Assembly (NCBI GenBank): GCA_043719295.1
Contig: JAYSUD010000001.1
Location: 97,700 to 161,699, forward strand
Length of the DNA: 64,000 nucleotides
Origin: a bacterium
GTDB taxonomy: Bacteria; Patescibacteriota; Minisyncoccia; Phycocordibacterales; UBA918
Reading direction: 5' to 3'
Shown here in pieces: positions 1 through 64,000 of this stretch (the stretch's first letter is position 1; every line of letters starts with the position of its first letter). Both the position numbers and the translations under genes were made by a program. The notes below the pieces were generated by a model, which did no database searches, had not been told where the DNA came from, and saw only the letters and a program-made list of their open reading frames with translations.

Positions 1-172
1 AGCGCAAGTGGTAGCACAACCAAGTTCGTTTTTGTCAGACTATATGGTGTACTTGGTACTCTCAATCTCAACGGTAGCTATTGGACTTGTGCTTATATTG
101 CTCGGACTTCATTTAGACTCACGTCAACGAAAATTTGGAATACTTGAACCAAAACAAGACGTGCTTGTATGA
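1..172 (+). CDS. 3' end of an upstream membrane protein (partial; gene begins before the window)
   Basis: Open frame 2..172 with no stops and a hydrophobic stretch LVLSISTVAIGLVLILLGL; its TGA overlaps the ATG of the next gene (ATGA), suggesting translational coupling. Confidence 0.3.
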   Translation, partial: AQVVAQPSSFLSDYMVYLVLSISTVAIGLVLILLGLHLDSRQRKFGILEPKQDVLV

Positions 173-1518
173 TCTCGTTCTTATTTTCACAAATTGTCAA
201 AGGTGCCCTCTATATAAAACAGCATCCACAGCTGTTGTTCGTATTGATTCTCCTTATTGTCATGCCTTTGTTGTTTTTGTACACAGGTCAACAATTTCTT
301 GATGTAAGCAAGTCAAATCAAGACAGACTACAAAAAGACAAGGTTGGAATTATGCACGACACACTTGCTTCGTTGCTTAAAGCAACTTCGTTTGATTCAG
401 TCATAATTGATACAGAATTATCAAAAATTGTAACTCTTAATCCCGACATTGTTGACTACATTGTTGCCAAAAAGGAGAATGGAGTGATTGTGCCTTTTGT
501 CGCAAAGAACGAGAAAACACTTGGTGTCACACCAACTGATGTTGATCTCTATGTGAATTCTTCACTTCGTACTGATGAGTCAATTATTTTCGAATTCCTA
601 GAAAATGAAGCAAGAACGTGGTCTGCATATCGATATGTGCAAAGTGAGACTGGCGACTCATACTTTATTTATACAAAACTTTCGCTCTCGGCAACTGATA
701 CACTTTTTGCACAAAAAGAGCGTCAGGCGTACATGAGTTTACTCTTCGTGTATCTCTTTATTATCGCGCTTGCATATTGGCACATAAAACTTACCGACTA
801 TCGTTTTTTGTATGTACAAGCCAAACAAGCAATAGAAATGAAAGATCTGTTTACTAACATGATTGCACACGAACTTCGAGCGCCACTTACTGCAATACGT
901 GGGTATGCAAGTATCTTAGAACATAACAGTGTAAACGGAGCTCAAAAAGAACAGGCAAGTCGCATCGAACAATCTTCAGAACGACTTCTCCTTATTATCA
1001 ATGATCTACTTGATGTGGCTCGTATACAATCTGGAAAATTAACGGTAACTAAAGAACCTGTTGATGTAACACAAGTTATTGATGCTGTATTAGAAGAGTT
1101 AACAATATCTGCAGAAGAAAAACAAATAGTGTTGAAGCGAGAAGAGATACTTCATAATCCAGTTGTAATAAGTGACACTGCACGTTTGCATCAAGCTATG
1201 ACCAACTTAGTAAGTAATGCAATTAAGTACACCAAAGATGGCACAATCACAATTGGAATCGAAGAAAAACGAGCGTTTGTAGAAATACGGGTAAAAGATA
1301 CGGGTATGGGAATTTCATCGGATGATCAGAAAAAGTTATTCGCACCTTTTTTCAGAGTTGCACATGCTGACATTAGCTCGATTACCGGTACAGGCCTTGG
1401 CATGTGGATTACCAAGCAATTGATTGAACTTATGGGCGGTTCTATAGGTGTTGAATCAATTAAGAATGTTGGAACACAGATTGTGATTTTACTCCCTAAA
1501 GAACTAAAAGTGAGTTAA
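169..1518 (+). CDS. Membrane-anchored sensor histidine kinase (orphan; no cognate response regulator adjacent)
   Basis: N-terminal TM helix. HisKA H-box AHELRAPLTAIRGYASIL. HATPase_c G-boxes DTGMGI and GTGLGMWITKQLIELMGGSIGVES. Confidence 0.85.
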   Translation: MISFLFSQIVKGALYIKQHPQLLFVLILLIVMPLLFLYTGQQFLDVSKSNQDRLQKDKVGIMHDTLASLLKATSFDSVIIDTELSKIVTLNPDIVDYIVAKKENGVIVPFVAKNEKTLGVTPTDVDLYVNSSLRTDESIIFEFLENEARTWSAYRYVQSETGDSYFIYTKLSLSATDTLFAQKERQAYMSLLFVYLFIIALAYWHIKLTDYRFLYVQAKQAIEMKDLFTNMIAHELRAPLTAIRGYASILEHNSVNGAQKEQASRIEQSSERLLLIINDLLDVARIQSGKLTVTKEPVDVTQVIDAVLEELTISAEEKQIVLKREEILHNPVVISDTARLHQAMTNLVSNAIKYTKDGTITIGIEEKRAFVEIRVKDTGMGISSDDQKKLFAPFFRVAHADISSITGTGLGMWITKQLIELMGGSIGVESIKNVGTQIVILLPKELKVS

Positions 1519-1527
1519 GACGTACAC

Positions 1528-1710
1528 AAACGGCACACTTCTTCGTTGTACTGCGCAAAATACTCCTCAATGTACTATGCGTACACCTCGTCATATTTTA
1601 CTTGTTTCCTACTGAAACTGTTTAGGTTATCGCTCTTTTTCCAAAAGAGTAGGCAACCTCTTGCGAAGTGACATTAAGTCACTTCTCACGCCTCGAATTG
1701 CACTCGTTTG
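1528..1710. repeat. Copy A of the dispersed ~100-bp intergenic element (GGCACACTTCTTCGTTGTACTGCGCAAAATA...CCTCGAATTGCACTCGTTT), carrying an extra ~85-bp internal insertion
   Basis: Near-identical to the copies at 42381, 44101, 52282, 56822 and 57574. Lies between the histidine kinase stop and the uvrA start. Confidence 0.7.
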
Positions 1711-1844
1711 TGCACGTCTTATTGTAAGTTTTTTAAAATTGGTTTGTTTAAGAGAAATTAGGTATACTCTTCGTATACAACTTGTGCCCGCATGCACAAG
1801 CTATTTTAAGTGGTACAAAACATTACAATATTAAATCAATTATT

Positions 1845-4484
1845 ATGCCGGCAAAAAAAACAACAGTGAAATGGGAAGAGCCGGTTGGAGGACAAAAAAT
1901 CATTGTTCGTGGTGCACGTACACACAATCTTAAAAACATTGATGTGGAGATGCCGCGAGGAAAAATGATTGCAATCACCGGACCCTCAGGGAGCGGGAAG
2001 TCTTCGCTTGCATTTGATACTATTTTTGCTGAAGGACAACGTCGTTATGTTGAGTCACTTTCTCCATACGCACGACAGTTTCTCAATAAAATGCAAAAAC
2101 CTGATGTTGATGAGATCTCCGGCCTCTCTCCTGCAATTTCTATTGATCAAAAATCGGCAAGTCGGAACCCACGTTCAACGGTAGCAACAATTACCGAGAT
2201 TTATGACTACTTGCGTATTTTGTATGCACGTGTTGGGCAACCGTATTGCCTTGATGTTGATGTACAGATTCAAAAACTTTCACAAGATGAAATCCTCGGC
2301 ATTGTATTAAAATCAATTGAAGAAAAAGAAGTACAAAAAGCAACAAAAGAACAAACACAAAGTGTGATGGGTATTGAGCTTTCTAAAGGCAGAGTTTCCA
2401 TTTTCTCACCGGTAGTTGTAGGACGTAAAGGTGAGTACTATCAACTTCTCTATGACCTTTTAGCTAAAGGATACGAAACCGTTAAAATTGATGGAGAAAT
2501 AAAACAACTTCGAGAAAAAATTATTCTTACAAAAACAAAACGCCACGACATTGACGTGCTTGTAGATGAGATCTACGTAAGTGAATTTACCCAAGATCCT
2601 AAAAACTCACGAGAGCGACTTTCGGAAGCTGTTGAACTTGCGCTCGCACAGTCAAATGGGTTGGTAAAAATTAAAAGTCCCGACGGAGCAGAACGAACAC
2701 TTTCAGCGAAGTTCATCTGTCCTTCTGACGGATCATCATTTCCTGAGGTTGAACCACGTCTGTTCTCGTTTAACTCACCGTATGGTGCCTGTCCTGAATG
2801 TAATGGTTTAGGAGTTGTGGGGATTTTCCAAAGTGATGTGTGTACGGTGTGTAAAGGTGCTCGATTGCGTCCTGAAGCGTTGCGTGTCTACCTTGGAGGA
2901 GATGGAAAGAAAAACCTCGGAATGAATATTGTTGATTTTACAAACCTCACCGTTAAAGGTGCAACCGATTTCATTGCACAGCTACAGTTAAGTAAGCGAC
3001 AACACGACATTGCATGGCCTGCATTACGTGAAATTGTTGAACGTCTTGAGTTTATGAATAACGTCGGTATTGAGTACCTTACGTTAAATCGTCGTGCAAA
3101 CACCCTTTCAGGAGGTGAAGCACAGCGTATTCGTCTTGCGTCACAGCTTGGTTCGGGCCTTGTTGGAGCACTCTATGTACTTGATGAACCAACAATTGGG
3201 TTACATCAACGGGATAACGACAAACTCGTTAAAACACTCCGTGAACTTTGTGATCTTGGAAATACCATCATTATTGTTGAGCATGATGAAGACACTATCT
3301 ATGCGTCGGACTACCTTATTGATATCGGCCCTGGAGCAGGAACCCATGGAGGGGAAGTGGTGGTGTCGGGCTATTTAGAGCCACTGTTAACTGCTAAAAC
3401 AAATGTATCAGGCTCAATTACGCTTGACTACCTTCGAGGAGACAAAACAATTGCAATACCGGAACGACGTTCAAGTGAGAAAGGTTCAATTAAAATTAAA
3501 GGAGGAAAAGCATTCAACATTAAAAACTTAAATGTTGATATTCCGCTTGGACGTTTGATTACTGTAACCGGAGTTTCAGGAAGTGGTAAGTCAACCTTCA
3601 TGTACGAGATTCTTCATAAGAACCTCCAGTCACGACTTGAAAAAAAGTTTAGAACTCCACATACATACAACTGTACTTCCTTTAGTGGAAGCGAATACCT
3701 TGGGCGATCAATCCTCATTGATCAGTCACCAATTGGAAGAACTCCTCGCTCAAACCCCGCAACATACACGGGTGCGTTTTCACATATTCGTGACATGTTT
3801 GCAGCCTCAGGCGAAGCACGTGCCCGCGGGTGGAAGCCAGGACGATTTAGTTTCAACGTTAAAGGTGGTCGGTGTGAAGCGTGCCAAGGAAATGGTGAGA
3901 TAGCCGTTGAGATGCACTTCCTTCCAACGGTTTACGTGATGTGTGACATCTGCGATGGAAAGCGATTTACAAAAGAAACTCTAGAAGTAACCTACAAGGG
4001 TAAAAACATTTACGAGGTTTTAAACCTCACTATTGAAGAAGCAACGAAGTTCTTTAAAGATGTACCATCAATTCACGAACGTCTTGCGTCGTTGCTTGAT
4101 GTGGGACTCGGATACCTTGCTCTTGGACAAAGTGCAACCACGCTTTCAGGTGGAGAAGCACAGCGGGTTAAAATTGCCTCTGAACTGTATCGTCCGCATA
4201 CACAAAAAAGTATCTACCTCCTTGATGAGCCAACTATAGGTCTCCATTACGAAGACGTTAAAAAACTCATTGAAATTCTGCAACAACTCGTTGTTCGTGG
4301 GAATACCGTGATGGTTATTGAGCACAATCTCGACTTAATCAAGTCTTCTGACTACATTCTCGATATTGGCCCTGAAGGTGGTCTTGGAGGCGGTAATTTG
4401 GTCGCTAAAGGCACCCCTGAAGAGGTGGCACAAGTTGAAAAGTCCCATACAGGTCGGTATTTGAAGCGTGCATTAGAAAAGTAA
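1845..4484 (+). CDS. uvrA: Excinuclease ABC subunit A
   Basis: Two ABC ATPase modules: Walker [17 protein letters not shown] and GVSGSGKST; signature [12 protein letters not shown] and [12 protein letters not shown]. Zn-finger Cys pairs CPECNG...CTVC and CEAC...CDIC. True start is probably ATG 1845 (MPAKKTT); the listed ORF starts earlier at 1782. Confidence 0.95.
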
Positions 4485-4581
4485 GTGAAAGTGTTAATAG
4501 TGCATTTGTACATTCATCTTTCTGGTATACTTAATTTTTAAGAGGCAAAGTGCTTCGTAACCTTAAGCAAGGGAGTTCCTA

Positions 4582-4908
4582 ATGAACGTTCTTTCAACAA
4601 ATCGTGCTGATGCACTGTCGACAGCGTTTGGTGATGCAAAGAATAATCCACTTTCAGCAGTTTGTTGCATCAATCTCGATGTTACTTCAAGTCAAGAAGA
4701 GGTTACTTCAACCTTCACCAAAGTTTTTTTATCAAGATCAAAAAACAACCTGACTTTTGAGTGGTCCCAAAGAACACTCGCTGAAGGCATAAAGCTCTTT
4801 ATTAGGGAAAAGCAAATTCCAGATTTTGTCGCTCGGTTTATCGCCGGTGTCTCTATCGGGGAAATCGACCCAACGACAGTAGTTACCCAAACGAAGTCGC
4901 CGCCCTAA
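4582..4908 (+). CDS. Hypothetical protein
   Basis: 108-aa ORF between uvrA and uvrC, followed by a GC hairpin GTCGCCGCC...GGTGGCGAC. No recognisable motif. Confidence 0.35.
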   Translation: MNVLSTNRADALSTAFGDAKNNPLSAVCCINLDVTSSQEEVTSTFTKVFLSRSKNNLTFEWSQRTLAEGIKLFIREKQIPDFVARFIAGVSIGEIDPTTVVTQTKSPP

Positions 4909-4947
4909 CTAGGTGGCGACTGTTACGTTTGGTATAGTTGATAATCA

Positions 4948-6183
4948 ATGGAAAAAATAGCCCTGACAAAAAAGAAACTACCTGATTCGCCTGGCGTGTA
5001 TTTTTTCTTAGGGTCAAAAAAAGAAATTCTATACATAGGCAAAGCTACCTCACTTAAAAGTCGGTTACAGAGTTATTTTTCATCTGATATTGCAACAAAA
5101 CGTTCAAAGCTTATAGAACAAATGGTATCAGAAGCAAAATCAGTTGATGTAACAAAAACTGATTCGGTACTGGAGGCTCTTATCTTAGAGTGCAACCTCA
5201 TTCGAACGCACAAACCAAAGTACAACTCAATATCAAAAGACGATAAAAGTTATAACCACTTAGTAATAACCAATGAAGAATTTCCGCGGGTTCTTGTTGT
5301 TCGCGGAAAAGACCTCACGGCAAAATTCAACGAAGATGAAATTTTGTATCACTTTGGTCCGTTCACCAGTGGCACGTTGTTTAGAGAAGCACTTAACATC
5401 ATTCGGAAGTTATTTAAATTTTATGACACAAAAGTCCCTGTAGGAAAAGAAAAGTCTAAGATGGCACGAGGATTGATTGATTTTAATAAACAAATTGGAC
5501 TTTTTCCAACAGAAGATAATAAAAAACAATACAACCAAACTATTCGCTATGTTCGACTTTTTTTCCAAGGGAAGAAAAAACAAATTATTGCTGAACTGCA
5601 AAAAGAAATGATGTCGCTTGCAAAAAAGCAGTTATTTGAAGATGCGAACATCATAAAACGTAAAATATACGCGTTGCAACACATTCAAGATGTTGCACTT
5701 ATTAAAGATGAGTCTAAAAAATATACCGATGACCGAAGAGTACGTATTGAAGCGTACGACATTGCACACCTGGCTGGGGAAGACATGGTTGGTGTAATGA
5801 CAGTGGTTGAAGGTGGCGAAGCACGTTCTTTTGAATACAAAAAGTTTAAAATTAGAAGTCAAACAGGAAGCAATGACGTAGGAGCTCTTAAAGAAGTACT
5901 TACAAGAAGACTCGCGCACCCAGAGTGGACCCTGCCACAAATTATTGTTGTAGACGGAAGTACTGCACAGAAAAATGCAGCCGAACACGTGTTGCGAACA
6001 CACGATATTCTCATTCCTGTTGTTGCAGTTGTAAAAGATGAGCGCCATAAACCAATACGTGTCATTGCCTCAAAAAAACTCTTAGCTATGTATGAGAGTG
6101 ATATACTCTTGTGTAACGCAGAGTCACATAGATTTGCACTTGCATACCACCAAAAGAAACGAAATAAACGAGCCCTTTTGTAA
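4948..6183 (+). CDS. uvrC: Excinuclease ABC subunit C, short form (GIY-YIG plus RNase H-like endonuclease domain, no C-terminal (HhH)2)
   Basis: GIY-YIG motif GVYFFLGSKKEILYIGKATSLKSRLQSY. C-terminal UvrC endonuclease region RIEAYDIAHLAGEDMVGVMTV. Only 411 aa versus ~600 for a typical UvrC. Confidence 0.75.
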   Translation: MEKIALTKKKLPDSPGVYFFLGSKKEILYIGKATSLKSRLQSYFSSDIATKRSKLIEQMVSEAKSVDVTKTDSVLEALILECNLIRTHKPKYNSISKDDKSYNHLVITNEEFPRVLVVRGKDLTAKFNEDEILYHFGPFTSGTLFREALNIIRKLFKFYDTKVPVGKEKSKMARGLIDFNKQIGLFPTEDNKKQYNQTIRYVRLFFQGKKKQIIAELQKEMMSLAKKQLFEDANIIKRKIYALQHIQDVALIKDESKKYTDDRRVRIEAYDIAHLAGEDMVGVMTVVEGGEARSFEYKKFKIRSQTGSNDVGALKEVLTRRLAHPEWTLPQIIVVDGSTAQKNAAEHVLRTHDILIPVVAVVKDERHKPIRVIASKKLLAMYESDILLCNAESHRFALAYHQKKRNKRALL

Positions 6184-6325
6184 CAAAATTCGAATTGTGC
6201 TTGTTATAGCTAACGAGTATGAATCCCGTTAGAAGTTAATGGGATATCTCAAATCGAGGAAAAGAGTGTTTTTTTGTAGAGAGTGTAGAATGTAAGCATT
6301 AAATTATTAATTAACTTCTAACGGG

Positions 6326-7171
6326 ATGAAAATCGGATTTATCGGACAAGGTTGGATAGGGAAACATTACGCAGACGAATTTGAATCACGCATGTATACG
6401 GTTGTTCGCTATTCGCTTGAAGAACCATACGTACAAAATAAAGCACAAATTGCAGATTGTGAAGTGGTGTTTATTGCAGTTCCAACACCAACACATAATG
6501 GTGTTTTTGATGCATCTATTGTAAGTGATGCTTTAGCACTTGTTGGGGAGGGTCACACGGCTGTTATAAAATCAACTCTTATCCCAGGAACTACAGAAGC
6601 ATTACAAAAAAAATACCCTTCAATCTTCGTACTCCATAGTCCTGAGTTTCTCGTTGAAGCAACTGCAGCACATGATGCTGCAAAACCCCAACGTAACTTA
6701 GTAGGTATTCCAATTGATACTCCAGAATATCGAGAGAAGGCAGTTTCTATACTTCGTATTTTACCTGAAGCTCCGTATAAAAAAGTAATGTTGTCACGTG
6801 ATGCTGAGATGGTTAAGTACGCTGGTAACTGTTTTCTTTTTACAAAAGTACTCTACATGAACCTTTTGTATGACTTAGCACAAGCAAGTGGCTGTAACTG
6901 GCAGTCTCTACAAGAAGCACTTGTCCACGATCCACGTATTGGCACAAGTCATACACAACCAGCCCATGGTACAGGTCGCGGTGCAGGAGGTCATTGTCTT
7001 ATTAAAGATTTTGAAGCAATGCGGCTTCTCTATAAAGACGTGGTTGGCGATACCCAAGGCGATGACCTATTGCGTGCAATGGTAGAGACGAATAATGCAT
7101 TACTTAAAAACAGTAATAAAGATTTAGATTTACTTGAGGGAGTGTATGGAAAGGACCTCAACGTTGTGTAA
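6326..7171 (+). CDS. UDP-glucose/GDP-mannose dehydrogenase family protein, short form lacking the C-terminal sugar-nucleotide domain
   Basis: Rossmann start MKIGFIGQGWIGKHYA. Catalytic-Cys motif GAGGHCLIKD, matching GGxCFxKD of the UDPGDH family. Confidence 0.55.
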   Translation: MKIGFIGQGWIGKHYADEFESRMYTVVRYSLEEPYVQNKAQIADCEVVFIAVPTPTHNGVFDASIVSDALALVGEGHTAVIKSTLIPGTTEALQKKYPSIFVLHSPEFLVEATAAHDAAKPQRNLVGIPIDTPEYREKAVSILRILPEAPYKKVMLSRDAEMVKYAGNCFLFTKVLYMNLLYDLAQASGCNWQSLQEALVHDPRIGTSHTQPAHGTGRGAGGHCLIKDFEAMRLLYKDVVGDTQGDDLLRAMVETNNALLKNSNKDLDLLEGVYGKDLNVV

Positions 7172-7207
7172 ATTTTATTCATAAAAGCCCTGTGATAGAA
7201 TAATTGT

Positions 7208-8185
7208 ATGTTTGACGCTCCTCACAAAAACAGAATAGCAGTGTTACGAGGTGGCCCTTGTGTTGAGCATGATATCTCCATGAAAACAGGAGGTGGCGTT
7301 CTTGCAACGCTTATTGATACTCCTTTTGTTACCAAAGACATCATTATTACAAAAGGCGGTGAGTGGCTCGTGCATGGCTTTGTAAAAACACCAGAACAAG
7401 CACTTGTTGATATCGACATTGTATTTATCGCACTTCACGGAAGTTATGGCGAAGACGGTACGGTACAAAGAATTTTAGAGCGTCTTAACATGCCGTACAC
7501 GGGGAGTAATTCCTTTGCCTCATGTATTGCAATGAACAAAGTCCTTACTAAGGAATTTCTCAAAAAACAAAGTACAACCATAAAGATGGCACCACACATT
7601 AAGATTACTAAAGACGGTGTTGCTAACGTAACTCAACTTGCAACAAGTATCATGCAATTGTTTGGACCAGAGTACGTCATTAAACCCGTTTCAGGTGGTT
7701 CGTCTATTGGTACTGTCTTAGCTACCCAAGGAAGTTTGGTACGAAGCATTGTGTCTGCACTTGAAGAGAACGACGAAATAATTGTCGAACAAAGAATTAA
7801 TGGAAAAGAGGCAACCGTTGGAATCTTAGAAAACTTTAGATCACAACCGCACTATCAACTACCTGAAATTGAAATTGTACCTCCAGAAAACGCAGAGTTT
7901 TTCTCAGCAGACGTAAAATATACCGGAGAAACTCAAGAAATCTGTCCGGGTAGATTTTCAAGAGCAGAAAAAGATGAGTTACTCCAAATTGCTAAAGATG
8001 TACATATCATTCTAGGTCTTAAGCAATACTCTCGTTCCGACTTTATCGTAGCAGAAGACGGTATCTACTTCCTTGAGGTAAACACACTTCCGGGGTTAAC
8101 TTCACAATCACTATTTCCAAAATCAATGGAGGCTGTTGGAAGTAGCTATAATGAACTAGTAGTTCACTTGCTCACAACAGTTTAG
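7208..8185 (+). CDS. ddl: D-alanine--D-alanine ligase
   Basis: ATP-grasp family: IALHGSYGEDGTVQRILERLNMPYTGSN...EYVIKPVSGGSSIG...YFLEVNTLPGLT. Confidence 0.85.
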   Translation: MFDAPHKNRIAVLRGGPCVEHDISMKTGGGVLATLIDTPFVTKDIIITKGGEWLVHGFVKTPEQALVDIDIVFIALHGSYGEDGTVQRILERLNMPYTGSNSFASCIAMNKVLTKEFLKKQSTTIKMAPHIKITKDGVANVTQLATSIMQLFGPEYVIKPVSGGSSIGTVLATQGSLVRSIVSALEENDEIIVEQRINGKEATVGILENFRSQPHYQLPEIEIVPPENAEFFSADVKYTGETQEICPGRFSRAEKDELLQIAKDVHIILGLKQYSRSDFIVAEDGIYFLEVNTLPGLTSQSLFPKSMEAVGSSYNELVVHLLTTV

Positions 8186-8200
8186 TTCCTACCTATCAAT

Positions 8201-8497
8201 ATGAAAAAGAAAGTGACTCCACTAACAAAAAAAGAGATTCTTAAACTTAAAAAGTCGCTACCTTTGTGGACATTCAATAAAAAGGAAACAGAAATCTCGC
8301 GAACCTATACAACCAAAACACACATTGATGCTTTGGTGCTCATCGCTCGTATTACCGTTCATGCTCAAGTTTTAAATCATCATCCAGAAATTATTTTTTC
8401 ATACGCTAAACTTAAAATCACCCTCACCACGCACGATGTTAAAGGACTTTCTAAACTTGATCTAGAGCTAGCTACACAGATTGACTTACTTTTATAA
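8201..8497 (+). CDS. Pterin-4a-carbinolamine dehydratase (PCD/DCoH)
   Basis: Family signature [EDKH]-x-H-[HN]-P present as NHHPEIIF. Size ~98 aa. Confidence 0.7.
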   Translation: MKKKVTPLTKKEILKLKKSLPLWTFNKKETEISRTYTTKTHIDALVLIARITVHAQVLNHHPEIIFSYAKLKITLTTHDVKGLSKLDLELATQIDLLL

Positions 8498-8561
8498 GTT
8501 GTATCGAGTAAAGGGGATAATTAAATACTCACACAAACATCGAGTGCTATACTGTTTGTAT

Positions 8562-9197
8562 ATGGAAGGACATAGACATGAAAAAGTAGCAATCGTTATT
8601 TGTGCATACATTATTGGTTTTACCACCGCATTTATTGGCTTTGGGGTTAACTCACTTCAGAAGAAAGAAGTGCCCTATGTGCCCGTACAAGCAAACGCAA
8701 CAAAAGAAATTCAGAAAAACGTTGTCACGAGTATTAGTTTTGGAGATGATGGACTCTATGCAGTAACCCCTGCGGGCAATATCCTTCTCTCAGTTAACAA
8801 ATCAGCTCTTGAGGCAAGTGTTATTGGCGCAACAAGAAATTCGGGGTACTACTTTGCTATCGTTGATGCTGAAGCATCACGAGATGGTAAGTTTGTATAC
8901 TTCTGTGAACAGCTCATGGAAAATGACACAACCTGCGATCCATACGTCTACGACCTACAAGGTGATATTCTCCACAAAGTCTCACAAAATGGCGAAGCAA
9001 TAAGCTCAGATGTAAAAACACACGCTTCAGCATGGGACGAAAACGGCATGTTGTCCCTTAACGGAAACCAGAGTGTATCCAACGCAAAGCCATGGGAACT
9101 AGCTGTAGCTCAAAACGAAGTAATGGCAACTGAAGAAAACTCAGCAGAAGCACCAGATCAAGATCCCGTCCAATCAGAAGAAGTCCAAGTACAATAA
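8562..9197 (+). CDS. Hypothetical membrane-anchored protein
   Basis: Start taken at MEGHRHEK (second Met) to avoid overlap with the preceding gene. Single N-terminal TM VAIVICAYIIGFTTAFIGFGV; acidic Glu/Gln-rich tail. Confidence 0.45.
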   Translation: MEGHRHEKVAIVICAYIIGFTTAFIGFGVNSLQKKEVPYVPVQANATKEIQKNVVTSISFGDDGLYAVTPAGNILLSVNKSALEASVIGATRNSGYYFAIVDAEASRDGKFVYFCEQLMENDTTCDPYVYDLQGDILHKVSQNGEAISSDVKTHASAWDENGMLSLNGNQSVSNAKPWELAVAQNEVMATEENSAEAPDQDPVQSEEVQVQ

Positions 9198-9207
9198 GAG
9201 TTATTTG

Positions 9208-9236
9208 TTGACTTATTGGTCCCAAATACGTATTAT
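9208..9236 (+). promoter_or_regulatory. Sigma-70-type promoter for tRNA-Ala
   Basis: TTGACT, 17 nt, TATTAT. The -10 element ends ~45 nt upstream of the tRNA 5' end; a leader hairpin CTCACC...GGTGAG (9241..9275) lies between. Confidence 0.5.
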
Positions 9237-9281
9237 AGTGCTCACCTTGAATAACAAGTGTTATTAATAGGTGAGCAACAC

Positions 9282-9354
9282 GGGCCAATAGCTCATTTGG
9301 TAGAGCGCTTCACTTGCACTGAAGAGGCGGGGGGTTCGAATCCTCTTTGGTCCA
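9282..9354 (+). tRNA. tRNA-Ala (anticodon UGC)
   Basis: Manual cloverleaf fold. Acceptor GGGCCAA/TTGGTCC with the G3:U70 alanine identity pair. D-arm GCTC-ATTTGGTA-GAGC. Anticodon stem CTTCA/TGAAG with loop CTTGCAC. T-arm GGGGG-TTCGAAT-CCTCT (two G:U pairs). Discriminator A; CCA not encoded. Confidence 0.85.
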
Positions 9355-9421
9355 CAAACTGTAGGGCTCAAATGCGAATGCATTTGAGCCCTTTACAGTT
9401 TGCGACCAAAGAGGATTCGAA
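9335..9421. repeat. ~87-nt near-perfect palindrome whose left arm is the T-loop/acceptor 3' half of tRNA-Ala
   Basis: Left arm TTCGAATCCTCTTTGGTCCACAAACTGTAGGGCTCAAATGC; loop GAAT; right arm GCATTTGAGCCCTTTACAGTTTGCGACCAAAGAGGATTCGAA. About 38 bp of pairing with one small internal loop. Confidence 0.8.
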
Positions 9422-9564
9422 AGACGCAAGCCGGGGCCCCTCTGGGAGCGGCGGTAAAACAGTATCGGAATACTGTTTTACGGGTCGAGAGTACTTACTA
9501 GAATTGGAGCGAAGCGAACAATTATAGTTAAATAAAACTTTCTGGGAGATAGTTTTATCGTGAC

Positions 9565-9584
9565 CGATTCCTCTTTGGTCCACA
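9565..9584 (+). repeat. Direct repeat of the tRNA-Ala 3' end (candidate attR-like site)
   Basis: CGATTCCTCTTTGGTCCACA versus the tRNA 3' end CGAATCCTCTTTGGTCCACA (9337..9356): 19/20 identical, 228 bp apart. Region 9420..9730 is rich in GC hairpins (AAAACAGTAT-CGGA-ATACTGTTTT; GGGCTTC...GAAGCCC). Confidence 0.7.
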
Positions 9585-9805
9585 CCTTACTTCAAGTAAA
9601 AATATAAAACGATAGCCCTCAAAAGTGGGCTTCCTCAGAGGCCGAAGCCCTAATGCATTTATAATATTCTCAAGTAGATCGGAGTCAAGATATCGTACTG
9701 TGCTTAAATACCCAAAAACTCACCAATAACCGTGAAAAACTACAAAACTTCGTCTTTTTTCACGATTATCATTGACATAATCGTGAAAATTACTATAATA
9801 TTGAT

Positions 9806-10693
9806 ATGTCACGTATACCAAAAACGCATACTGCTATATTGTCGCTCCGTGAGCGGTTTTACAAAGCATTGCCTGGTAAAGAATCTTTACTCCAAATCAT
9901 TAATGAAATTGAAGTATCTGAGCATGTATACAACTCAAACGCCATAGAAAATAGTACGCTAACTTTAGAAGAAACTGAAAAAATTCTTCAGGAGATTGAT
10001 CTATCTCGATATGTGAGTGAAAGAGAATTATTTGAAGCAAAAAACTTAGCTCTGGTAATGAAGTATATAGAAAAGAAGGCTAAAGTGACTGATCCGTCAA
10101 AAGATGTGCTTCTCCTCCTTCATAAAATGTTGCTAGGTAATATTAAGGAAGATATTGCAGGTCGATTTCGGATGCCAACTGAATGGGTGAAAGTCGGAAA
10201 TTATATAGCTGCAAACCCAGCTGATGTCACAAAATTACTTGATTCGATGTTAATTTGCCTACAAACAAACAATCAGGAAAATATCATAAAACGAATTGCA
10301 GAACTTCATCTCACCTTTGAACACATTCACCCATTTTGCGACGGCAATGGTCGAATTGGACGAGTGCTCAACAACTTCATTTTGCTAAAAGAAGGGTATG
10401 TTCCAATTAATATCGCATTTGCTAATAGAGCTGATTATTATGCAGCGTTCAGAAAATTTGATGCTGATGGTGATGTAAGTCTGATGGAAGTAATTGTAGG
10501 TCGTGCATTAACAAACAGTTATCATAAACGACTTGCGTATCTTGAGGGTAAAAAAATTGTGACGTTAAATGAATTTGCAAAAAGCCACAAGCTCTCCATT
10601 TCGAATTTAATCAATAAAGCTCATCGCCAAACAGTTGAAGCTTTTATTGAAAAGGGTGTCTGGAAAATTGCTGATTCATACAAAGTAAAATAA
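9806..10693 (+). CDS. Fic family protein (AMPylation/adenylyltransferase domain)
   Basis: Canonical Fic motif HPFCDGNGRIGR (HxFx[DE]GNGRxxR). Confidence 0.85.
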   Translation: MSRIPKTHTAILSLRERFYKALPGKESLLQIINEIEVSEHVYNSNAIENSTLTLEETEKILQEIDLSRYVSERELFEAKNLALVMKYIEKKAKVTDPSKDVLLLLHKMLLGNIKEDIAGRFRMPTEWVKVGNYIAANPADVTKLLDSMLICLQTNNQENIIKRIAELHLTFEHIHPFCDGNGRIGRVLNNFILLKEGYVPINIAFANRADYYAAFRKFDADGDVSLMEVIVGRALTNSYHKRLAYLEGKKIVTLNEFAKSHKLSISNLINKAHRQTVEAFIEKGVWKIADSYKVK

Positions 10694-10722
10694 TCTTTAC
10701 CAACCTTGGTAGCTTCCATCAT

Positions 10723-11016
10723 ATGCCCCTCCAACAAACACTTATTTTCATCTTAATCCTCATAAACACTATCTCATTCTTTGTAGTAGCAAACGACAAA
10801 CGGAAGGCAATGCAGAGAGGTGACTCCGAACGCATCCCTGAAGGGCTAATCTTCTTCCTAGCTACTGCCTTCGGCAGTATTGGTGTATACGCCAGCATGC
10901 TCATATTCCGCCACAAAACCCGCAAATGGTACTTTCAGGTGGGTATTCCACTCCTAATTTTGCAAAATATAGCATTGCTGTATCTCATCAATGCTTATTT
11001 TGCATTGTATGTTTAG
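10723..11016 (+). CDS. DUF1294-like small membrane protein
   Basis: 97 aa, three TM segments. A paralogous C-terminal fragment lies at 12102..12266 (FGSIGVYASMLIFRHKTRKWYFQVGIPLLILQN). Confidence 0.55.
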   Translation: MPLQQTLIFILILINTISFFVVANDKRKAMQRGDSERIPEGLIFFLATAFGSIGVYASMLIFRHKTRKWYFQVGIPLLILQNIALLYLINAYFALYV

Positions 11017-11046
11017 TGATTATTTAACTGTAGTATACTGAGCATT

Positions 11047-12048
11047 ATGACTGATCATCCAAAAAACTCACAAATTGTAATTTACAAAACTCCTACTGGT
11101 GAGACTAAAATTGATGTCCGGTTTGATGGTGCTACTGTATGGCTCAGTCTTGAACAAATGGCTGAGTTATTCGGTAAAGCAAAATCAACTATAAACGAGC
11201 ATGTTCTCAATATTTTTACTGAAGGTGAGCTCAAAGAATCCTTAGTTTTACAGAAAATCGGAAATTCCGATTTTCTTGAAAAACCAACAAATTACTACAA
11301 TCTTGATGTCATTATTTCAGTTGGGTATAGGGTAAAGTCACTTCAAGGTACTAGATTTCGACAATGGGCGACAGAGAGACTTTCTGAGTATATTGTAAAA
11401 GGCTTTGTTATTGATAGTGAGCGATTAAAAAATCCAGATGTTCCCTTTGATTATTTCGAAGAATTAGAGCGAACAATTGCTGACATTCGTTCGAGTGAAA
11501 AGAGGTTTTATCGAAAGATAACTGATATTTATGCCACCAGCGTTGATTATGATCCAACTAATGACCATAGTCTACTTTTTTTTAAAACAGTACAAAATAA
11601 AGTTCACTTTGCTATAACTGGTAATACAGCTGCAGAAATCGTCGTCGACAGGATAGACGAGCAAAAACCAAATCTTGGTTTAACCTACACGAGAGGTGTA
11701 AAACCAACAAAAGAAGAAATTTCAATCGCAAAAAATTATTATTCGCAAGAAGAGTTGCTTCAACTCAATGCTTTAGTAGAACAATACTTAGTTTTCGCCA
11801 CAGAACAAGCTCGGCGACGGGTATCGATGACTATGCAGGATTGGATAGATAAATTACATGGTTTTCTGAATCTTAACGAACGGGACATTTTAACCGACGC
11901 TGGAAAAATCTCTCATGAAATGATGATTGAAATTACGAATGAAAAGTTTGATCATTATAAAACTAGACAATCAACTATAGATACTGAGTTTGATGATACA
12001 GTGCTTAAAGTACTAGAACAGATCGGTAAAGATGCTTCAAGTAAATAA
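11047..12048 (+). CDS. Virulence-protein RhuM family protein (COG3943/DinD-like)
   Basis: N-terminal RhuM signature: IVIYKTPTGETKIDVRFDGATVWLSLEQMAELFGK...NEHVLNIFTEGEL...NLDVIISVGYRVKSLQGTRFRQWATERL. Confidence 0.8.
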   Translation: MTDHPKNSQIVIYKTPTGETKIDVRFDGATVWLSLEQMAELFGKAKSTINEHVLNIFTEGELKESLVLQKIGNSDFLEKPTNYYNLDVIISVGYRVKSLQGTRFRQWATERLSEYIVKGFVIDSERLKNPDVPFDYFEELERTIADIRSSEKRFYRKITDIYATSVDYDPTNDHSLLFFKTVQNKVHFAITGNTAAEIVVDRIDEQKPNLGLTYTRGVKPTKEEISIAKNYYSQEELLQLNALVEQYLVFATEQARRRVSMTMQDWIDKLHGFLNLNERDILTDAGKISHEMMIEITNEKFDHYKTRQSTIDTEFDDTVLKVLEQIGKDASSK

Positions 12049-12101
12049 CAAGACAAACGCATATCTACATCCCCCAGCAGCCTAAAACGCACCTAGACAC
12101 A

Positions 12102-12266
12102 CCATTCTTCATGGCCGCCGCCTTCGGCGCCATAGGTGTCTACACCGCCATACTCTTCTTCCGCCACAAAACAAGAAAGTGGTACTTTCAAATAGGGATT
12201 CCGCTCCTTATTATCCAGAACTTAGCCGCCGCCTACACCACATGGCAATTTGTCTTTATAAATTGA
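12102..12266 (+). pseudogene. GC-rich fragment (C-terminal ~55 codons) of a second DUF1294 gene
   Basis: Translation PFFMAAAFGAIGVYTAILFFRHKTRKWYFQIGIPLLIIQNLAAAYTTWQFVFIN* aligns to the C-terminus of the 10723..11016 protein. No plausible N-terminus. Codons are strongly GC3-rich (gccgccgccttcggcgcc), unlike the AT-rich host. Confidence 0.6.
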
Positions 12267-12298
12267 GAAAACAGGGCTTAAGTGCTACTCTTTAAGTA

Positions 12299-14686
12299 AT
12301 GAATCTCTACGAAACGCTCCAGCTTGCCAAAAGTGAGGAAGATGTGAAAGATGCGTACATAAAAGCGCTTGGGCTTAAGACTTTTTCTAAAGGTCTTATT
12401 GATATTCAAACAAAAGAAATTTGGTTTGAAGCAAAAGATAAAAGCAACACTACTACATACAAGATGCTCACGCAGCTCTTGCACTATGTGAAGCAATGGA
12501 TGGAACACGGTGAAGAGATTCCGCCATTTTTGTGTGCGATTGATACCGAAAAAGCAGCAATCATGAAAACTGCAGACGCACTGCCACTGTTTGAACGGAA
12601 GGACATCAAGTGGGGAAAGTCTGCAAGTGACGTTACTCCTGAAGCGCTTGAGGCTGTCTCAACATTTATTGGTACACGTTTTGTCTCCTACCGCATCGCA
12701 ACCCACGAACAGGAGTTTATTGATGCAGTAAAAACAGCAATTAAAAACGGCGACATCATCCGTACTGAAATCAAACCAGCAAACATCAAGTCTGTTTTCG
12801 ACAAGTGGGTAGACATGATTGGAAAAGAGATTGGTGACGTTGCGCCAGAGAAGTACGCACTCCTTTTCTTTGCCGACATCATGCATGACGGCACAGTTTC
12901 AACACATAAAGACCTTCCTGCAGAACTCTTGTACAAAGACGGACAACCTGTGTTTCTTCTTGAGGGTAAACTCTATGAACTTGGGAACAAAGAAGGGTAC
13001 CGTCAGTTCTGGGCAATCTACCATAAACCACCACGAGAAGAGCACCGAAACGCAATGCTCGAACGACGTGACACACTCATTCCGTACGACGAACGGAGTT
13101 TTAAAGGTGCCTACTACACCCCACTTCACGTAGTGGATAAAGCGTACGACAAACTCACTGAAACGCTGGGTGACAATTGGCAAGATGAGTACATTGTGTG
13201 GGATATGTGTTGCGGAGTGGGGAACCTCGAAGTTAAACACTCAAACCACCGTAACCTTTACATGTCGACACTCGACCAAGCAGACATCGACGTAATGAAA
13301 GCAACAAAAACCTGCGCAGCTGCAGAACGTTTTCAATATGACTATTTAAATGATGATATTACTGACGATGGAAAGATTGACTACTCACTTACAAATAAAG
13401 TTCCTGCGGGACTTCGCAAAGCAATAGCCGATGGCAAGAAAATTCTAGTGCTCATAAACCCACCATATGCGGAAGCTGGTGAGGGTATTGGAGAAGGAAA
13501 TAAAGAAAAAGTTGCTAAGACAAAGTTCTCAGCTACTGCAATGGAAAACTGGGGGAAAGCAAGTAATGAATTATTTACGCAATTCGTAGCTCGCATTTCA
13601 CAAGAAATACCAACTGCAACTCTCGCAATGTTCAGTAAATTAAAATATGTTAATGCACCTAATTTTGAAAAATTTAGACAAGCATGGAATTCGGAATACT
13701 TAGATGGATTTATTGTCCATAGTAAAGCATTTGATGGTCTAAAAGGACTATTTCCAATTGGTTTCCTTATCTGGAAAACATATCCTGATTCAAAAGATAA
13801 ATTCGAAATAACTGAAGTTACAACTGATGTTTTAGATAAATATGCTTTACCAATTGGAGCAAAGAAATTCTATAATTTACCCAATGACGCTTTTTTAAAC
13901 AAGTGGTTAGATAGACCAAAACCAAACACTACAGAAGTAGTACCTTTAAAAAACACAGTGTCAGTATCAACTGCTCAAAACACTGTAACTCTTTCAAAAT
14001 GGTCAGATGGGGCAGTTGGGTATTTTTTCTGTGACAGCAATGACTTCCAAAATGCAGCACAGTCAACAGTATTACTTTCTTCTACATATTTTAAAGGGCA
14101 TGGCTTTTATATAACTGAAGATAACTTATGGCAGTCATCGATAATCTTTTCAGTGCGTCGCTTAATTAAACCAACTTGGCAAAACGATCGTGATCAATTC
14201 TTACAACCAACAGGTGAGCTCACTGACGAATTCAAAAATGATTGTCTTATATGGATACTATTTAATGGAAGTAACTTAACAGCAAGTGCAAATGACCTTG
14301 AATGGAACGACAAAAAGTGGTCAATTGTAAATCATTTTATTCCGTACACTGAAAGTGAAGTTGGAGCGCCAGGACGTTTTGAAAGTGACTTTATGGTGGG
14401 GTACATGAAAGACAAAGTGTTTTCAGAGAAAGCACAGGCGGTACTCGCAGATGGGAAGAAGCTTTGGAGTGCATACTTTGAACACACCGACCCACACACC
14501 GTCCGCGAAGAACTCAAGCTCAACCGCCCCGACGTCGGCTGGTACCAAATCCGCAACGCGCTGAAGCGCCGCAACGAAAGTGGCGACTACAACCCCATCT
14601 CATTCACCGAGTTTGAAACCACCTACAAACTCCTCACCGAAAAACTCCGTCCCCAAGTGTATAGTCTTGGTTTCCTAAAAGAATAA
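12299..14686 (+). CDS. Type IIG/IIL restriction-modification enzyme, MmeI-like (fused PD-(D/E)xK endonuclease, N6-adenine methyltransferase and target-recognition domain)
   Basis: N-terminal nuclease motif IDIQTKEIWFEAKDK (D...ExK). gamma-class N6-MTase motifs FKGAYYTPLHVVD (motif I/X region) and LINPPY (motif IV, NPPY). 795 aa, a single polypeptide with no separate S or R gene. Confidence 0.7.
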   Translation: MNLYETLQLAKSEEDVKDAYIKALGLKTFSKGLIDIQTKEIWFEAKDKSNTTTYKMLTQLLHYVKQWMEHGEEIPPFLCAIDTEKAAIMKTADALPLFERKDIKWGKSASDVTPEALEAVSTFIGTRFVSYRIATHEQEFIDAVKTAIKNGDIIRTEIKPANIKSVFDKWVDMIGKEIGDVAPEKYALLFFADIMHDGTVSTHKDLPAELLYKDGQPVFLLEGKLYELGNKEGYRQFWAIYHKPPREEHRNAMLERRDTLIPYDERSFKGAYYTPLHVVDKAYDKLTETLGDNWQDEYIVWDMCCGVGNLEVKHSNHRNLYMSTLDQADIDVMKATKTCAAAERFQYDYLNDDITDDGKIDYSLTNKVPAGLRKAIADGKKILVLINPPYAEAGEGIGEGNKEKVAKTKFSATAMENWGKASNELFTQFVARISQEIPTATLAMFSKLKYVNAPNFEKFRQAWNSEYLDGFIVHSKAFDGLKGLFPIGFLIWKTYPDSKDKFEITEVTTDVLDKYALPIGAKKFYNLPNDAFLNKWLDRPKPNTTEVVPLKNTVSVSTAQNTVTLSKWSDGAVGYFFCDSNDFQNAAQSTVLLSSTYFKGHGFYITEDNLWQSSIIFSVRRLIKPTWQNDRDQFLQPTGELTDEFKNDCLIWILFNGSNLTASANDLEWNDKKWSIVNHFIPYTESEVGAPGRFESDFMVGYMKDKVFSEKAQAVLADGKKLWSAYFEHTDPHTVREELKLNRPDVGWYQIRNALKRRNESGDYNPISFTEFETTYKLLTEKLRPQVYSLGFLKE

Positions 14687-14726
14687 CTTAGTTGACTGCA
14701 AAAATACTAGGCGTATATTATAGAAG

Positions 14727-15053
14727 ATGACAATCTCAAAAAATACACCTCTAAAAGGACAGTTTCGACATATTGTATTTAAAGACAAAGGTGTTTGGTA
14801 TGCAGTTGCACTTGAATTTAATATTGTCGAATCTAGTGATGATCCACGATTGGCGTACTTCAACCTACTACAAGCTGTTGACGGGTATATTGCTGCTATG
14901 CGGAAAATTAAGGGTGCTCGTAATTTCTCGCCCCTCAATCAGCCACCAGCGAAAGAGTACCAAGAGCTGTGGAATCAATTGAATTCTAATAAACCAGTAA
15001 AATCACCTTATCAAGTAAACTCTTTTGGAGTTTCTTCAACTACACATGCCTAA
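14727..15053 (+). CDS. hicB: HicB-like antitoxin (UPF0150/DUF1902 RNase H-like fold)
   Basis: 108 aa; VWYAVALEFNIVESSDDPRLAYFNLLQAVDGYIAA resembles the HicB N-domain. Overlaps the HicA gene immediately downstream. Confidence 0.45.
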   Translation: MTISKNTPLKGQFRHIVFKDKGVWYAVALEFNIVESSDDPRLAYFNLLQAVDGYIAAMRKIKGARNFSPLNQPPAKEYQELWNQLNSNKPVKSPYQVNSFGVSSTTHA

Positions 15054-15273
15054 GAAGTTGCATAATTGGAAGTTTAGAGAGGTTGAGCGTTTTTTAAAGA
15101 ATAATGACTTTGTACTCCATCACACAAATGGTAGTCATTACTATTACATTGGCAACAGTGAGCATCTTGTATGCGTTCCATATCACGGAAGTATTGCAAT
15201 TAAAACACGCACTATGAAAGGAGTAATCACACAATCAGGTATTTCACAAAATGATTGGCTAAAAGATACGTAA
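15046..15273 (+). CDS. hicA: HicA family mRNA interferase toxin
   Basis: MPKKLHNWKFREVERFLKNNDFVLHHTNGSHYYY: YcfA/HicA fold with the GSH motif. Start taken at MPKK; the listed ORF has an 8-codon upstream extension. Confidence 0.65.
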   Translation: MPKKLHNWKFREVERFLKNNDFVLHHTNGSHYYYIGNSEHLVCVPYHGSIAIKTRTMKGVITQSGISQNDWLKDT

Positions 15274-15405
15274 ACTGTACACTTTAAATATAGCTAATAA
15301 GGAAACTCGCAATGCATTTGTTGTAGGAATGTCAGAAGATGACGCAATTGCTCAGATTTCAATGAGTAAGTAGCTTATTTCTGTAAACTTACTGAACTTT
15401 GAAAT

Positions 15406-15446
15406 AATAAATCCCCTAAGTTTATGCTTCTAGGGGATTTATTTGT
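15406..15446. terminator. Bidirectional intrinsic terminator
   Basis: AAATAAATCCCCTAAG-loop-CTAGGGGATTTATTTG, a perfect stem flanked by A/T runs, between the hicA 3' end (+) and the small minus-strand gene. Confidence 0.6.
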
Positions 15447-15447
15447 T

Positions 15448-15570
15448 TTACTTCTTATCTCGTCTCTGTCGAAGAGCAGAAGCAGCTGCTGTTTTTGAGT
15501 TCTTACCAGTACTACCACTTTTCAGTACTTTTGAAGCAGCTTTACCGGCTTTCTTTGATGTTTTTGCCAT
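15448..15570 (-). CDS. Small basic 40-aa protein (unannotated short ORF)
   Basis: MAKTSKKAGKAASKVLKSGSTGKNSKTAAASALRQRRDKK; ATG 15568..15570, TAA 15448..15450. Terminator hairpin immediately 3'. Below the ORF-track size cut-off. Confidence 0.35.
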   Translation of the reverse strand: MAKTSKKAGKAASKVLKSGSTGKNSKTAAASALRQRRDKK

Positions 15571-15705
15571 TGTTTAAACACACGTTTACATCAGTCGACT
15601 TCCACCTTATGTGGCCTGATATTTTCATTATATCACACGCTGACAAGTTAACACTATACACAGTAAACTTGTAAAGATTCAAAAAAAGAGTAGTATACTG
15701 TTCTT

Positions 15706-16431
15706 ATGACTACTTGGATACAAAACAAACGTCAATCAGTAGGTTTATCTCAAACTGAAGTTGCAGAAAGTTTGGGTATTTCTCGACCGACGTATATAAA
15801 ACTTGAACGGGGGATTGCTGAACCTACAGAACACCAGAAGGCAATTCTTGCGAGTCTTTTTGATGTATCACGGGAGACTGTGACAAAAAAATCACTAGAG
15901 ACAGTGGGAGTTTCAAATGCAGTCTATGTAAAGGAAGTGCCTAAGGAGAACGTACAAAAGTTTGAGCAGGTATTACTCTATATAGTGAGTAAAGTGGGAA
16001 GTCGCCCAAATATTGGTCAGACTGCACTCTATAAACTGCTGTATTTTATTGATTTTGATTATTACGAAAAGTATCAGGAATATTTGATTGGCGCTGTGTA
16101 CATTAAAAACACTCATGGTCCAAGTCCTGTGTCGTTTGCTAAGATTGCGCGTAACCTAGAGACGTCGGGGAAACTTGTGTTGGTGCAGAGTAAATACTTT
16201 GGATTTGACCAGAAAAAGTATCTAGTAACCAGCGATACGGTAGTTTCTTATTTAAGTGCGCAGGAGCTTAAACATATTGACGATGAACTAGAACGACTTG
16301 CTTCAAAAAGCGCAAAGGAGCTTTCTGACCTATCACACATTGATACTCCATGGCGTGTTGCAAAGGAAAAGCAAGTTTTAAATTATCGTCATGCATTCTA
16401 TCGACCCGATGAAACTTCTGTAGTTGAATAA
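15706..16431 (+). CDS. XRE-family HTH / Panacea (DUF4065, SocA-like) domain antitoxin
   Basis: N-terminal HTH QSVGLSQTEVAESLGISRPTYIKLERG. C-terminal DUF4065-like core GQTALYKLLYFIDFDYYEKYQEYLIGAVYIKNTHGPSPVSF. Confidence 0.65.
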   Translation: MTTWIQNKRQSVGLSQTEVAESLGISRPTYIKLERGIAEPTEHQKAILASLFDVSRETVTKKSLETVGVSNAVYVKEVPKENVQKFEQVLLYIVSKVGSRPNIGQTALYKLLYFIDFDYYEKYQEYLIGAVYIKNTHGPSPVSFAKIARNLETSGKLVLVQSKYFGFDQKKYLVTSDTVVSYLSAQELKHIDDELERLASKSAKELSDLSHIDTPWRVAKEKQVLNYRHAFYRPDETSVVE

Positions 16432-16777
16432 ATTGTCTATGAGTATGTTTTCAGTGTTGCCAGAATTTGAGAAAGAATTAAAAAAGCTTTCAAAAAAATA
16501 TCCAACATTGCCTTCTGATATTGAAGACATTAAACCTATCCTTGAAGAGACTAAAACAGGAATTGGAAAAAATTTTACGATTATTGCAACTGCTAAAGAT
16601 GTTCAGATTGTAAAAGTGCGAATTTTGTGTGAATCACTCCGCTCAAGAACAGTGCGACTTATCTACGCGTACCATAAAAACAAAATTGAGTTTATGTATA
16701 TCGAGATATATTTTAAAGGTGATACAGAGAATGAAGATAAATCTAGAATTAAAGAATATTTAGAAGGACTCAGTTAG
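16424..16777 (+). CDS. RelE/ParE-superfamily-like toxin (putative partner of the Panacea antitoxin)
   Basis: Overlaps the upstream gene by 8 nt. FEKELKKLSKKYPTLPSDIEDI...RTVRLIYAYHKNKIEFMYIEIYFKGD resembles the RelE/StbE pattern F.K.LKKL...YRiIY...I.Il.Ig.R.D. Confidence 0.45.
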   Translation: MNKLSMSMFSVLPEFEKELKKLSKKYPTLPSDIEDIKPILEETKTGIGKNFTIIATAKDVQIVKVRILCESLRSRTVRLIYAYHKNKIEFMYIEIYFKGDTENEDKSRIKEYLEGLS

Positions 16778-16850
16778 AATGCAACAAATCAACTGCTAAA
16801 ATATAATATACAGGTCTAGTCTCTCTAAGTGTGAAGAAAATAACATAAAA

Positions 16851-17381
16851 CTATTTTTTCACCCCAACAAACTCGTTCAGCATTGCTAAGTATTGATCGG
16901 TGACTTTTTTAGGGATTTTAGGGTGAGTAAATGGTTTGATTACTCCTTTGTTCTTAATGATGGTGTCTACTTGATCAAAATAGAACCCCTGTGGTGTAGC
17001 GATAAATAATGCAGCGTTACGCCATGAACGTTCTATCTCTTTTGCTATTGCGTTCACTTTGCCGTTGGTACGAGTAGCCATGTACTTTATTTCTACAAGT
17101 GTCACATTGTGATTTTCTTCATTTACAATGGCATAGTCGGGAGCTTTACGAACAATCTCTATCATTGCCCGAGCGTCTGCACTTTGTTTCGCTTTTGCAA
17201 GTTGATGTACTACTTTTTCATACCCAAATTCTAGAACGGTATATCCTTTAGTGTTGTGAATCATTTGTTCAAATATAATTTCTGCAATTTTCCCCTTAAT
17301 AAGCTCGTGTGTAAATTTTATGTTGTTCATATACGGTAAGTATACTCCCGACTTCAGACTGGTAATGATACGAATCCCCAC
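16851..17381 (-). CDS. Hypothetical small PD-(D/E)xK nuclease-like protein
   Basis: Ordered motifs E(F)GYE ... APDYAIV ... LVEIKY (PD-x12-ExK). Divergently arranged from the RhuM-Doc gene. An alternative start MNNIKF at 17330 is possible. Confidence 0.4.
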   Translation of the reverse strand: MGIRIITSLKSGVYLPYMNNIKFTHELIKGKIAEIIFEQMIHNTKGYTVLEFGYEKVVHQLAKAKQSADARAMIEIVRKAPDYAIVNEENHNVTLVEIKYMATRTNGKVNAIAKEIERSWRNAALFIATPQGFYFDQVDTIIKNKGVIKPFTHPKIPKKVTDQYLAMLNEFVGVKK

Positions 17382-17406
17382 GTCCTTATCGTGCTACCAT
17401 TAACTC

Positions 17407-18414
17407 ATGATAAAAAAATCTACCAAAACCGAATTGGTTATTTTTAAGGGAAGTAAGGGGCAGGTTAAGCTTCGAGGAGATTTTCATAATGATACGTTGT
17501 GGGCGACACAAGCCGAGATTGCTGAATTATTCGATGTGGATGTTCGAACAATAAATGAGCACCTCAAGAATATCTACCGTACTGAAGAACTGTCAAAAAA
17601 AGCAACTATCCGGAATTTCCGGATAGTTAAAACAGAAGGAAATCGAAACGTCGAGCGTGATGTTTTTCACTATAATTTGGATGCAATAATTTCAACTGGA
17701 TATCGTGTAAATAGCAAAAAAGCTACTCAATTCCGCCAATGGGCAACAAATGTTGTAAAGTTACATATTACTGATGGCTTCACCATCAACAAAAGCCGTA
17801 TCGCCACCAACTATGAGGACTTTATGAAGGCAGTTACCCTTGTAAAGAATCTTGCTCCAAAGAGGAGTAATGTCGATACAGAATCGGTTCTTGAACTTGT
17901 ACAGCTTTTTGCTGACACGTGGTTCTCCCTTGATGCGTATGATAAAGAAGCGCTTGCTCCGGGAAAGGTTAATAAAAAGAAAGTTAAACTGACTTCTGTA
18001 GAATTCTTGGAAAATGTGACTGTACTCAAAGGCGAGCTCATACGAAAAGGAGAAGCTACAGAAAACTTTGCTTTAGAACGCAATCGTGAAGCAGTTGAGG
18101 GTATTATCGGTAACGTGATGCAGAGCTTTGGTGGGAAAGAAGTGTACCCGACAATAGAAGAGAAAGCGGCACACTTGATGTACTTTATCATCAAGAATCA
18201 TCCGTTTGTTGATGGTAACAAACGTACGGGTGCCTATGCATTAGTCTGGTTCTTGCAAAAGATGAAAGTGCTTGATATACATCGTCTATCGCCAACTGCA
18301 CTTACGGCACTCACACTCCTTGTAGCGGAAAGTAATCCAAAAGACAAAGAAAAAGTGGTAGCACTTGTGGTCTTACTGATAGCAGGACCAATACAGAAAA
18401 ATCGGAAGAAGTAA
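17407..18414 (+). CDS. RhuM N-terminal domain fused to a C-terminal Doc/Fic toxin domain
   Basis: N-terminal LWATQAEIAELFDVDVRTINEHLKNIYRTEEL...NLDAIISTGYRVNSKKATQFRQWATN aligns to the RhuM at 11047. C-terminal HPFVDGNKRTG matches the Doc motif HxFx(D/N)GNKR. Confidence 0.75.
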   Translation: MIKKSTKTELVIFKGSKGQVKLRGDFHNDTLWATQAEIAELFDVDVRTINEHLKNIYRTEELSKKATIRNFRIVKTEGNRNVERDVFHYNLDAIISTGYRVNSKKATQFRQWATNVVKLHITDGFTINKSRIATNYEDFMKAVTLVKNLAPKRSNVDTESVLELVQLFADTWFSLDAYDKEALAPGKVNKKKVKLTSVEFLENVTVLKGELIRKGEATENFALERNREAVEGIIGNVMQSFGGKEVYPTIEEKAAHLMYFIIKNHPFVDGNKRTGAYALVWFLQKMKVLDIHRLSPTALTALTLLVAESNPKDKEKVVALVVLLIAGPIQKNRKK

Positions 18415-18415
18415 C

Positions 18416-19027
18416 ATGTTCCCAAAAAGCTCAAATGAATACAAACTACTTTCTAAACTCAATACACCTCAAAAGGTGCAGACTTTCTTGGAATCTATTC
18501 CCTTTAACCATGAGGAAAATGGGATGACGTGCAGGTCGGGGTATCTCGCTTTAAAAGAGAATAAGGCACACTGTATCGAAGGAGCGTTTATTGGAGCTTT
18601 TGCATTACACTTGCAAGGCAGAGATGCAACACTTGTGAGTTTAAAAGTGAAGAAACCTGATGATGATCACGTTATTGTACTTTTTAAAGAAAACGGTTTC
18701 TACGGAGCGTTAAGCAAAACAAACCACCCCGTGCTTCGCTATCGCGATCCTGTGTACAAAACAGTTCGTGAACTCGTTATGTCGTACTTTCATGAGTATT
18801 TTTTATATACAAATGGAAAGAAAACACTTCAAGGCTACACTAAGCCCATTAACTTAAAGCGCTATGGCACAAAATGGATAACAGGAGAAGAAGATGTGTG
18901 GGAGATTGGAAACGATATTTATAATCTACCAATAATCACCATCGTTCCTGACGCAAACAAACACCTCCTTCGTAACGCAACTCAATTTGAACGTACTTCA
19001 CTTGATGTGCAAGAGTGGAAGCAATAA
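18416..19027 (+). CDS. Hypothetical protein co-transcribed with the RhuM-Doc gene (Cys/His/Asp, papain-like or transglutaminase-like?)
   Basis: ATG 2 nt after the Doc gene stop. Conserved-looking order GMTCRSGYLAL ... DDDHVIVLF ... D, compatible with a Cys-His-Asp triad. Fold is unassigned. Confidence 0.4.
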   Translation: MFPKSSNEYKLLSKLNTPQKVQTFLESIPFNHEENGMTCRSGYLALKENKAHCIEGAFIGAFALHLQGRDATLVSLKVKKPDDDHVIVLFKENGFYGALSKTNHPVLRYRDPVYKTVRELVMSYFHEYFLYTNGKKTLQGYTKPINLKRYGTKWITGEEDVWEIGNDIYNLPIITIVPDANKHLLRNATQFERTSLDVQEWKQ

Positions 19028-19154
19028 AGCAAGGTAGTATCTTTTAAATTTCATTTTCAGTATCTGGTTTAAGTTCAGAAAATCAGTTTTATTATACTTG
19101 TGTCAAAATTGTATCAATGCTTTAATTCCTGTTGGTTCAAAACAGGGGACTCCA

Positions 19155-19622
19155 ATGTTTGAGACATTCATCGACTTCTCGGTAAACGGTAGAGACTATA
19201 GTGATTGGGTCTTGTTGGTTAATCGCCTTGCTATCGGGTTGTTCTGTGCAATTTCGTGTTTTCACAAGCTCTTTGTCAAAGAAAGACAAGAACAACTTGT
19301 GCAAACACTTATCGCGTGCAAGATACCTTTTGTGAGTTTTTGCAGATGGTTTGTGCCACTGGTTGAGTTCTTTGGTGGTTTAGCTGTAATTTCTGGTGTT
19401 CTCGCACCACTTGCAGCACTTGGACTACTGATAATTTTCTTGGTCGCTTTGTATACTGAAGGACCCAAGAGAATTAAGGAGTTCAAACCCATCAACGCTG
19501 CTGACTACTTGGATGATGTTCTCTATTTGTCTGAAACAACGTACGTGGTGATGGCATTGTTCGTTATGTTCATTGGTACGGGGAAGTACACCTTTATGTG
19601 GGTTGTTATACTCCTTTTCTAA
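19155..19622 (+). CDS. DoxX family membrane protein
   Basis: Four TM helices, with DoxX-like segments LLVNRLAIGLFCAISCFHKLF and LVEFFGGLAVISGVLAPLAALGLLIIFLVALY. Start taken at MFETF. Confidence 0.55.
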   Translation: MFETFIDFSVNGRDYSDWVLLVNRLAIGLFCAISCFHKLFVKERQEQLVQTLIACKIPFVSFCRWFVPLVEFFGGLAVISGVLAPLAALGLLIIFLVALYTEGPKRIKEFKPINAADYLDDVLYLSETTYVVMALFVMFIGTGKYTFMWVVILLF

Positions 19623-19651
19623 CCAGTTTTGTTATTTATAGGTAGTGATGT

Positions 19652-19682
19652 GTGCTCCTGCAATTTGGCAGGAGCATTTTTG
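19652..19682 (+). terminator. Intrinsic terminator
   Basis: TGCTCCTGC-AATTTG-GCAGGAGCA followed by TTTTT. Confidence 0.6.
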
Positions 19683-19770
19683 ATATTTAATGTATAGATA
19701 TACACAGATCTCAACTTTATGTGTTATCAAAAAGTACATTTGTACTTGTTTGTACGTGATACCATTAAGT

Positions 19771-20331
19771 ATGGTAAAAAAAGCTACTACACAAAAGAGT
19801 GTTTTAAAAGAATTAAACGGGCAATTGAAGACGTTGCAAACTGCTCTTGTTACTGCAAATAAACTCGAAGGGAAAGATGACTACTTGCAGGTTTCTGTTA
19901 AAAAGAACCAAGCTCGTTTTGAACGGATTAAGAAGAAAGGTGTTGAGGACAAAGCAGTGGGGAAGTTTTTTATACAAATTGATGTCACCTCAAAGGCAGA
20001 GACTATTTTCATCCCAACATCAATTGCGTCAGGTAAAAAACCAACGGGTTTTATCTACCAAATTGAAGGAACCGCAAAGGGAGCTATTTCCAACGCAAGC
20101 GTAAGTTGTAGGGGCGAAGATGTGACACAGGTTACCGTTGGCACGTTAATTTATTCTAAAATACCGAAAGGGAAGACTGCGTCTTTTAAAATTCAAGTAG
20201 AAATAAGTGGAAATTTTGCTAAAACATACAAAATTATCATCAACAGAATCAACTATAAACTTGCAGTAAACGACGCCCGCTACAAGCAATACCTCAAAGA
20301 GATTGCTTCTGACAGTGTTACGTTTTCTTAG
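19771..20331 (+). CDS. Hypothetical secreted protein
   Basis: Start at MVKKATTQKS; no recognisable motif. Confidence 0.35.
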   Translation: MVKKATTQKSVLKELNGQLKTLQTALVTANKLEGKDDYLQVSVKKNQARFERIKKKGVEDKAVGKFFIQIDVTSKAETIFIPTSIASGKKPTGFIYQIEGTAKGAISNASVSCRGEDVTQVTVGTLIYSKIPKGKTASFKIQVEISGNFAKTYKIIINRINYKLAVNDARYKQYLKEIASDSVTFS

Positions 20332-20496
20332 TCTATAGAAGCATATCTAAGTTTATTGTAATGAAATATTGTTTCAGTCGGCTTAATAGTGTCGAGACAG
20401 GAGTAACGCAAATATAGAAGTCATATAGACTTTTGGAGCGCTATTAACTCAACAAATCTCAAGCTATTCAGAAATTAACTAACTAATACAAATATC

Positions 20497-20760
20497 ATGA
20501 CAAACACAATCAACTCATCAAAAGTTATCCTTGTAGCATTTATTTTCGGAGCTTTGATGCTTGTGTCAGTACCAAGCTTCGCTTCTGCTGCTTCATACGC
20601 ATATGTTGCATCAACAGGTGAAGTTAAGTCAGTAACTGCAGATGACTGGATGACAGCAATTGCAACTGCAATTGGTATTCACATCAACAGTGGAGTATTC
20701 TTGCTTAAATCAGCAGCAGACTTTGCAGTTGTTGGAGAAGACATCAACGTTTCAAAGTAA
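20497..20760 (+). CDS. Small secreted protein with signal peptide
   Basis: KVILVAFIFGALMLVSVPSFASA followed by an AxA cleavage site; 87 aa. Confidence 0.4.
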   Translation: MTNTINSSKVILVAFIFGALMLVSVPSFASAASYAYVASTGEVKSVTADDWMTAIATAIGIHINSGVFLLKSAADFAVVGEDINVSK

Positions 20761-20776
20761 TCACTGCACTACATAC

Positions 20777-20808
20777 AAAAGAAGGTGCAGTCTGCACCTT
20801 CTTTTGTT
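20777..20808 (+). terminator. Intrinsic terminator
   Basis: AAAAGAAGGTGCAG-T-CTGCACCTTCTTTTGTTGT. Confidence 0.65.
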
Positions 20809-20855
20809 GTCATAAAACATGATTAAACTAAAGAACTAATGTACTATCAAAATAT

Positions 20856-21941
20856 ATGAAAAAAAATTCTCTATCACCATTTTATCTGACGCTTGCGATG
20901 TTTGTATCTCTTTCACTATATCCATCTGTTTCATTTGGAGCTACACAAAAACCCACTTGCCAACTCACCGTTCTAACATCTCGAGGTGAAACGACAATTG
21001 ACGGAACAGAAAAAGTGCTCCTAAAAAAGAACGAAGAAATTAAAATATCTTGGGAAAGTTCAAACGCTAAAAAAGCATTTACCGACAATATACAAAAAAT
21101 CGATCTTGACGGATCTGCCACCTCTTCACCATCAAAAGATCAGACATTCACTTACTTATTTGAAAATGGTACTAAAAAAGTAACATGTGAAGTTGATGTT
21201 GTTGTTGTGCAAGGCACGATTTCAAGTCCACTTACTTTTACTGAGTCAGCAAAACCGAAAATTACGGGTACTGCTAAGGGCCTTAAAACAGTACAAGTGA
21301 ACGTTATCAAGAAAGACGGGACAAAGCCGGTTTTTGTCAAAAAGAATGTGAAGGTTACTAATGGTAAATGGAGTGTGACTCTTTCAAATAAGCTTAAGAA
21401 AGGTGAGTACACTGTTACTTTGTTAGGGTCACAAATTTTACTCTTAAATACAATCAGTACAAGTACACTCCGTATTGGAACACAAGTACAAAAGAAAGGC
21501 ACTACCTTTGTAGCTGAACTTGTGCCGCTTTTGGTTGGAGGGCAAGCTGAACGTAACGCTACAATGCCGGTTATGTACCTGCAAGTAATAAACATTGGTA
21601 AAACGGAAGGGACAATTAAAAGTTTTGAAGTAAAACAAAATGGGTCAGCACAAGCTGACACGGTAGTTGGTCTTACTATTAACAATGAGTTAATGACAAC
21701 AGGTTCAATCAAAGCAGAGAAAGGGAAGTCTGTGTTTAAAAACAATATTGCATCAATTCCTGTTTCTGTAACAATCAAGCCTCAGCAAATGCAACTGTTT
21801 ACACTCAAAGCTATAGTGGGCACAACGCCACTTACTCAAATTGGAAAGCAATTAAAGCTTGATATGGTTTCAATTACAACTGATGGCACTATGCAAAGCA
21901 CATTCCCTGTACGGGGCACTACGTGGACATTGGTAAATTAA
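20856..21941 (+). CDS. Secreted beta-rich (Ig-like repeat) surface protein
   Basis: Signal peptide LTLAMFVSLSLYPSVSFGA. Repeated TxTVTL/KVTxxV beta-strand patterns. Confidence 0.45.
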   Translation: MKKNSLSPFYLTLAMFVSLSLYPSVSFGATQKPTCQLTVLTSRGETTIDGTEKVLLKKNEEIKISWESSNAKKAFTDNIQKIDLDGSATSSPSKDQTFTYLFENGTKKVTCEVDVVVVQGTISSPLTFTESAKPKITGTAKGLKTVQVNVIKKDGTKPVFVKKNVKVTNGKWSVTLSNKLKKGEYTVTLLGSQILLLNTISTSTLRIGTQVQKKGTTFVAELVPLLVGGQAERNATMPVMYLQVINIGKTEGTIKSFEVKQNGSAQADTVVGLTINNELMTTGSIKAEKGKSVFKNNIASIPVSVTIKPQQMQLFTLKAIVGTTPLTQIGKQLKLDMVSITTDGTMQSTFPVRGTTWTLVN

Positions 21942-22007
21942 AGCTACATACACATACAACAAAAGAAAACCACCATTTGATGGTTTTCTTTTGATATAAA
22001 AATTACA

Positions 22008-22421
22008 CTACCGTGCAGCAAGTTTTTGTCGTACTTGCTCAACCACATTACTGATACTTAAGTTAGACTTGAGCACGTAAAACGTATAGATGTCTTTTGA
22101 AATGGTTGCGAGCATTTTTTCGTCATCGCTTCCTACGTTGGTAAGCAAAATAACAGGTACTGTTTCTGCCCAAAAATCGACAGTCCGTAATTCTTGAAGC
22201 ATTTGTAGGCCATCTTTTTTGGGCATTACTTTATCAAGGAGAATGATGTGTGGACGTACTTCTAAGGCCTGTTTTAGACCTTCAGTACCATCTTTAGCTT
22301 CAAACACAGTAAATCCTTCACGATTGAATTTATCGCATAGCGCGTGGCGAATTGAGGTTTCATCCTCAACAATTAGTATGGTTTTTACTATTGGTACCCC
22401 TACAGTCATACTGTTATACAC
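22008..22421 (-). CDS. Single-domain response regulator (REC only)
   Basis: ILIVEDETSIRHALCDKF...HIILLDKVMPKKDG...: phospho-acceptor Asp and conserved Lys context present; no output domain. Confidence 0.75.
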   Translation of the reverse strand: MYNSMTVGVPIVKTILIVEDETSIRHALCDKFNREGFTVFEAKDGTEGLKQALEVRPHIILLDKVMPKKDGLQMLQELRTVDFWAETVPVILLTNVGSDDEKMLATISKDIYTFYVLKSNLSISNVVEQVRQKLAAR

Positions 22422-22881
22422 TAAGTACTACTTTGAGATCATCAATTATGTCTGCCAACTTGTGTTCTGCTTTAAGATAGTATTTTGTTACGCCGAGTTC
22501 AGTATAGGTTTTAATAAGTTCTGTATCAGCAGAATTTGATACAACTAGAATTGGTAACGATGACCATCTACCACCGTTTGCTTTAAACTTTACAACGAAA
22601 TCTATACCGTCTTCTCTTCCAATAAGGTTATGATCAAGCCATATTGCATCAACATTCTCTAATGTTTCTAAATAGGCAAGTTCTGCTTCAATGTCATTTT
22701 TTGTAAGTGCTTGATTTTTGCTTAAAATTTGAGAAAATTCTGTTGAAAAAGCTCGCGCTACGCTTGTAGATACTACAACCGTAAAAAACGAAAGTTCAAG
22801 TTTTGTCTTGATTACTTCTAACAATGCTGCATCATCTTCAATAACTAGTATCGTTTTATTCTTTTTAATATTTTGATTCAT
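22414..22881 (-). CDS. Single-domain response regulator (REC only), second copy
   Basis: ILVIEDDAALLEVIKTKL...AIWLDHNL...: receiver fold. Overlaps the downstream REC gene by 8 nt. Confidence 0.65.
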   Translation of the reverse strand: MNQNIKKNKTILVIEDDAALLEVIKTKLELSFFTVVVSTSVARAFSTEFSQILSKNQALTKNDIEAELAYLETLENVDAIWLDHNLIGREDGIDFVVKFKANGGRWSSLPILVVSNSADTELIKTYTELGVTKYYLKAEHKLADIIDDLKVVLSV

Positions 22882-22911
22882 AGAGTAATTTTTGCTAATA
22901 GAGGATCACAT

Positions 22912-24222
22912 TTAGGACATTACTATGGGTAGCTCAACATAGAACGTGGTTCCAATATTTTCTTTAGAGGTAAACCAGACCGTGCCCCCTGAGTTATCGA
23001 CAATTGCTTTGACGAGATAGAGTCCAAGTCCTGTGCCTTCTGTATCTTTTTCTCGTACATTGTCTGCTCTAAAGAGCTTATTGAATATTTGTGGTTGTTG
23101 ATCTTCTGGTATGCCGTACCCAGTGTCAGTAAGTGTGAGAAGTAACTTTGACATGTCACTTGATACTCCAAGTTTTAGGTCGATACTGCCGTTACTGTCG
23201 GTGTATTTGATGGCGTTAGACAACAGGTTTTCAACAACCATACGCATAAGGTTTGGATCGGCTTGTATAAAAGGTATTTTGGTATCAGGTGTGTATGAAA
23301 ATAATATATCTTTTTTATCGATTTCAGGTCGTTGTTCATTAGCTACATTTTGAACTAAAAGAGCAATGTCTGTTTTTTCTGTCTCCACAGTAAAGGTTCC
23401 CAAGCTCATACGCGATACGTTCAAAAGCGCATTAACGAGAGTTATCATGCGCTGGTTGCCTTTGTACACTTCTTTTAGGTATTTTTCTTGGGCTTGGTTT
23501 ATTTCTCCGACATCCCCTGATAGAAGCATTTCGGTATACCAATTGATTGCAGACAAGGGAGTCCGTAGTTGATGCGAAGCAAGAGAGACAAATTCTGTTT
23601 TAGCTTTATCAATATCTTTCTCTTTTGAAATATCGTGGAATGTCTTAACAAGGCCAACAACGTTACCGTTTAAACGAATAGGGGTAAAGATTGCTCTTGT
23701 AGGGAAAGTAGATTTATTTTTCCTTATGGTATACAAAGTGTTATCAACTCCAGAAGAAAAGCTTTTACCATCAAGTACATAGTTGAGAACCTCATCAGTG
23801 CTAGAAGTTTTACCTTTAGTTTCAGTATCTATAGGAAGAACCTCGGAAATTTTCTTTTGCAGTACTTCACTGGATACCCAGCCAGTGAGGCTTTCAAATG
23901 CATCATTCACATAGGTGATTTTACCTTTAACATCAGTTACCACCAAACCATCACCAATACTACTTAAAATAGCATGATTAAGCGCATTTTGCTGTTGGGT
24001 TTCTTTAAGTGTAGCAGCAATTTGTTCTTCACTTTCTTTCAATTTTGCAACAGTAGCTTCAAGTTCTTGGTTACTGAGCTCTAAATCTTTAAGTACATTT
24101 AAGACTGCCTTTCGAGATTGTGCTACATCTTTTGCATCATATTTAAAATCCTCACGAATATTTAAAATCGCAGTTTGGATATCTTCATTTGAAATATTTT
24201 TCTGTGGATCAACTTTTTTCAT
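22912..24222 (-). CDS. PAS-domain sensor histidine kinase
   Basis: PAS ILSSIGDGLVVTDVKGKITYVNDAFESLTGW. H-box LASHQLRTPLSAINWYTEMLL. G-boxes DTGYGIPE and GTGLGLYLVKAIVDNSGGTVW. Confidence 0.85.
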   Translation of the reverse strand: MKKVDPQKNISNEDIQTAILNIREDFKYDAKDVAQSRKAVLNVLKDLELSNQELEATVAKLKESEEQIAATLKETQQQNALNHAILSSIGDGLVVTDVKGKITYVNDAFESLTGWVSSEVLQKKISEVLPIDTETKGKTSSTDEVLNYVLDGKSFSSGVDNTLYTIRKNKSTFPTRAIFTPIRLNGNVVGLVKTFHDISKEKDIDKAKTEFVSLASHQLRTPLSAINWYTEMLLSGDVGEINQAQEKYLKEVYKGNQRMITLVNALLNVSRMSLGTFTVETEKTDIALLVQNVANEQRPEIDKKDILFSYTPDTKIPFIQADPNLMRMVVENLLSNAIKYTDSNGSIDLKLGVSSDMSKLLLTLTDTGYGIPEDQQPQIFNKLFRADNVREKDTEGTGLGLYLVKAIVDNSGGTVWFTSKENIGTTFYVELPIVMS

Positions 24223-24259
24223 AACAACTGAAGATTTTAGAGTTATAGAGATATGCTAC

Positions 24260-24853
24260 TTAAGAAGTAGGATTCTTTAGTAATTCTATTTCTTTCTTTA
24301 ATTCTATCATCTTTAGCTCTCTTCCAACCATAATCTTATTAAGTGCTTCAAGATCTTTGATTCGATCTGCAATTTCAAGAGTACGCTCTTCTACTTTTAG
24401 TTCAAGTCCATTAGTATACTCAGCAAGCTTTTGTTCTAGTTGTTTTCGTACTGTTATATCTTCCATGGCGAGAACAATCATGTGTGTACTATCAATATCA
24501 ATTTCACGGGCGTTAAGTAAAATAGTCTTTTGGCCTATTGTTTGAAAGGTATGGGTCACTTCGTAATCTTTGACTACGTTATTTTGAGGCAAAATCTCTT
24601 CAAGAAGGCTTTTTAAAATTGGAATATCCCACTGGCCATTGCCAAGCTCATAGAGGAGTACTTTCTCTGTTTGTAGTGGTTCAACTTGAAAATTTTCGTA
24701 AAAGGTAGGATTTGCCTGTACTACACGAAGATCAGAATCTAGAATAAGAAAAGACTCACGAGCTACTTCAACCAATGTTTTCATGTAGTGCAATGCGAGT
24801 TCTTTTGAGCCCTCTTGAGTAGATTTTACAGTGTTATTAGATAATTTTGTCAT
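24260..24853 (-). CDS. PAS domain / coiled-coil protein (sensor module without a kinase domain)
   Basis: PAS core ESFLILDSDLRVVQANPTFYENF...; C-terminal heptad-rich region EQKLAEYTNGLELKVEERTLEIADRIKDLEALNK. Confidence 0.55.
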   Translation of the reverse strand: MTKLSNNTVKSTQEGSKELALHYMKTLVEVARESFLILDSDLRVVQANPTFYENFQVEPLQTEKVLLYELGNGQWDIPILKSLLEEILPQNNVVKDYEVTHTFQTIGQKTILLNAREIDIDSTHMIVLAMEDITVRKQLEQKLAEYTNGLELKVEERTLEIADRIKDLEALNKIMVGRELKMIELKKEIELLKNPTS

Positions 24854-25043
24854 TAGATTGCTTTTTTATAGTATATGTCCCTCTTACTCAATAGAACAAT
24901 TGGACTATTGCTACGAGTAAGCCGTATTACTATAAAAGATATTACATAAACGTCCTAACCTGCACATACTTGTTTGAAATCAAGGTTGTTATTTAAAAGC
25001 CACCTGTCAAAGTGGCTTTTAAATGATTTCTCATCCTACATGG

Positions 25044-25283
25044 CTATTGTGCTTCAACTGAGCCTGAGGTTTGGTTAGTATTCTGTGCAGGCTCATTTAT
25101 TTTTGGTACCGTTACATTGATTTCAGTTGTGTTTTCCTTCGGCGCTTCTTGCGACCTTAGTTGTGGTAATCCATAGAACATAAAGAGTGCTGCAAGTAAG
25201 ATAAATACGAGAATGCTGAGAATAACACCAAGTGCACTACCATCACTTCCTTCCCTTTGTGGCGTATTAATTATTGTAGTCAT
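25044..25283 (-). CDS. Small membrane protein
   Basis: One TM ALGVILSILVFILLAALFMFY; 79 aa. Confidence 0.3.
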   Translation of the reverse strand: MTTIINTPQREGSDGSALGVILSILVFILLAALFMFYGLPQLRSQEAPKENTTEINVTVPKINEPAQNTNQTSGSVEAQ

Positions 25284-25293
25284 ATTGTTAAAA

Positions 25294-25545
25294 TTATGAA
25301 CGCTGTACCATTCGTACTAGAGCTATAAGTACTACTGCTCCTACGATTGCAACAACGAAACTATAGATATTAAAACCAGTTACTCCAGTACTTCCAACAA
25401 CACTCATTAGCCATCCCCCTAATACTGCACCGACAATTCCTACTACAATATTCATTCCAATTCCTTGTTGTGCGTCAGTATTCATAATCATTGATGCAAT
25501 CCAGCCTGCAATACCTCCAAAGATGATCCAAAGTACTATACCCAT
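25294..25545 (-). CDS. GlsB/YeaQ/YmgE (transglycosylase-associated) family membrane protein
   Basis: MGIVLWIIFGGIAGWIASMIM...GIVGAVLGGWL: typical glycine-zipper family pattern. Confidence 0.7.
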   Translation of the reverse strand: MGIVLWIIFGGIAGWIASMIMNTDAQQGIGMNIVVGIVGAVLGGWLMSVVGSTGVTGFNIYSFVVAIVGAVVLIALVRMVQRS

Positions 25546-25565
25546 ATATTTATATATTATTGTAA

Positions 25566-25922
25566 TTAATTTTCTTGATTTTGTAGTTCACTTGCTGCTT
25601 CAGGTGTTGATACTGTCTTACTCATAAGAAATATTCTTATGATTCCTAATGCGACAATGTAGTACACCAACATTGCAAGCAGTGTAGTCCATTCAAAAAC
25701 ACTCCCACTAACTCTGACGACACTAAACACATTGAGAAACGGTGAAGCTAAGAAGTAACTTATTGTGTAAATAAATGATGAAAATCCTGCTTCGGGGTTT
25801 GCTCCAAGTAGTTTAAGGACAAATCTGAAGAGTAATAGTGTTTCTATTATTCCTAAGATGTACCAAACCACCTGTGTGCCTTTGTATAACGACTTTGTTG
25901 TTGGTGAATTGTATGAGTCCAT
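25566..25922 (-). CDS. YggT-like membrane protein
   Basis: WYILGIIETLLLFRFVLKLLGANP...FIYTISYFLASPFL pattern. Confidence 0.45.
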   Translation of the reverse strand: MDSYNSPTTKSLYKGTQVVWYILGIIETLLLFRFVLKLLGANPEAGFSSFIYTISYFLASPFLNVFSVVRVSGSVFEWTTLLAMLVYYIVALGIIRIFLMSKTVSTPEAASELQNQEN

Positions 25923-26122
25923 ATATTTTGTATTACTAAACTGCTTACATATTAAGCCGACTATCTTTTAAAAATATTACACTCAAACGTATTGGTATAT
26001 GTGATATACTTATTCAATTGAAAGATACTCAAATTGAAGGCAATGCTCAGTACACCTGAGATTGTGAAGACCATACAGATTGTAGTATACGGTCGATACA
26101 TTGTTAGTAGGTTGTAATAAGA

Positions 26123-26671
26123 ATGCTAAGAACACGGCTTGGTAATGAAATGAAGTTAGACAAAAAGGCACAGGAAGATGCTTTTGCTAAAGCCCACAGT
26201 GAATTTCACAAAGGGTTACATTCGTATGCTTCTTTTAAAGTCAGTAGTCCAAGCTTAAGTGAAGACTTGGTTCAAGATACGTTTATTAAAACGTGGGGGT
26301 ATCTTGTAAAAGGAGGTGAGATAACACGAATGAAAGCGTTTTTATATCACGTGTTAAACGGTTTAATTATTGATGAGTATCGTAAAAAGAAAGCAACCTC
26401 GCTTGATGTGCTCTTAGAAAAAGGTTTTGAGCCAGCATCTGACACTTCAAAACAACTTGAAAATCTGTTTGATGGTGAAGTTGCTATAGTTTTAATAAAG
26501 AAGTTACCAAAAACATACCAAAGAGTTATACATATGCGGTATGTAGAAGATTTATCACTTGAAGAGATGGCGGAGATTACAGGGAAAACTAAAAACACCA
26601 TGGCAGTTCATGCACACCGTGGTATGGAAAAACTGCGAGAGTTATATAATCAACAACACGGACTGAAGTAA
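26123..26671 (+). CDS. ECF-type RNA polymerase sigma-70 factor
   Basis: Region 2 LVQDTFIKTWGYL. Region 4 HTH LSLEEMAEITGKTKNTMAVHAHRGMEKLRE. Confidence 0.8.
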   Translation: MLRTRLGNEMKLDKKAQEDAFAKAHSEFHKGLHSYASFKVSSPSLSEDLVQDTFIKTWGYLVKGGEITRMKAFLYHVLNGLIIDEYRKKKATSLDVLLEKGFEPASDTSKQLENLFDGEVAIVLIKKLPKTYQRVIHMRYVEDLSLEEMAEITGKTKNTMAVHAHRGMEKLRELYNQQHGLK

Positions 26672-26673
26672 AC

Positions 26674-28023
26674 TCATTCAGCTCTAATAAGAGAAAGAAG
26701 TAAGTCTCTTTTTTCCTCCATTAAACTTTCTGTGTTTGCTTCAAGGTTGAGTCGCATTACGGGGTCGTTTGCAGATGGCCGAATGTTACACCACCATGTT
26801 TCATATGAAAGTGTGAGGCCGTCAGTTTTGTCAACAATGGCATCAGGGAACGTTTCGATAATTGTGTTGAATATATCTTCTTTTTCTTTTGTGACAGTGC
26901 TATTTACCTCACCAGACTGATAATATTTTTTAACGTCCGCAACAAGTTGAGATAATGGCTTCTTTTCAGCAATTAAAAGTTCCATTATTAAAAATGCAGG
27001 TAGTGCACCACCTTCAGAGAAGAATGTGTCTTTGAAGAAGAAGTGACCTGAGAGCTCTACACCTAACACAGCATCATGCTTTCGCATACTTGTTTTTATA
27101 TAGGTGTGGCCAACTTTTTCTCGAATCGCTGTACCGCCGAGTTTTTCGATTTCTTCAATAAGTGCACGAGATGAACGAATATCACAAATGACAGTGCTGT
27201 TTGGATATTTTTGTAATACTTGTTTAACCAAAAGTGCACCGATCATGTCTGATGCAATAGGAGCTCCGTTTTCATCAACAAATCCTACTCTGTCAGCATC
27301 TCCATCAAAGGCTATGCCTAAGCTTGCACTTTTTTTGACTACTTCAGCTCCCAAACTTGTAAGTGTGTCATGTTTCATTGGGTTCGCCTCATGATTGGGA
27401 GCCGTGTGGTCGTACGTATCGAAAATGGTATGGACTGTAATATCGGGTTCAAAAGCTTTGAATGTATCAATTTCGAGAATCCCAATCATGTTTGCGGGAT
27501 CAATAACAATTGAAAGATTAGAGCCTGAAAGATCATGATTTTTCTTAAACTTTGCTATCCAATCAGGCAAGAGTGCATGTGTGGTGATATTTCCGTGTGT
27601 AGTTTCCTCCGAAAACGTGTGCGTACCGACAATTTCTTTTATCTTTTGTAATAAGTCTCCAGTAACTGGTTTTGCGTCTTCAATAGAGATTTTTAACCCG
27701 TTGTACTCTGATGGCATGTGTGATGCAGTAATCATTACCGTTGCGTCAACGTCAGTAGTACCACAGATGAAATACGTCATCGGGGTAGTACAAAGCCCAA
27801 GATCAACAACTTCTGCACCCATTTCTGTCACCCCTCGTGACAAAGCTTCAAAAAGCACATCAGCTGAGGGTCGAATATCGCGTCCAATAGCTACCTTCTT
27901 AAGGTTGAAGTGCAATACGGTAGCTTTACCTATTTTGTATACCTCTTCGGCGGTGATTTCTTCTCCAAATTTCCCTCGAATGTCAAAATCGCGGTATATT
28001 GTCTTTAAATGTTCGTATATCAT
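26674..28023 (-). CDS. Phosphoglucomutase/phosphomannomutase (alpha-D-phosphohexomutase superfamily)
   Basis: Active-site loop TASHMPSEYNG (TASHNP). Metal loop FDGDADR. Sugar loop GVELSGHFF (GEMSGH-type). Confidence 0.85.
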   Translation of the reverse strand: MIYEHLKTIYRDFDIRGKFGEEITAEEVYKIGKATVLHFNLKKVAIGRDIRPSADVLFEALSRGVTEMGAEVVDLGLCTTPMTYFICGTTDVDATVMITASHMPSEYNGLKISIEDAKPVTGDLLQKIKEIVGTHTFSEETTHGNITTHALLPDWIAKFKKNHDLSGSNLSIVIDPANMIGILEIDTFKAFEPDITVHTIFDTYDHTAPNHEANPMKHDTLTSLGAEVVKKSASLGIAFDGDADRVGFVDENGAPIASDMIGALLVKQVLQKYPNSTVICDIRSSRALIEEIEKLGGTAIREKVGHTYIKTSMRKHDAVLGVELSGHFFFKDTFFSEGGALPAFLIMELLIAEKKPLSQLVADVKKYYQSGEVNSTVTKEKEDIFNTIIETFPDAIVDKTDGLTLSYETWWCNIRPSANDPVMRLNLEANTESLMEEKRDLLLSLIRAE

Positions 28024-28268
28024 CTCTCTATAGTACTACATGAGCTTCGGGTGCAACAAATCCACAGAAGATTGCGATTATATAGGGTTTTGTGGTATCA
28101 TACCGGCGCAAATAGATGTCGGTTTAGTCTATGTTTGCGAGGATACAGTAATGAGACAATTTTAGACAATAGAGACTTTACAGTGCATATGCATTATAAA
28201 TCTTCATTTGTCTCGAATTGCTCCTTGTATTTGTAGACGAAAAGCTACATTGAGCATTTGCATACATT

Positions 28269-29156
28269 ATGCTTACTTTTGTTCAAACAGCACACGCTGC
28301 AAGCGAAAATGGAATTTCAATTCACCTCGCCCCTGAGGTCATTGGAACACTTTTTGGTATCCCGATAACAAGCACACTCATGACGGTATGGCTTACCATG
28401 GCGATTTTGATATGTGTCGCACTCTTAATTCATTTCAGATTAAGCCCTGTCCCAAATAAACTACAGAGTATTTTTGAAACTATAATTGGTGGAGTGTTTA
28501 ACTACATGGCTGATGTTCTTGAAAGTAAAGCACTTGCAAAACGTTTCTTCCCATTGGTGATGACTATTTTCATTTTTGTACTCAGTATGAACTGGGTAGG
28601 ACTCTTGCCAGGGATCGATTCTATTGGGTTCTATGGAGAATCAGAATCGCATGAGAAAGTAGAAGGTGCATCCGAATTACACAGTGAAACTTCGTCTAAG
28701 TCAGACGTCAAAGAAACTACAATGATTGGACAAGAGGAGTCTGCAGTGGTTGTGAGCAAATTTATACCTTTTTTCCATCCACCTGCAACTGACTTAAACA
28801 TCACAATTGGGTTTGCAATTGTTGCGTTTGTTTCAATTGAACTTGCGGGAGTGTTTATGCTTGGGTTGTTCAAGTACGGGGGTAAGTTTATAAACTTTAA
28901 GTCTCCATTAGCCTTTGTTATTGGGCTTATTGAGCTTTTAAGTGAACTTGCAAGACTCATTTCGTTTTCATTCCGTCTTTTTGGAAACATTTTTGCGGGG
29001 AAAACACTTATCTTAGTGATTATGTTCTTGACGACTCCATACATTGTTCCCGTACCACTTATAGCGTATGAGTTCTTTGTTGGGTTCATCCAGGCCTTCA
29101 TTTTTGCTATTTTGACGTTATACTTCATTAAGTTAGCCATCGAAGAGCCACACTAG
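28269..29156 (+). CDS. atpB: F-type ATP synthase F0 subunit a
   Basis: Signature LISFSFRLFGNIFAGKTLIL (essential Arg of subunit a). Carries an unusual ~60-aa acidic insertion (ESESHEKVEGASELHSETSSKSDVKETT). Confidence 0.85.
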   Translation: MLTFVQTAHAASENGISIHLAPEVIGTLFGIPITSTLMTVWLTMAILICVALLIHFRLSPVPNKLQSIFETIIGGVFNYMADVLESKALAKRFFPLVMTIFIFVLSMNWVGLLPGIDSIGFYGESESHEKVEGASELHSETSSKSDVKETTMIGQEESAVVVSKFIPFFHPPATDLNITIGFAIVAFVSIELAGVFMLGLFKYGGKFINFKSPLAFVIGLIELLSELARLISFSFRLFGNIFAGKTLILVIMFLTTPYIVPVPLIAYEFFVGFIQAFIFAILTLYFIKLAIEEPH

Positions 29157-29186
29157 TCAGTAGATAATCACGAGTTTCGTAAATAA

Positions 29187-29516
<330 letters not shown>

Positions 29517-29537
29517 GGAATCCCAATATCGCCCAAT

Positions 29538-29625
29538 CTACTTCGTTGTACTGCAGCAAATTTTTACTCACCATACAGAGGTATGGCTCGTCAAAATTTC
29601 TTTGTACGCCTCGTATCTCGGGCAA
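29538..29625. repeat. Degenerate copy G of the dispersed intergenic element
   Basis: CTTCGTTGTACTGCAGCAAATTTTTACTCA...GTACGCCTCGTATCTCGGG lies between atpE and atpF. Confidence 0.5.
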
Positions 29626-29693
29626 TCTTGAAATTTCTTATATGCTTCGCATATAAAATTAAAGAACTAATAGCTGTAAGCTAAAAACTAACA

Positions 29694-30134
29694 ATGGAAC
29701 AACTTATTCACGCATTCGGAATTGATGGAAAACTCATCATAATCCAGATCATAAACTTTGCAGTGCTTGCCGGCCTGTTGACGTATTTTCTCTATACGCC
29801 ACTCCTCCGAATCTTAAACGAACGAGAAGAAAAGATTAAGCAAGGTATCACTGATGCTGAAGATGCAGCAAAAGCAAATGCTGATGCTCAAAAAGAAAAG
29901 CAAGCAATCTTAACTGAAGCTCAAAAAGATGCGCAAGCTATCGATGCGCGCGCACAAGCATTCGGAAAAGAAAAAGAAACAGAGATGATCGCTGTAGCAC
30001 AAGCTAAAGCACAAGAAGTACTTGCTGATGCAGAAGTAAAAAGTGTGTTACTTAAAGAAAAGGCTTTGAAAGATAGTGAAGCAGAGATCGCTAAAGTTGC
30101 TGTCTTAGCAGCACAAAAAGTACTTCAGGGGTAA
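29694..30134 (+). CDS. atpF: F-type ATP synthase F0 subunit b
   Basis: N-terminal TM helix, then a long Ala/Lys/Glu-rich helix typical of subunit b. Confidence 0.7.
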   Translation: MEQLIHAFGIDGKLIIIQIINFAVLAGLLTYFLYTPLLRILNEREEKIKQGITDAEDAAKANADAQKEKQAILTEAQKDAQAIDARAQAFGKEKETEMIAVAQAKAQEVLADAEVKSVLLKEKALKDSEAEIAKVAVLAAQKVLQG

Positions 30135-30153
30135 CGTAAGCAATAACAACAGT

Positions 30154-30540
30154 ATGAAACAACACTATGTAGATGCGGTAACAGAATTACTCTTAAACGG
30201 GAGTGATGTTTCATTTGTGCTTAAAGGCTTAGAGGCAACACTCAAAGCAAAAGGATATATCTCGTTACATGCACAGATACTAAAAGGAGTTCAAAAGAAA
30301 CTTGAAGCCTCAAGTATACAAGCGCTTTCACACGTTGTTGTTACAAAAGAAAGTGACATGAAGCACTTTCATGCACAAATTGAAGCTTCACTTAAAGCGT
30401 TAGGAGGCAAGGTTGACACTTCAAACGTAACTATCGACACGACGTTAATTGGTGGATACATTGCTTCACACCAAGGTAAAAGTATCGATGCTTCATACAA
30501 GAACAAACTCGTATCACTCTATCGCGCAATCACCACATAA
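30154..30540 (+). CDS. atpH: F-type ATP synthase subunit delta (short form)
   Basis: C-terminal OSCP-like IDTTLIGGYIASHQGKSIDASYKNKL; operon position between b and alpha. Confidence 0.55.
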   Translation: MKQHYVDAVTELLLNGSDVSFVLKGLEATLKAKGYISLHAQILKGVQKKLEASSIQALSHVVVTKESDMKHFHAQIEASLKALGGKVDTSNVTIDTTLIGGYIASHQGKSIDASYKNKLVSLYRAITT

Positions 30541-30576
30541 TTATCAAACAGTTTACTAAACTAATCACCAAAAACT

Positions 30577-32145
30577 ATGAGCACTGCAATTATTGAAAAA
30601 ATTAAAAAGGAGATTGAAAATCTTGATGGAGCATCACAAACAGCAACAGAAGTTGGAGTTGTGTCTGCTGTTGGAGATGGAATTGCTGAAATTCAAGGTT
30701 TATCTTCTGCACAGATGATGGAGATGGTTATCTTCGATAGTGCACAAGGGAAGACACTTGAAGAGACTCTGCAAAGCAGTGATGCTTTGTTTGGTCTTGT
30801 ATTGAACCTTGAAGAAGACATGGTGAAGGTGGTTGTGCTTGGTGAGCAAAGTTTGGTAAAAGAAGGGATGCGGGTAACGCGTACAGGAAAGTTGCTTTCA
30901 ATCCCCGTTGGAGAGGCTATTGTGGGGCGAGTGGTAAACGCGCTTGGTGAAATGATTGATGGTAAAGGTGCAATCAAAACTGACAAAGATATGCCTATTG
31001 AGCGCGTTGCATACGGAGTGATGGAGCGATCTGCGGTTAATGAACCTATTCACACAGGCATTAAGGCTATTGACTCAATGATCCCAATTGGCCGTGGACA
31101 ACGAGAACTCATCATTGGGGATAGAGGTACAGGCAAGACAACTATTGCAATTGACACTATCATCAACCAGAAGTTTGAACCAAAAGAAAAACGTCCAATT
31201 TGTATTTACGTTGCAATCGGCCAGAAACGGTCAAAGACTGCAAGTATTATGGCGAAGTTAGAAGAACAAGGTGCAATGGAATACACTACAATTCTAGCCA
31301 CGTCCGCATCAGAAGCTTCACCAATGCTTTTCTTGGCACCATTTGCAGGAATGGCTATTGGAGAATACTTTATGGAGCAAGGTAAAGATGTACTCATCAT
31401 TCTTGATGACTTAAGTAAGCACGCGAACGCATACCGACAGATGTCGCTTCTACTCCGTCGACCACCAGGACGAGAGGCGTATCCAGGAGACATTTTCTAT
31501 CTTCACTCACGACTTCTAGAGAGATCTGCAAAACTTTCAAAAGAACTTGGTGGAGGATCAATTACCGCACTTCCAATTATTGAAACGCAAGAAGGTGACG
31601 TTTCAGCGTACATTCCTACAAACGTGATTTCTATTACTGACGGACAGATTTTCCTTGAGGGGGACTTGTTTAACAAAGGAATCCGTCCTGCACTTAACGT
31701 TGGTATCTCGGTATCGCGGGTTGGTTCTTCTGCACAAACAAAAGCAATGAAGAAAGTTGCTGGTAAGATTCGTCTTGAGCTTGCACAGTTCCGTGAACTT
31801 GAAGCGTTCATGCAGTTTGCGTCTGATTTGGACGATGACACAAAAGCGCGTATTGAATCAGGACGTAAGTATGTTGAACTTCTTAAGCAGAAGCAAAACA
31901 ACCCAATGCCATTTTACAAACAAGTAGTTTCAATCTACGCTGCTAACAACGGAATGTTTAATGCGGCACCGGTAGAAAATACTCAGAAAATTGAAGATGC
32001 ATTCTTGTCGTTTATTGAACGAGAACACGGAACTATGCTTAAGACCATTGAATCGGGTCGTGAGTTTACGGATCCTATCTTGGAAGAACTTAACAAAGCA
32101 ATAGAAAACTTTAAAGAATCACACACAAATTTATTCACTGTCTAA
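30577..32145 (+). CDS. atpA: F-type ATP synthase subunit alpha
   Basis: P-loop [18 protein letters not shown]; conserved [22 protein letters not shown]. Confidence 0.95.
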
Positions 32146-32256
32146 TGCAATTATTTGAATTAAGTTTTGAATTAATGGTGATGCTTCATAAAGACATTAA
32201 GAATAGTCTTTATAAAGAAAAATTCAGAATAATCGCTACGCTCATTTCTTCATTTT

Positions 32257-33159
32257 ATGGCACTCAAGCAAATTAAAAACAAAATAATCGCAACCCACAA
32301 AACGGGAAAAGTTACCAAGGCGATGGAGGCTGTTTCTGCGGTAAAGATGCGTAAGAGTCAGCAAAAAGCCTTCGTTGGACGTCCGTACGTACACTCTGCA
32401 ATGCGTATACTTTCTCGCCTCTCTGAGTCAAACGAAGGACTTTCACATCCATTCGCACAAAAAAAAGAAGTTGGTAAAGACTTACTGGTGATTGTAACAA
32501 GTGACAAGGGTCTTGCGGGAAGTGTAAACAGTGCTGTTTTGAAAAAAGCAGAAGCATTATTTTCTAAAGAAAATCAAATCGATACAATTTGTATTGGAAG
32601 AAAGGCAACAGAATTTGCTGCACGACAAAAGAAAGAAGTTCTTGCATCATTTGTTAACGTCAGTGACGATGTGTCACTTAGAGATGTGAACAAAATGGCA
32701 TCACTTATTATGGAAACCTTTACCACTTCGTCGTACAGTCATGTGTATGTTTTGTATCAAAACTTTATTTCAACTTTTGAACAAGAGCCAACACAACGAC
32801 AGATTCTTCCACTTGATCCTGCTGAAATCGGGTTCATTATGGAAGGGATTAAACCAAAAGAAGGAAAATGGAGTGATGATAAAGTGACTGCTGATTCAAA
32901 AATTATCTACACCATCGAGCCATCAACTGAAGAGGTTCTCAATACACTTATTCCCCAATTAGTGCAGATTATGTTGTACCATGCCCTTATTGAAAGTAAG
33001 GCATGTGAACATTCGGCTCGTATGGTTGCCATGAAGAATGCAACTGACAACTCAAAAGAGCTAGCAAAGTCACTAACCTTAAAGTTCAACAAAGCCCGAC
33101 AGGCGGCGATTACAGCTGAGGTAGCTGAAATAACCGGCGGAATGGAAGCAATGAAGTAA
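32257..33159 (+). CDS. atpG: F-type ATP synthase subunit gamma
   Basis: IKNKIIATHKTGKVTKAMEAVSAVKMRK N-terminal helix and C-terminal QAAITAEVAEITGG helix. Confidence 0.85.
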   Translation: MALKQIKNKIIATHKTGKVTKAMEAVSAVKMRKSQQKAFVGRPYVHSAMRILSRLSESNEGLSHPFAQKKEVGKDLLVIVTSDKGLAGSVNSAVLKKAEALFSKENQIDTICIGRKATEFAARQKKEVLASFVNVSDDVSLRDVNKMASLIMETFTTSSYSHVYVLYQNFISTFEQEPTQRQILPLDPAEIGFIMEGIKPKEGKWSDDKVTADSKIIYTIEPSTEEVLNTLIPQLVQIMLYHALIESKACEHSARMVAMKNATDNSKELAKSLTLKFNKARQAAITAEVAEITGGMEAMK

Positions 33160-33161
33160 AT

Positions 33162-33479
33162 ATGAAAAAAACTCTTAAAACAATAGTATTAGTTCTGAAC
33201 TCACTACTTATTGTTTTTTGCGTTTCTAGAGCAACTGATTCTATTAGATACTGGGGTACTGGAGGTGAAGATGTTGTTGGTGGTACATTCTATCAAATGA
33301 TAATTGTGTTATTAATATGGTTTTTACCAGCAACTATACTTGCATTCTATACATATAAATTTATTAGATCAGATTTAAGTAATAAAATGTACTTAAAATT
33401 TTTTGCTGTGCTGACACCACTATTTATCGTACTTTTTTTATCCATAAAATTTATGTTTTCTATGTCGGATACCTTTTAG
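33162..33479 (+). CDS. Small polytopic membrane protein inserted in the atp operon
   Basis: 105 aa, 3 TM. Very AT-rich codon usage compared with the flanking atp genes. Confidence 0.4.
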   Translation: MKKTLKTIVLVLNSLLIVFCVSRATDSIRYWGTGGEDVVGGTFYQMIIVLLIWFLPATILAFYTYKFIRSDLSNKMYLKFFAVLTPLFIVLFLSIKFMFSMSDTF

Positions 33480-33480
33480 T

Positions 33481-33535
33481 AGTACTTTTAAGTAATAAGT
33501 TTCTAAAGGAAATTTATTACTCAGTGGTACTGAGT
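33481..33535. repeat. REP-like double-hairpin repeat (copy 1)
   Basis: AGTACTTTTAAGTAATAAGTTTCTAAAGGAAATTTATTACTCAGTGGTACTGAGT: hairpins GTAATAAGTTT/AAATTTATTAC and ACTCAGT-GGT-ACTGAGT. Confidence 0.7.
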
Positions 33536-33542
33536 AAAATAC

Positions 33543-33890
33543 ATGGAATCGAAAATTAAATTTAAAAATGTGGACTATAACAAGACTTCTCAAAGTTTTT
33601 TAAATAATCCTATTTTGACATATCATTTTATTGCTCTTTCAGTAGCAAATTTAATTATATTTTTCTTGCTTTTCACTAGTATACTTGGATTAGTTATATT
33701 TTTCTTGTCAGGTATATTTTTAACCGTACTAGCACTGTCGTTATTGATTACAGTTGTAAGTTTGTCATTAATTTATTGTCAAAGAAAAAAATATATTCTT
33801 GGTTATATAACTTCAGGATCAATAATGGTTTTAGTTAATATATACATACTAATATTAATAATTAGGACTATTATCGAGTTATTTAAATAA
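33543..33890 (+). CDS. Small polytopic membrane protein inserted in the atp operon (second)
   Basis: 115 aa, 3 TM; flanked on both sides by the 55-bp REP-like repeat. Confidence 0.4.
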   Translation: MESKIKFKNVDYNKTSQSFLNNPILTYHFIALSVANLIIFFLLFTSILGLVIFFLSGIFLTVLALSLLITVVSLSLIYCQRKKYILGYITSGSIMVLVNIYILILIIRTIIELFK

Positions 33891-33897
33891 TGCATGT

Positions 33898-33955
33898 AGT
33901 ACTTAGTAATAAGTTCCTAAAGGGAATTTATTACTCAGTGGTACTGAGTTTCAAA
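33898..33955. repeat. REP-like double-hairpin repeat (copy 2)
   Basis: AGTACTTAGTAATAAGTTCCTAAAGGGAATTTATTACTCAGTGGTACTGAGTTTCAAAC; ~90% identical to copy 1. Confidence 0.7.
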
Positions 33956-33997
33956 CAAAAAATTATTAACGACTATTTACTAACAGCTAATTACTAA

Positions 33998-35371
<1,374 letters not shown>

Positions 35372-35377
35372 TTGTTT

Positions 35378-35587
35378 ATGGTTACGCGTAAAAAGGCTGT
35401 AGTGTGTCTATTTAGCATTAGTATTATATATCTCATTGTGTTGGTGTTAAGTAACTACAGTGGATGTGGCTTTTGTTTTTCTGGAAACTGCACATGTAAA
35501 TGTTACGGTATTGATGTTGAATCAGGCTTTCTTGGATTCCAAAGTGGATGTATAGGACCTAGTGAAAGTATTGAACAGAAAATCTAA
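35378..35587 (+). CDS. Small TM plus Cys-rich protein inserted between atpD and atpC
   Basis: MVTRKKAVVCLFSISIIYLIVLVLSNYSGCGFCFSGNCTCKCYGID...: 9 Cys in 69 aa. The listed ORF uses an upstream TTG. Confidence 0.3.
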   Translation: MVTRKKAVVCLFSISIIYLIVLVLSNYSGCGFCFSGNCTCKCYGIDVESGFLGFQSGCIGPSESIEQKI

Positions 35588-35611
35588 TAGTTCTCACTCA
35601 TTAATAAATTT

Positions 35612-35857
35612 ATGACAAAACAACTCAAACTAACAATCTCACGCGTATACGGACCTATTTTTGATGGGGAAGTTATTTCTGTAACTGTCCCCGGAATTGC
35701 AGGCGAAATGACTATTCTTGCAAACCACAGTGCTCTCATCTCTCCGCTTAAAAATGGACTAATTACTATTAGAAAAGAAGGTTCAGAGATTGAAGAGGTA
35801 GAAATAGAATCAGGTACGCTCGAAATCAGTCAAAACCACGCAACAATTCTAATTTAG
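35612..35857 (+). CDS. atpC: F-type ATP synthase subunit epsilon (beta-sandwich domain only)
   Basis: LTISRVYGPIFDGEVISVTVPGIAGEMTILANHSALISPLKNGLITIRK. Confidence 0.75.
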   Translation: MTKQLKLTISRVYGPIFDGEVISVTVPGIAGEMTILANHSALISPLKNGLITIRKEGSEIEEVEIESGTLEISQNHATILI

Positions 35858-35899
35858 TGATTGATTTTTTGAAACAAAGTATGTTGCTCTTTTTACACA

Positions 35900-36559
35900 G
35901 TTTGAAACTCAGTCCGAGGTCGGACCTCGTACTGAGTTCGTCAATCAAACGATAATCTTAGTTCCTTAATGATCTCAACAATTTCTGACATGTCATTATA
36001 GGTCATGTTATCCGAGGTCCAACCTCGGATTATGTCTGATTCTTGGTTTAATTTACTTCTATACAATTTTGAATCTGAGATATTGTGTATTTGAAAGTTA
36101 TTTGTAACATAAGAAACGACTTGTCTTAGGTCTTGGTCACTTGGAATGTATTTTGATTTAAATTTACCCTGGAATAACACTCCTGAGCGTTTGTACTTTT
36201 TATTGAAATACATTGTATAACCAACTCCGACGCGTTTCATGAAATATGAAATGCCATTTTCGACTAATTCTTTTAAAACTAAATGATAATGATTTGGTAA
36301 TATGCAATATGAAACTATCTCGACAACTTTCTCGTCGCTCATATCAGCTGGATATAGATGAAGCTTCCCTCGTATTATCTTTGAATTGTATGCTCTAAGT
36401 GAGCTTAAAAAATAACTGTAGTCTTGAGGGTCGTTGAAAATAACCCTCTTCTCAGTACCTCTGTTGTAGCAGTGATAGTACTCATCAATTTCAAACGCAT
36501 GGTTTCTGCTTGCCATATAGTAAATATACAATAAGTCCGAGGTCGGATCTCGGACTTAT
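35900..36559. mobile_element. RAYT-REP unit: IS200/IS605-like HuH Y1 transposase gene flanked by REP-like palindromes
   Basis: 3' flank GTTTGAAACTCAGT-CCGAGGTCGGACCTCG-TACTGAGTT (35900..35938). 5' flank ATAAGTCCGAG-GTCGGAT-CTCGGACTTAT (36531..36559). A third CCGAGGTCCAACCTCGG hairpin lies inside the coding region at 36006..36030. Confidence 0.7.
35941..36516 (-). CDS. REP-associated tyrosine transposase (RAYT; IS200-like TnpA, HuH Y1 family)
   Basis: HuH motif ILPNHYHLVL. YTMYFNKKYKRSGVLFQGKFKSKYIPSDQDLRQVVSYVTNN aligns with TnpA_REP-type YVRYINRKYGRTGHLWEGRYKS...Y-I-NP. Start taken at ATG 36514; the listed ORF starts at a TTG. Confidence 0.7.
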   Translation of the reverse strand: MASRNHAFEIDEYYHCYNRGTEKRVIFNDPQDYSYFLSSLRAYNSKIIRGKLHLYPADMSDEKVVEIVSYCILPNHYHLVLKELVENGISYFMKRVGVGYTMYFNKKYKRSGVLFQGKFKSKYIPSDQDLRQVVSYVTNNFQIHNISDSKLYRSKLNQESDIIRGWTSDNMTYNDMSEIVEIIKELRLSFD

Positions 36560-36617
36560 CAACTGTCTTTTGTATGAAAGGATGCGCTAAATTGCAACTA
36601 GCAGGTAAACTGTTTGT

Positions 36618-37127
36618 ATGGAAATGATTTTTGTTTTGGTTTCGGTGTTGCAATCAGTTGCAATATCATTAGGGGTTGGGTGTTCAACAGTTGCTATTGT
36701 TAATTTTTTTGTAGCAATAAGTGACGGCAAGATTGATGAACAGGAGCGTAAGATGATGGGGGTTGTATATATACTTCTTCGTGTCGCGATGGTTTTGATT
36801 TTAACAACTACTTTTTTAATAACGTTCTTAATGTTCAGTTCAGTAAGTAGTCAGTATCTAAGTCCTTTTGTTTACGGCACTTGGACACTCATTGGTGTAC
36901 TTTTCTTTAATGCTGTTTTGATGACAAAAAGAATTATGCCATCAAACATTGGACCTGCACTTCAAGCAGCTACTTGGTACACACTTGGAGTTTTGACAGC
37001 CCTTGTACCACTTGGTCTATCACGTTTTTCGTACTTTGAATTCCTCCTTGGTTATGCTGCTGCTATTGCGCTCGGATTAACTATAGTAAACGGGATGATG
37101 GGGCACTTAAAGCACCGAAAGAAATAA
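36618..37127 (+). CDS. Polytopic membrane protein (5 TM), hypothetical
   Basis: Hydrophobic segments throughout; no motif. Confidence 0.45.
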   Translation: MEMIFVLVSVLQSVAISLGVGCSTVAIVNFFVAISDGKIDEQERKMMGVVYILLRVAMVLILTTTFLITFLMFSSVSSQYLSPFVYGTWTLIGVLFFNAVLMTKRIMPSNIGPALQAATWYTLGVLTALVPLGLSRFSYFEFLLGYAAAIALGLTIVNGMMGHLKHRKK

Positions 37128-37152
37128 CAGAAGCAGAAAGTGGTGAGCACAA

Positions 37153-37181
37153 AAAAAGAAGACATACGTCTTCTTTTTTTT
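37153..37181. terminator. Bidirectional intrinsic terminator between convergent genes
   Basis: AAAGAAGAC-ATAC-GTCTTCTTT flanked by an A7 run and a T8 run. Confidence 0.65.
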
Positions 37182-37218
37182 GATTCGCCAATACATTACG
37201 TATTGTTTAAAGGTTTAC

Positions 37219-40200
37219 CTAGTTCCAACTGAGCGTTCGAAACCAAGACAAAATTCTTTTAACAAACCTTGAAATACTAAATCCTACATACGTTCCTGCT
37301 CTTTTTTCAATGAGTTTCTTTTCATTTCGGTAGTAGAGCGTTGGTACGAGTACTAGCGTCAGAATCATAGCGAACGTAAGTCCAAACATGATTGCAAACG
37401 CAAGAGGACTCCAAAAGTCCGAGATACGTGAGAGAGGAATCATACCAATCACTGTTGTGATGGTTGTTAACATAATCGGACGGAACCGTGATACTGAGGC
37501 ATCGGCAACCTGATCAATTAAAGACTCATCTTCTGACCTAATGCCTTTATGTGTAATCATAGAATCCATAAGGATAATATTATGATTGATGATAACTCCA
37601 GCTAACGCAATTACTCCAAGAAGTGAGGTAAAGGAAAGAGCGAGTCCAGTAACTGAAAGTCCGAAGAATACTCCAATAAGAGAATAGGGAACTACCAAGA
37701 GTAAGTAGAGCGAGTATCGTACAGAGTTAAACGAGAGAACCAATATAGCAAGCATGAGAAGTAATCCAACAATAAGCGCGATAAACATTTCGGTAAACGA
37801 TTGATTAACGTTCTCAGCTTCACCTCCGTAACTGACTTCAACGCCCACAGGTGCTTGTAGTTCACCAACACGCTCCTTGAACTTAGCTACAACGTCGCCT
37901 GCGACTACACCTTCAACCGTAAAGGCTGAAACAGTTACTTGGCGAATTTTGTCTTCATGATTTATTGCAGCGTTTGCAGAAGCAAGTGTCTCATTTGTAA
38001 TGCTGCTTAACGGCACGCTAGTACCATTAATTGAAGTAACGGTGAGGTTACGAAGTGTATCAAGCGTGATTTTAGGAGTAGCTGAAATATCAAGCGTGTT
38101 TTTATCAACTCCTAAACGGACAACAACATCAATATCTTCACCACTTTGGTTAATAGTTGTAGCCTCTACCCCAAACACTGCACTCCGGAGCACACCTCCT
38201 ACAGCACTTGGCGGGACTCCAAGCGTACTTGCCTTAGCCTTATCAATAGTAAGTACAAACTCGGTTGCATTACTTTTACTGCTTGCTTCAATATCACGTG
38301 TTCCTTCAATCTCGTTTAACAGTTTTTCAGCTCTATCTGAAACCAAAAGCAAATCAGCTAAACTATCTCCACTTAGTTTTATAAACACAGGAGCTCCTGT
38401 TGGAGGTCCATTTTGTTGTTCTGTGATTTTGACGACACCTCCTTTAATTTCACTAAACTCTGTTCGTAACTCTGAAGCTAAATCAATACTTGATTGTGAA
38501 CGTTCTGGTTTGAGATCAACTGTTATGTTGGCAAACTTTCCTCCGGCTGCAGTACTTCCAGTAAACGCTGAACCTGATCCTGCGGTAGTAGTAAATGATT
38601 CAATATAGTCTTTGTCGTACAGAATTTCTTCAACTTCACGAACTACTAAATCGGTCTCTGCTACCGGTGTTCCTTGTGCAGTTTCAATTTCGATATAAAT
38701 TGCATCTACGTTTTCAGGCGGGAAGAAGATAACTTTAAGCAAACCAGTAGCAGGAAGTACAAACGCTAAAATAAGTCCGGCAAACAAACTATAAAGGAGC
38801 ACTCGTTGCTTAGTTTTACTTTCAAGAAATTGTACTAATTTTGTTCGATACCATAATTGTGCCTTTTGTGTATACACCTCCTGCATTTCTTCAAATTTGT
38901 TTGAGTGGCCGTTTGTTGTGAGGTAGATTGCAATAAGTGGAACCATTCCGAGTGCAACAAAAACTGACGCAAGTAACACAAAGATAATGGTAAATGGAAT
39001 TGAAGAAATAAATTCACCAGTTACTCCTGAAAGAAAAAATAGCGGAGCAAATACTGCAACAGTCGTCATTGTTCCTGCAATCAAAGGCCATGCGTATTCA
39101 CGGATTGATTTTTCAGCAGCTTCAACTGCATTACCTGATTTCCGTAAACGAGTGTGGATTGCTTCTGTTACTACAATCCCCGAGTCTACCAAGATTCCAA
39201 CAGATAGGATCAGTGCGAACAACGATATAAAGTTTATGGTATTGCCTGACACATAGAGTCCAATGAATGCGATAACAAATGAAAGTGGAATAGAAAGTGC
39301 AGCTACAAGAGACTCACGCCATCCGATGGTAAGCAAAAGTACCAAAACAACTAGAAATACTGTTTCTAAACCAGCAGTAACGAGCTCTGATAAGTCTTTG
39401 CGAACTTGAACACCTTGATCGAAAACAATGAGCACTTGTGACTCACTAAGTAATGCATCAGGTTTTTTTAGTTCATCTAGTTTAGCATGTACAAGGTCAG
39501 TAACATCAGTTACGTCTCCTCCAGCTTTTTTAAATATTGAGACGGTCATTGATGACTCTGAAGGTATCCCATCAACAGATACTCGAGAAATTGTTGATTC
39601 TCTTGCTACACCGTCAGTAACAGACGCAAGATCACGAATGTATACCACCTGACCATTGTTTGATTTTAGGGGTACGTTTTCAATATCTTCTACAGTATTT
39701 ATTGTTCCTTCAAAACGCACAGAGTACTCAATTCCATCAGTTGCAACAGTTCCAACAGGAACGGTGAGATTTGCTTGGCTTAAAGCCGTAATCACGTCAT
39801 TAATCCCAATAGAAAAGCTCGATAGTGATTCCTCGCGAACTAGAACTTGGATTTGGCGTGCACGCGTTCCGGAAATAATCACTTCAGATACGCCAGGTAT
39901 AGAAGCCATTTCATCTTTAATTTGTTCTCCAAGTGCAGTAAATGCTGTAGGTGAGACGTTAGAGGAAATTGCAATAATGTTTATTGGTTGCTTAGAGAAA
40001 TCAACTGCAGAGACTATTGGGTCACTTGCATCTGAAGGAAGTTTGCTTTTTGCACTATCAACCGCATCTTTGAGTTTTTGAATTGACTCATCAATATCAG
40101 CATTTGCAGTAAACTCAACGGTAATTGTAGACACATCATCAACAGACGTTGAGGTAAGATTCTCGATGTTTTCCACATTTGCAACAGCATCTTCAATTTT

Positions 40201-40398
40201 GTTTGTTATGAGCTCCTCGATATCAGAAGCCCCAGCTCCAGGATAAATAGTTCGTACGACTCCAACTGGTACTATAACTTCAGGGAATGACTCTTTAGGA
40301 ATAATTAACACCGCATAAGTACCCAAGCCTATAAGGGTGAGCATGAGTAAAACACTGAATTCCCGCTTATGGAGAAAAAATAGCCAAAGTGAATGCAT
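37219..40398 (-). CDS. RND-superfamily efflux transporter permease (AcrB/HAE1-like)
   Basis: 1059 aa, 12 TM with two large periplasmic loops. Family stretches such as SIPLSFVIAFIGLY and TTITTVIGMIPLS. Confidence 0.85.
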   Translation of the reverse strand: MHSLWLFFLHKREFSVLLMLTLIGLGTYAVLIIPKESFPEVIVPVGVVRTIYPGAGASDIEELITNKIEDAVANVENIENLTSTSVDDVSTITVEFTANADIDESIQKLKDAVDSAKSKLPSDASDPIVSAVDFSKQPINIIAISSNVSPTAFTALGEQIKDEMASIPGVSEVIISGTRARQIQVLVREESLSSFSIGINDVITALSQANLTVPVGTVATDGIEYSVRFEGTINTVEDIENVPLKSNNGQVVYIRDLASVTDGVARESTISRVSVDGIPSESSMTVSIFKKAGGDVTDVTDLVHAKLDELKKPDALLSESQVLIVFDQGVQVRKDLSELVTAGLETVFLVVLVLLLTIGWRESLVAALSIPLSFVIAFIGLYVSGNTINFISLFALILSVGILVDSGIVVTEAIHTRLRKSGNAVEAAEKSIREYAWPLIAGTMTTVAVFAPLFFLSGVTGEFISSIPFTIIFVLLASVFVALGMVPLIAIYLTTNGHSNKFEEMQEVYTQKAQLWYRTKLVQFLESKTKQRVLLYSLFAGLILAFVLPATGLLKVIFFPPENVDAIYIEIETAQGTPVAETDLVVREVEEILYDKDYIESFTTTAGSGSAFTGSTAAGGKFANITVDLKPERSQSSIDLASELRTEFSEIKGGVVKITEQQNGPPTGAPVFIKLSGDSLADLLLVSDRAEKLLNEIEGTRDIEASSKSNATEFVLTIDKAKASTLGVPPSAVGGVLRSAVFGVEATTINQSGEDIDVVVRLGVDKNTLDISATPKITLDTLRNLTVTSINGTSVPLSSITNETLASANAAINHEDKIRQVTVSAFTVEGVVAGDVVAKFKERVGELQAPVGVEVSYGGEAENVNQSFTEMFIALIVGLLLMLAILVLSFNSVRYSLYLLLVVPYSLIGVFFGLSVTGLALSFTSLLGVIALAGVIINHNIILMDSMITHKGIRSEDESLIDQVADASVSRFRPIMLTTITTVIGMIPLSRISDFWSPLAFAIMFGLTFAMILTLVLVPTLYYRNEKKLIEKRAGTYVGFSISRFVKRILSWFRTLSWN

Positions 40399-40399
40399 A

Positions 40400-41956
40400 T
40401 TATTTTATTTCAACTGTTACTTCAGTACCTTCCTTAAGTCCACGTCCGTCTTGAACAATCATTGTGTCACCAGTTATACCTTCTGTTACAACAACAACGT
40501 CTCCCTTGATATTTCCGAGGGTAACAGGATTCGCTTTAAGGATGTTTGTTTGTGAATCAACAGTAAATACAATTGGTCCACTTCCAGTCATTTTTATTGC
40601 TGACAACGGGATGTTAATTTCTGTTTGTACTGAAGGGTCCTTTGCTTTTGTGACAAAAGTAATGGAGACAGTTGAACCATTTTGAAGCGCAAGATTTTCA
40701 TCAACACTGATTTTTACAGCCACCTTTCCGGTTGTTGGATCAATTGATCCACCAATTGCTGCAACAGTTCCTGTTGCGACTTTATTAACACTCACTTCAT
40801 CTCCAACTTCAATTAACACACTTTCTTCTTGACTAATTGATGTAGAAACTTCAAGACCACCGTTATTATTTGCAATAATAGCAGCAGCGGTTGAAGGTTG
40901 AGCATATTCTCCAGCTTTTAAGTACAAAGCATTAACCACCCCCGAGATAGGAGTTCGAACAAGTGTTTTTTCATAATTTGCTTGTGCACCTCGAAGTGAT
41001 CCAAGTGCGATTTTTACTTGTGCTGAAGATGCAGAAGGCATAACAGAAGAACCTGCAATTTGTGCCTGTTCCAATCCTTTAGCAGCTCCATCAATTGCAA
41101 TTGAAGCCCTTTCAATTTGCTGTAACGCACCATTAAGAGCAACACGCACCCCTTGTAACTGTGCTTGTAAAGCTTTTTTTTCTACTTCAGTAAATGACTC
41201 GTTTGTATCTTGATTTATAACAAGTGTATTAAGTGTGTCTACTAATGAAACAACTCTAAGTACATCTGTTCGTGCATCTTTTAACTCTTTTGAGATTTGA
41301 TCTTTAGAAACTGTATTCTTCTTTTCTGCCCATCTTTGTATAACGTTCTCAAGTGCAGTACGTTCTGCATTTAATGTTGTTGCCTGACCACCACCATCTA
41401 ACTTAAACCCCGTTGCAACTCCATTTGAAATAGTAAACAAATCATCAATATCATTGTGGAGGACACTATCAACAGTTATATATGTGTTTTGAAATGTAGT
41501 GATTCCACTTGTTTGTGCTGAGGAAAGAGAAGTTAACGCACCTTCAACACTTACACCACTTGCTTGTGCTCCCGCGAGTGCAGCTTCGTACGCTCCTTGT
41601 GCTTGAAGTAACTGTGCACTCTCTGAAGCACCCTCAAGACGAGCAATGATAGATCCAGCTCGTACAGTTGCACCAAGTTCAGTATTTACCGCAACGATTC
41701 GTCCACCTGATTCTGTCTGTAACTTAGCTTCTGTAACTGCAAGAAGTGTTCCAACTGCAGTAAATGAACTACCTCCATTCTGACTTGAAGCACTTGAAAC
41801 AATAACGCTCGGAATTTTAACTGCAGTTTCTACATCTTCTTTTTTAGAAGATCCAGAAAAAAAGACTAAGTATAGAGCTAAAGCTACTAATACGAAGAAA
41901 ATCGCTCGAACAACGGTCTTTCCATACCACATGTATAATTTGTCTACAATTTTCAT
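40400..41956 (-). CDS. Efflux periplasmic adaptor (membrane-fusion, HlyD-like) protein, long coiled-coil form
   Basis: N-terminal TM; extended Ala/Gln-rich coiled-coil; C-terminal beta-barrel (GDVVVVTEGITGDTMIV). Stop overlaps the RND gene start. Confidence 0.7.
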   Translation of the reverse strand: MKIVDKLYMWYGKTVVRAIFFVLVALALYLVFFSGSSKKEDVETAVKIPSVIVSSASSQNGGSSFTAVGTLLAVTEAKLQTESGGRIVAVNTELGATVRAGSIIARLEGASESAQLLQAQGAYEAALAGAQASGVSVEGALTSLSSAQTSGITTFQNTYITVDSVLHNDIDDLFTISNGVATGFKLDGGGQATTLNAERTALENVIQRWAEKKNTVSKDQISKELKDARTDVLRVVSLVDTLNTLVINQDTNESFTEVEKKALQAQLQGVRVALNGALQQIERASIAIDGAAKGLEQAQIAGSSVMPSASSAQVKIALGSLRGAQANYEKTLVRTPISGVVNALYLKAGEYAQPSTAAAIIANNNGGLEVSTSISQEESVLIEVGDEVSVNKVATGTVAAIGGSIDPTTGKVAVKISVDENLALQNGSTVSITFVTKAKDPSVQTEINIPLSAIKMTGSGPIVFTVDSQTNILKANPVTLGNIKGDVVVVTEGITGDTMIVQDGRGLKEGTEVTVEIK

Positions 41957-42057
41957 AATATTATAATTTAGTTCGATACAATACCACGAATTAACAAGAT
42001 TGTCTATATCATTCTGCTGTGAATCACCAACTTTGAGTATGATACTATTGTCGTTAT

Positions 42058-42372
42058 ATGTTTGGAAAAATAAAAAATTACGCAGTTAAAAAGTTACTTG
42101 ATTCACAGCTTAAGAACGTACCCGCTGATCAAAAAGAGCTCATTATGGCCTTGGTTGAAAAAGACCCAGCGATGTTCGAGAAAATTGCTAAAGAATTGCA
42201 AGAGGAGATGAAAAATAACGGTAATAACCAGATGCAAGCTGCAATGAAGGTGCTTCCACGATACCAAAAAGAAATTATGGCGGTGATGCCACAAGAGATG
42301 AAAGAAAAGATGATGAAACAGCAGATGGGGACACAGGGACAGTTTAACCCCAACGGCACAATCCGAAGGTAA
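42058..42372 (+). CDS. Hypothetical Met/Lys/Gln-rich small protein
   Basis: 104 aa; no motif. Confidence 0.35.
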   Translation: MFGKIKNYAVKKLLDSQLKNVPADQKELIMALVEKDPAMFEKIAKELQEEMKNNGNNQMQAAMKVLPRYQKEIMAVMPQEMKEKMMKQQMGTQGQFNPNGTIRR

Positions 42373-42380
42373 AACTTACA

Positions 42381-42483
42381 GAAACGGCACACTTCTTCGT
42401 TGTACTGCACAAAATATTCCTCACTGTACTATGCGTACACCTCGTCATATTCTACTTGTACGCCTCGAATTGCACTCGTTTCT
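42381..42483. repeat. Copy B of the dispersed ~100-bp intergenic element
   Basis: GAAACGGCACACTTCTTCGTTGTACTGCACAAAATATTCCTCACTGTACTATGCGTACACCTCGTCATATTCTACTTGTACGCCTCGAATTGCACTCGTTTC. Confidence 0.75.
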
Positions 42484-42577
42484 AAAAGTTCTACAGTAAT
42501 TCATAAAAATAGAAACCTTCGAATGATATCAACAGAACAAGCGAGCCTTAGGCTCGCTTGTTCTGTATAATCTATCC

Positions 42578-43156
42578 ATGCCTAAAAAAATAGTTATTCT
42601 CCTTGGGAATCCTGACACAGAGACATTTACTGGAGCAATCGCTGACGCGTACCAAAAGGGTGCCGAAGACGCAGGTCACGAAGTGGTTCGATACAACATT
42701 GGAGACATGAAGTTCGATCCAATTCTACATAAAGGATACAAAGTTATTCAGCCACTTGAACCAGACTTGCTTTCATTACAAGAAACAATTAACTGGGCAG
42801 ATCATATTGTTATCGTGTACCCAAACTGGTGGTGTACGATGCCCGCAATCTTAAAAGGTTTGTTTGATCGTATGTGGATTCCCGGGTTCGCATTTAACTT
42901 CGATAAAGTAACCCATAAGTGTATTAAACGTCTAAAAGGTAAAACGGGACGTACTATTGTTGTAGCAGGAACAAATAGTCCATTTAAAACATGGTGGTTA
43001 TATGGTGACTACACAAATGAAATACAACACGGAATCCTTGGTTTTGCTGGAATAAACGCAAATGTCTGTACATTTGGCCCTTCTGAAAAGGTATCAGACG
43101 CCAAAAAGGCAAGTTGGCTCAAGACGGTTGGGAAACTTGGCAAGAGTGCGAATTAG
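42578..43156 (+). CDS. Flavodoxin-like fold NAD(P)H-dependent oxidoreductase (NQO/KefG-like)
   Basis: MPKKIVILLGNPDTETFTGAIADAY...ADHIVIVYPNWWCTMPAILKGLFDRMW. Confidence 0.7.
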   Translation: MPKKIVILLGNPDTETFTGAIADAYQKGAEDAGHEVVRYNIGDMKFDPILHKGYKVIQPLEPDLLSLQETINWADHIVIVYPNWWCTMPAILKGLFDRMWIPGFAFNFDKVTHKCIKRLKGKTGRTIVVAGTNSPFKTWWLYGDYTNEIQHGILGFAGINANVCTFGPSEKVSDAKKASWLKTVGKLGKSAN

Positions 43157-43191
43157 TAGACAAAGTTGTACGCTCTTCTAAAACGTGAAGA

Positions 43192-44085
43192 GTGAGTGTA
43201 CACTTAACTATCATGAATACGCAAACAATCAAAATAGTGTTTATCACGCTCATTGTTGTATTTTGTGTTATTTTCACCGTAACAGTGTATTGGTTTATAT
43301 TTTCAACACTAGTTTCAGAACAAGAAGATGAAGCAGGTCTTTTTGCTTCAAACTACACAAACTATGTAAATGCTGATTGTAATATTGCTGTTATACCGAT
43401 TCTTGGAGATATCATTCCGTATAGAGGAGCTGATATGGATGGTACAACCTATATTGAAAACATGCCCCCTTCAGTTAATATGGAGGATACACTCACCGCA
43501 ATAGAAATCGCTGAATCTGATCCCAACATACAAGGGATTATGCTCCGCATTGATTCAACAGGTGGAACTCCTGTAAGTTCTGAGATGATTGCAAGAGCAT
43601 TGAAGAAAAGTACACTTCCTGTCGCATCATTTATTACTGAAACGGGAGTATCGGGTGCCTACCTTATTGCAACAGGAGCTGATACCATCATTGCCTCACC
43701 ATTTTCTGACATTGGGTCTATTGGAGTGAGCATGTCGTATCTTGATAACTCAGCACAGAATAAAGATGCCGGCTTAGAATTTGTTTCTTTAGCATCAGGT
43801 AAGTTCAAAGACTCAGGAATTGGAGACAAGCCATTAAGTATCGAAGAACGCGCACTATTCGAGAGAGATTTAGCTATGTATCATGACGAATTTGTGTCAC
43901 AAGTGGCTTCAAATCGAAACCTTCCAGTTGAAGCTGTTGCAAAGCTTGCAGATGGTTCAACACAACCTGGAAAGCTAGCACTTGAAATTAAACTTATTGA
44001 TAGTCTCGGAGATATTGAAACCGTGCGAGATTGGTTTGCTCAAACTACTGGGGTAGAATCAGAGGATGTCGTTTTCTGTCAGTAA
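43192..44085 (+). CDS. sppA: Signal peptide peptidase SppA (S49 family, 36K type)
   Basis: N-terminal TM; S49 core LPVASFITETGVSGAYLIATGADTIIASPFSDIGSIGV with catalytic Ser/Lys context. Confidence 0.8.
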   Translation: MSVHLTIMNTQTIKIVFITLIVVFCVIFTVTVYWFIFSTLVSEQEDEAGLFASNYTNYVNADCNIAVIPILGDIIPYRGADMDGTTYIENMPPSVNMEDTLTAIEIAESDPNIQGIMLRIDSTGGTPVSSEMIARALKKSTLPVASFITETGVSGAYLIATGADTIIASPFSDIGSIGVSMSYLDNSAQNKDAGLEFVSLASGKFKDSGIGDKPLSIEERALFERDLAMYHDEFVSQVASNRNLPVEAVAKLADGSTQPGKLALEIKLIDSLGDIETVRDWFAQTTGVESEDVVFCQ

Positions 44086-44100
44086 CATTAGGACTTGCAT

Positions 44101-44200
44101 AAACGGCACACTTCTTCGTTGTACTGCGCAAAATATTCCTCAACGTACAAAAAGTACGTCTCGCCATATTTTACTTGTCCGCCTCGAATTGCACTCATTT
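44101..44200. repeat. Copy C of the dispersed intergenic element
   Basis: AAACGGCACACTTCTTCGTTGTACTGCGCAAAATATTCCTCAACGTAC...CCGCCTCGAATTGCACTCATTT. Confidence 0.75.
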
Positions 44201-44231
44201 ATGTAAGTCCTAGTGAATATATTTAAGCTTT

Positions 44232-44747
44232 ATGAAATCAATTTTAATATTATTTTGTATCCTAGTGCTACTCGCAGGGTTCTTTGCCACTTTTTGGTAT
44301 GTTCAAAATTCAAAGATCAAATCTGAAGTCGAAACAAAACCAATTGAAATAGGTACGGAAGTAAAAACTCCTGAAATACCTCTAGATATCGCAAACCATA
44401 TCAAAGAAAAAAATGACAAAATTGTTCTTGAAAGTCCACTTCCACTTTCAAAAATTACATCACCAGTAACAATCAAAGGAAAAGCAAGAGGATTTTGGTT
44501 TTTTGAAGCCTCGTTTCCAATTTATATTGTAAATTGGGACGGTCTTATCATTGGTGAAGGTATCGCTACAGCAGATGGTGAGTGGATGACTACAGACTTT
44601 GTACCTTTTACTGCATCCATTAACTTCAATCTAGACAAAAACACATACAGTAATAAAGGAGCTTTAATTCTTAAAAAGGACAACCCGTCAGGCCTACCCG
44701 AAAACGACGACGCCCTAGAAATTCCTGTAGTCTTAGAGGTGAATTAA
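44232..44747 (+). CDS. Membrane-anchored Gmad2-like immunoglobulin-like domain protein
   Basis: N-terminal TM; ITSPVTIKGKARGFWFFEASFPIYIVNWDGLIIGEGIATADGEWMTTDFVPFTASINF resembles the Gmad2/GerMN-associated Ig-like pattern. Confidence 0.5.
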   Translation: MKSILILFCILVLLAGFFATFWYVQNSKIKSEVETKPIEIGTEVKTPEIPLDIANHIKEKNDKIVLESPLPLSKITSPVTIKGKARGFWFFEASFPIYIVNWDGLIIGEGIATADGEWMTTDFVPFTASINFNLDKNTYSNKGALILKKDNPSGLPENDDALEIPVVLEVN

Positions 44748-44785
44748 TTTCATAAATCGCTGTTTATCTGGTAAGCTAGCGTTCT

Positions 44786-45883
44786 ATGAGTTTATCTGTT
44801 GGAATTGTTGGGTTACCAAACGTTGGAAAATCGACGTTATTTAATGCACTTACTAAAAGTTCTGTACCAATGGAAAACTACCCATTTTGCACTATTGATC
44901 CCTCAGTTGGAGTAGTTGCAGTACCCGATGGACGCCTTGAATCACTTGCAAAGGTATCAAATACAGCGAAAATCATCCCTGCGGTTGTAGAGTTTGTTGA
45001 TATTGCGGGACTTGTTAAAGGTGCGTCAAGTGGAGAAGGTCTTGGAAACAAGTTCCTTTCAAATATCCGAGAAACTAACATGATTGCTGAAGTAATCCGA
45101 ATCTTTGATGATGAAGATATTCATCATGTGCAAGGCGCGGTTGACCCATTAAGTGACATTGAGGTTATCAACCTCGAGCTTATAATGGCCGACATTGAGA
45201 CGGTAACAAAACGACTTGGTAACGTTGGAAGAGACTCAAAGAAAGGAGACAAAGAAGCGCTCGCCGAAGAAGAACTACTTGAAGTTTTATTGCCACACCT
45301 TGAACTTGGAAAACTGGCAAACTCGTTTGCCTTTACTGATGTACAAAAGAAAATTGTCAAAAACTTGCACCTCCTTACCATGAAGCCATTTTTATATGTG
45401 TGTAACAAAAAGCATGGCGCATATAACTTTGATGAAAACAATGATGACCGATGGACTGAACTACTTGAATTCTTTGAAGTCAACAATGCAGAATACGTAC
45501 TTGTTGATGCAGGAGTAGAACACGACCTCAAAGACTTAGAGGAAGATGAGAAAAATGAATTCAGACGAGAATACGGGACACAAGACTCTGGTATCGCCTC
45601 ACTCGTGCGGGCTTGTTATAATCGCCTTGGTTTGATGTCATACTTTACAACCGGTGAAAAAGAAACACGAGCATGGACAGTGCCTATTGGAAGTACCGGA
45701 CCTGTTGCTGCAGGAGCTATTCATACTGACTTTGAAAAAAAATACATTCGAGCGCAAGTGGTGACGTTTGAAGACTTGGTAACAACAGGTTCGTTTGTTA
45801 AGGCTAAAGAAGCAGGGAAACTTCGAACAGAAGGTAAAGATTATATCGTTAAAGATGGCGATGTGATTGAGTTTTTGATATAA
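44786..45883 (+). CDS. ychF: Ribosome-binding ATPase YchF (Obg-family GTPase)
   Basis: G1 GIVGLPNVGKSTLFNALT; G-domain, coiled-coil insert and C-terminal TGS domain (VKDGDVIEFL). Confidence 0.95.
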   Translation: MSLSVGIVGLPNVGKSTLFNALTKSSVPMENYPFCTIDPSVGVVAVPDGRLESLAKVSNTAKIIPAVVEFVDIAGLVKGASSGEGLGNKFLSNIRETNMIAEVIRIFDDEDIHHVQGAVDPLSDIEVINLELIMADIETVTKRLGNVGRDSKKGDKEALAEEELLEVLLPHLELGKLANSFAFTDVQKKIVKNLHLLTMKPFLYVCNKKHGAYNFDENNDDRWTELLEFFEVNNAEYVLVDAGVEHDLKDLEEDEKNEFRREYGTQDSGIASLVRACYNRLGLMSYFTTGEKETRAWTVPIGSTGPVAAGAIHTDFEKKYIRAQVVTFEDLVTTGSFVKAKEAGKLRTEGKDYIVKDGDVIEFLI

Positions 45884-45920
45884 TCACTACAAATAACTTG
45901 TTCCTGAAGGGAGAATTGCT

Positions 45921-46052
45921 ATGCTGAAGAGGTTTTTAGGCTTTGTTGCACTTATGATATACGCTACGATATTGCTTTCGGAGCTATATCCAAAAAAGAG
46001 CGTCGAGACTTTCTTCTACCTCTTTCCTGGTTTGAGCGAAATGAATAACTAA
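45921..46052 (+). CDS. 43-aa hydrophobic peptide (paralog 1)
   Basis: MLKRFLGFVALMIYATILLSELYPKKSVETFFYLFPGLSEMNN; SD GAAGGGAGAA 8 nt upstream. Confidence 0.4.
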   Translation: MLKRFLGFVALMIYATILLSELYPKKSVETFFYLFPGLSEMNN

Positions 46053-46072
46053 ATTCTGCAAAGGAGAATGCT

Positions 46073-46204
46073 ATGTGGGTCAAAGTATTTACACTGCTAA
46101 TGTTTATACTGCTTATTGTATCGGTATCTATAGTTTTTTATACTGAAGAAAGTGTTGCTATTTTCTTCTATCTGCTTTCTGGGTTATCAGGAATCAAAGG
46201 ATGA
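46073..46204 (+). CDS. 43-aa hydrophobic peptide (paralog 2)
   Basis: MWVKVFTLLMFILLIVSVSIVFYTEESVAIFFYLLSGLSGIKG; SD AAAGGAGAA. Shares the motif (S/E)xxxFFYL(F/L)(P/S)GLS with paralog 1. Confidence 0.4.
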   Translation: MWVKVFTLLMFILLIVSVSIVFYTEESVAIFFYLLSGLSGIKG

Positions 46205-46212
46205 TGTGCAAC

Positions 46213-46248
46213 GAAAAAGGGCGGAAGCATATTTGCAATCGCCCTTTG
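46213..46248. terminator. Bidirectional intrinsic terminator
   Basis: AAAAAGGGCG-GAAGCATATTTGCAAT-CGCCCTTTGC between convergent genes. Confidence 0.55.
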
Positions 46249-46257
46249 CTATTTAGA

Positions 46258-46536
46258 TCAACTTTGTTGTGTTGGAGGATTTGCCCGCTGTACTGGACTT
46301 ACTACGTGAGGAACCCAAGTACCTTCAATTTCTCCATGTACCTTTTCATATTCTGCTACCTCGTAGGTAAGGTATTGTAAAAGCCGTTTTGTATGTTGCG
46401 GTGTGAGAGAGAAAATGTGCGCTTGGCTTCCAGAACTCAATCCGATTGCAAAATACTCAGGAGATTGGCCGATTTTTATGCTTTCACAGAAGAGTTTTGG
46501 TGCTTTTTGTAAGTCGTCTTGTTTCATAGATTGCAA
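46258..46536 (-). CDS. DUF3467-like small protein
   Basis: YFAIGLSSGSQAHIFSLTPQHTKRLLQYLTYEVAEYEKVHGEI matches a family pattern remembered for DUF3467 (..SPxEFxxDF......A....R......AKRLL..L...I..YE..FGEI). Confidence 0.45.
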   Translation of the reverse strand: MQSMKQDDLQKAPKLFCESIKIGQSPEYFAIGLSSGSQAHIFSLTPQHTKRLLQYLTYEVAEYEKVHGEIEGTWVPHVVSPVQRANPPTQQS

Positions 46537-46571
46537 CTATAAGGTTTAGTAGTAGTGTTATAGTTATATAT

Positions 46572-47240
46572 ATGATAACAAAAATTGCAATTGTATGTGC
46601 TGTTTTAGCGGTCGGGGCGTTTATCTATTTGACAGGGTATATTGATCTTGGAAATAGAGCAGATCAAAACTCGGTAGAAAAAATTACTGAAGGTGCTTTT
46701 GCACCAAATGGTGAAAATAGTATGCGTGGCTCTGGTTCGTTTAAAAACGTACTGGGCCTTAAGAAAAATGTTGTGTGTGATGTATCGTATATCCAAGAAG
46801 GTGCACCGTCTCCCATTAGTGGCAAGGTGTATACAAACGGAGAAAAGATGCGAGCAAACTTCATGATGAATATGGAAGGAACAGCAACAGAGACAAACGT
46901 AATCAATGATGGCAAAGAAATGTACATTTGGGGTAAAGGGGCTTCAGGTGACATGGCAATGAAATTTACTATTGATGAATCAACAAATTCAAAAACAGAA
47001 CAGGGGCAATTTGATATGAACACTGATGTTGATTATTCATGTCAAAACTGGAATGTTGATGCATCCGTTTTTATCCCACCAAGTAATTTAAACTTTATGG
47101 ATACAAGCTCAATGATGAAACAAGGTGCAAATGGACAACCAAGTGCACCCGATATGAAAGCGATGCAATGTTCGATGTGTGACCAGGTTGATGGTGGAGA
47201 TGCTAAAGTGGAATGTAGAGCAACATTCGCTTGTATCTAA
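46572..47240 (+). CDS. Secreted Cys-containing hypothetical protein
   Basis: N-terminal TM/signal IAIVCAVLAVGAFIYL; 8 Cys including a CSMCDQ...C cluster. Confidence 0.4.
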   Translation: MITKIAIVCAVLAVGAFIYLTGYIDLGNRADQNSVEKITEGAFAPNGENSMRGSGSFKNVLGLKKNVVCDVSYIQEGAPSPISGKVYTNGEKMRANFMMNMEGTATETNVINDGKEMYIWGKGASGDMAMKFTIDESTNSKTEQGQFDMNTDVDYSCQNWNVDASVFIPPSNLNFMDTSSMMKQGANGQPSAPDMKAMQCSMCDQVDGGDAKVECRATFACI

Positions 47241-48202
47241 ATGAAAATCTATATAAACAACAATCATTAATTAAATTGTGTAATAATAAATATATGAATA
47301 ACACTGCAAAAAACTTCGCAATACAACTCGGATCACTCATTTGTCTCTATGTATCACTAACCGCAATAATATGGCTTGCGTTTGGCGTCATTAACGCAAT
47401 GTATCCCGACCTGAGCTTTGGATATTATCAATATGAAAGTGCACAACAGGGAATTAGAATCGGTATCGCACTCTTAATTGTATTCTTCCCCGTATACATT
47501 CTCTTAACGCGACTTGTTAATACCGTCAGACGCAAAGAAACAGGTACGTACATGTCACTAACAAAGTGGCTTACCTACCTATCGCTCATTGTCGCTGGGC
47601 TCTTTTTGCTTGGCGACCTTGTAACGGTCATTCTTACGTACCTCAACGGAGAAGTAACTATGCGCTTCATACTCAAAGCACTTACTATCTTTGTCGTTAT
47701 AGGAGCAGCATTCTACTATTACATTCAAGACGCAAAAGAATACTGGAACACACATGAAAAAGAATCAAAAATCTACGGTGGCGCTGTTTCGCTTGTAGCA
47801 CTTTGTCTTTTGGTACTTGGATTTATGTACAGTGATACACCAGATAAGGTACGACAAATGCGCATTGATGAAGAACAGGTTATGAACTTAAATGATATTC
47901 AATATCGTGTAGAAGACCACTATCGGATTAACAAATCATTACCAACAGAGATTGATGGACTATTCATTGGAACAGAAGCACCAAAAGCACAAGAAGGACG
48001 AAAAGCGTATGCCTACAAAACAGTTGATGAAGACACGTTTGAACTTTGTGCATCATTCGCGTACCCGTCACAAAATGGAACAACTGCTGTAGAGCCAATA
48101 CAAAGTGAAGCAATGATGAAAAATCCATACAACAATTGGGATCATGGAGTTGGAGAAACCTGCTTTGAAAGGACAGTAGTTAAAGAACCACAAATACAAT
48201 AA
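47231..48202 (+). CDS. Polytopic membrane protein, hypothetical
   Basis: 4 TM in the N-terminal half; C-terminal soluble domain. Possible true start at MNNTAKN (47294). Confidence 0.4.
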   Translation: MYLNENLYKQQSLIKLCNNKYMNNTAKNFAIQLGSLICLYVSLTAIIWLAFGVINAMYPDLSFGYYQYESAQQGIRIGIALLIVFFPVYILLTRLVNTVRRKETGTYMSLTKWLTYLSLIVAGLFLLGDLVTVILTYLNGEVTMRFILKALTIFVVIGAAFYYYIQDAKEYWNTHEKESKIYGGAVSLVALCLLVLGFMYSDTPDKVRQMRIDEEQVMNLNDIQYRVEDHYRINKSLPTEIDGLFIGTEAPKAQEGRKAYAYKTVDEDTFELCASFAYPSQNGTTAVEPIQSEAMMKNPYNNWDHGVGETCFERTVVKEPQIQ

Positions 48203-48220
48203 GAACTAAGTATCAGATCT

Positions 48221-48246
48221 AAAAGCTCTCTTAACGAGAGCTTTTT
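48221..48246 (+). terminator. Intrinsic terminator
   Basis: AAAAGCTCTC-TTAAC-GAGAGCTTTTT. Confidence 0.65.
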
Positions 48247-48324
48247 AAGTGCCCAGCACTTTACAGTCACCAAAAATACAGCATACTATCTTCTATCGTT
48301 TATAAATTTGAAGCCAGATTAGTC

Positions 48325-51135
48325 ATGCATAAAAAATTTGATAATAAGGAGATTGAAGCTCGATGGCAGGAGATCTGGAAAGAAAGTGGTATCTATGATG
48401 TGGGAGAACGCGATACCAAAAAAGAGAAGGAATATATCCTTGTTGAGTGGCCATACCCCTCTGGTAACCTCCATATTGGTCACTGGCATGCGTTTGCAGT
48501 GCCTGACATCTATGCGCGCTTCCGCCGCATGAACGGGGTGCAAGTACTCTATCCAATGGGTTTTGACGCATTTGGGCTTCCTGCTGAGAACGCTGCAATC
48601 AAAAGAAATACAAGTCCAAAAGAATGGACAGAAGGCAATATTGTGTTTATGCGCAACCAGCTTAACAGTATGGGTGCCTCATTCTCGTGGGACAAAACAA
48701 CAAGTTCAACAGACCCAAGTTACTACAAATGGACACAGTGGATGTTTACCGAATTCTTTAAGAAAGATATTGCCTACCGTGGTAAGGGAATTGTAAATTG
48801 GTGCCCTGGATGCAATACCGTTATCGCAAATGAGCAGGTTCTTGCCGATGGAACCTGCGAACGTTCAGGAGACATGATTGAGAAGAAAGAAATGCCTCAG
48901 TGGATGTTACGGATTACGCAATATGCAGACAGACTTATTGATGACCTTGATGGACTCAATTGGCCAGAGCAAATTAAAGACGCACAACGAAACTGGATAG
49001 GGCGGTCACAAGGTGCAGAACTAACCTTTAAAATTTCAACAGGAGACGAAGTAACAGTCTTCACAACAAGACCCGACACACTCTATGGAGCTACCTACCT
49101 TGTCCTTGCCCCGGAACACCCCCTCATAGAAAAGGTATGGGGTGGGACCTCGAACAATGAAGAGATTGGAGTCTATGTGCATGCTTCAAAACAAAAGGCG
49201 GAGCAAGATAGACTTGATGCAACCAAAGAGAAGACAGGGGTGAAACTTGAGGGGATTACTGCGATTAACCCAGCATCAGGGGAAGAAATCCCGGTCTATA
49301 TTGCAGACTACGTACTTGGAGGATATGGAACAGGAGCAATTATGGCAGTACCAGCGCACGACGAACGAGATTTTGCATTTGCTACAAAGTTTGGACTACC
49401 GATAACACAAGTTGTACGTAAGGTATTTGGAACACCACTTTCGAATCCTGTGACAAGAAAAGCAGTAGGTTCGATAGTACATAATCCAAAAACAAATTTA
49501 TATTTAATTCAGCATAGTCACGAATTTAAAAATCATTCTTTCATATTCGGAGGTCTTGAAGCAAACGAAACGTATGAAGAAGCGGCAATTCGTGAGACAA
49601 AAGAAGAGACCGGATACGACACGAAGTTCGTTAAGTTTATAACTCAAGAAACCGAAGCACATTTTTATCACCCTGGAAAAAATGAAAATAGGACACTCAC
49701 TAGTCGACGAGTACTCTTAGAACTTGTTTCTGATGCTTCGTCTACTGTTGGTGTAGAAGAACTTAAAAAACAAGAACCGGTTTGGTTGACCTATGATGAA
49801 ATTTGTAAAAAATTCACTATAGAAGAAGATCTGTACGCAATTGCACAACTTCGTGAATCAAAACTATACACAGGAGTAGGAACACTCTATAACTCAGGAG
49901 AATTTGATGGGATGGATTCAGAAGAAGCTAAAGAAAAAATTGTTGCTAAGGTTGGAGGGAAGATGACTAATACGTATCGACTTCGTGACTGGTCTATTGG
50001 ACGTCAGCGATACTGGGGCGTACCAATTCCAATTGTGTATGACCCGCAAGGTGTTGCACATCCTGTCCCAAAAGAACACTTACCTTGGTTGTTGCCTGAG
50101 GATGTTGATTTTAGACCTACAGGTGTTGCTCCTCTTACAAAAAGTGAAGAGCTCAAAAAGAGAACAGTAGAAATCTTTGGAGAAGGATGGACACCTGAAG
50201 TTGAAACTATGGATACGTTTGTAGATTCCTCATGGTACTTTTTGCGCTACTTAGACAACCAAAACAATGGTGAACTTTCCTCGTCTATGAAACAAAAAGA
50301 ATGGATGCCTGTTGACATCTACTTTGGAGGCGCTGAACACACAACAATGCACCTTCTCTATTCACGTTTCTGGCAGAAAGCGCTATTTGACCTCGGTTTA
50401 GTTCAAGATAGCGAACCATACAAGAAGCGCATCAATCGTGGGCTCATCTTGGGCCCTGACGGTAACAAGATGAGTAAGAGTAAAGGGAACGTTATTGATC
50501 CTGATGATCACGTTAAAACAGTGGGTGCTGATTGTGTAAAAATGTACCTCTCGTTTATGGGGCCATACGGAGAGACAGCAAACTATCCATGGGATATGGG
50601 AGGTATTGTTGGTGTCCGCCGATTCCTCGAGCGTGTATACGGACTTGATACGCATATCACAGAATCTGAGAGTGAAGAAGTAACGCGTCAACTCCACAAA
50701 ACTATCTCGAAGTTAGAGAACGATGTCCCACTCTATAAATTCAACACCGCGATAAGTGCGATGATGATTTATATTAATCTTGTTGAAAAAGACGGATTAA
50801 CACTTGAATCGTATCTAGTATTCTTGCGTCTACTTGCGCCATTTGCTCCACACCTTACAGAAGAACTGTGGGCCATTCAAGGTAAAATAACTTCAATTCA
50901 TCTTGAATCGTATCCAAAATCAAATCCACTTTATGTTGTAGATACAAAGGTGACTATTGCTGTCCAAGTTAATGGAAAAATGCGTGGAAGTATTGTTGTG
51001 CAAAAAGATGCAGATGAATCTTTTATCTTGAATAGAGCTACAGAAACAGAAACGATAGCAAAATACCTCACAAACGGAGTTACGCGACACATTTACGTCC
51101 CAAACAAAATTATCAACATTATGACTAACGTATAA
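48325..51135 (+). CDS. leuS: Leucyl-tRNA synthetase with an inserted Nudix hydrolase domain
   Basis: HIGH: YPSGNLHIGHWHAF. Editing-domain markers TTRPDTLYGATYLVLAPEHP and GTGAIMAVPAHDERDFAFATKFGLPI. KMSKS: KMSKSKGN. Residues ~365-515 hold the Nudix box GGLEANETYEEAAIRETKEETGY. Confidence 0.9.
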   Translation: MHKKFDNKEIEARWQEIWKESGIYDVGERDTKKEKEYILVEWPYPSGNLHIGHWHAFAVPDIYARFRRMNGVQVLYPMGFDAFGLPAENAAIKRNTSPKEWTEGNIVFMRNQLNSMGASFSWDKTTSSTDPSYYKWTQWMFTEFFKKDIAYRGKGIVNWCPGCNTVIANEQVLADGTCERSGDMIEKKEMPQWMLRITQYADRLIDDLDGLNWPEQIKDAQRNWIGRSQGAELTFKISTGDEVTVFTTRPDTLYGATYLVLAPEHPLIEKVWGGTSNNEEIGVYVHASKQKAEQDRLDATKEKTGVKLEGITAINPASGEEIPVYIADYVLGGYGTGAIMAVPAHDERDFAFATKFGLPITQVVRKVFGTPLSNPVTRKAVGSIVHNPKTNLYLIQHSHEFKNHSFIFGGLEANETYEEAAIRETKEETGYDTKFVKFITQETEAHFYHPGKNENRTLTSRRVLLELVSDASSTVGVEELKKQEPVWLTYDEICKKFTIEEDLYAIAQLRESKLYTGVGTLYNSGEFDGMDSEEAKEKIVAKVGGKMTNTYRLRDWSIGRQRYWGVPIPIVYDPQGVAHPVPKEHLPWLLPEDVDFRPTGVAPLTKSEELKKRTVEIFGEGWTPEVETMDTFVDSSWYFLRYLDNQNNGELSSSMKQKEWMPVDIYFGGAEHTTMHLLYSRFWQKALFDLGLVQDSEPYKKRINRGLILGPDGNKMSKSKGNVIDPDDHVKTVGADCVKMYLSFMGPYGETANYPWDMGGIVGVRRFLERVYGLDTHITESESEEVTRQLHKTISKLENDVPLYKFNTAISAMMIYINLVEKDGLTLESYLVFLRLLAPFAPHLTEELWAIQGKITSIHLESYPKSNPLYVVDTKVTIAVQVNGKMRGSIVVQKDADESFILNRATETETIAKYLTNGVTRHIYVPNKIINIMTNV

Positions 51136-51241
51136 CACAAATATGACTATTGACGATTGTCAATAGTCGTGATAAAATCACGAGTAACAAGAAGGGTGGT
51201 ACAGAAGATATGAAGACAGTATTAACATTTTTTACTCAAAC

Positions 51242-52267
51242 ATGATTTCGTTTAAACCAAAACAGGTAACAAAAAAACTCCTCGGAGCCCTTCCACCACG
51301 AGCTAAAGATGTGCTCGAAAAGCGCTACGGCATCGGAACTGAAGGAGAAAGTAGTACGCTTGAGTCCATTGGACAAACGTACGGTATTACTCGTGAGCGA
51401 GTACGGCAAATTGAAAACTACGGTATTACATCAATCCAGAAATCAGCTGAATACAAAGAATTTGAGGCAATTTTTGTAGAACTCCAAGAAATCATAACGA
51501 GCTTAGGCGGTGGACTTATTGCTGAACACGTACTCCTTGAAGAGATAACCAGTGACATAACACTTCGAAATCACATCTATTTTCTCCTTGTAGTTGGTAT
51601 TCCATTCTTCAGAAGTAAAGAAAATACTACGTACGAACATCGATGGTATACCGAGAAGAAAATTGCTGACATTGTCGAAAAGGCACTGACAAAACTCTAC
51701 AGCAATCTCAATCGAGAAGACTTGATTACCGAAGAAGAAATGATTAAACGATTCCGTGACGAACTTATTGAAATTACTGATAAACACGACGAAGTAATAC
51801 TCAAACGTTGGCTACAAATCTCAAAAGACATCAGTGCAAACCCACTTGGTGAATGGGGACAGTCATCAAGTCCAAACGTTAAGGTTAAGGGAATTCGCGA
51901 TTACGCATATTTGGTAGTAAAACGTCACGGATCTCCAATGCACTTTAAAGAAGTGGCAGAAGCAATTCAAGAACTCTTTGACAAAAAAGCGCATACTGCA
52001 ACCTGTCACAATGAACTCATTAAAGATGACCGATTTGTATTGGTAGGACGCGGACTCTATGCACTTACTGAATGGGGATACTCAGCGGGAGTTGTAAAAG
52101 ACGTACTTCGAGATATCCTTGAAGAACATGGTCCACTTTCAAAAGAAGAAATTATCGACAAGGTACGCAAAGAGCGGTACGTAAAAGACAATACCATTGT
52201 AGTAAACCTCCAAGATACAGTTTTGTTCAAAAAACTTTCTAATGGGATGTATTCAATCGCAGAATAA
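51242..52267 (+). CDS. Sigma-70 region-4-like HTH protein with C-terminal HARE-HTH (RNAP delta-like) domain
   Basis: N-terminal LPPRAKDVLEKRYGIGTEGESSTLESIGQTYGITRERVRQIENYG (sigma region 4.2-like). C-terminal MHFKEVAEAIQELF...DDRFVLVGRGLYALTEWGY (HARE-HTH). Confidence 0.55.
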   Translation: MISFKPKQVTKKLLGALPPRAKDVLEKRYGIGTEGESSTLESIGQTYGITRERVRQIENYGITSIQKSAEYKEFEAIFVELQEIITSLGGGLIAEHVLLEEITSDITLRNHIYFLLVVGIPFFRSKENTTYEHRWYTEKKIADIVEKALTKLYSNLNREDLITEEEMIKRFRDELIEITDKHDEVILKRWLQISKDISANPLGEWGQSSSPNVKVKGIRDYAYLVVKRHGSPMHFKEVAEAIQELFDKKAHTATCHNELIKDDRFVLVGRGLYALTEWGYSAGVVKDVLRDILEEHGPLSKEEIIDKVRKERYVKDNTIVVNLQDTVLFKKLSNGMYSIAE

Positions 52268-52281
52268 AGTAGAACTTACGC

Positions 52282-52382
52282 AAATGGCACACTCCTTCGT
52301 TATGCTTCGCAAAATACTCCTCAACGTACTAAATGTACGCCTCGTCGTTTTTTGTTTGCACGCCTCGAATTGCACTCATTTC
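52282..52382. repeat. Copy D of the dispersed intergenic element
   Basis: AAATGGCACACTCCTTCGTTATGCTTCGCAAAATACTCCTCAACGTACTAAATGTACGCCTCGTCG...CACGCCTCGAATTGCACTCATTTCC. Confidence 0.7.
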
Positions 52383-52451
52383 CATAAGTCCTAATAAATA
52401 ATTTTTATATACATAAACGGGGTATTTTGAAAACAAAATACCCCGTTTGTA

Positions 52452-53819
52452 ATGTACAATAGAATACACATGGCACACGATAAAAAAGGGATTCCTATAA
52501 TCGGAGGAATGATAGGCTTTCTTGATACTGAGGATATTAACTATGCAATACCTGCACTGGTCATAGGACTTTTTATTGTTGTAGTTGTACTTAGCTTCAT
52601 CGGGGTCTCACAGTCAAAGATGATTACCTTCATCTTTATTTTATCTCCTTTGTGGTTACCATATTTAACCTTTCACTTGTTCTTTGAAAAATGGCTTGAA
52701 ATGGTAGGAAAAAAATTCAGACTTAAAAGCGGGCGTACAATATTTGAAATAAAACTTCCACCTGAAGTATTTAAGTCACCTGAAGCAATGGAGTTTGTGT
52801 TTACTCAGATTTGGAATCAAGCAAGTCCTGATAACTTGTGGGAAACCTATATTGACGGCAAACGTCCGCCAAACTATACCTTTGAACTAGTATCACGAGG
52901 AGGTGATGTACATTTTTACGCGACCATTCCAAACAAATTCACCGGTGGGTTTGTAGACAACATGTATGCCCAGTATCCAGGGGTTGAAGTCATTAAACAG
53001 GAAGTAGACTACACGGCAGAAGTCCCAAGTGACTTTGGTGATTTTAAAGAGTGGTCAGCTATTTGTTTCCATTTCAATAAAAAAAATGACGAAGAACTTC
53101 CGATTAAAACATACATCGACTTTGGAATGGACAAATTGCCAAAAGAGGAACAGAAAGTTGACCCCATGACACCTATGCTTGAAATGCTTGGTGCTATAGA
53201 TCCACATCGACAGATTTGGATTCAGTTTATTGTTCGTGGACACAGAAAACGCAATTTTAAGAACGGACAATTACATGCAGAAGGAACCTGGGAAAAACGA
53301 ATCCAAGCAAAAATTGATAAACTAATGGGAAGAGATAAAGACAAGAAAGCTGAAATTGAGTTTGAGGGAATGGTAAAACTAACAACTGGTGAACGTGACC
53401 TTGTTGACTCAATGGAACGACAAGCAGGGAAAGCGCCATTTGAGTTTGCATGTCGACTGTTTTATCTCTCAAAGAAACCAGGAGATTATGATGGGGGATT
53501 GTACAGTAAGTTTATTCGTAACTTTGCAGCAACCGAAAATCGTATTGGAAATGGCCTTGGAGTAAACTGGCGAACAGACTTTAACTATAACTGGTTTTCA
53601 GATCCTTTTGCTAAAATTCGACCAAAGCTCAAAAAAGAAGAATTACACCTTTATAAAACTCGTCAGTGGTTTAAACATTTTAAAGTAATGTCTGCTGAAG
53701 AGATGGCAACAATCTTTCACTTACCTGGTACTGTTGCGTTTACCCCAACTTTAAATCGTGTTCCATCAACACGAGGTGAGGCGCCGAATAATTTACCAAC
53801 AGGCAATCTACCAACCTAA
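52452..53819 (+). CDS. Large hypothetical membrane protein (2 N-terminal TM plus ~380-aa soluble domain)
   Basis: No motif recognised; immediately precedes mltG. Confidence 0.4.
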   Translation: MYNRIHMAHDKKGIPIIGGMIGFLDTEDINYAIPALVIGLFIVVVVLSFIGVSQSKMITFIFILSPLWLPYLTFHLFFEKWLEMVGKKFRLKSGRTIFEIKLPPEVFKSPEAMEFVFTQIWNQASPDNLWETYIDGKRPPNYTFELVSRGGDVHFYATIPNKFTGGFVDNMYAQYPGVEVIKQEVDYTAEVPSDFGDFKEWSAICFHFNKKNDEELPIKTYIDFGMDKLPKEEQKVDPMTPMLEMLGAIDPHRQIWIQFIVRGHRKRNFKNGQLHAEGTWEKRIQAKIDKLMGRDKDKKAEIEFEGMVKLTTGERDLVDSMERQAGKAPFEFACRLFYLSKKPGDYDGGLYSKFIRNFAATENRIGNGLGVNWRTDFNYNWFSDPFAKIRPKLKKEELHLYKTRQWFKHFKVMSAEEMATIFHLPGTVAFTPTLNRVPSTRGEAPNNLPTGNLPT

Positions 53820-53821
53820 AC

Positions 53822-54823
53822 ATGGAATTTGATCTAACAGAAAGAAATTACAAAAGTATGAATAAGAGCAAATCAATTTTACTCTTTATTATAATTTCGC
53901 TCATAATTCTCTTTGGTATAGGTGGATTTTCATTTTTCCAAACCACTCCACCTGACTATGCTCTAGAACAAGACGGAGTTACACTGCAAATTGATAAGGG
54001 GATGTCGGTTCAGGCAATTGCAAATCGTGCCGAGGAAGTAGGCTTAGTTCGTTCTTCATTTTTTCTCTATGCACTTCTAACCTATTCGTACGACCCAACT
54101 TCAATTTATGCGGGAATCTATCACTTTGAAGAACCAAAAAATGTATTTGAGGTTGCAAAGAAACTTGCTTCAAACGATATTGATGCTTCGTTACAGAGAA
54201 TTACGTTACCTGAAGGAATTACAAGAAAAGCTATTGCAGAAATTGCACAATCAAAAATTAAAGATTTTGACACTATACTTTTCCTGCAACTATCAAAAAA
54301 CAATGAGGGGTACTTATTCCCTGACACTTATTTTGTATCAATTGATTCAACTGCAGAGCAATTTGTAACCGTACTTATGGATACATTTTCTTTAAAAGTA
54401 GCTCCTTATAAAGAAAAAATTGCACAGTCACAATTTTCTGAATATGAAGTACTCATATTGGCTTCTATTTTAGAACGAGAAGCAAATGACGAAGTTTCTA
54501 TGAAAATGGTCTCAGGAATCCTTCAAAATCGACTCAAAATCGGCATGGCACTTCAAACCGATGCATCTATTGAGTATGTTCTTAATAAAACGTTACAGGA
54601 ACTGAAACCAGAAGATTTAAAAATTGATACACCCTACAATACGTACTTGTATCGCGGATTACCTCCAACACCAATTGGGAACCCTGGACTTCAGGCTATT
54701 GAAGCAGTCCTTGAACCGACACCGTCAAAATACATGTTTTACATTACAGGGGACGATGGCCAATTTTATTACGCAGAGACATTTGAAGCACACAAGAGGA
54801 ACATCTCAAAGCACCTCAAATAG
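53822..54823 (+). CDS. mltG: Endolytic murein transglycosylase MltG (YceG-like)
   Basis: N-terminal TM; YceG core LILASILEREANDEVSMKMVSGILQNRLKIGMALQTDASIEYV...YNTYLYRGLPPTPIGNPG. Confidence 0.8.
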   Translation: MEFDLTERNYKSMNKSKSILLFIIISLIILFGIGGFSFFQTTPPDYALEQDGVTLQIDKGMSVQAIANRAEEVGLVRSSFFLYALLTYSYDPTSIYAGIYHFEEPKNVFEVAKKLASNDIDASLQRITLPEGITRKAIAEIAQSKIKDFDTILFLQLSKNNEGYLFPDTYFVSIDSTAEQFVTVLMDTFSLKVAPYKEKIAQSQFSEYEVLILASILEREANDEVSMKMVSGILQNRLKIGMALQTDASIEYVLNKTLQELKPEDLKIDTPYNTYLYRGLPPTPIGNPGLQAIEAVLEPTPSKYMFYITGDDGQFYYAETFEAHKRNISKHLK

Positions 54824-54900
54824 TACGATATATCGTACTATTTGAGGTGCTTCTGTAAATTTTGCACACAAAGACTCTGTGTGATAGCGTACGTACACAA

Positions 54901-55974
54901 ATGACTACACAAACTACAAAAACTGTGTTTGTTGGACTCTCAGGAGGAGTTGACTCTTCAGTGTGTGCGTTACGTCTTATTAAGCAAGGATATAATGTTG
55001 TCGGAGTTTTTATTAAAGTCTGGCATCCTGATTTTTTAGAATGTAATTGGGAGCAAGAGCGACTTGATGCAATGCGTGTTGCTGCAAAACTCCGCATTCC
55101 ATTTCTTACCTGTGATGCAGAAAAAGCGTATAAGGATGACGTGGCAGATTATTTTATTGGTGAATATAAAATGGGTCGCACACCAAACCCCGATGTTATG
55201 TGTAACAAATACGTAAAGTTCGGTGCATTTTTAGATTTTGCAAAATCTCATAATGCAGACTTTGTTGCAACAGGACACTATGCAATACGAAATGAAAATG
55301 AAGGCTCTTATACGCTCCACAGAGGGGTTGATGGCACAAAAGATCAGTCGTATTTTTTATGGACACTAACGCAAGCACAACTGAAGTACATACTGCTACC
55401 TGTAGGTGATTCAGAAAAGACAATCATTCGAAAAGAAGCAGAGGATGCTGACCTTATAACTGCAGAAAAAAAAGATAGTCAAGGTATCTGTTTTTTAGGT
55501 GCCGTAGATATACCAGAATTTCTTTCGCACTATATTGAACTCAAGGAGGGTGCCGTTCTAAATGAGGAAGGTGTCACTATTGGTACACACAAAGGTGCGC
55601 TCGTATACACAAATGGACAACGACAAGGTTTTACCATTACAACATCAAATCCGGTTCGAAAGCCGTATTACGTGTGTGACAGAAACATTGAAGAGAATAC
55701 GATTACTGTTACAACCAATAAGATTGTTACAGAAATAAAAAGCCTCATTACACTAACTGAATTAAACTACATTGCCTTCGAACCTAAAGTTGGAAACATG
55801 CTTTCAATACAAACTCGGTATCGTCAAAAACCGTCGCTCTGTGAAATTGTTTCTATAGACGAAAAATCGCTTACACTTACGTATACGGAGGTAGGTGAAA
55901 CAGTAAGCTACGGTCAGTCATGTGTATTATATGATGATGAAGTCTGCTGTGGGGGTGGTATTATTACGGAATGA
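54901..55974 (+). CDS. mnmA: tRNA-specific 2-thiouridylase MnmA
   Basis: PP-loop VFVGLSGGVDSSV; catalytic Cys regions NPDVMCNKYVKFG and GICFLG. Start taken at MTTQTTK; the listed ORF starts 13 codons upstream. Confidence 0.9.
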   Translation: MTTQTTKTVFVGLSGGVDSSVCALRLIKQGYNVVGVFIKVWHPDFLECNWEQERLDAMRVAAKLRIPFLTCDAEKAYKDDVADYFIGEYKMGRTPNPDVMCNKYVKFGAFLDFAKSHNADFVATGHYAIRNENEGSYTLHRGVDGTKDQSYFLWTLTQAQLKYILLPVGDSEKTIIRKEAEDADLITAEKKDSQGICFLGAVDIPEFLSHYIELKEGAVLNEEGVTIGTHKGALVYTNGQRQGFTITTSNPVRKPYYVCDRNIEENTITVTTNKIVTEIKSLITLTELNYIAFEPKVGNMLSIQTRYRQKPSLCEIVSIDEKSLTLTYTEVGETVSYGQSCVLYDDEVCCGGGIITE

Positions 55975-56813
55975 GTTTTTCTGTAGCGAAAGCAGACGGT
56001 AACTTCGAGCCATTTAATGCTCAAAAGTTACGGCAGTCTTTACAACAATCTGGCGCAACCTCTGCTGAAATTAGCGCGATTGTAGCTGAAATTGAATCAA
56101 TAATGTATGACGGTATTCATACCCAAGAAATATACAAGTATGCATTTGAACTCCTCCAAAAAAGTGAAGTGACCGTTGCTGCACGATACTCCTTACGAAG
56201 AGCACTTTTTAATCTCGGCCCAACTGGTTTTCCGTTCGAAGACTTTTTAGCTCGATTGTTTGCCTATGAAGGCTACATAACAAAGACGCGTGTATTGTTA
56301 CAGGGTAATTGTGTTGAACATGAACTTGATGTTGCTGCATATAAAAGTGACCATAGTTTTGTTTGCGAAGCGAAATTTCACTCACATCCAGGGATGAAGT
56401 CTGATCTCCAAGTTGCACTCTATTGTCACTCGCGCCTTCTTGATCTTAAGGATACTAAAATCTGTAACGAGGACATTTGCGGTATAAAGGAACTTATGAT
56501 TGTGACTAATACAAAATTTACCACTTCAGCAGAAAAGTATGGTGTTTGTAGCGGACTCACCCTTCTCAGTTGGGATTTTCCTAAAAAGAATAACCTCCAT
56601 GACCGTATTCAAAAATCAGGAATGTATCCCGTTACCGTTTTGCAAACATTGAGTGTTTCTCAAAAAAGAGCATTGATTGAACGCGGGATTGTCGTTTGTG
56701 CTGATTTGTTAGTAAAGCCCGAGTTATTGCGACATGCCCACATCTCACAAACACGAATGCAGTTGGTTCTTGAAGAGGCAAAGAAGCTCAGTCAAACAAC
56801 AGTAGGTCAATAG
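55971..56813 (+). CDS. ATP-cone domain fused to a restriction-endonuclease-like (PD-(D/E)xK, Mrr-like) domain
   Basis: N-terminal ATP-cone pattern FSVAKADGNFEPFNAQKLRQSLQQSGAT. C-terminal EHELDVAAYKSDHSFVCEAKFH (E..D....x10..CEAK). ATG overlaps the mnmA stop (ATGA). Confidence 0.55.
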   Translation: MSFSVAKADGNFEPFNAQKLRQSLQQSGATSAEISAIVAEIESIMYDGIHTQEIYKYAFELLQKSEVTVAARYSLRRALFNLGPTGFPFEDFLARLFAYEGYITKTRVLLQGNCVEHELDVAAYKSDHSFVCEAKFHSHPGMKSDLQVALYCHSRLLDLKDTKICNEDICGIKELMIVTNTKFTTSAEKYGVCSGLTLLSWDFPKKNNLHDRIQKSGMYPVTVLQTLSVSQKRALIERGIVVCADLLVKPELLRHAHISQTRMQLVLEEAKKLSQTTVGQ

Positions 56814-56821
56814 GAACCTCA

Positions 56822-56923
56822 AAAGACGGCGCACTTCTTCGTTGTGCTACGTGAAATATTACTCAATGTACTATACGTACACCTCGCCATATTTTACTTG
56901 CACGTCTCGAATTGCAATCGTTT
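56822..56923. repeat. Copy E of the dispersed intergenic element
   Basis: AGACGGCGCACTTCTTCGTTGTGCTACGTGAAATATTACTCAATGTACTATACGTACACCTCGCCATATTTTACTTGCACGTCTCGAATTGCAATCGTTTT. Confidence 0.7.
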
Positions 56924-57022
56924 TTGAGATTCCTACAAAACTAGACTAGGTTTTGTCAAGACTTTTCTTATTTTTAGCTATGATATAATTGGCGTATATA
57001 AGCATTATCACAGAATTATTGT

Positions 57023-57559
57023 ATGTCAGAACAAGAGAAGCAAGAAAGCCAGAAGACTGTAGTTGCATTTGCTGCAGGACTTCTTATTGGAGGATTGCTC
57101 GTATGGATTTTTGGAGGTTCACCTAAGACAGAGGAGGTTGCACAAGAAAAAACAGATACAACAACTACAGAAGAAGTAACTACAACAACAGGTGAAGAAG
57201 TCAAGCCGGAAGAAGTAAAAACTGATGCAAAACCAGTCCTCGTTACTGGAGAAGGAAAGATTGAAGTTGATGAAGTTAAAGCAGGTAAGGAAGTAAAACT
57301 TTCAAGTGCAACATTCCCAACTGATGAAGGATGGATTGGAGTACGTGATTACGCAAACGGACAACCTGCAGGATTACTTGGAGTTGCGCGATACAGTAAA
57401 GAACAAGGGCTTGTTCCAGAATCAGTTGTATTACAACGTTCAACAGTTGCAGGTAACTCTTACGCTATTGTTTTCTATAGTGAAAGTGGAGACCGTGTGT
57501 TCAGTTTAGCTGATGATAAGCAGATTGAGGGGGCTTTTGCAACATTTACCGCAAAATAG
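57023..57559 (+). CDS. Membrane-anchored Thr/Glu-rich hypothetical protein
   Basis: N-terminal TM VVAFAAGLLIGGLLVWIFGG; low-complexity TTTTEEVTTTTGEEVKPEEVK linker; C-terminal beta domain. Confidence 0.4.
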   Translation: MSEQEKQESQKTVVAFAAGLLIGGLLVWIFGGSPKTEEVAQEKTDTTTTEEVTTTTGEEVKPEEVKTDAKPVLVTGEGKIEVDEVKAGKEVKLSSATFPTDEGWIGVRDYANGQPAGLLGVARYSKEQGLVPESVVLQRSTVAGNSYAIVFYSESGDRVFSLADDKQIEGAFATFTAK

Positions 57560-57573
57560 TTTTTAGCCTCCAC

Positions 57574-57673
57574 AAGCGGCACACTTCTTCATTGTCCTGC
57601 AGAAAATATTTCTCATCGTACTTCATGTACGACTCGTCACATTTTCTTTGTACAATTCGAATTGCACTCGCTT
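57574..57673. repeat. Copy F of the dispersed intergenic element
   Basis: AAGCGGCACACTTCTTCATTGTCCTGCAGAAAATATTTCTCATCGTACTTCATGTACGACTCGTCACATTTTCTTTGTACAATTCGAATTGCACTCGCTTC. Confidence 0.7.
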
Positions 57674-57753
57674 CTGAAGCCTAAAACAGATCAAAAATCA
57701 TAGAAAAAAGCGCGATTTTCGGGCTTTTTTCTATGATGGTATACTAAGTACCT

Positions 57754-58533
57754 ATGTCAACGTACGTAAAAAAATATAATCCAAACCGGTCATCAGAATG
57801 GAACTATGGCGGAGCAAAGTGGAAACTATCTCGTTCAAAAATTGATTTTTTTATTGAGTGTCCTCGTTGCTTTTATATTGACAACAAACTTGGAACAAAA
57901 CGACCTGGAATGCCATCGTTTAACTTAAACATTGCAGTTGATGAGTTATTTAAAAAAGAATTCGATACGTATCGTGAAAAAGGTGAATCACATCCAATCA
58001 TGAAAGAGTATAAAGTTGATGCAGTGCCTTTTGTACACAAAGAACTTAACGTATGGCGTGACCCCTTTGAAGGAATACAATTTGTACATAAATCTACAGG
58101 ATTAACCGTCTCAGGTGGAATTGATGATGTATGGCAAAACAAAGATGAATCATTGATTGTTGTTGACTACAAAGCAACTTCTAAAGACGGAAAAATTGAA
58201 ACACTTGCCGATTCTTCATGGGAAGATCAGTACAAACGACAAATTGGTGTGTATCAGTGGCTCTTTACTCAAAATGGATTTAACGTCCAGAAAACAGGGT
58301 TTTTTGTCTATGCCAACGCACTTAAAAGTGGAGAGGCCTTTAACGACACATTAACCTTTGATACCACACTTGTTCCGTGCGAAGGTGATCAAAGCTGGAT
58401 AGAACCAACGTTAGAAAAAATTAAAGTCTGCCTTGAGAACGATACCTACCCAGAATCAGGTCCAAATTGTGAGTACTGTCCGTATCGAGAAGCCTGCGGT
58501 AAAAAACTACAGGCAATTCACAAGAAATCATAA
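57754..58533 (+). CDS. PD-(D/E)xK nuclease with Cas4/AddB-type Fe-S Cys cluster (DUF83/Cas4-like), not CRISPR-associated here
   Basis: N-terminal CPRC; nuclease motif IDDVWQNKDESLIVVDYKATSK (D...DYK); C-terminal CLEND...CEYCPYREAC. Confidence 0.6.
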   Translation: MSTYVKKYNPNRSSEWNYGGAKWKLSRSKIDFFIECPRCFYIDNKLGTKRPGMPSFNLNIAVDELFKKEFDTYREKGESHPIMKEYKVDAVPFVHKELNVWRDPFEGIQFVHKSTGLTVSGGIDDVWQNKDESLIVVDYKATSKDGKIETLADSSWEDQYKRQIGVYQWLFTQNGFNVQKTGFFVYANALKSGEAFNDTLTFDTTLVPCEGDQSWIEPTLEKIKVCLENDTYPESGPNCEYCPYREACGKKLQAIHKKS

Positions 58534-58537
58534 ATGT

Positions 58538-58798
58538 ATGACTGAATTTACCGAACTCGTTCGTGATGTAGTCCGAAATATCCCAAAGGGTAGTGTTATG
58601 ACGTATAAGGAGGTTGCCAAAAAAGCAGGTAATGAAAAAGCTTCACGAGCTGTAGCAAACGTTATGGCAGCAAACTATGACCTTGAAGTGCCTTGCCACC
58701 GTGTTATTCGGGCCGACGGTACTTTAGGAGGCTATAATCGTGGTGGAATTGAAAAAAAGCGTGAACTATTAACTGAAGAAGGTGTACAATTATCATAA
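58538..58798 (+). CDS. MGMT-family DNA-binding domain protein (O6-alkylguanine-DNA alkyltransferase C-domain only)
   Basis: Active-site motif PCHRVI with the Cys acceptor; HTH MTYKEVAKKAGNEKASRAVANV. ~86 aa. The listed ORF 58433.. is an upstream extension overlapping the previous gene. Confidence 0.6.
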   Translation: MTEFTELVRDVVRNIPKGSVMTYKEVAKKAGNEKASRAVANVMAANYDLEVPCHRVIRADGTLGGYNRGGIEKKRELLTEEGVQLS

Positions 58799-58799
58799 T

Positions 58800-59309
58800 A
58801 TGCAAAACTCTGATAACCAAAGGAAATTAGATGCTTCACGGCAACTACAAGATTTACATCAACAGAATCGTCGTACGTTAGATAATCACTTGCAACAGCT
58901 GACACAGAAACAGTATCAAGTAAGTACGAACGCACAATCAAAAATGCAACAAGTTTCAACACTTGAAGCACAAGCTTTAAATACATATAAAAAAGCTCAA
59001 GAAACATTTAAGCAGGCAGAGCAACAAATGCAAAGATCACAAGAAAACTATACAAGCGCACAAATGCGTGCACAAAAAGTACGTCTGGACATTGAAAAAA
59101 ACGCAACAAGTGAACAAGTAAAAATAATCAACGAAATTAAAGCGAAGGAACGAGAAATCGCGGTCACTCAAGCGAAAGCTGAAACTGAGACGAGAAACGT
59201 TGAAGAGTATACAAAACGTGTTCAAGATGATACGCGAAAAGAAATGGACCTCATGAGAAAGAACGCGGCTAATGTAAATAGTAGACCAGAAATGCGTAGA
59301 AGAGCATAA
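58800..59309 (+). CDS. Gln-rich coiled-coil hypothetical protein
   Basis: Continuous heptad/Q-rich sequence (QQLQDLHQQNRRTLDNHLQQLTQKQYQ...). Confidence 0.35.
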   Translation: MQNSDNQRKLDASRQLQDLHQQNRRTLDNHLQQLTQKQYQVSTNAQSKMQQVSTLEAQALNTYKKAQETFKQAEQQMQRSQENYTSAQMRAQKVRLDIEKNATSEQVKIINEIKAKEREIAVTQAKAETETRNVEEYTKRVQDDTRKEMDLMRKNAANVNSRPEMRRRA

Positions 59310-59333
59310 TGTTTAATAAGTAATCCATCACAT

Positions 59334-59936
59334 ATGTATTCCTACCGCATTGAACAAGCACTTCGCGCTGCGACAATTCTTCACAAAGACCAAGTTCGTA
59401 AGGGATCAATAGCAATTCCTTATGTAAGTCATCTTGTTGCAGTCTCATTCATTGCGCTTGACTATACGGACAATGAAGATGTTATTATTGCATGCCTTCT
59501 TCACGACACACTTGAAGACACTGACTACACAAAAGCTGAGCTTGAAGATGATTTTGGAGGGGTCGTTCGCGAGATAGTCGAAGCAGTCTCAGAACCACAA
59601 ACCGAAGAATTCAAAAAATTACCTTGGCGAGAACAAAAGCTACACTATGTTAAAAACCTTAAAGGAGCTCAAGAAGAAGCTTTGATTGTTTCGGCTGCAG
59701 ATAAGATACACAACATGCGAACGGTCATAGAAGAGTATTATGATGATCATTCACGATTTGTTGCGGACTTTAAAGGAAGTTTAGAAGACAGACTCTTTGC
59801 ATACGAAGAGATAAGTACTGTTTTAAACAAAAAACTGCACAATGGAATTATTGAAGAATTTAATATAGTATTTGGAGAATATAAAAATTTTATTTCAGAT
59901 GTCAAAAAATCTAAAGAAGAACAAGAACGTTTCTAA
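59334..59936 (+). CDS. HD-domain phosphohydrolase ((p)ppGpp hydrolase SpoT/Mesh1-like small HD protein)
   Basis: SHLVAVSFIA...ACLLHDTLEDTDYT: HD motif with the RelA/SpoT-type EDT signature. Confidence 0.65.
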   Translation: MYSYRIEQALRAATILHKDQVRKGSIAIPYVSHLVAVSFIALDYTDNEDVIIACLLHDTLEDTDYTKAELEDDFGGVVREIVEAVSEPQTEEFKKLPWREQKLHYVKNLKGAQEEALIVSAADKIHNMRTVIEEYYDDHSRFVADFKGSLEDRLFAYEEISTVLNKKLHNGIIEEFNIVFGEYKNFISDVKKSKEEQERF

Positions 59937-61218
59937 AACCAAAGAGTACACCTTTGTAAAGAAGTATAAAACAATTTCAGAATACAGACTTAAAAATGGT
60001 CTTACGCTGTTGTATATGGAAGTCAAAGGAACCGGAGTTGTAACAAGCAACATCGTATACAAAGTCGGAGCACGTGATGAAAGAGCTGGCGAAACAGGTT
60101 TAGCACACATGCTTGAACATATGCTTTTTAAACCAACAGAGGCGGATCTTAAAATGAAAATCGATTCAGGAGCAATGCAATTTGAACGCGAGACTGGATG
60201 TATTTTGAATGCAAATACTTGGAAAGATCGAACAACTTATTTTTTTAGTTACCCAAAATCTCATTTTAAACGTGCGCTCATCATCGAAGCAGAACGTATG
60301 CATGGGGTTGTTATAAGTGACAAAGAATTTCTTCCTGAACGTAACAATGTGCTGTCAGAGTTTGATATGTACTTTGGTGATCCATATTTTGCATTGAGTG
60401 TTGAAATGGTTTGTTGTACCTACCACAATCATCCATACGGTCACGAAACAATTGGTTTTAGAGAAGACATAGAGCGGTACACCACACCAATGCTTAAATC
60501 ATTTTATAATCGTTTCTATGACCCTAAAAATGCTACCCTTACGGTTGTAGGAGACATAGACGAACAAACGTGTCTTGAAGAAGTAACAAAAGCCTTTGGT
60601 GTACTTACTTCAAATTCTGAAATTATTAGAAATATACCTGCTTGTGAACCAAAACAAGAAGGGTTGCGTCGTATCACTATTGAGCGTGAATCTTCTACGA
60701 ACATCGTTGCATTTGGAGTTAAACATGGTGGGTTTCCAGCTAAAGAATGGACACAAACACAATTACTTGCATCAATTTTGACCGAAGGCCCTGACAGTAT
60801 TTTATACACAAAGCTCATTGATAAAGGTTTAGCATCAAAAGTAGAAATGAGTGTTGAGCCAACACAAGAAGAAAATGTTGGCATTCTCTACGTTACTCTT
60901 ACAAAAAAAGCTACACATTCACAAATTGAAAAAATTGTGTTTGATGTTGTACTTTCTCTCACTTCAAAAGATATAGCGCTTCTGTACAAAAAAGTTCAAC
61001 AAAAGATACTTACTTCAGAAATACTTGGACGCGAAAGTTCACTTGCTATCACGCGAGAGCTTACTGAATATGTCGGAGCAGGAGCATGGGAGGAATATTT
61101 TACTACTGAAGCAACGTTAAAAAGCATTACCGCAAAAGACATTATACAAACGGCACAAAAGATATTCGCTCAAAAACAAATGATTATTGGGCACTTTGTT
61201 GGCAAAATAGCTAAATAA
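59899..61218 (+). CDS. M16 family zinc metallopeptidase (pitrilysin-like, catalytic subunit)
   Basis: Inverted zinc motif HMLEHMLFK (HxxEH); downstream Glu region. Start uncertain: ATG 59899 overlaps the previous gene by 38 nt. Confidence 0.75.
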   Translation: MSKNLKKNKNVSKTKEYTFVKKYKTISEYRLKNGLTLLYMEVKGTGVVTSNIVYKVGARDERAGETGLAHMLEHMLFKPTEADLKMKIDSGAMQFERETGCILNANTWKDRTTYFFSYPKSHFKRALIIEAERMHGVVISDKEFLPERNNVLSEFDMYFGDPYFALSVEMVCCTYHNHPYGHETIGFREDIERYTTPMLKSFYNRFYDPKNATLTVVGDIDEQTCLEEVTKAFGVLTSNSEIIRNIPACEPKQEGLRRITIERESSTNIVAFGVKHGGFPAKEWTQTQLLASILTEGPDSILYTKLIDKGLASKVEMSVEPTQEENVGILYVTLTKKATHSQIEKIVFDVVLSLTSKDIALLYKKVQQKILTSEILGRESSLAITRELTEYVGAGAWEEYFTTEATLKSITAKDIIQTAQKIFAQKQMIIGHFVGKIAK

Positions 61219-61222
61219 TACT

Positions 61223-62533
61223 ATGGATTTCAAAGAATATTTAAACGCTGATACTAACAGTATAAGTATCACTCGAAATAATGAGCGAACTTTTTCTGTC
61301 TTAGTCTCAATGCCATACTCAAGAAGTAACCATGATGTGAAATGCGAGGCAATTTCGTATGTATATACTCACGCACTTCTTTCTGGATGTGGTACGTACA
61401 CACGTACACAGTTTCTTGACGCTGTAAGCTTAATTGGGGCAAGCATCAACGTCACTGCAAGCGATGGTATGGTTACCATTTCTTTTTCTTCACTTGATAC
61501 ACATCAGATGAAGCTACAGGCTTTGGTAAAGACAATGATTGGTTCACCTACATTTACATCAACCGAAATCAAGCGTATTAAAGAGTTAGTTACAAACGAA
61601 CTTATAGAATCAAAAGAAGATGCAAAAATGCGTTCACTTGAAGCACTTGAAAATGTACTCTACACACAGAATGATAGCCGATATACCTTTAATACTGATG
61701 TGTTGATCAAAGAGATTGAAAATGTAGAGAAAAAGAGTCTTCAAGAGTTTCATATAAATGTTCTAAACTCAAAATGGATATCTACATTTATCTCTGATAC
61801 TAAGTACAAACAAAAAATACAAAATTTCATAAATACATTGCAAAAACTATCTTCAAGGGAGAACAGTATGGGCAGTAATTTTCCAATGAATATTGAAGCA
61901 CGTATACTTACAAAAAAAGTTGTAGAACTTGTTTCTATTCCAAGTAAACAGAATATAGAAATTAATATCGGGAATTCACTACCATTAACTCAAGATGATA
62001 AAAATTATTATGCTTTTGTATTTGGCCTCAATGTGCTTGGAAAATGGGGAGGTTTTGCAGGACGTCTAATGAGCACTGTACGGGAAAAAGAAGGCCTCAC
62101 ATACGGTATTTATGCAAAGACAGAAACGACATCTCGAAAACGTAGTGGGTATTGGCGCATTATGACTTTTTTTGCGCCAGATAAAGTACTCCAAGGTATT
62201 GCTTCAACGCTTCGTGAGATTGAACTCATTAGAACCAAAGGTATTACGCAATCTGAATTTGATCGTTTTAAAACTATTCTAGAAACTGGAGAGGCCATGC
62301 GCGGAGATTCACTCCAAAGCACGTTACGCTACCATCACGGCCTACAATTAGCTGGATTTGACCTTGAAGGAATTACTGTACGAAGGACTAAATTCAGTAC
62401 CCTTACCAGAATTGAGATAAACCAAGCACTCAAAAAGTATCTTGATACCTCAAAGCTTGTGATTTCGTGCGCTGGACCGACTGCTTCAAAAACAAAAGAA
62501 CTCATGAAACTTCAACTTCATAAAAGTACATAG
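61223..62533 (+). CDS. M16 family peptidase, second (non-catalytic/beta-like) subunit
   Basis: M16 fold pattern (GMVTISFSSLDTH, LNVLGKWGGFAGRLMSTVREKEGLTYGIY) but no HxxEH motif; adjacent to the catalytic M16 gene. Confidence 0.65.
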   Translation: MDFKEYLNADTNSISITRNNERTFSVLVSMPYSRSNHDVKCEAISYVYTHALLSGCGTYTRTQFLDAVSLIGASINVTASDGMVTISFSSLDTHQMKLQALVKTMIGSPTFTSTEIKRIKELVTNELIESKEDAKMRSLEALENVLYTQNDSRYTFNTDVLIKEIENVEKKSLQEFHINVLNSKWISTFISDTKYKQKIQNFINTLQKLSSRENSMGSNFPMNIEARILTKKVVELVSIPSKQNIEINIGNSLPLTQDDKNYYAFVFGLNVLGKWGGFAGRLMSTVREKEGLTYGIYAKTETTSRKRSGYWRIMTFFAPDKVLQGIASTLREIELIRTKGITQSEFDRFKTILETGEAMRGDSLQSTLRYHHGLQLAGFDLEGITVRRTKFSTLTRIEINQALKKYLDTSKLVISCAGPTASKTKELMKLQLHKST

Positions 62534-62588
62534 AAACACAAAGACCTTTAATAAATCTGAGTATTTGGTATAGTCTTCATACAAATAT

Positions 62589-64000
62589 ATGACTGGAAAT
62601 GAAATTAGAGCTAAATACCTCAAGTTTATGGAGGATAGGGGACATGCTATTGTTCCTTCCTCTGGATTAGTACCTGAAAACGACCCAACAACACTTTTCA
62701 CAGGAAGTGGTATGCAACCAATGGTGCCGTACCTCCTTGGAGAAAAGCACCCAAAGGGAACACGTATTGCAGACAGTCAAAAGTCATTTCGTGCTGACGA
62801 TATTGAGGAAGTGGGCGACAATCGTCATACAACGTTTTTTGAAATGCTTGGAAACTGGTCTTTTGGTGACTATTTCAAAAAAGAACAAATAGAATGGATG
62901 TTTGAATTTCTCACGGTTGAAATAGGCCTTGATCCAAACAAACTCTACATTTCTGCGTTTGGAGGTGATATTGCTAACAATCTACCCAAAGATGAAGAAG
63001 CACCAAAAATTTGGCAAGAACTTTTTAAAGTTGTGCGAATTGATGCACATATTGCGTACATGGGAAGTGAGGCAGATGGATATAAGCGAGGAATGAAAGA
63101 CGGTGAACGAATCTTTTATTTTGAAGCGAAGAAAAATTGGTGGAGTAGAGCTGGCGTGCCACAAAACATGCCTGTAGGTGAACCGGGAGGGCCGGATTCT
63201 GAGATGTTTTATGATTTTGGAACACCCCACGATACAAAGTACGGAGAACACTGTCATCCAAATTGTGACTGTGGTCGTTTTCTTGAAATTGGAAATAACG
63301 TATTCATGCAATACGTGAAAACAGGCGACAATGAATATACTGAACTTGCAAGTAAGAATATTGACTTTGGTGGAGGACTAGAACGTATTGTTGCAGCGTA
63401 CAATAATAACCCAGACGTTTTCAAAACGGACTTACTTTGGAATGTAGTTCTCCAAATACAAGATATCTCAGGTAAAAAGTATGAAGACAACCTCGTTGCA
63501 TTTCGTGTTATAACCGATCACATACGAGGTGCAGTATTCATGATTGGTGATGGAATCTTTCCTTCAAATACTGACCAAGGATATTTCACACGAAGACTTT
63601 TGCGAAGAGCTGTACGGTATGCCGACGTTCTTGGTATCAAGGAAGGTGAATTAAAAAGTCTAGCGTTAAGTGTTATCGCGACCTACAAAGATCACTACAT
63701 AAACTTAGAGGAGAAGAAGCAAAGTATAATCGATACTATTGCACAAGAAGAAACTCAGTTTAGAAAGACCCTTGAACACGGTTTGAAGCAATTTAACAAA
63801 GTTTCACTTAAAATATTTGCTACAACACATATTGACGAAGAAACAGGAAAGAAAGTATTTAATAAAGAAACAGATGTAGAACGATACATGGCTGGGAAAA
63901 GTGCATTTGAACTTTTCACGACGTATGGATTTCCTATCGAGTTAACACAAGAAATTGCTCAGGAGCGTGGACTTGAGGTTGATATGACTGGTTTCCATAA
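62589..64000 (+). CDS. alaS: Alanyl-tRNA synthetase (N-terminal ~470 aa; continues beyond the window)
   Basis: MTGNEIRAKYLKFMEDRGHAIVPSSGLVPENDPTTLFTGSGMQPMVPY...FEMLGNWSFGDYFKKEQIEW: class II AlaRS catalytic core. No stop before 64000. Confidence 0.9.
   Translation, partial: MTGNEIRAKYLKFMEDRGHAIVPSSGLVPENDPTTLFTGSGMQPMVPYLLGEKHPKGTRIADSQKSFRADDIEEVGDNRHTTFFEMLGNWSFGDYFKKEQIEWMFEFLTVEIGLDPNKLYISAFGGDIANNLPKDEEAPKIWQELFKVVRIDAHIAYMGSEADGYKRGMKDGERIFYFEAKKNWWSRAGVPQNMPVGEPGGPDSEMFYDFGTPHDTKYGEHCHPNCDCGRFLEIGNNVFMQYVKTGDNEYTELASKNIDFGGGLERIVAAYNNNPDVFKTDLLWNVVLQIQDISGKKYEDNLVAFRVITDHIRGAVFMIGDGIFPSNTDQGYFTRRLLRRAVRYADVLGIKEGELKSLALSVIATYKDHYINLEEKKQSIIDTIAQEETQFRKTLEHGLKQFNKVSLKIFATTHIDEETGKKVFNKETDVERYMAGKSAFELFTTYGFPIELTQEIAQERGLEVDMTGFH

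What the first reader, a model, noticed from the sequence alone, without database searches (positions are those of the whole stretch)
54901..56813. ATP-cone/PD-(D/E)xK nuclease-like protein translationally coupled to mnmA
Seen in sequence: the mnmA stop overlaps the ATG of a 280-aa ORF (ATGA). Its N-terminus follows the ATP-cone pattern (VAKADGNFEPFNAQKLRQSL...) and its C-terminus carries a restriction-endonuclease-like motif (EHELDVAAYKSDHSFVCEAKFH).

Established knowledge: ATP-cones are nucleotide-sensing regulatory modules (NrdR, RNR). Mrr-like PD-(D/E)xK domains cut DNA or RNA.

Inference: this is a nucleotide-regulated nuclease co-expressed with a tRNA-modification enzyme, possibly a tRNA- or stress-linked RNase or a defence effector parked in a housekeeping operon.
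Basis: partly seen in the sequence, partly recalled or inferred. Interest (0 to 1): 0.5.

Follow-up and report, generated by a model that had tools for sequence, protein, structure and literature searches.

The report
ATP-cone-gated Mrr-like nuclease family
Downstream of, and overlapping, the tRNA-thiolation gene mnmA lies a gene for a DNA-cutting enzyme fused to the adenine-nucleotide sensor otherwise known only from ribonucleotide reductases and their repressor NrdR; it belongs to a large, catalogued family that nobody has tested, and its link to mnmA holds only in this lineage.

Summary
mnmA (54901-55974) ends in a TGA that overlaps the ATG of a 280-aa ORF (55971-56813).

That ORF has three domains:
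- an ATP-cone that passes the Pfam threshold;
- an Mrr/AF1548-type PD-(D/E)xK nuclease (PDB 1Y88, E=3e-30), whose D120/E133/K135 are invariant in 151 representatives;
- a C-terminal (HhH)2-like domain.

The family is large, with more than 1,100 clusters at 50% identity. It occurs in Patescibacteria, DPANN archaea, Bacteroidota and Chlamydiota. Databases name it only 'ATP cone domain-containing protein' or 'restriction endonuclease', and I found no functional study.

The gene behaves as a vertically inherited core gene. It has no phage copies, no defence-model hits and no methyltransferase partner.

The mnmA linkage is lineage-specific: 24/24 loci at 50% identity or more, but 5/35 below 43.5%.

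In other lineages the neighbours are:
- other nucleases (Cas4-like, beta-CASP);
- an AMP/thymidine-phosphorylase homologue with PRPP synthetase;
- fermentation enzymes, Usp, MgtC and P-type ATPases;
- in one archaeon, NrdD/NrdG.

Best reading: an ATP/dATP-gated endonuclease that starts nucleic-acid turnover or nucleotide recycling. This is inferred, not shown. A dedicated tRNA or defence role is unlikely.

The parts
54809..54852 (+). 44-nt perfect palindrome between the yceG stop and the mnmA start. It is a likely terminator or boundary that makes mnmA and the nuclease gene a two-gene unit.
   Evidence: the repeat finder I2: 22-nt arms, 100% complementary, 0 nt between them; sequence.
54901..55974 (+). 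mnmA, tRNA 2-thiouridine(34) synthase, 357 aa.
   Evidence: NCBIfam PRK00143 388 bits (cutoff 284) and TIGR00420 358 bits; Pfam tRNA_Me_trans plus its M and C domains.
55971..55974 (+). ATGA overlap: the mnmA stop TGA (55972-55974) and the nuclease start ATG (55971-55973).
   Evidence: Sequence. Overlaps of 1, 4 or 16 nt occur in 18 of 39 related loci. Only 2 of 43 neighbour pairs in the window overlap.
55971..56813 (+). 280-aa ATP-cone / PD-(D/E)xK / AF1548-like_C protein, called 'ACN' in this report.
55983..56204 (+). ATP-cone domain, residues 5-78. K7, G10, F15, K19, S23 and T51 are conserved.
56214..56240 (+). Invariant linker motif LGPTGFPFE, residues 82-90. G83, G86, F89 and E90 are 100% conserved. 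E90 is probably the first acidic residue of the nuclease site.
   Evidence: Conservation in 151 representatives. pLDDT is below 50 for residues 80-85, so this is a flexible hinge.
56244..56585 (+). Mrr/AF1548-type PD-(D/E)xK nuclease core, residues about 92-205. Catalytic D120 (56328-56330), E133 (56367-56369) and K135 (56373-56375). H117, E118, R155, D158 and N180 are also invariant or nearly so.
56625..56789 (+). AF1548-like C-terminal helical domain, residues 219-273, of (HhH)2 type. It is the presumed non-specific nucleic-acid-binding module.
56811..56935 (+). Long imperfect hairpin of about 125 nt directly after the stop codon. It is a possible terminator or structured element.
   Evidence: RNA fold -43.4 kcal/mol, z=-4.35, 0 of 200 shuffles fold as well. 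Single copy in the window. No Rfam match.
53822..54823 (+). yceG (mltG-like), the conserved upstream neighbour in the Patescibacteria gene block.
   Evidence: Pfam YceG 239 bits. Synteny.
57754..58533 (+). Cas4-like PD-(D/E)xK (PDDEXK_1) nuclease with Cys motifs. It is the conserved downstream neighbour, also in loci that lack mnmA.
   Evidence: Pfam PDDEXK_1 54.5 bits and Cas_Cas4 23 bits. PADLOC Cas4 models. Present within 2.5 kb downstream in 16 of 16 close loci and in L003, L004 and L006.

Best explanation
The 280-aa ORF encodes a cytosolic, metal-dependent endonuclease of the Mrr/AF1548 branch of the PD-(D/E)xK superfamily. An N-terminal ATP-cone puts its activity under the control of the adenine (deoxy)nucleotide pool. 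A C-terminal (HhH)2-like domain holds the nucleic acid, most likely DNA, without sequence specificity.

Shown:
- the three domains;
- an intact, invariant catalytic set (E90, D120, E133, K135);
- conserved ATP-cone lysines (K7, K19);
- vertical inheritance as a core gene;
- an operon with mnmA in this lineage.

Inferred:
- ATP or dATP binding to the cone changes the oligomeric state or the domain packing, as it does in ribonucleotide reductases and NrdR, and so switches cutting on or off.
- The biological job is controlled breakdown of nucleic acid, so that nucleotides and their pentose are recycled when energy or nucleotides are short. An exonuclease encoded next door would finish the job: Cas4-like in Patescibacteria, beta-CASP in Bacteroidota and Chlamydiota.

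The coupling to mnmA is a lineage-specific operon arrangement, not the core of the function.
For: Architecture:
- ATP-cone above the Pfam threshold, and AF1548-like_C above threshold.

Selection:
- D120, E133 and K135 are 151/151; E90, E118, R155 and D158 are 100%.
- K7 is 99% and K19 is 97%. The cone is present in 150 of 151 representatives.

Core-gene behaviour:
- Identity to the query tracks MnmA, YceG and the Cas4-like protein (r=0.85-0.87).
- Mean identity is 55% against 57% for MnmA.
- GC content matches that of the window.

Role, from neighbourhoods in independent lineages:
- Pontibacter and Criblamydia plasmids carry ACN, a beta-CASP MBL nuclease, an archaeal-type thymidine/AMP-phosphorylase homologue (TIGR02645 589-602 bits, above its 434.6 cutoff; AMP_phos 480-507 bits, below its 535 cutoff) and ribose-phosphate diphosphokinase. 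These sit next to phosphoketolase, acetate kinase, glycogen phosphorylase, lactate-type dehydrogenase and a P-type ATPase.
- The same operon is in metagenome loci L059 and L065.
- 11-12 Bacteroidota-type loci have a beta-CASP nuclease directly downstream, and 9 have Usp.
- The Psychroserpens chromosome places the gene inside a cluster of GAPDH-like, aldolase, PFK, MgtC, LDH, Usp and P-type ATPase genes.
- An archaeal locus, L091, has it divergent from nrdD-nrdG-thioredoxin, with thioredoxin reductase, MazG and HD genes downstream.

Taxonomic fit: the family is abundant in Patescibacteria and DPANN. These groups are reported to feed nucleotide ribose into central metabolism through AMP phosphorylase, R15P isomerase and RuBisCO (PMC5113843, PMC6389311).
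Against: - No member of the family has been assayed, so substrate (DNA or RNA), products and the sign of regulation are unknown.
- In this protein the Pfam Mrr_cat score is below threshold (15.2 against 21).
- The residue equivalent to RNR R10 is A or S in the family. The ligand could therefore differ from ATP/dATP.
- The salvage-type operon was seen in Bacteroidota and Chlamydiota, not in the Patescibacteria clade of this window. Here the neighbours are mnmA, a membrane-anchored protein, a Cas4-like nuclease and an MGMT-like DNA-binding protein, which fits DNA repair as well.
- The complete conservation of mnmA adjacency, often with overlap, in the close clade is left unexplained. So is a cysteine-desulfurase neighbour in some Flavobacteria.
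- (HhH)2-like domains can also bind proteins, as NusA AR2 does.
Confidence: 0.5

Rival explanations
1. DNA-repair endonuclease whose incision is licensed by the dNTP/ATP pool. The cone would allow cutting of damaged or structured DNA only when repair synthesis can follow.
For: - Patescibacteria neighbours are a Cas4-like nuclease, an MGMT-type DNA-binding protein and, in several loci, a family-4-like uracil-DNA glycosylase.
- Archaeal L007 has the LigD phosphoesterase domain and endonuclease III on either side.
- Aenigmatarchaeota loci have a purine DNA glycosylase and a DHH/DHHA1 (RecJ-like) gene within 5 kb.
- JGI pipelines call relatives 'Holliday junction resolvase-like'.
Against: - In Bacteroidota and Chlamydiota the neighbours are metabolic and stress genes and a nucleotide-catabolism operon, not repair genes.
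- The repair neighbours in Patescibacteria belong to one long syntenic block. They count as one evolutionary observation.
- No lesion-recognition domain is present.
Confidence: 0.2
2. RNA-directed nuclease tied to tRNA thiolation. It would work with MnmA, for example by cleaving hypomodified or surplus tRNA under nucleotide control.
For: - mnmA is adjacent in 24 of 24 loci with 50% identity or more.
- Stop and start overlap in 18 of 39 loci, while only 2 of 43 gene pairs in this window overlap.
- In five Flavobacteria-type loci the downstream neighbour is a SufS-type cysteine desulfurase, the class of sulfur donor that MnmA needs.
- The partner beta-CASP enzymes carry the 'RNA specificity' RMMBL domain.
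Against: - mnmA adjacency falls to 6/14 and then 5/35 in more distant relatives. Loci with yceG-ACN-cas4-like lack mnmA altogether.
- No mnmA was found next to the gene in the archaeal, Bacteroidota or Chlamydiota loci.
- The C-terminal domain and the closest folds are DNA-binding or DNA-cutting.
Confidence: 0.12
3. Anti-phage or anti-mobile-element effector. This would be either a type IV (Mrr-like) restriction enzyme or an abortive-infection nuclease that fires when infection disturbs ATP/dNTP pools. From memory, the ATP/dNTP-inhibited Gabija nuclease GajA works this way.
For: - The nuclease belongs to the Mrr clade (PMC3424549), and RefSeq names relatives 'restriction endonuclease'.
- The best fold analogues after AF1548 are the CARF nucleases Can2 and Card1.
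- One Bacteroidota variant is identical across species and sits in the cargo of an RteC-type mobile element. Two others are on plasmids.
Against: - The only PADLOC match is a non-significant hit to CARF_PDDEXK (E=0.037, 11 bits).
- None of about 100 neighbourhoods contains a methyltransferase or a known defence gene.
- There are no homologues in 2.9 million viral contigs or 50,697 phage genomes.
- In Patescibacteria the gene is single, syntenic, as conserved as MnmA, and has the GC content of the genome.
- The mobile copies travel with metal-resistance and fermentation genes.
Confidence: 0.1

Closest known systems
AF1548 of Archaeoglobus fulgidus (PDB 1Y88; Pfam AF1548-like_C, PF22357)
   Different: The crystallised AF1548 chain has no ATP-cone; the alignment begins at chain residue 23. 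It also lacks the KICNEDIC insertion. It is a structural-genomics protein with no tested function, so it gives a fold but not a mechanism.
Mrr-type (type IV) restriction endonucleases, Pfam Mrr_cat PF04471 / COG1787 group
   Same: Same branch of the PD-(D/E)xK superfamily; 1Y88 and COG1787 are filed with Mrr_cat in PMC3424549. Several homologues pass the Mrr_cat threshold.
   Different: Mrr has an N-terminal winged-helix domain that recognises modified DNA. Here that place is taken by an ATP-cone. The gene behaves as a conserved core or metabolic-island gene, not as a defence gene. The query itself is below the Mrr_cat threshold.
NrdR, the ATP-cone repressor of ribonucleotide reductase genes
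   Different: There is no Zn-ribbon. The output module is a nuclease with intact catalytic residues, not a DNA-binding repressor. No NrdR boxes were examined.
ATP-cones of ribonucleotide reductases (NrdA, NrdD, and NrdB of Leeuwenhoekiella)
   Same: Same domain. The residues equivalent to NrdA K9, E15, K21 and T55 are kept. In RNRs, ATP and dATP binding drives oligomerisation that switches activity (PMC5794259, PMC11226230).
   Different: The regulated enzyme is unrelated. The residue equivalent to R10 is A or S in this family. Ligand and sign of regulation are untested.
Can2 / Card1 / Cdn1 CARF-nuclease effectors of type III CRISPR
   Different: The sensor is an ATP-cone, not CARF. There is no CRISPR or cyclase context. 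This is a working analogy only, not family membership.
NucS/EndoMS mismatch endonuclease
   Different: The N-terminal domain differs, there is no PCNA or beta-clamp motif, and there is no significant sequence similarity.

Membership tests
ATP-cone domain (Pfam PF03477) | HMM score above the curated gathering threshold | tested here: met
   38.0 bits against 25.8, residues 5-78 covering model positions 3-84 of 88.
ATP-cone domain (Pfam PF03477) | Four-helix cone fold with an N-terminal beta-hairpin, superposable on solved cones | tested here: met
ATP-cone domain (Pfam PF03477) | Nucleotide-contacting residues (NrdA K9, R10, E15, K21, T55 equivalents) | tested here: inconclusive
   K7, E13, K19 and T51 align with K9, E15, K21 and T55. 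In the family K7 is 99%, K19 is 97% and T51 is 90% conserved. The R10 equivalent is A or S. The residue roles in NrdA are taken from memory. Binding itself was not tested.
PD-(D/E)xK nuclease superfamily, Mrr/AF1548 branch | Catalytic D...(D/E)xK on the central beta-sheet, with an upstream acidic residue | tested here: met
   D120, E133 and K135 align with AF1548 D38, E51 and K53 (PMC1821046, PMC1874628). They are invariant in 151 of 151 representatives, and E90 is invariant too.
PD-(D/E)xK nuclease superfamily, Mrr/AF1548 branch | Pfam Mrr_cat (PF04471) score above the gathering threshold | tested here: not met
   The query scores 15.2 bits against 21. Homologues P0238, P0339, P0131, P0241, P0166, P0337 and P0200 do pass, at 22.6-34.3 bits. 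Membership therefore holds at family level through AF1548, not through this HMM.
AF1548-like proteins (PDB 1Y88 / Pfam PF22357) | Significant sequence and fold match over both the nuclease and the C-terminal domain | tested here: met
Restriction-modification system (types I-III) | A cognate DNA methyltransferase encoded next to the nuclease | tested here: not met
   No DNA methyltransferase in the window neighbourhood. None among the 25 most frequent Pfam families of 148 neighbours. None in the annotated loci. The one methyltransferase seen, in L104, is a UbiE-type small-molecule enzyme about 8 kb away.
Known anti-phage defence systems (PADLOC-DB) | Match to a defence-protein model and location among defence genes | tested here: not met
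   Only a non-significant hit, CARF_PDDEXK at E=0.037 and 11 bits. No defence families among the neighbours. No phage homologues.
NrdR | N-terminal Zn-ribbon (CxxC...CxxC) preceding the ATP-cone | tested here: not met
   The cone starts at residue 5, there is no Zn-ribbon, and no NCBIfam NrdR hit was found.
Allosterically gated nuclease (works like Can2/Card1 or an ATP-cone-regulated enzyme) | Ligand binding changes oligomeric state and nuclease activity | not testable with these tools
   This needs binding, SEC-MALS or mass-photometry, and nuclease assays. Only the co-conservation of cone and active site (150 of 151 representatives) speaks for it.

The most novel reading that the evidence does not exclude
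The ATP-cone nuclease is the gated entry enzyme of a nucleic-acid catabolism and recycling route. When the adenylate or dATP signal indicates shortage, it nicks DNA or RNA. A partner exonuclease (beta-CASP or Cas4-like) then releases mononucleotides. An AMP/thymidine-phosphorylase homologue and PRPP-synthetase-type enzymes pass the pentose to phosphoketolase, glycolysis or RuBisCO.

This would be a third, unexplored use of the ATP-cone beyond RNR and NrdR. It would also supply the missing upstream nuclease of the nucleotide-based metabolism proposed for Patescibacteria and DPANN.
Probability: 0.3. Interest if true: 0.7.

Novelty: new variant of a known kind. Interest (0 to 1): 0.45.

Why it matters
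All characterised ATP-cones regulate deoxynucleotide supply, either in ribonucleotide reductases or in their repressor NrdR. A conserved ATP-cone fused to an intact nuclease would extend that allosteric switch to nucleic-acid cleavage. The family has thousands of members and is a core gene in the small-genome Patescibacteria and DPANN archaea.

It would also give a testable link between nucleotide or energy status and nucleic-acid turnover in organisms that cannot make nucleotides de novo. The family exists in cultured Bacteroidota (Pontibacter, Psychroserpens, Chitinophaga, Sphingobacterium, Myroides), so the idea can be tested directly.

For annotation, these genes should not be called 'restriction endonuclease', 'ATPase' or 'Holliday junction resolvase' on present evidence. 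The mnmA neighbourhood should not be read as a functional clue.

Tried and rejected
1. Defence reading.
- PADLOC scan: only a non-significant hit.
- IMG/VR scan with two conserved peptide patterns: no confirmed relative.
- tblastn against 50,697 phage genomes: no match.
- Rejected as the main explanation.

2. Restriction-modification reading. No methyltransferase partner was found in any neighbourhood. Rejected.

3. A Cas4-like four-cysteine metal or Fe-S site.
- C114, C165, C170 and C193 are invariant among close relatives.
- C165 and C170 are not conserved across the family.
- Only C114 and C193 (95% each) are general, and their role is unknown.
- A family-wide cluster is rejected.

4. NCBIfam gave no family for the protein.

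5. Rfam scan of 50-60 kb gave only a sub-threshold, implausible snoRNA hit. The downstream hairpin has no second copy in the window.

6. Literature.
- 'ATP-cone' with 'nuclease', 'restriction endonuclease' or 'Patescibacteria', and the phrase 'ATP cone domain-containing protein', gave no functional study.
- AF1548 and 1Y88 appear only in fold and family surveys.

7. blastn of the locus against plasmids found only mnmA fragments in chromosomes that PLSDB files as plasmids.

8. The genome-contig scan with the single protein returned only 6 loci. The metagenome scan with an alignment was far more useful.

9. Two of the last context look-ups, P0146 and P0126, landed on contigs too short to inform.
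Full report
**1. What is in the sequence**

On the + strand, mnmA runs from ATG 54901 to TGA 55972-55974. A second ORF begins at ATG 55971 and ends at TAG 56811-56813 (280 aa). The two genes therefore share the tetranucleotide ATGA.

The upstream product is a full-length MnmA. NCBIfam PRK00143 scores 388 bits against a cutoff of 284, and all three Pfam MnmA domains are present.

A 44-nt perfect palindrome (54809-54852) separates yceG from mnmA. A hairpin of about 125 nt follows the second ORF (56811-56935; -43.4 kcal/mol, z=-4.35). mnmA and the ORF therefore look like a two-gene unit.

In my crude gene map of the window, only 2 of 43 same-strand neighbour pairs overlap. The overlap is thus not simply the habit of this genome.

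**2. The protein has three domains**

- **Residues 5-78** match the Pfam ATP-cone at 38.0 bits (threshold 25.8).
- **Residues 219-273** match AF1548-like_C at 24.5 bits (threshold 23.9).
- **Mrr_cat** scores only 15.2 bits, below its threshold of 21.

Against PDB sequences the only hit is AF1548 (1Y88), at E=3.2e-30 over residues 92-273.

An AlphaFold2 model built on 51 homologues has mean pLDDT 83 and pTM 0.71. It has a disordered hinge at residues 80-85. Fold searches with that model gave:

| Target | Score | Call |
|---|---|---|

The C-terminal matches are to (HhH)2-type modules. The architecture is therefore nucleotide sensor, then PD-(D/E)xK nuclease, then a non-specific nucleic-acid-binding domain.

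**3. Active site and sensor are under selection**

D120, E133 and K135 align with the D38, E51 and K53 predicted to be catalytic in AF1548 (PMC1821046, PMC1874628).

An exhaustive HMMER search of 1.84 billion cluster representatives found 1,160 relatives at E up to 1e-3 and 413 at E up to 1e-30. In the best 150 plus the query:

- D120, E133, K135, E90, E118, R155 and D158 are invariant.
- H117, N180, W201 and P204 are at least 98% conserved, and P220 is invariant.
- 150 of 151 keep the ATP-cone, with K7 at 99%, G10 at 98%, K19 at 97% and T51 at 90%.

These cone residues align with K9, G12, K21 and T55 of E. coli NrdA. The equivalent of NrdA R10 is A or S, so the ligand preference may not be identical to that of RNR cones. 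That last point is an inference.

Two cysteines, C114 and C193, are 95% conserved. The extra pair C165 and C170 is confined to the close clade, so a family-wide four-cysteine site is excluded.

**4. Who has it, and what it is called**

Close relatives (59-93% identity) come from Parcubacteria and Patescibacteria metagenomes and MAGs. Relatives at 40-50% identity come from Paceibacterota, Saccharibacteria and Yonathbacteria.

The family is also present in:

- DPANN archaea (Altiarchaeales, Aenigmatarchaeota);
- many Bacteroidota, including cultured Myroides, Sphingobacterium, Pontibacter, Chitinophaga and Psychroserpens;
- Chlamydiota such as Criblamydia.

Source names are 'hypothetical protein', 'ATP cone domain-containing protein', 'restriction endonuclease', 'ATPase', 'Holliday junction resolvase-like predicted endonuclease' and 'NrdR family protein/...'. 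NCBIfam has no model for it.

The PD-(D/E)xK survey PMC3424549 files 1Y88 and COG1787 with Mrr_cat. Full-text searches found no functional study of an ATP-cone nuclease. From memory, the original ATP-cone paper (Aravind, Wolf and Koonin 2000) may have listed such fusions. I could not read it.

**5. The mnmA linkage**

I collected 104 loci in all.

In the Patescibacteria clade around the query, one long block is conserved. In order it contains:

- a sigma70_r4/HARE-HTH protein;
- a 455-aa membrane protein with no Pfam match;
- yceG;
- mnmA;
- ACN;
- a 178-aa anchored protein;
- a Cas4-like nuclease;
- an MGMT-type DNA-binding protein;
- in some loci UDG, then HD_4, then an M3 peptidase.

mnmA adjacency depends on how close the relative is:

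| ACN identity to the query | Loci with mnmA adjacent |
|---|---|
| 50% or more | 24 of 24 |
| 43.5-50% | 6 of 14 |
| below 43.5% | 5 of 35 |

The mnmA stop and the ACN start overlap by 1, 4 or 16 nt in 18 of 39 loci, and lie 42 nt or less apart in 13 more. Loci L003, L004 and L006 have yceG-ACN-cas4-like with no mnmA.

ACN identity to the query rises and falls with that of MnmA, YceG, the 455-aa protein and the Cas4-like protein (r=0.85-0.87). Its mean identity (55%) equals that of MnmA (57%), and its GC content is that of the window.

The gene is therefore a vertically inherited core gene. The mnmA coupling is a stable operon of one lineage, not a property of the family.

**6. Neighbourhoods elsewhere**

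In Bacteroidota-type loci the recurrent neighbours are:

- a beta-CASP/RMMBL metallo-hydrolase directly downstream (11-12 loci), sometimes after an 84-aa ORF;
- universal stress proteins upstream (9 loci);
- MgtC or MgtC-DUF4010 (6);
- P-type cation ATPases (5 or more);
- a D-2-hydroxyacid dehydrogenase.

Two annotated plasmids, from different phyla, show the fuller picture. Pontibacter actiniarum NZ_CP021236 and Criblamydia sequanensis NZ_LK031773 both carry this operon:

- ACN;
- MBL-fold (beta-CASP) hydrolase;
- 'thymidine phosphorylase family protein';
- ribose-phosphate pyrophosphokinase.

The operon is flanked by a P-type ATPase, phosphoketolase, glycogen phosphorylase, acetate kinase and a lactate-type dehydrogenase.

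The phosphorylases are of the archaeal type. TIGR02645 scores 589-602 bits (cutoff 434.6). They fall just below the AMP-phosphorylase equivalog cutoff, at 480-507 bits against 535. The same four-gene order is present in metagenome loci L059 and, as far as that contig reaches, L065.

Other contexts:

- **Psychroserpens ponticola chromosome.** The gene lies in one co-directional cluster with a GAPDH-like protein, a DeoC-family aldolase, PFK, MgtC-DUF4010, LDH, Usp, a K+ channel and a P-type ATPase.
- **Another clade (L101).** The order is CusB-AcrB-P-type ATPase-ACN.
- **A variant identical across Bacteroidota species.** It sits in copper-resistance cargo next to RteC.
- **Eight Patescibacteria loci.** A 173-aa MgtC gene sits next to or near ACN: directly adjacent in three, one gene away in five.
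- **Archaea.** L007 has the LigD phosphoesterase domain and endonuclease III on either side. L091 has ACN divergent from nrdD-nrdG-thioredoxin, followed by thioredoxin reductase, MazG, MBL and HD genes. Aenigmatarchaeota-type loci repeat DJ-1/PfpI upstream and thioredoxin reductase downstream.

No methyltransferase partner, CRISPR array or defence gene appears in any of these neighbourhoods.

**7. How it most likely works**

Shown:

- an intact Mrr/AF1548-type active site;
- a conserved ATP-cone joined to it by an invariant hinge (LGPxGFPFE);
- a DNA-binding-type tail;
- core-gene behaviour.

Established knowledge is that ATP-cones bind ATP or dATP and act by changing oligomeric state, in RNRs and in NrdR (PMC5794259, PMC9110341, PMC11226230).

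From this I infer that the cone gates the nuclease according to the adenine (deoxy)nucleotide pool.

The biological role is also inferred. In unrelated lineages the gene sits beside a second, exonuclease-type enzyme of a different fold: Cas4-like or beta-CASP. In two phyla it sits beside enzymes that dismantle nucleotides and ferment the pentose. In one archaeon it sits beside the anaerobic RNR.

The simplest reading that covers all of these is controlled nucleic-acid breakdown for nucleotide and pentose recycling under energy or nucleotide shortage. This fits the abundance of the family in Patescibacteria and DPANN. For those groups, a nucleotide-to-glycolysis route through AMP phosphorylase and RuBisCO has been proposed (PMC5113843, PMC6389311).

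I put this at about 0.5 overall. The molecular description alone is much more secure (about 0.85). The role alone is about 0.4. The sign of regulation and the substrate are unknown.

**8. Rivals**

- **A dNTP-licensed DNA-repair nuclease (0.2).** It is supported by repair-type neighbours in Patescibacteria and archaea and by the NucS and RAD51-like folds. It does not explain the metabolic clusters.
- **A tRNA-directed RNase working with MnmA (0.12).** It is supported by the very tight, clade-wide coupling and by a SufS-type neighbour in five Flavobacteria-type loci. The linkage vanishes in most of the family, and the accessory domain looks DNA-directed.
- **A defence effector (0.1).** This would be type IV restriction or a nucleotide-depletion sensor. 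It is supported only by the Mrr ancestry, the Can2-like logic and a few mobile copies. All direct tests for defence context were negative.

**9. Novelty and verdict**

The gene is a new member of a family that databases already catalogue by its domains, and whose nuclease half was crystallised in 2004. No member has a tested function, and an ATP-cone that controls a nuclease is not a described mechanism.

I therefore rate it a new variant of a known kind, namely sensor-gated PD-(D/E)xK nucleases and ATP-cone allostery. Interest is moderate at 0.45.

The domain reading is right. The mnmA-centred and defence-centred interpretations are not supported.

Noticed in passing
window 48325-51135 (+): The leucyl-tRNA synthetase carries a NUDIX domain inserted after the editing domain (residues 377-500, 59.5 bits). 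The same NUDIX hit is listed for the LeuRS of related locus L009. A nucleotide-pyrophosphatase insertion in an aminoacyl-tRNA synthetase is unusual.
   Followed up: partly
window 56811-56935 (+): The intergenic region after the nuclease gene folds into a long imperfect hairpin of about 125 nt (-43.4 kcal/mol, z=-4.35). It has no Rfam match and no second copy in the window. Relatives have only about 80 nt between the genes here, so it may be an insertion or a lineage-specific structured element.
   Followed up: partly
window 54809-54852: A 44-nt perfect palindrome starts inside the last codons of yceG and ends 49 nt before mnmA. Several other intergenic perfect palindromes exist (for example 42532-42566, 20775-20807 and 52415-52448), mostly without a T-tract. 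They suggest the terminator style of this genome.
   Followed up: no
window 52452-53819 (+): A 455-aa protein with predicted membrane segments has no Pfam or PADLOC match. In at least 25 Patescibacteria loci it always lies between the sigma70_r4/HARE-HTH protein and yceG (31-63% identity). It is a conserved protein of unknown function and probably part of the cell-envelope machinery.
   Followed up: partly
window 51242-52267 (+): A 341-aa protein combines sigma-70 region 4 with a HARE-HTH domain. It is the most conserved gene of the block (55-79% identity across loci).
   Followed up: no
window 57754-58533 and about 58538-58798 (+): A Cas4-like PDDEXK_1 nuclease with CxxC...CxxCx5C cysteines is followed, after 4 nt, by an 86-aa protein made only of the MGMT DNA-binding domain (alkyltransferase-like). 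There is no CRISPR array nearby. This pair stays next to the ATP-cone nuclease even in loci that lack mnmA.
   Followed up: partly
loci L046, L063, L064, L075, L085: In one Flavobacteria-type context the ATP-cone nuclease lies after two ABC-2 permease genes. In four of the five loci it lies directly upstream of a stand-alone SufS-type cysteine desulfurase, which is the kind of sulfur donor MnmA needs. This is a second, independent neighbour from the s2U34 pathway. It may be coincidence and is unexplained.
   Followed up: no
loci L006, L041, L045, L048, L050, L051, L053, L081, L088 (Patescibacteria); L042, L059, L061, L076, L082, L083, L104 (Bacteroidota); L007, L101, L100: MgtC-family proteins and P-type cation ATPases are the neighbours that recur across the most phyla. 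They are more widespread than mnmA. The reason is unknown. It may reflect a shared energy or Mg2+ stress regulon.
   Followed up: partly
loci L094-L096 (Myroides / Sphingobacterium and relatives): One ATP-cone nuclease sequence is identical across several Bacteroidota species ('MULTISPECIES'). It sits between a DeoC-family aldolase and a copper-type P-type ATPase in a metal-resistance island with RteC. This indicates recent horizontal spread on a conjugative element.
   Followed up: partly
window 9335-9421: The 3' end of tRNA-Ala(TGC) (9282-9355) has a perfect 18-nt inverted copy 51 nt downstream (9404-9421).
   Followed up: no
window 59334-59936 (+): A 200-aa stand-alone HD_4 protein resembles the hydrolase domain of RelA/SpoT (TIGR00691, 74 bits). 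It is a possible small alarmone hydrolase and is conserved in the same block in relatives.
   Followed up: no
window 17407-18414 (+) and 12299-14686 (+): A RhuM/Fic-domain protein (335 aa) and a 795-aa ORF with no Pfam match lie in the first third of the window. They may be accessory or mobile genes.
   Followed up: no
locus L090 8448-10583: The thioredoxin-reductase-like gene downstream of the archaeal ATP-cone nuclease contains an intein with a LAGLIDADG endonuclease domain.
   Followed up: no
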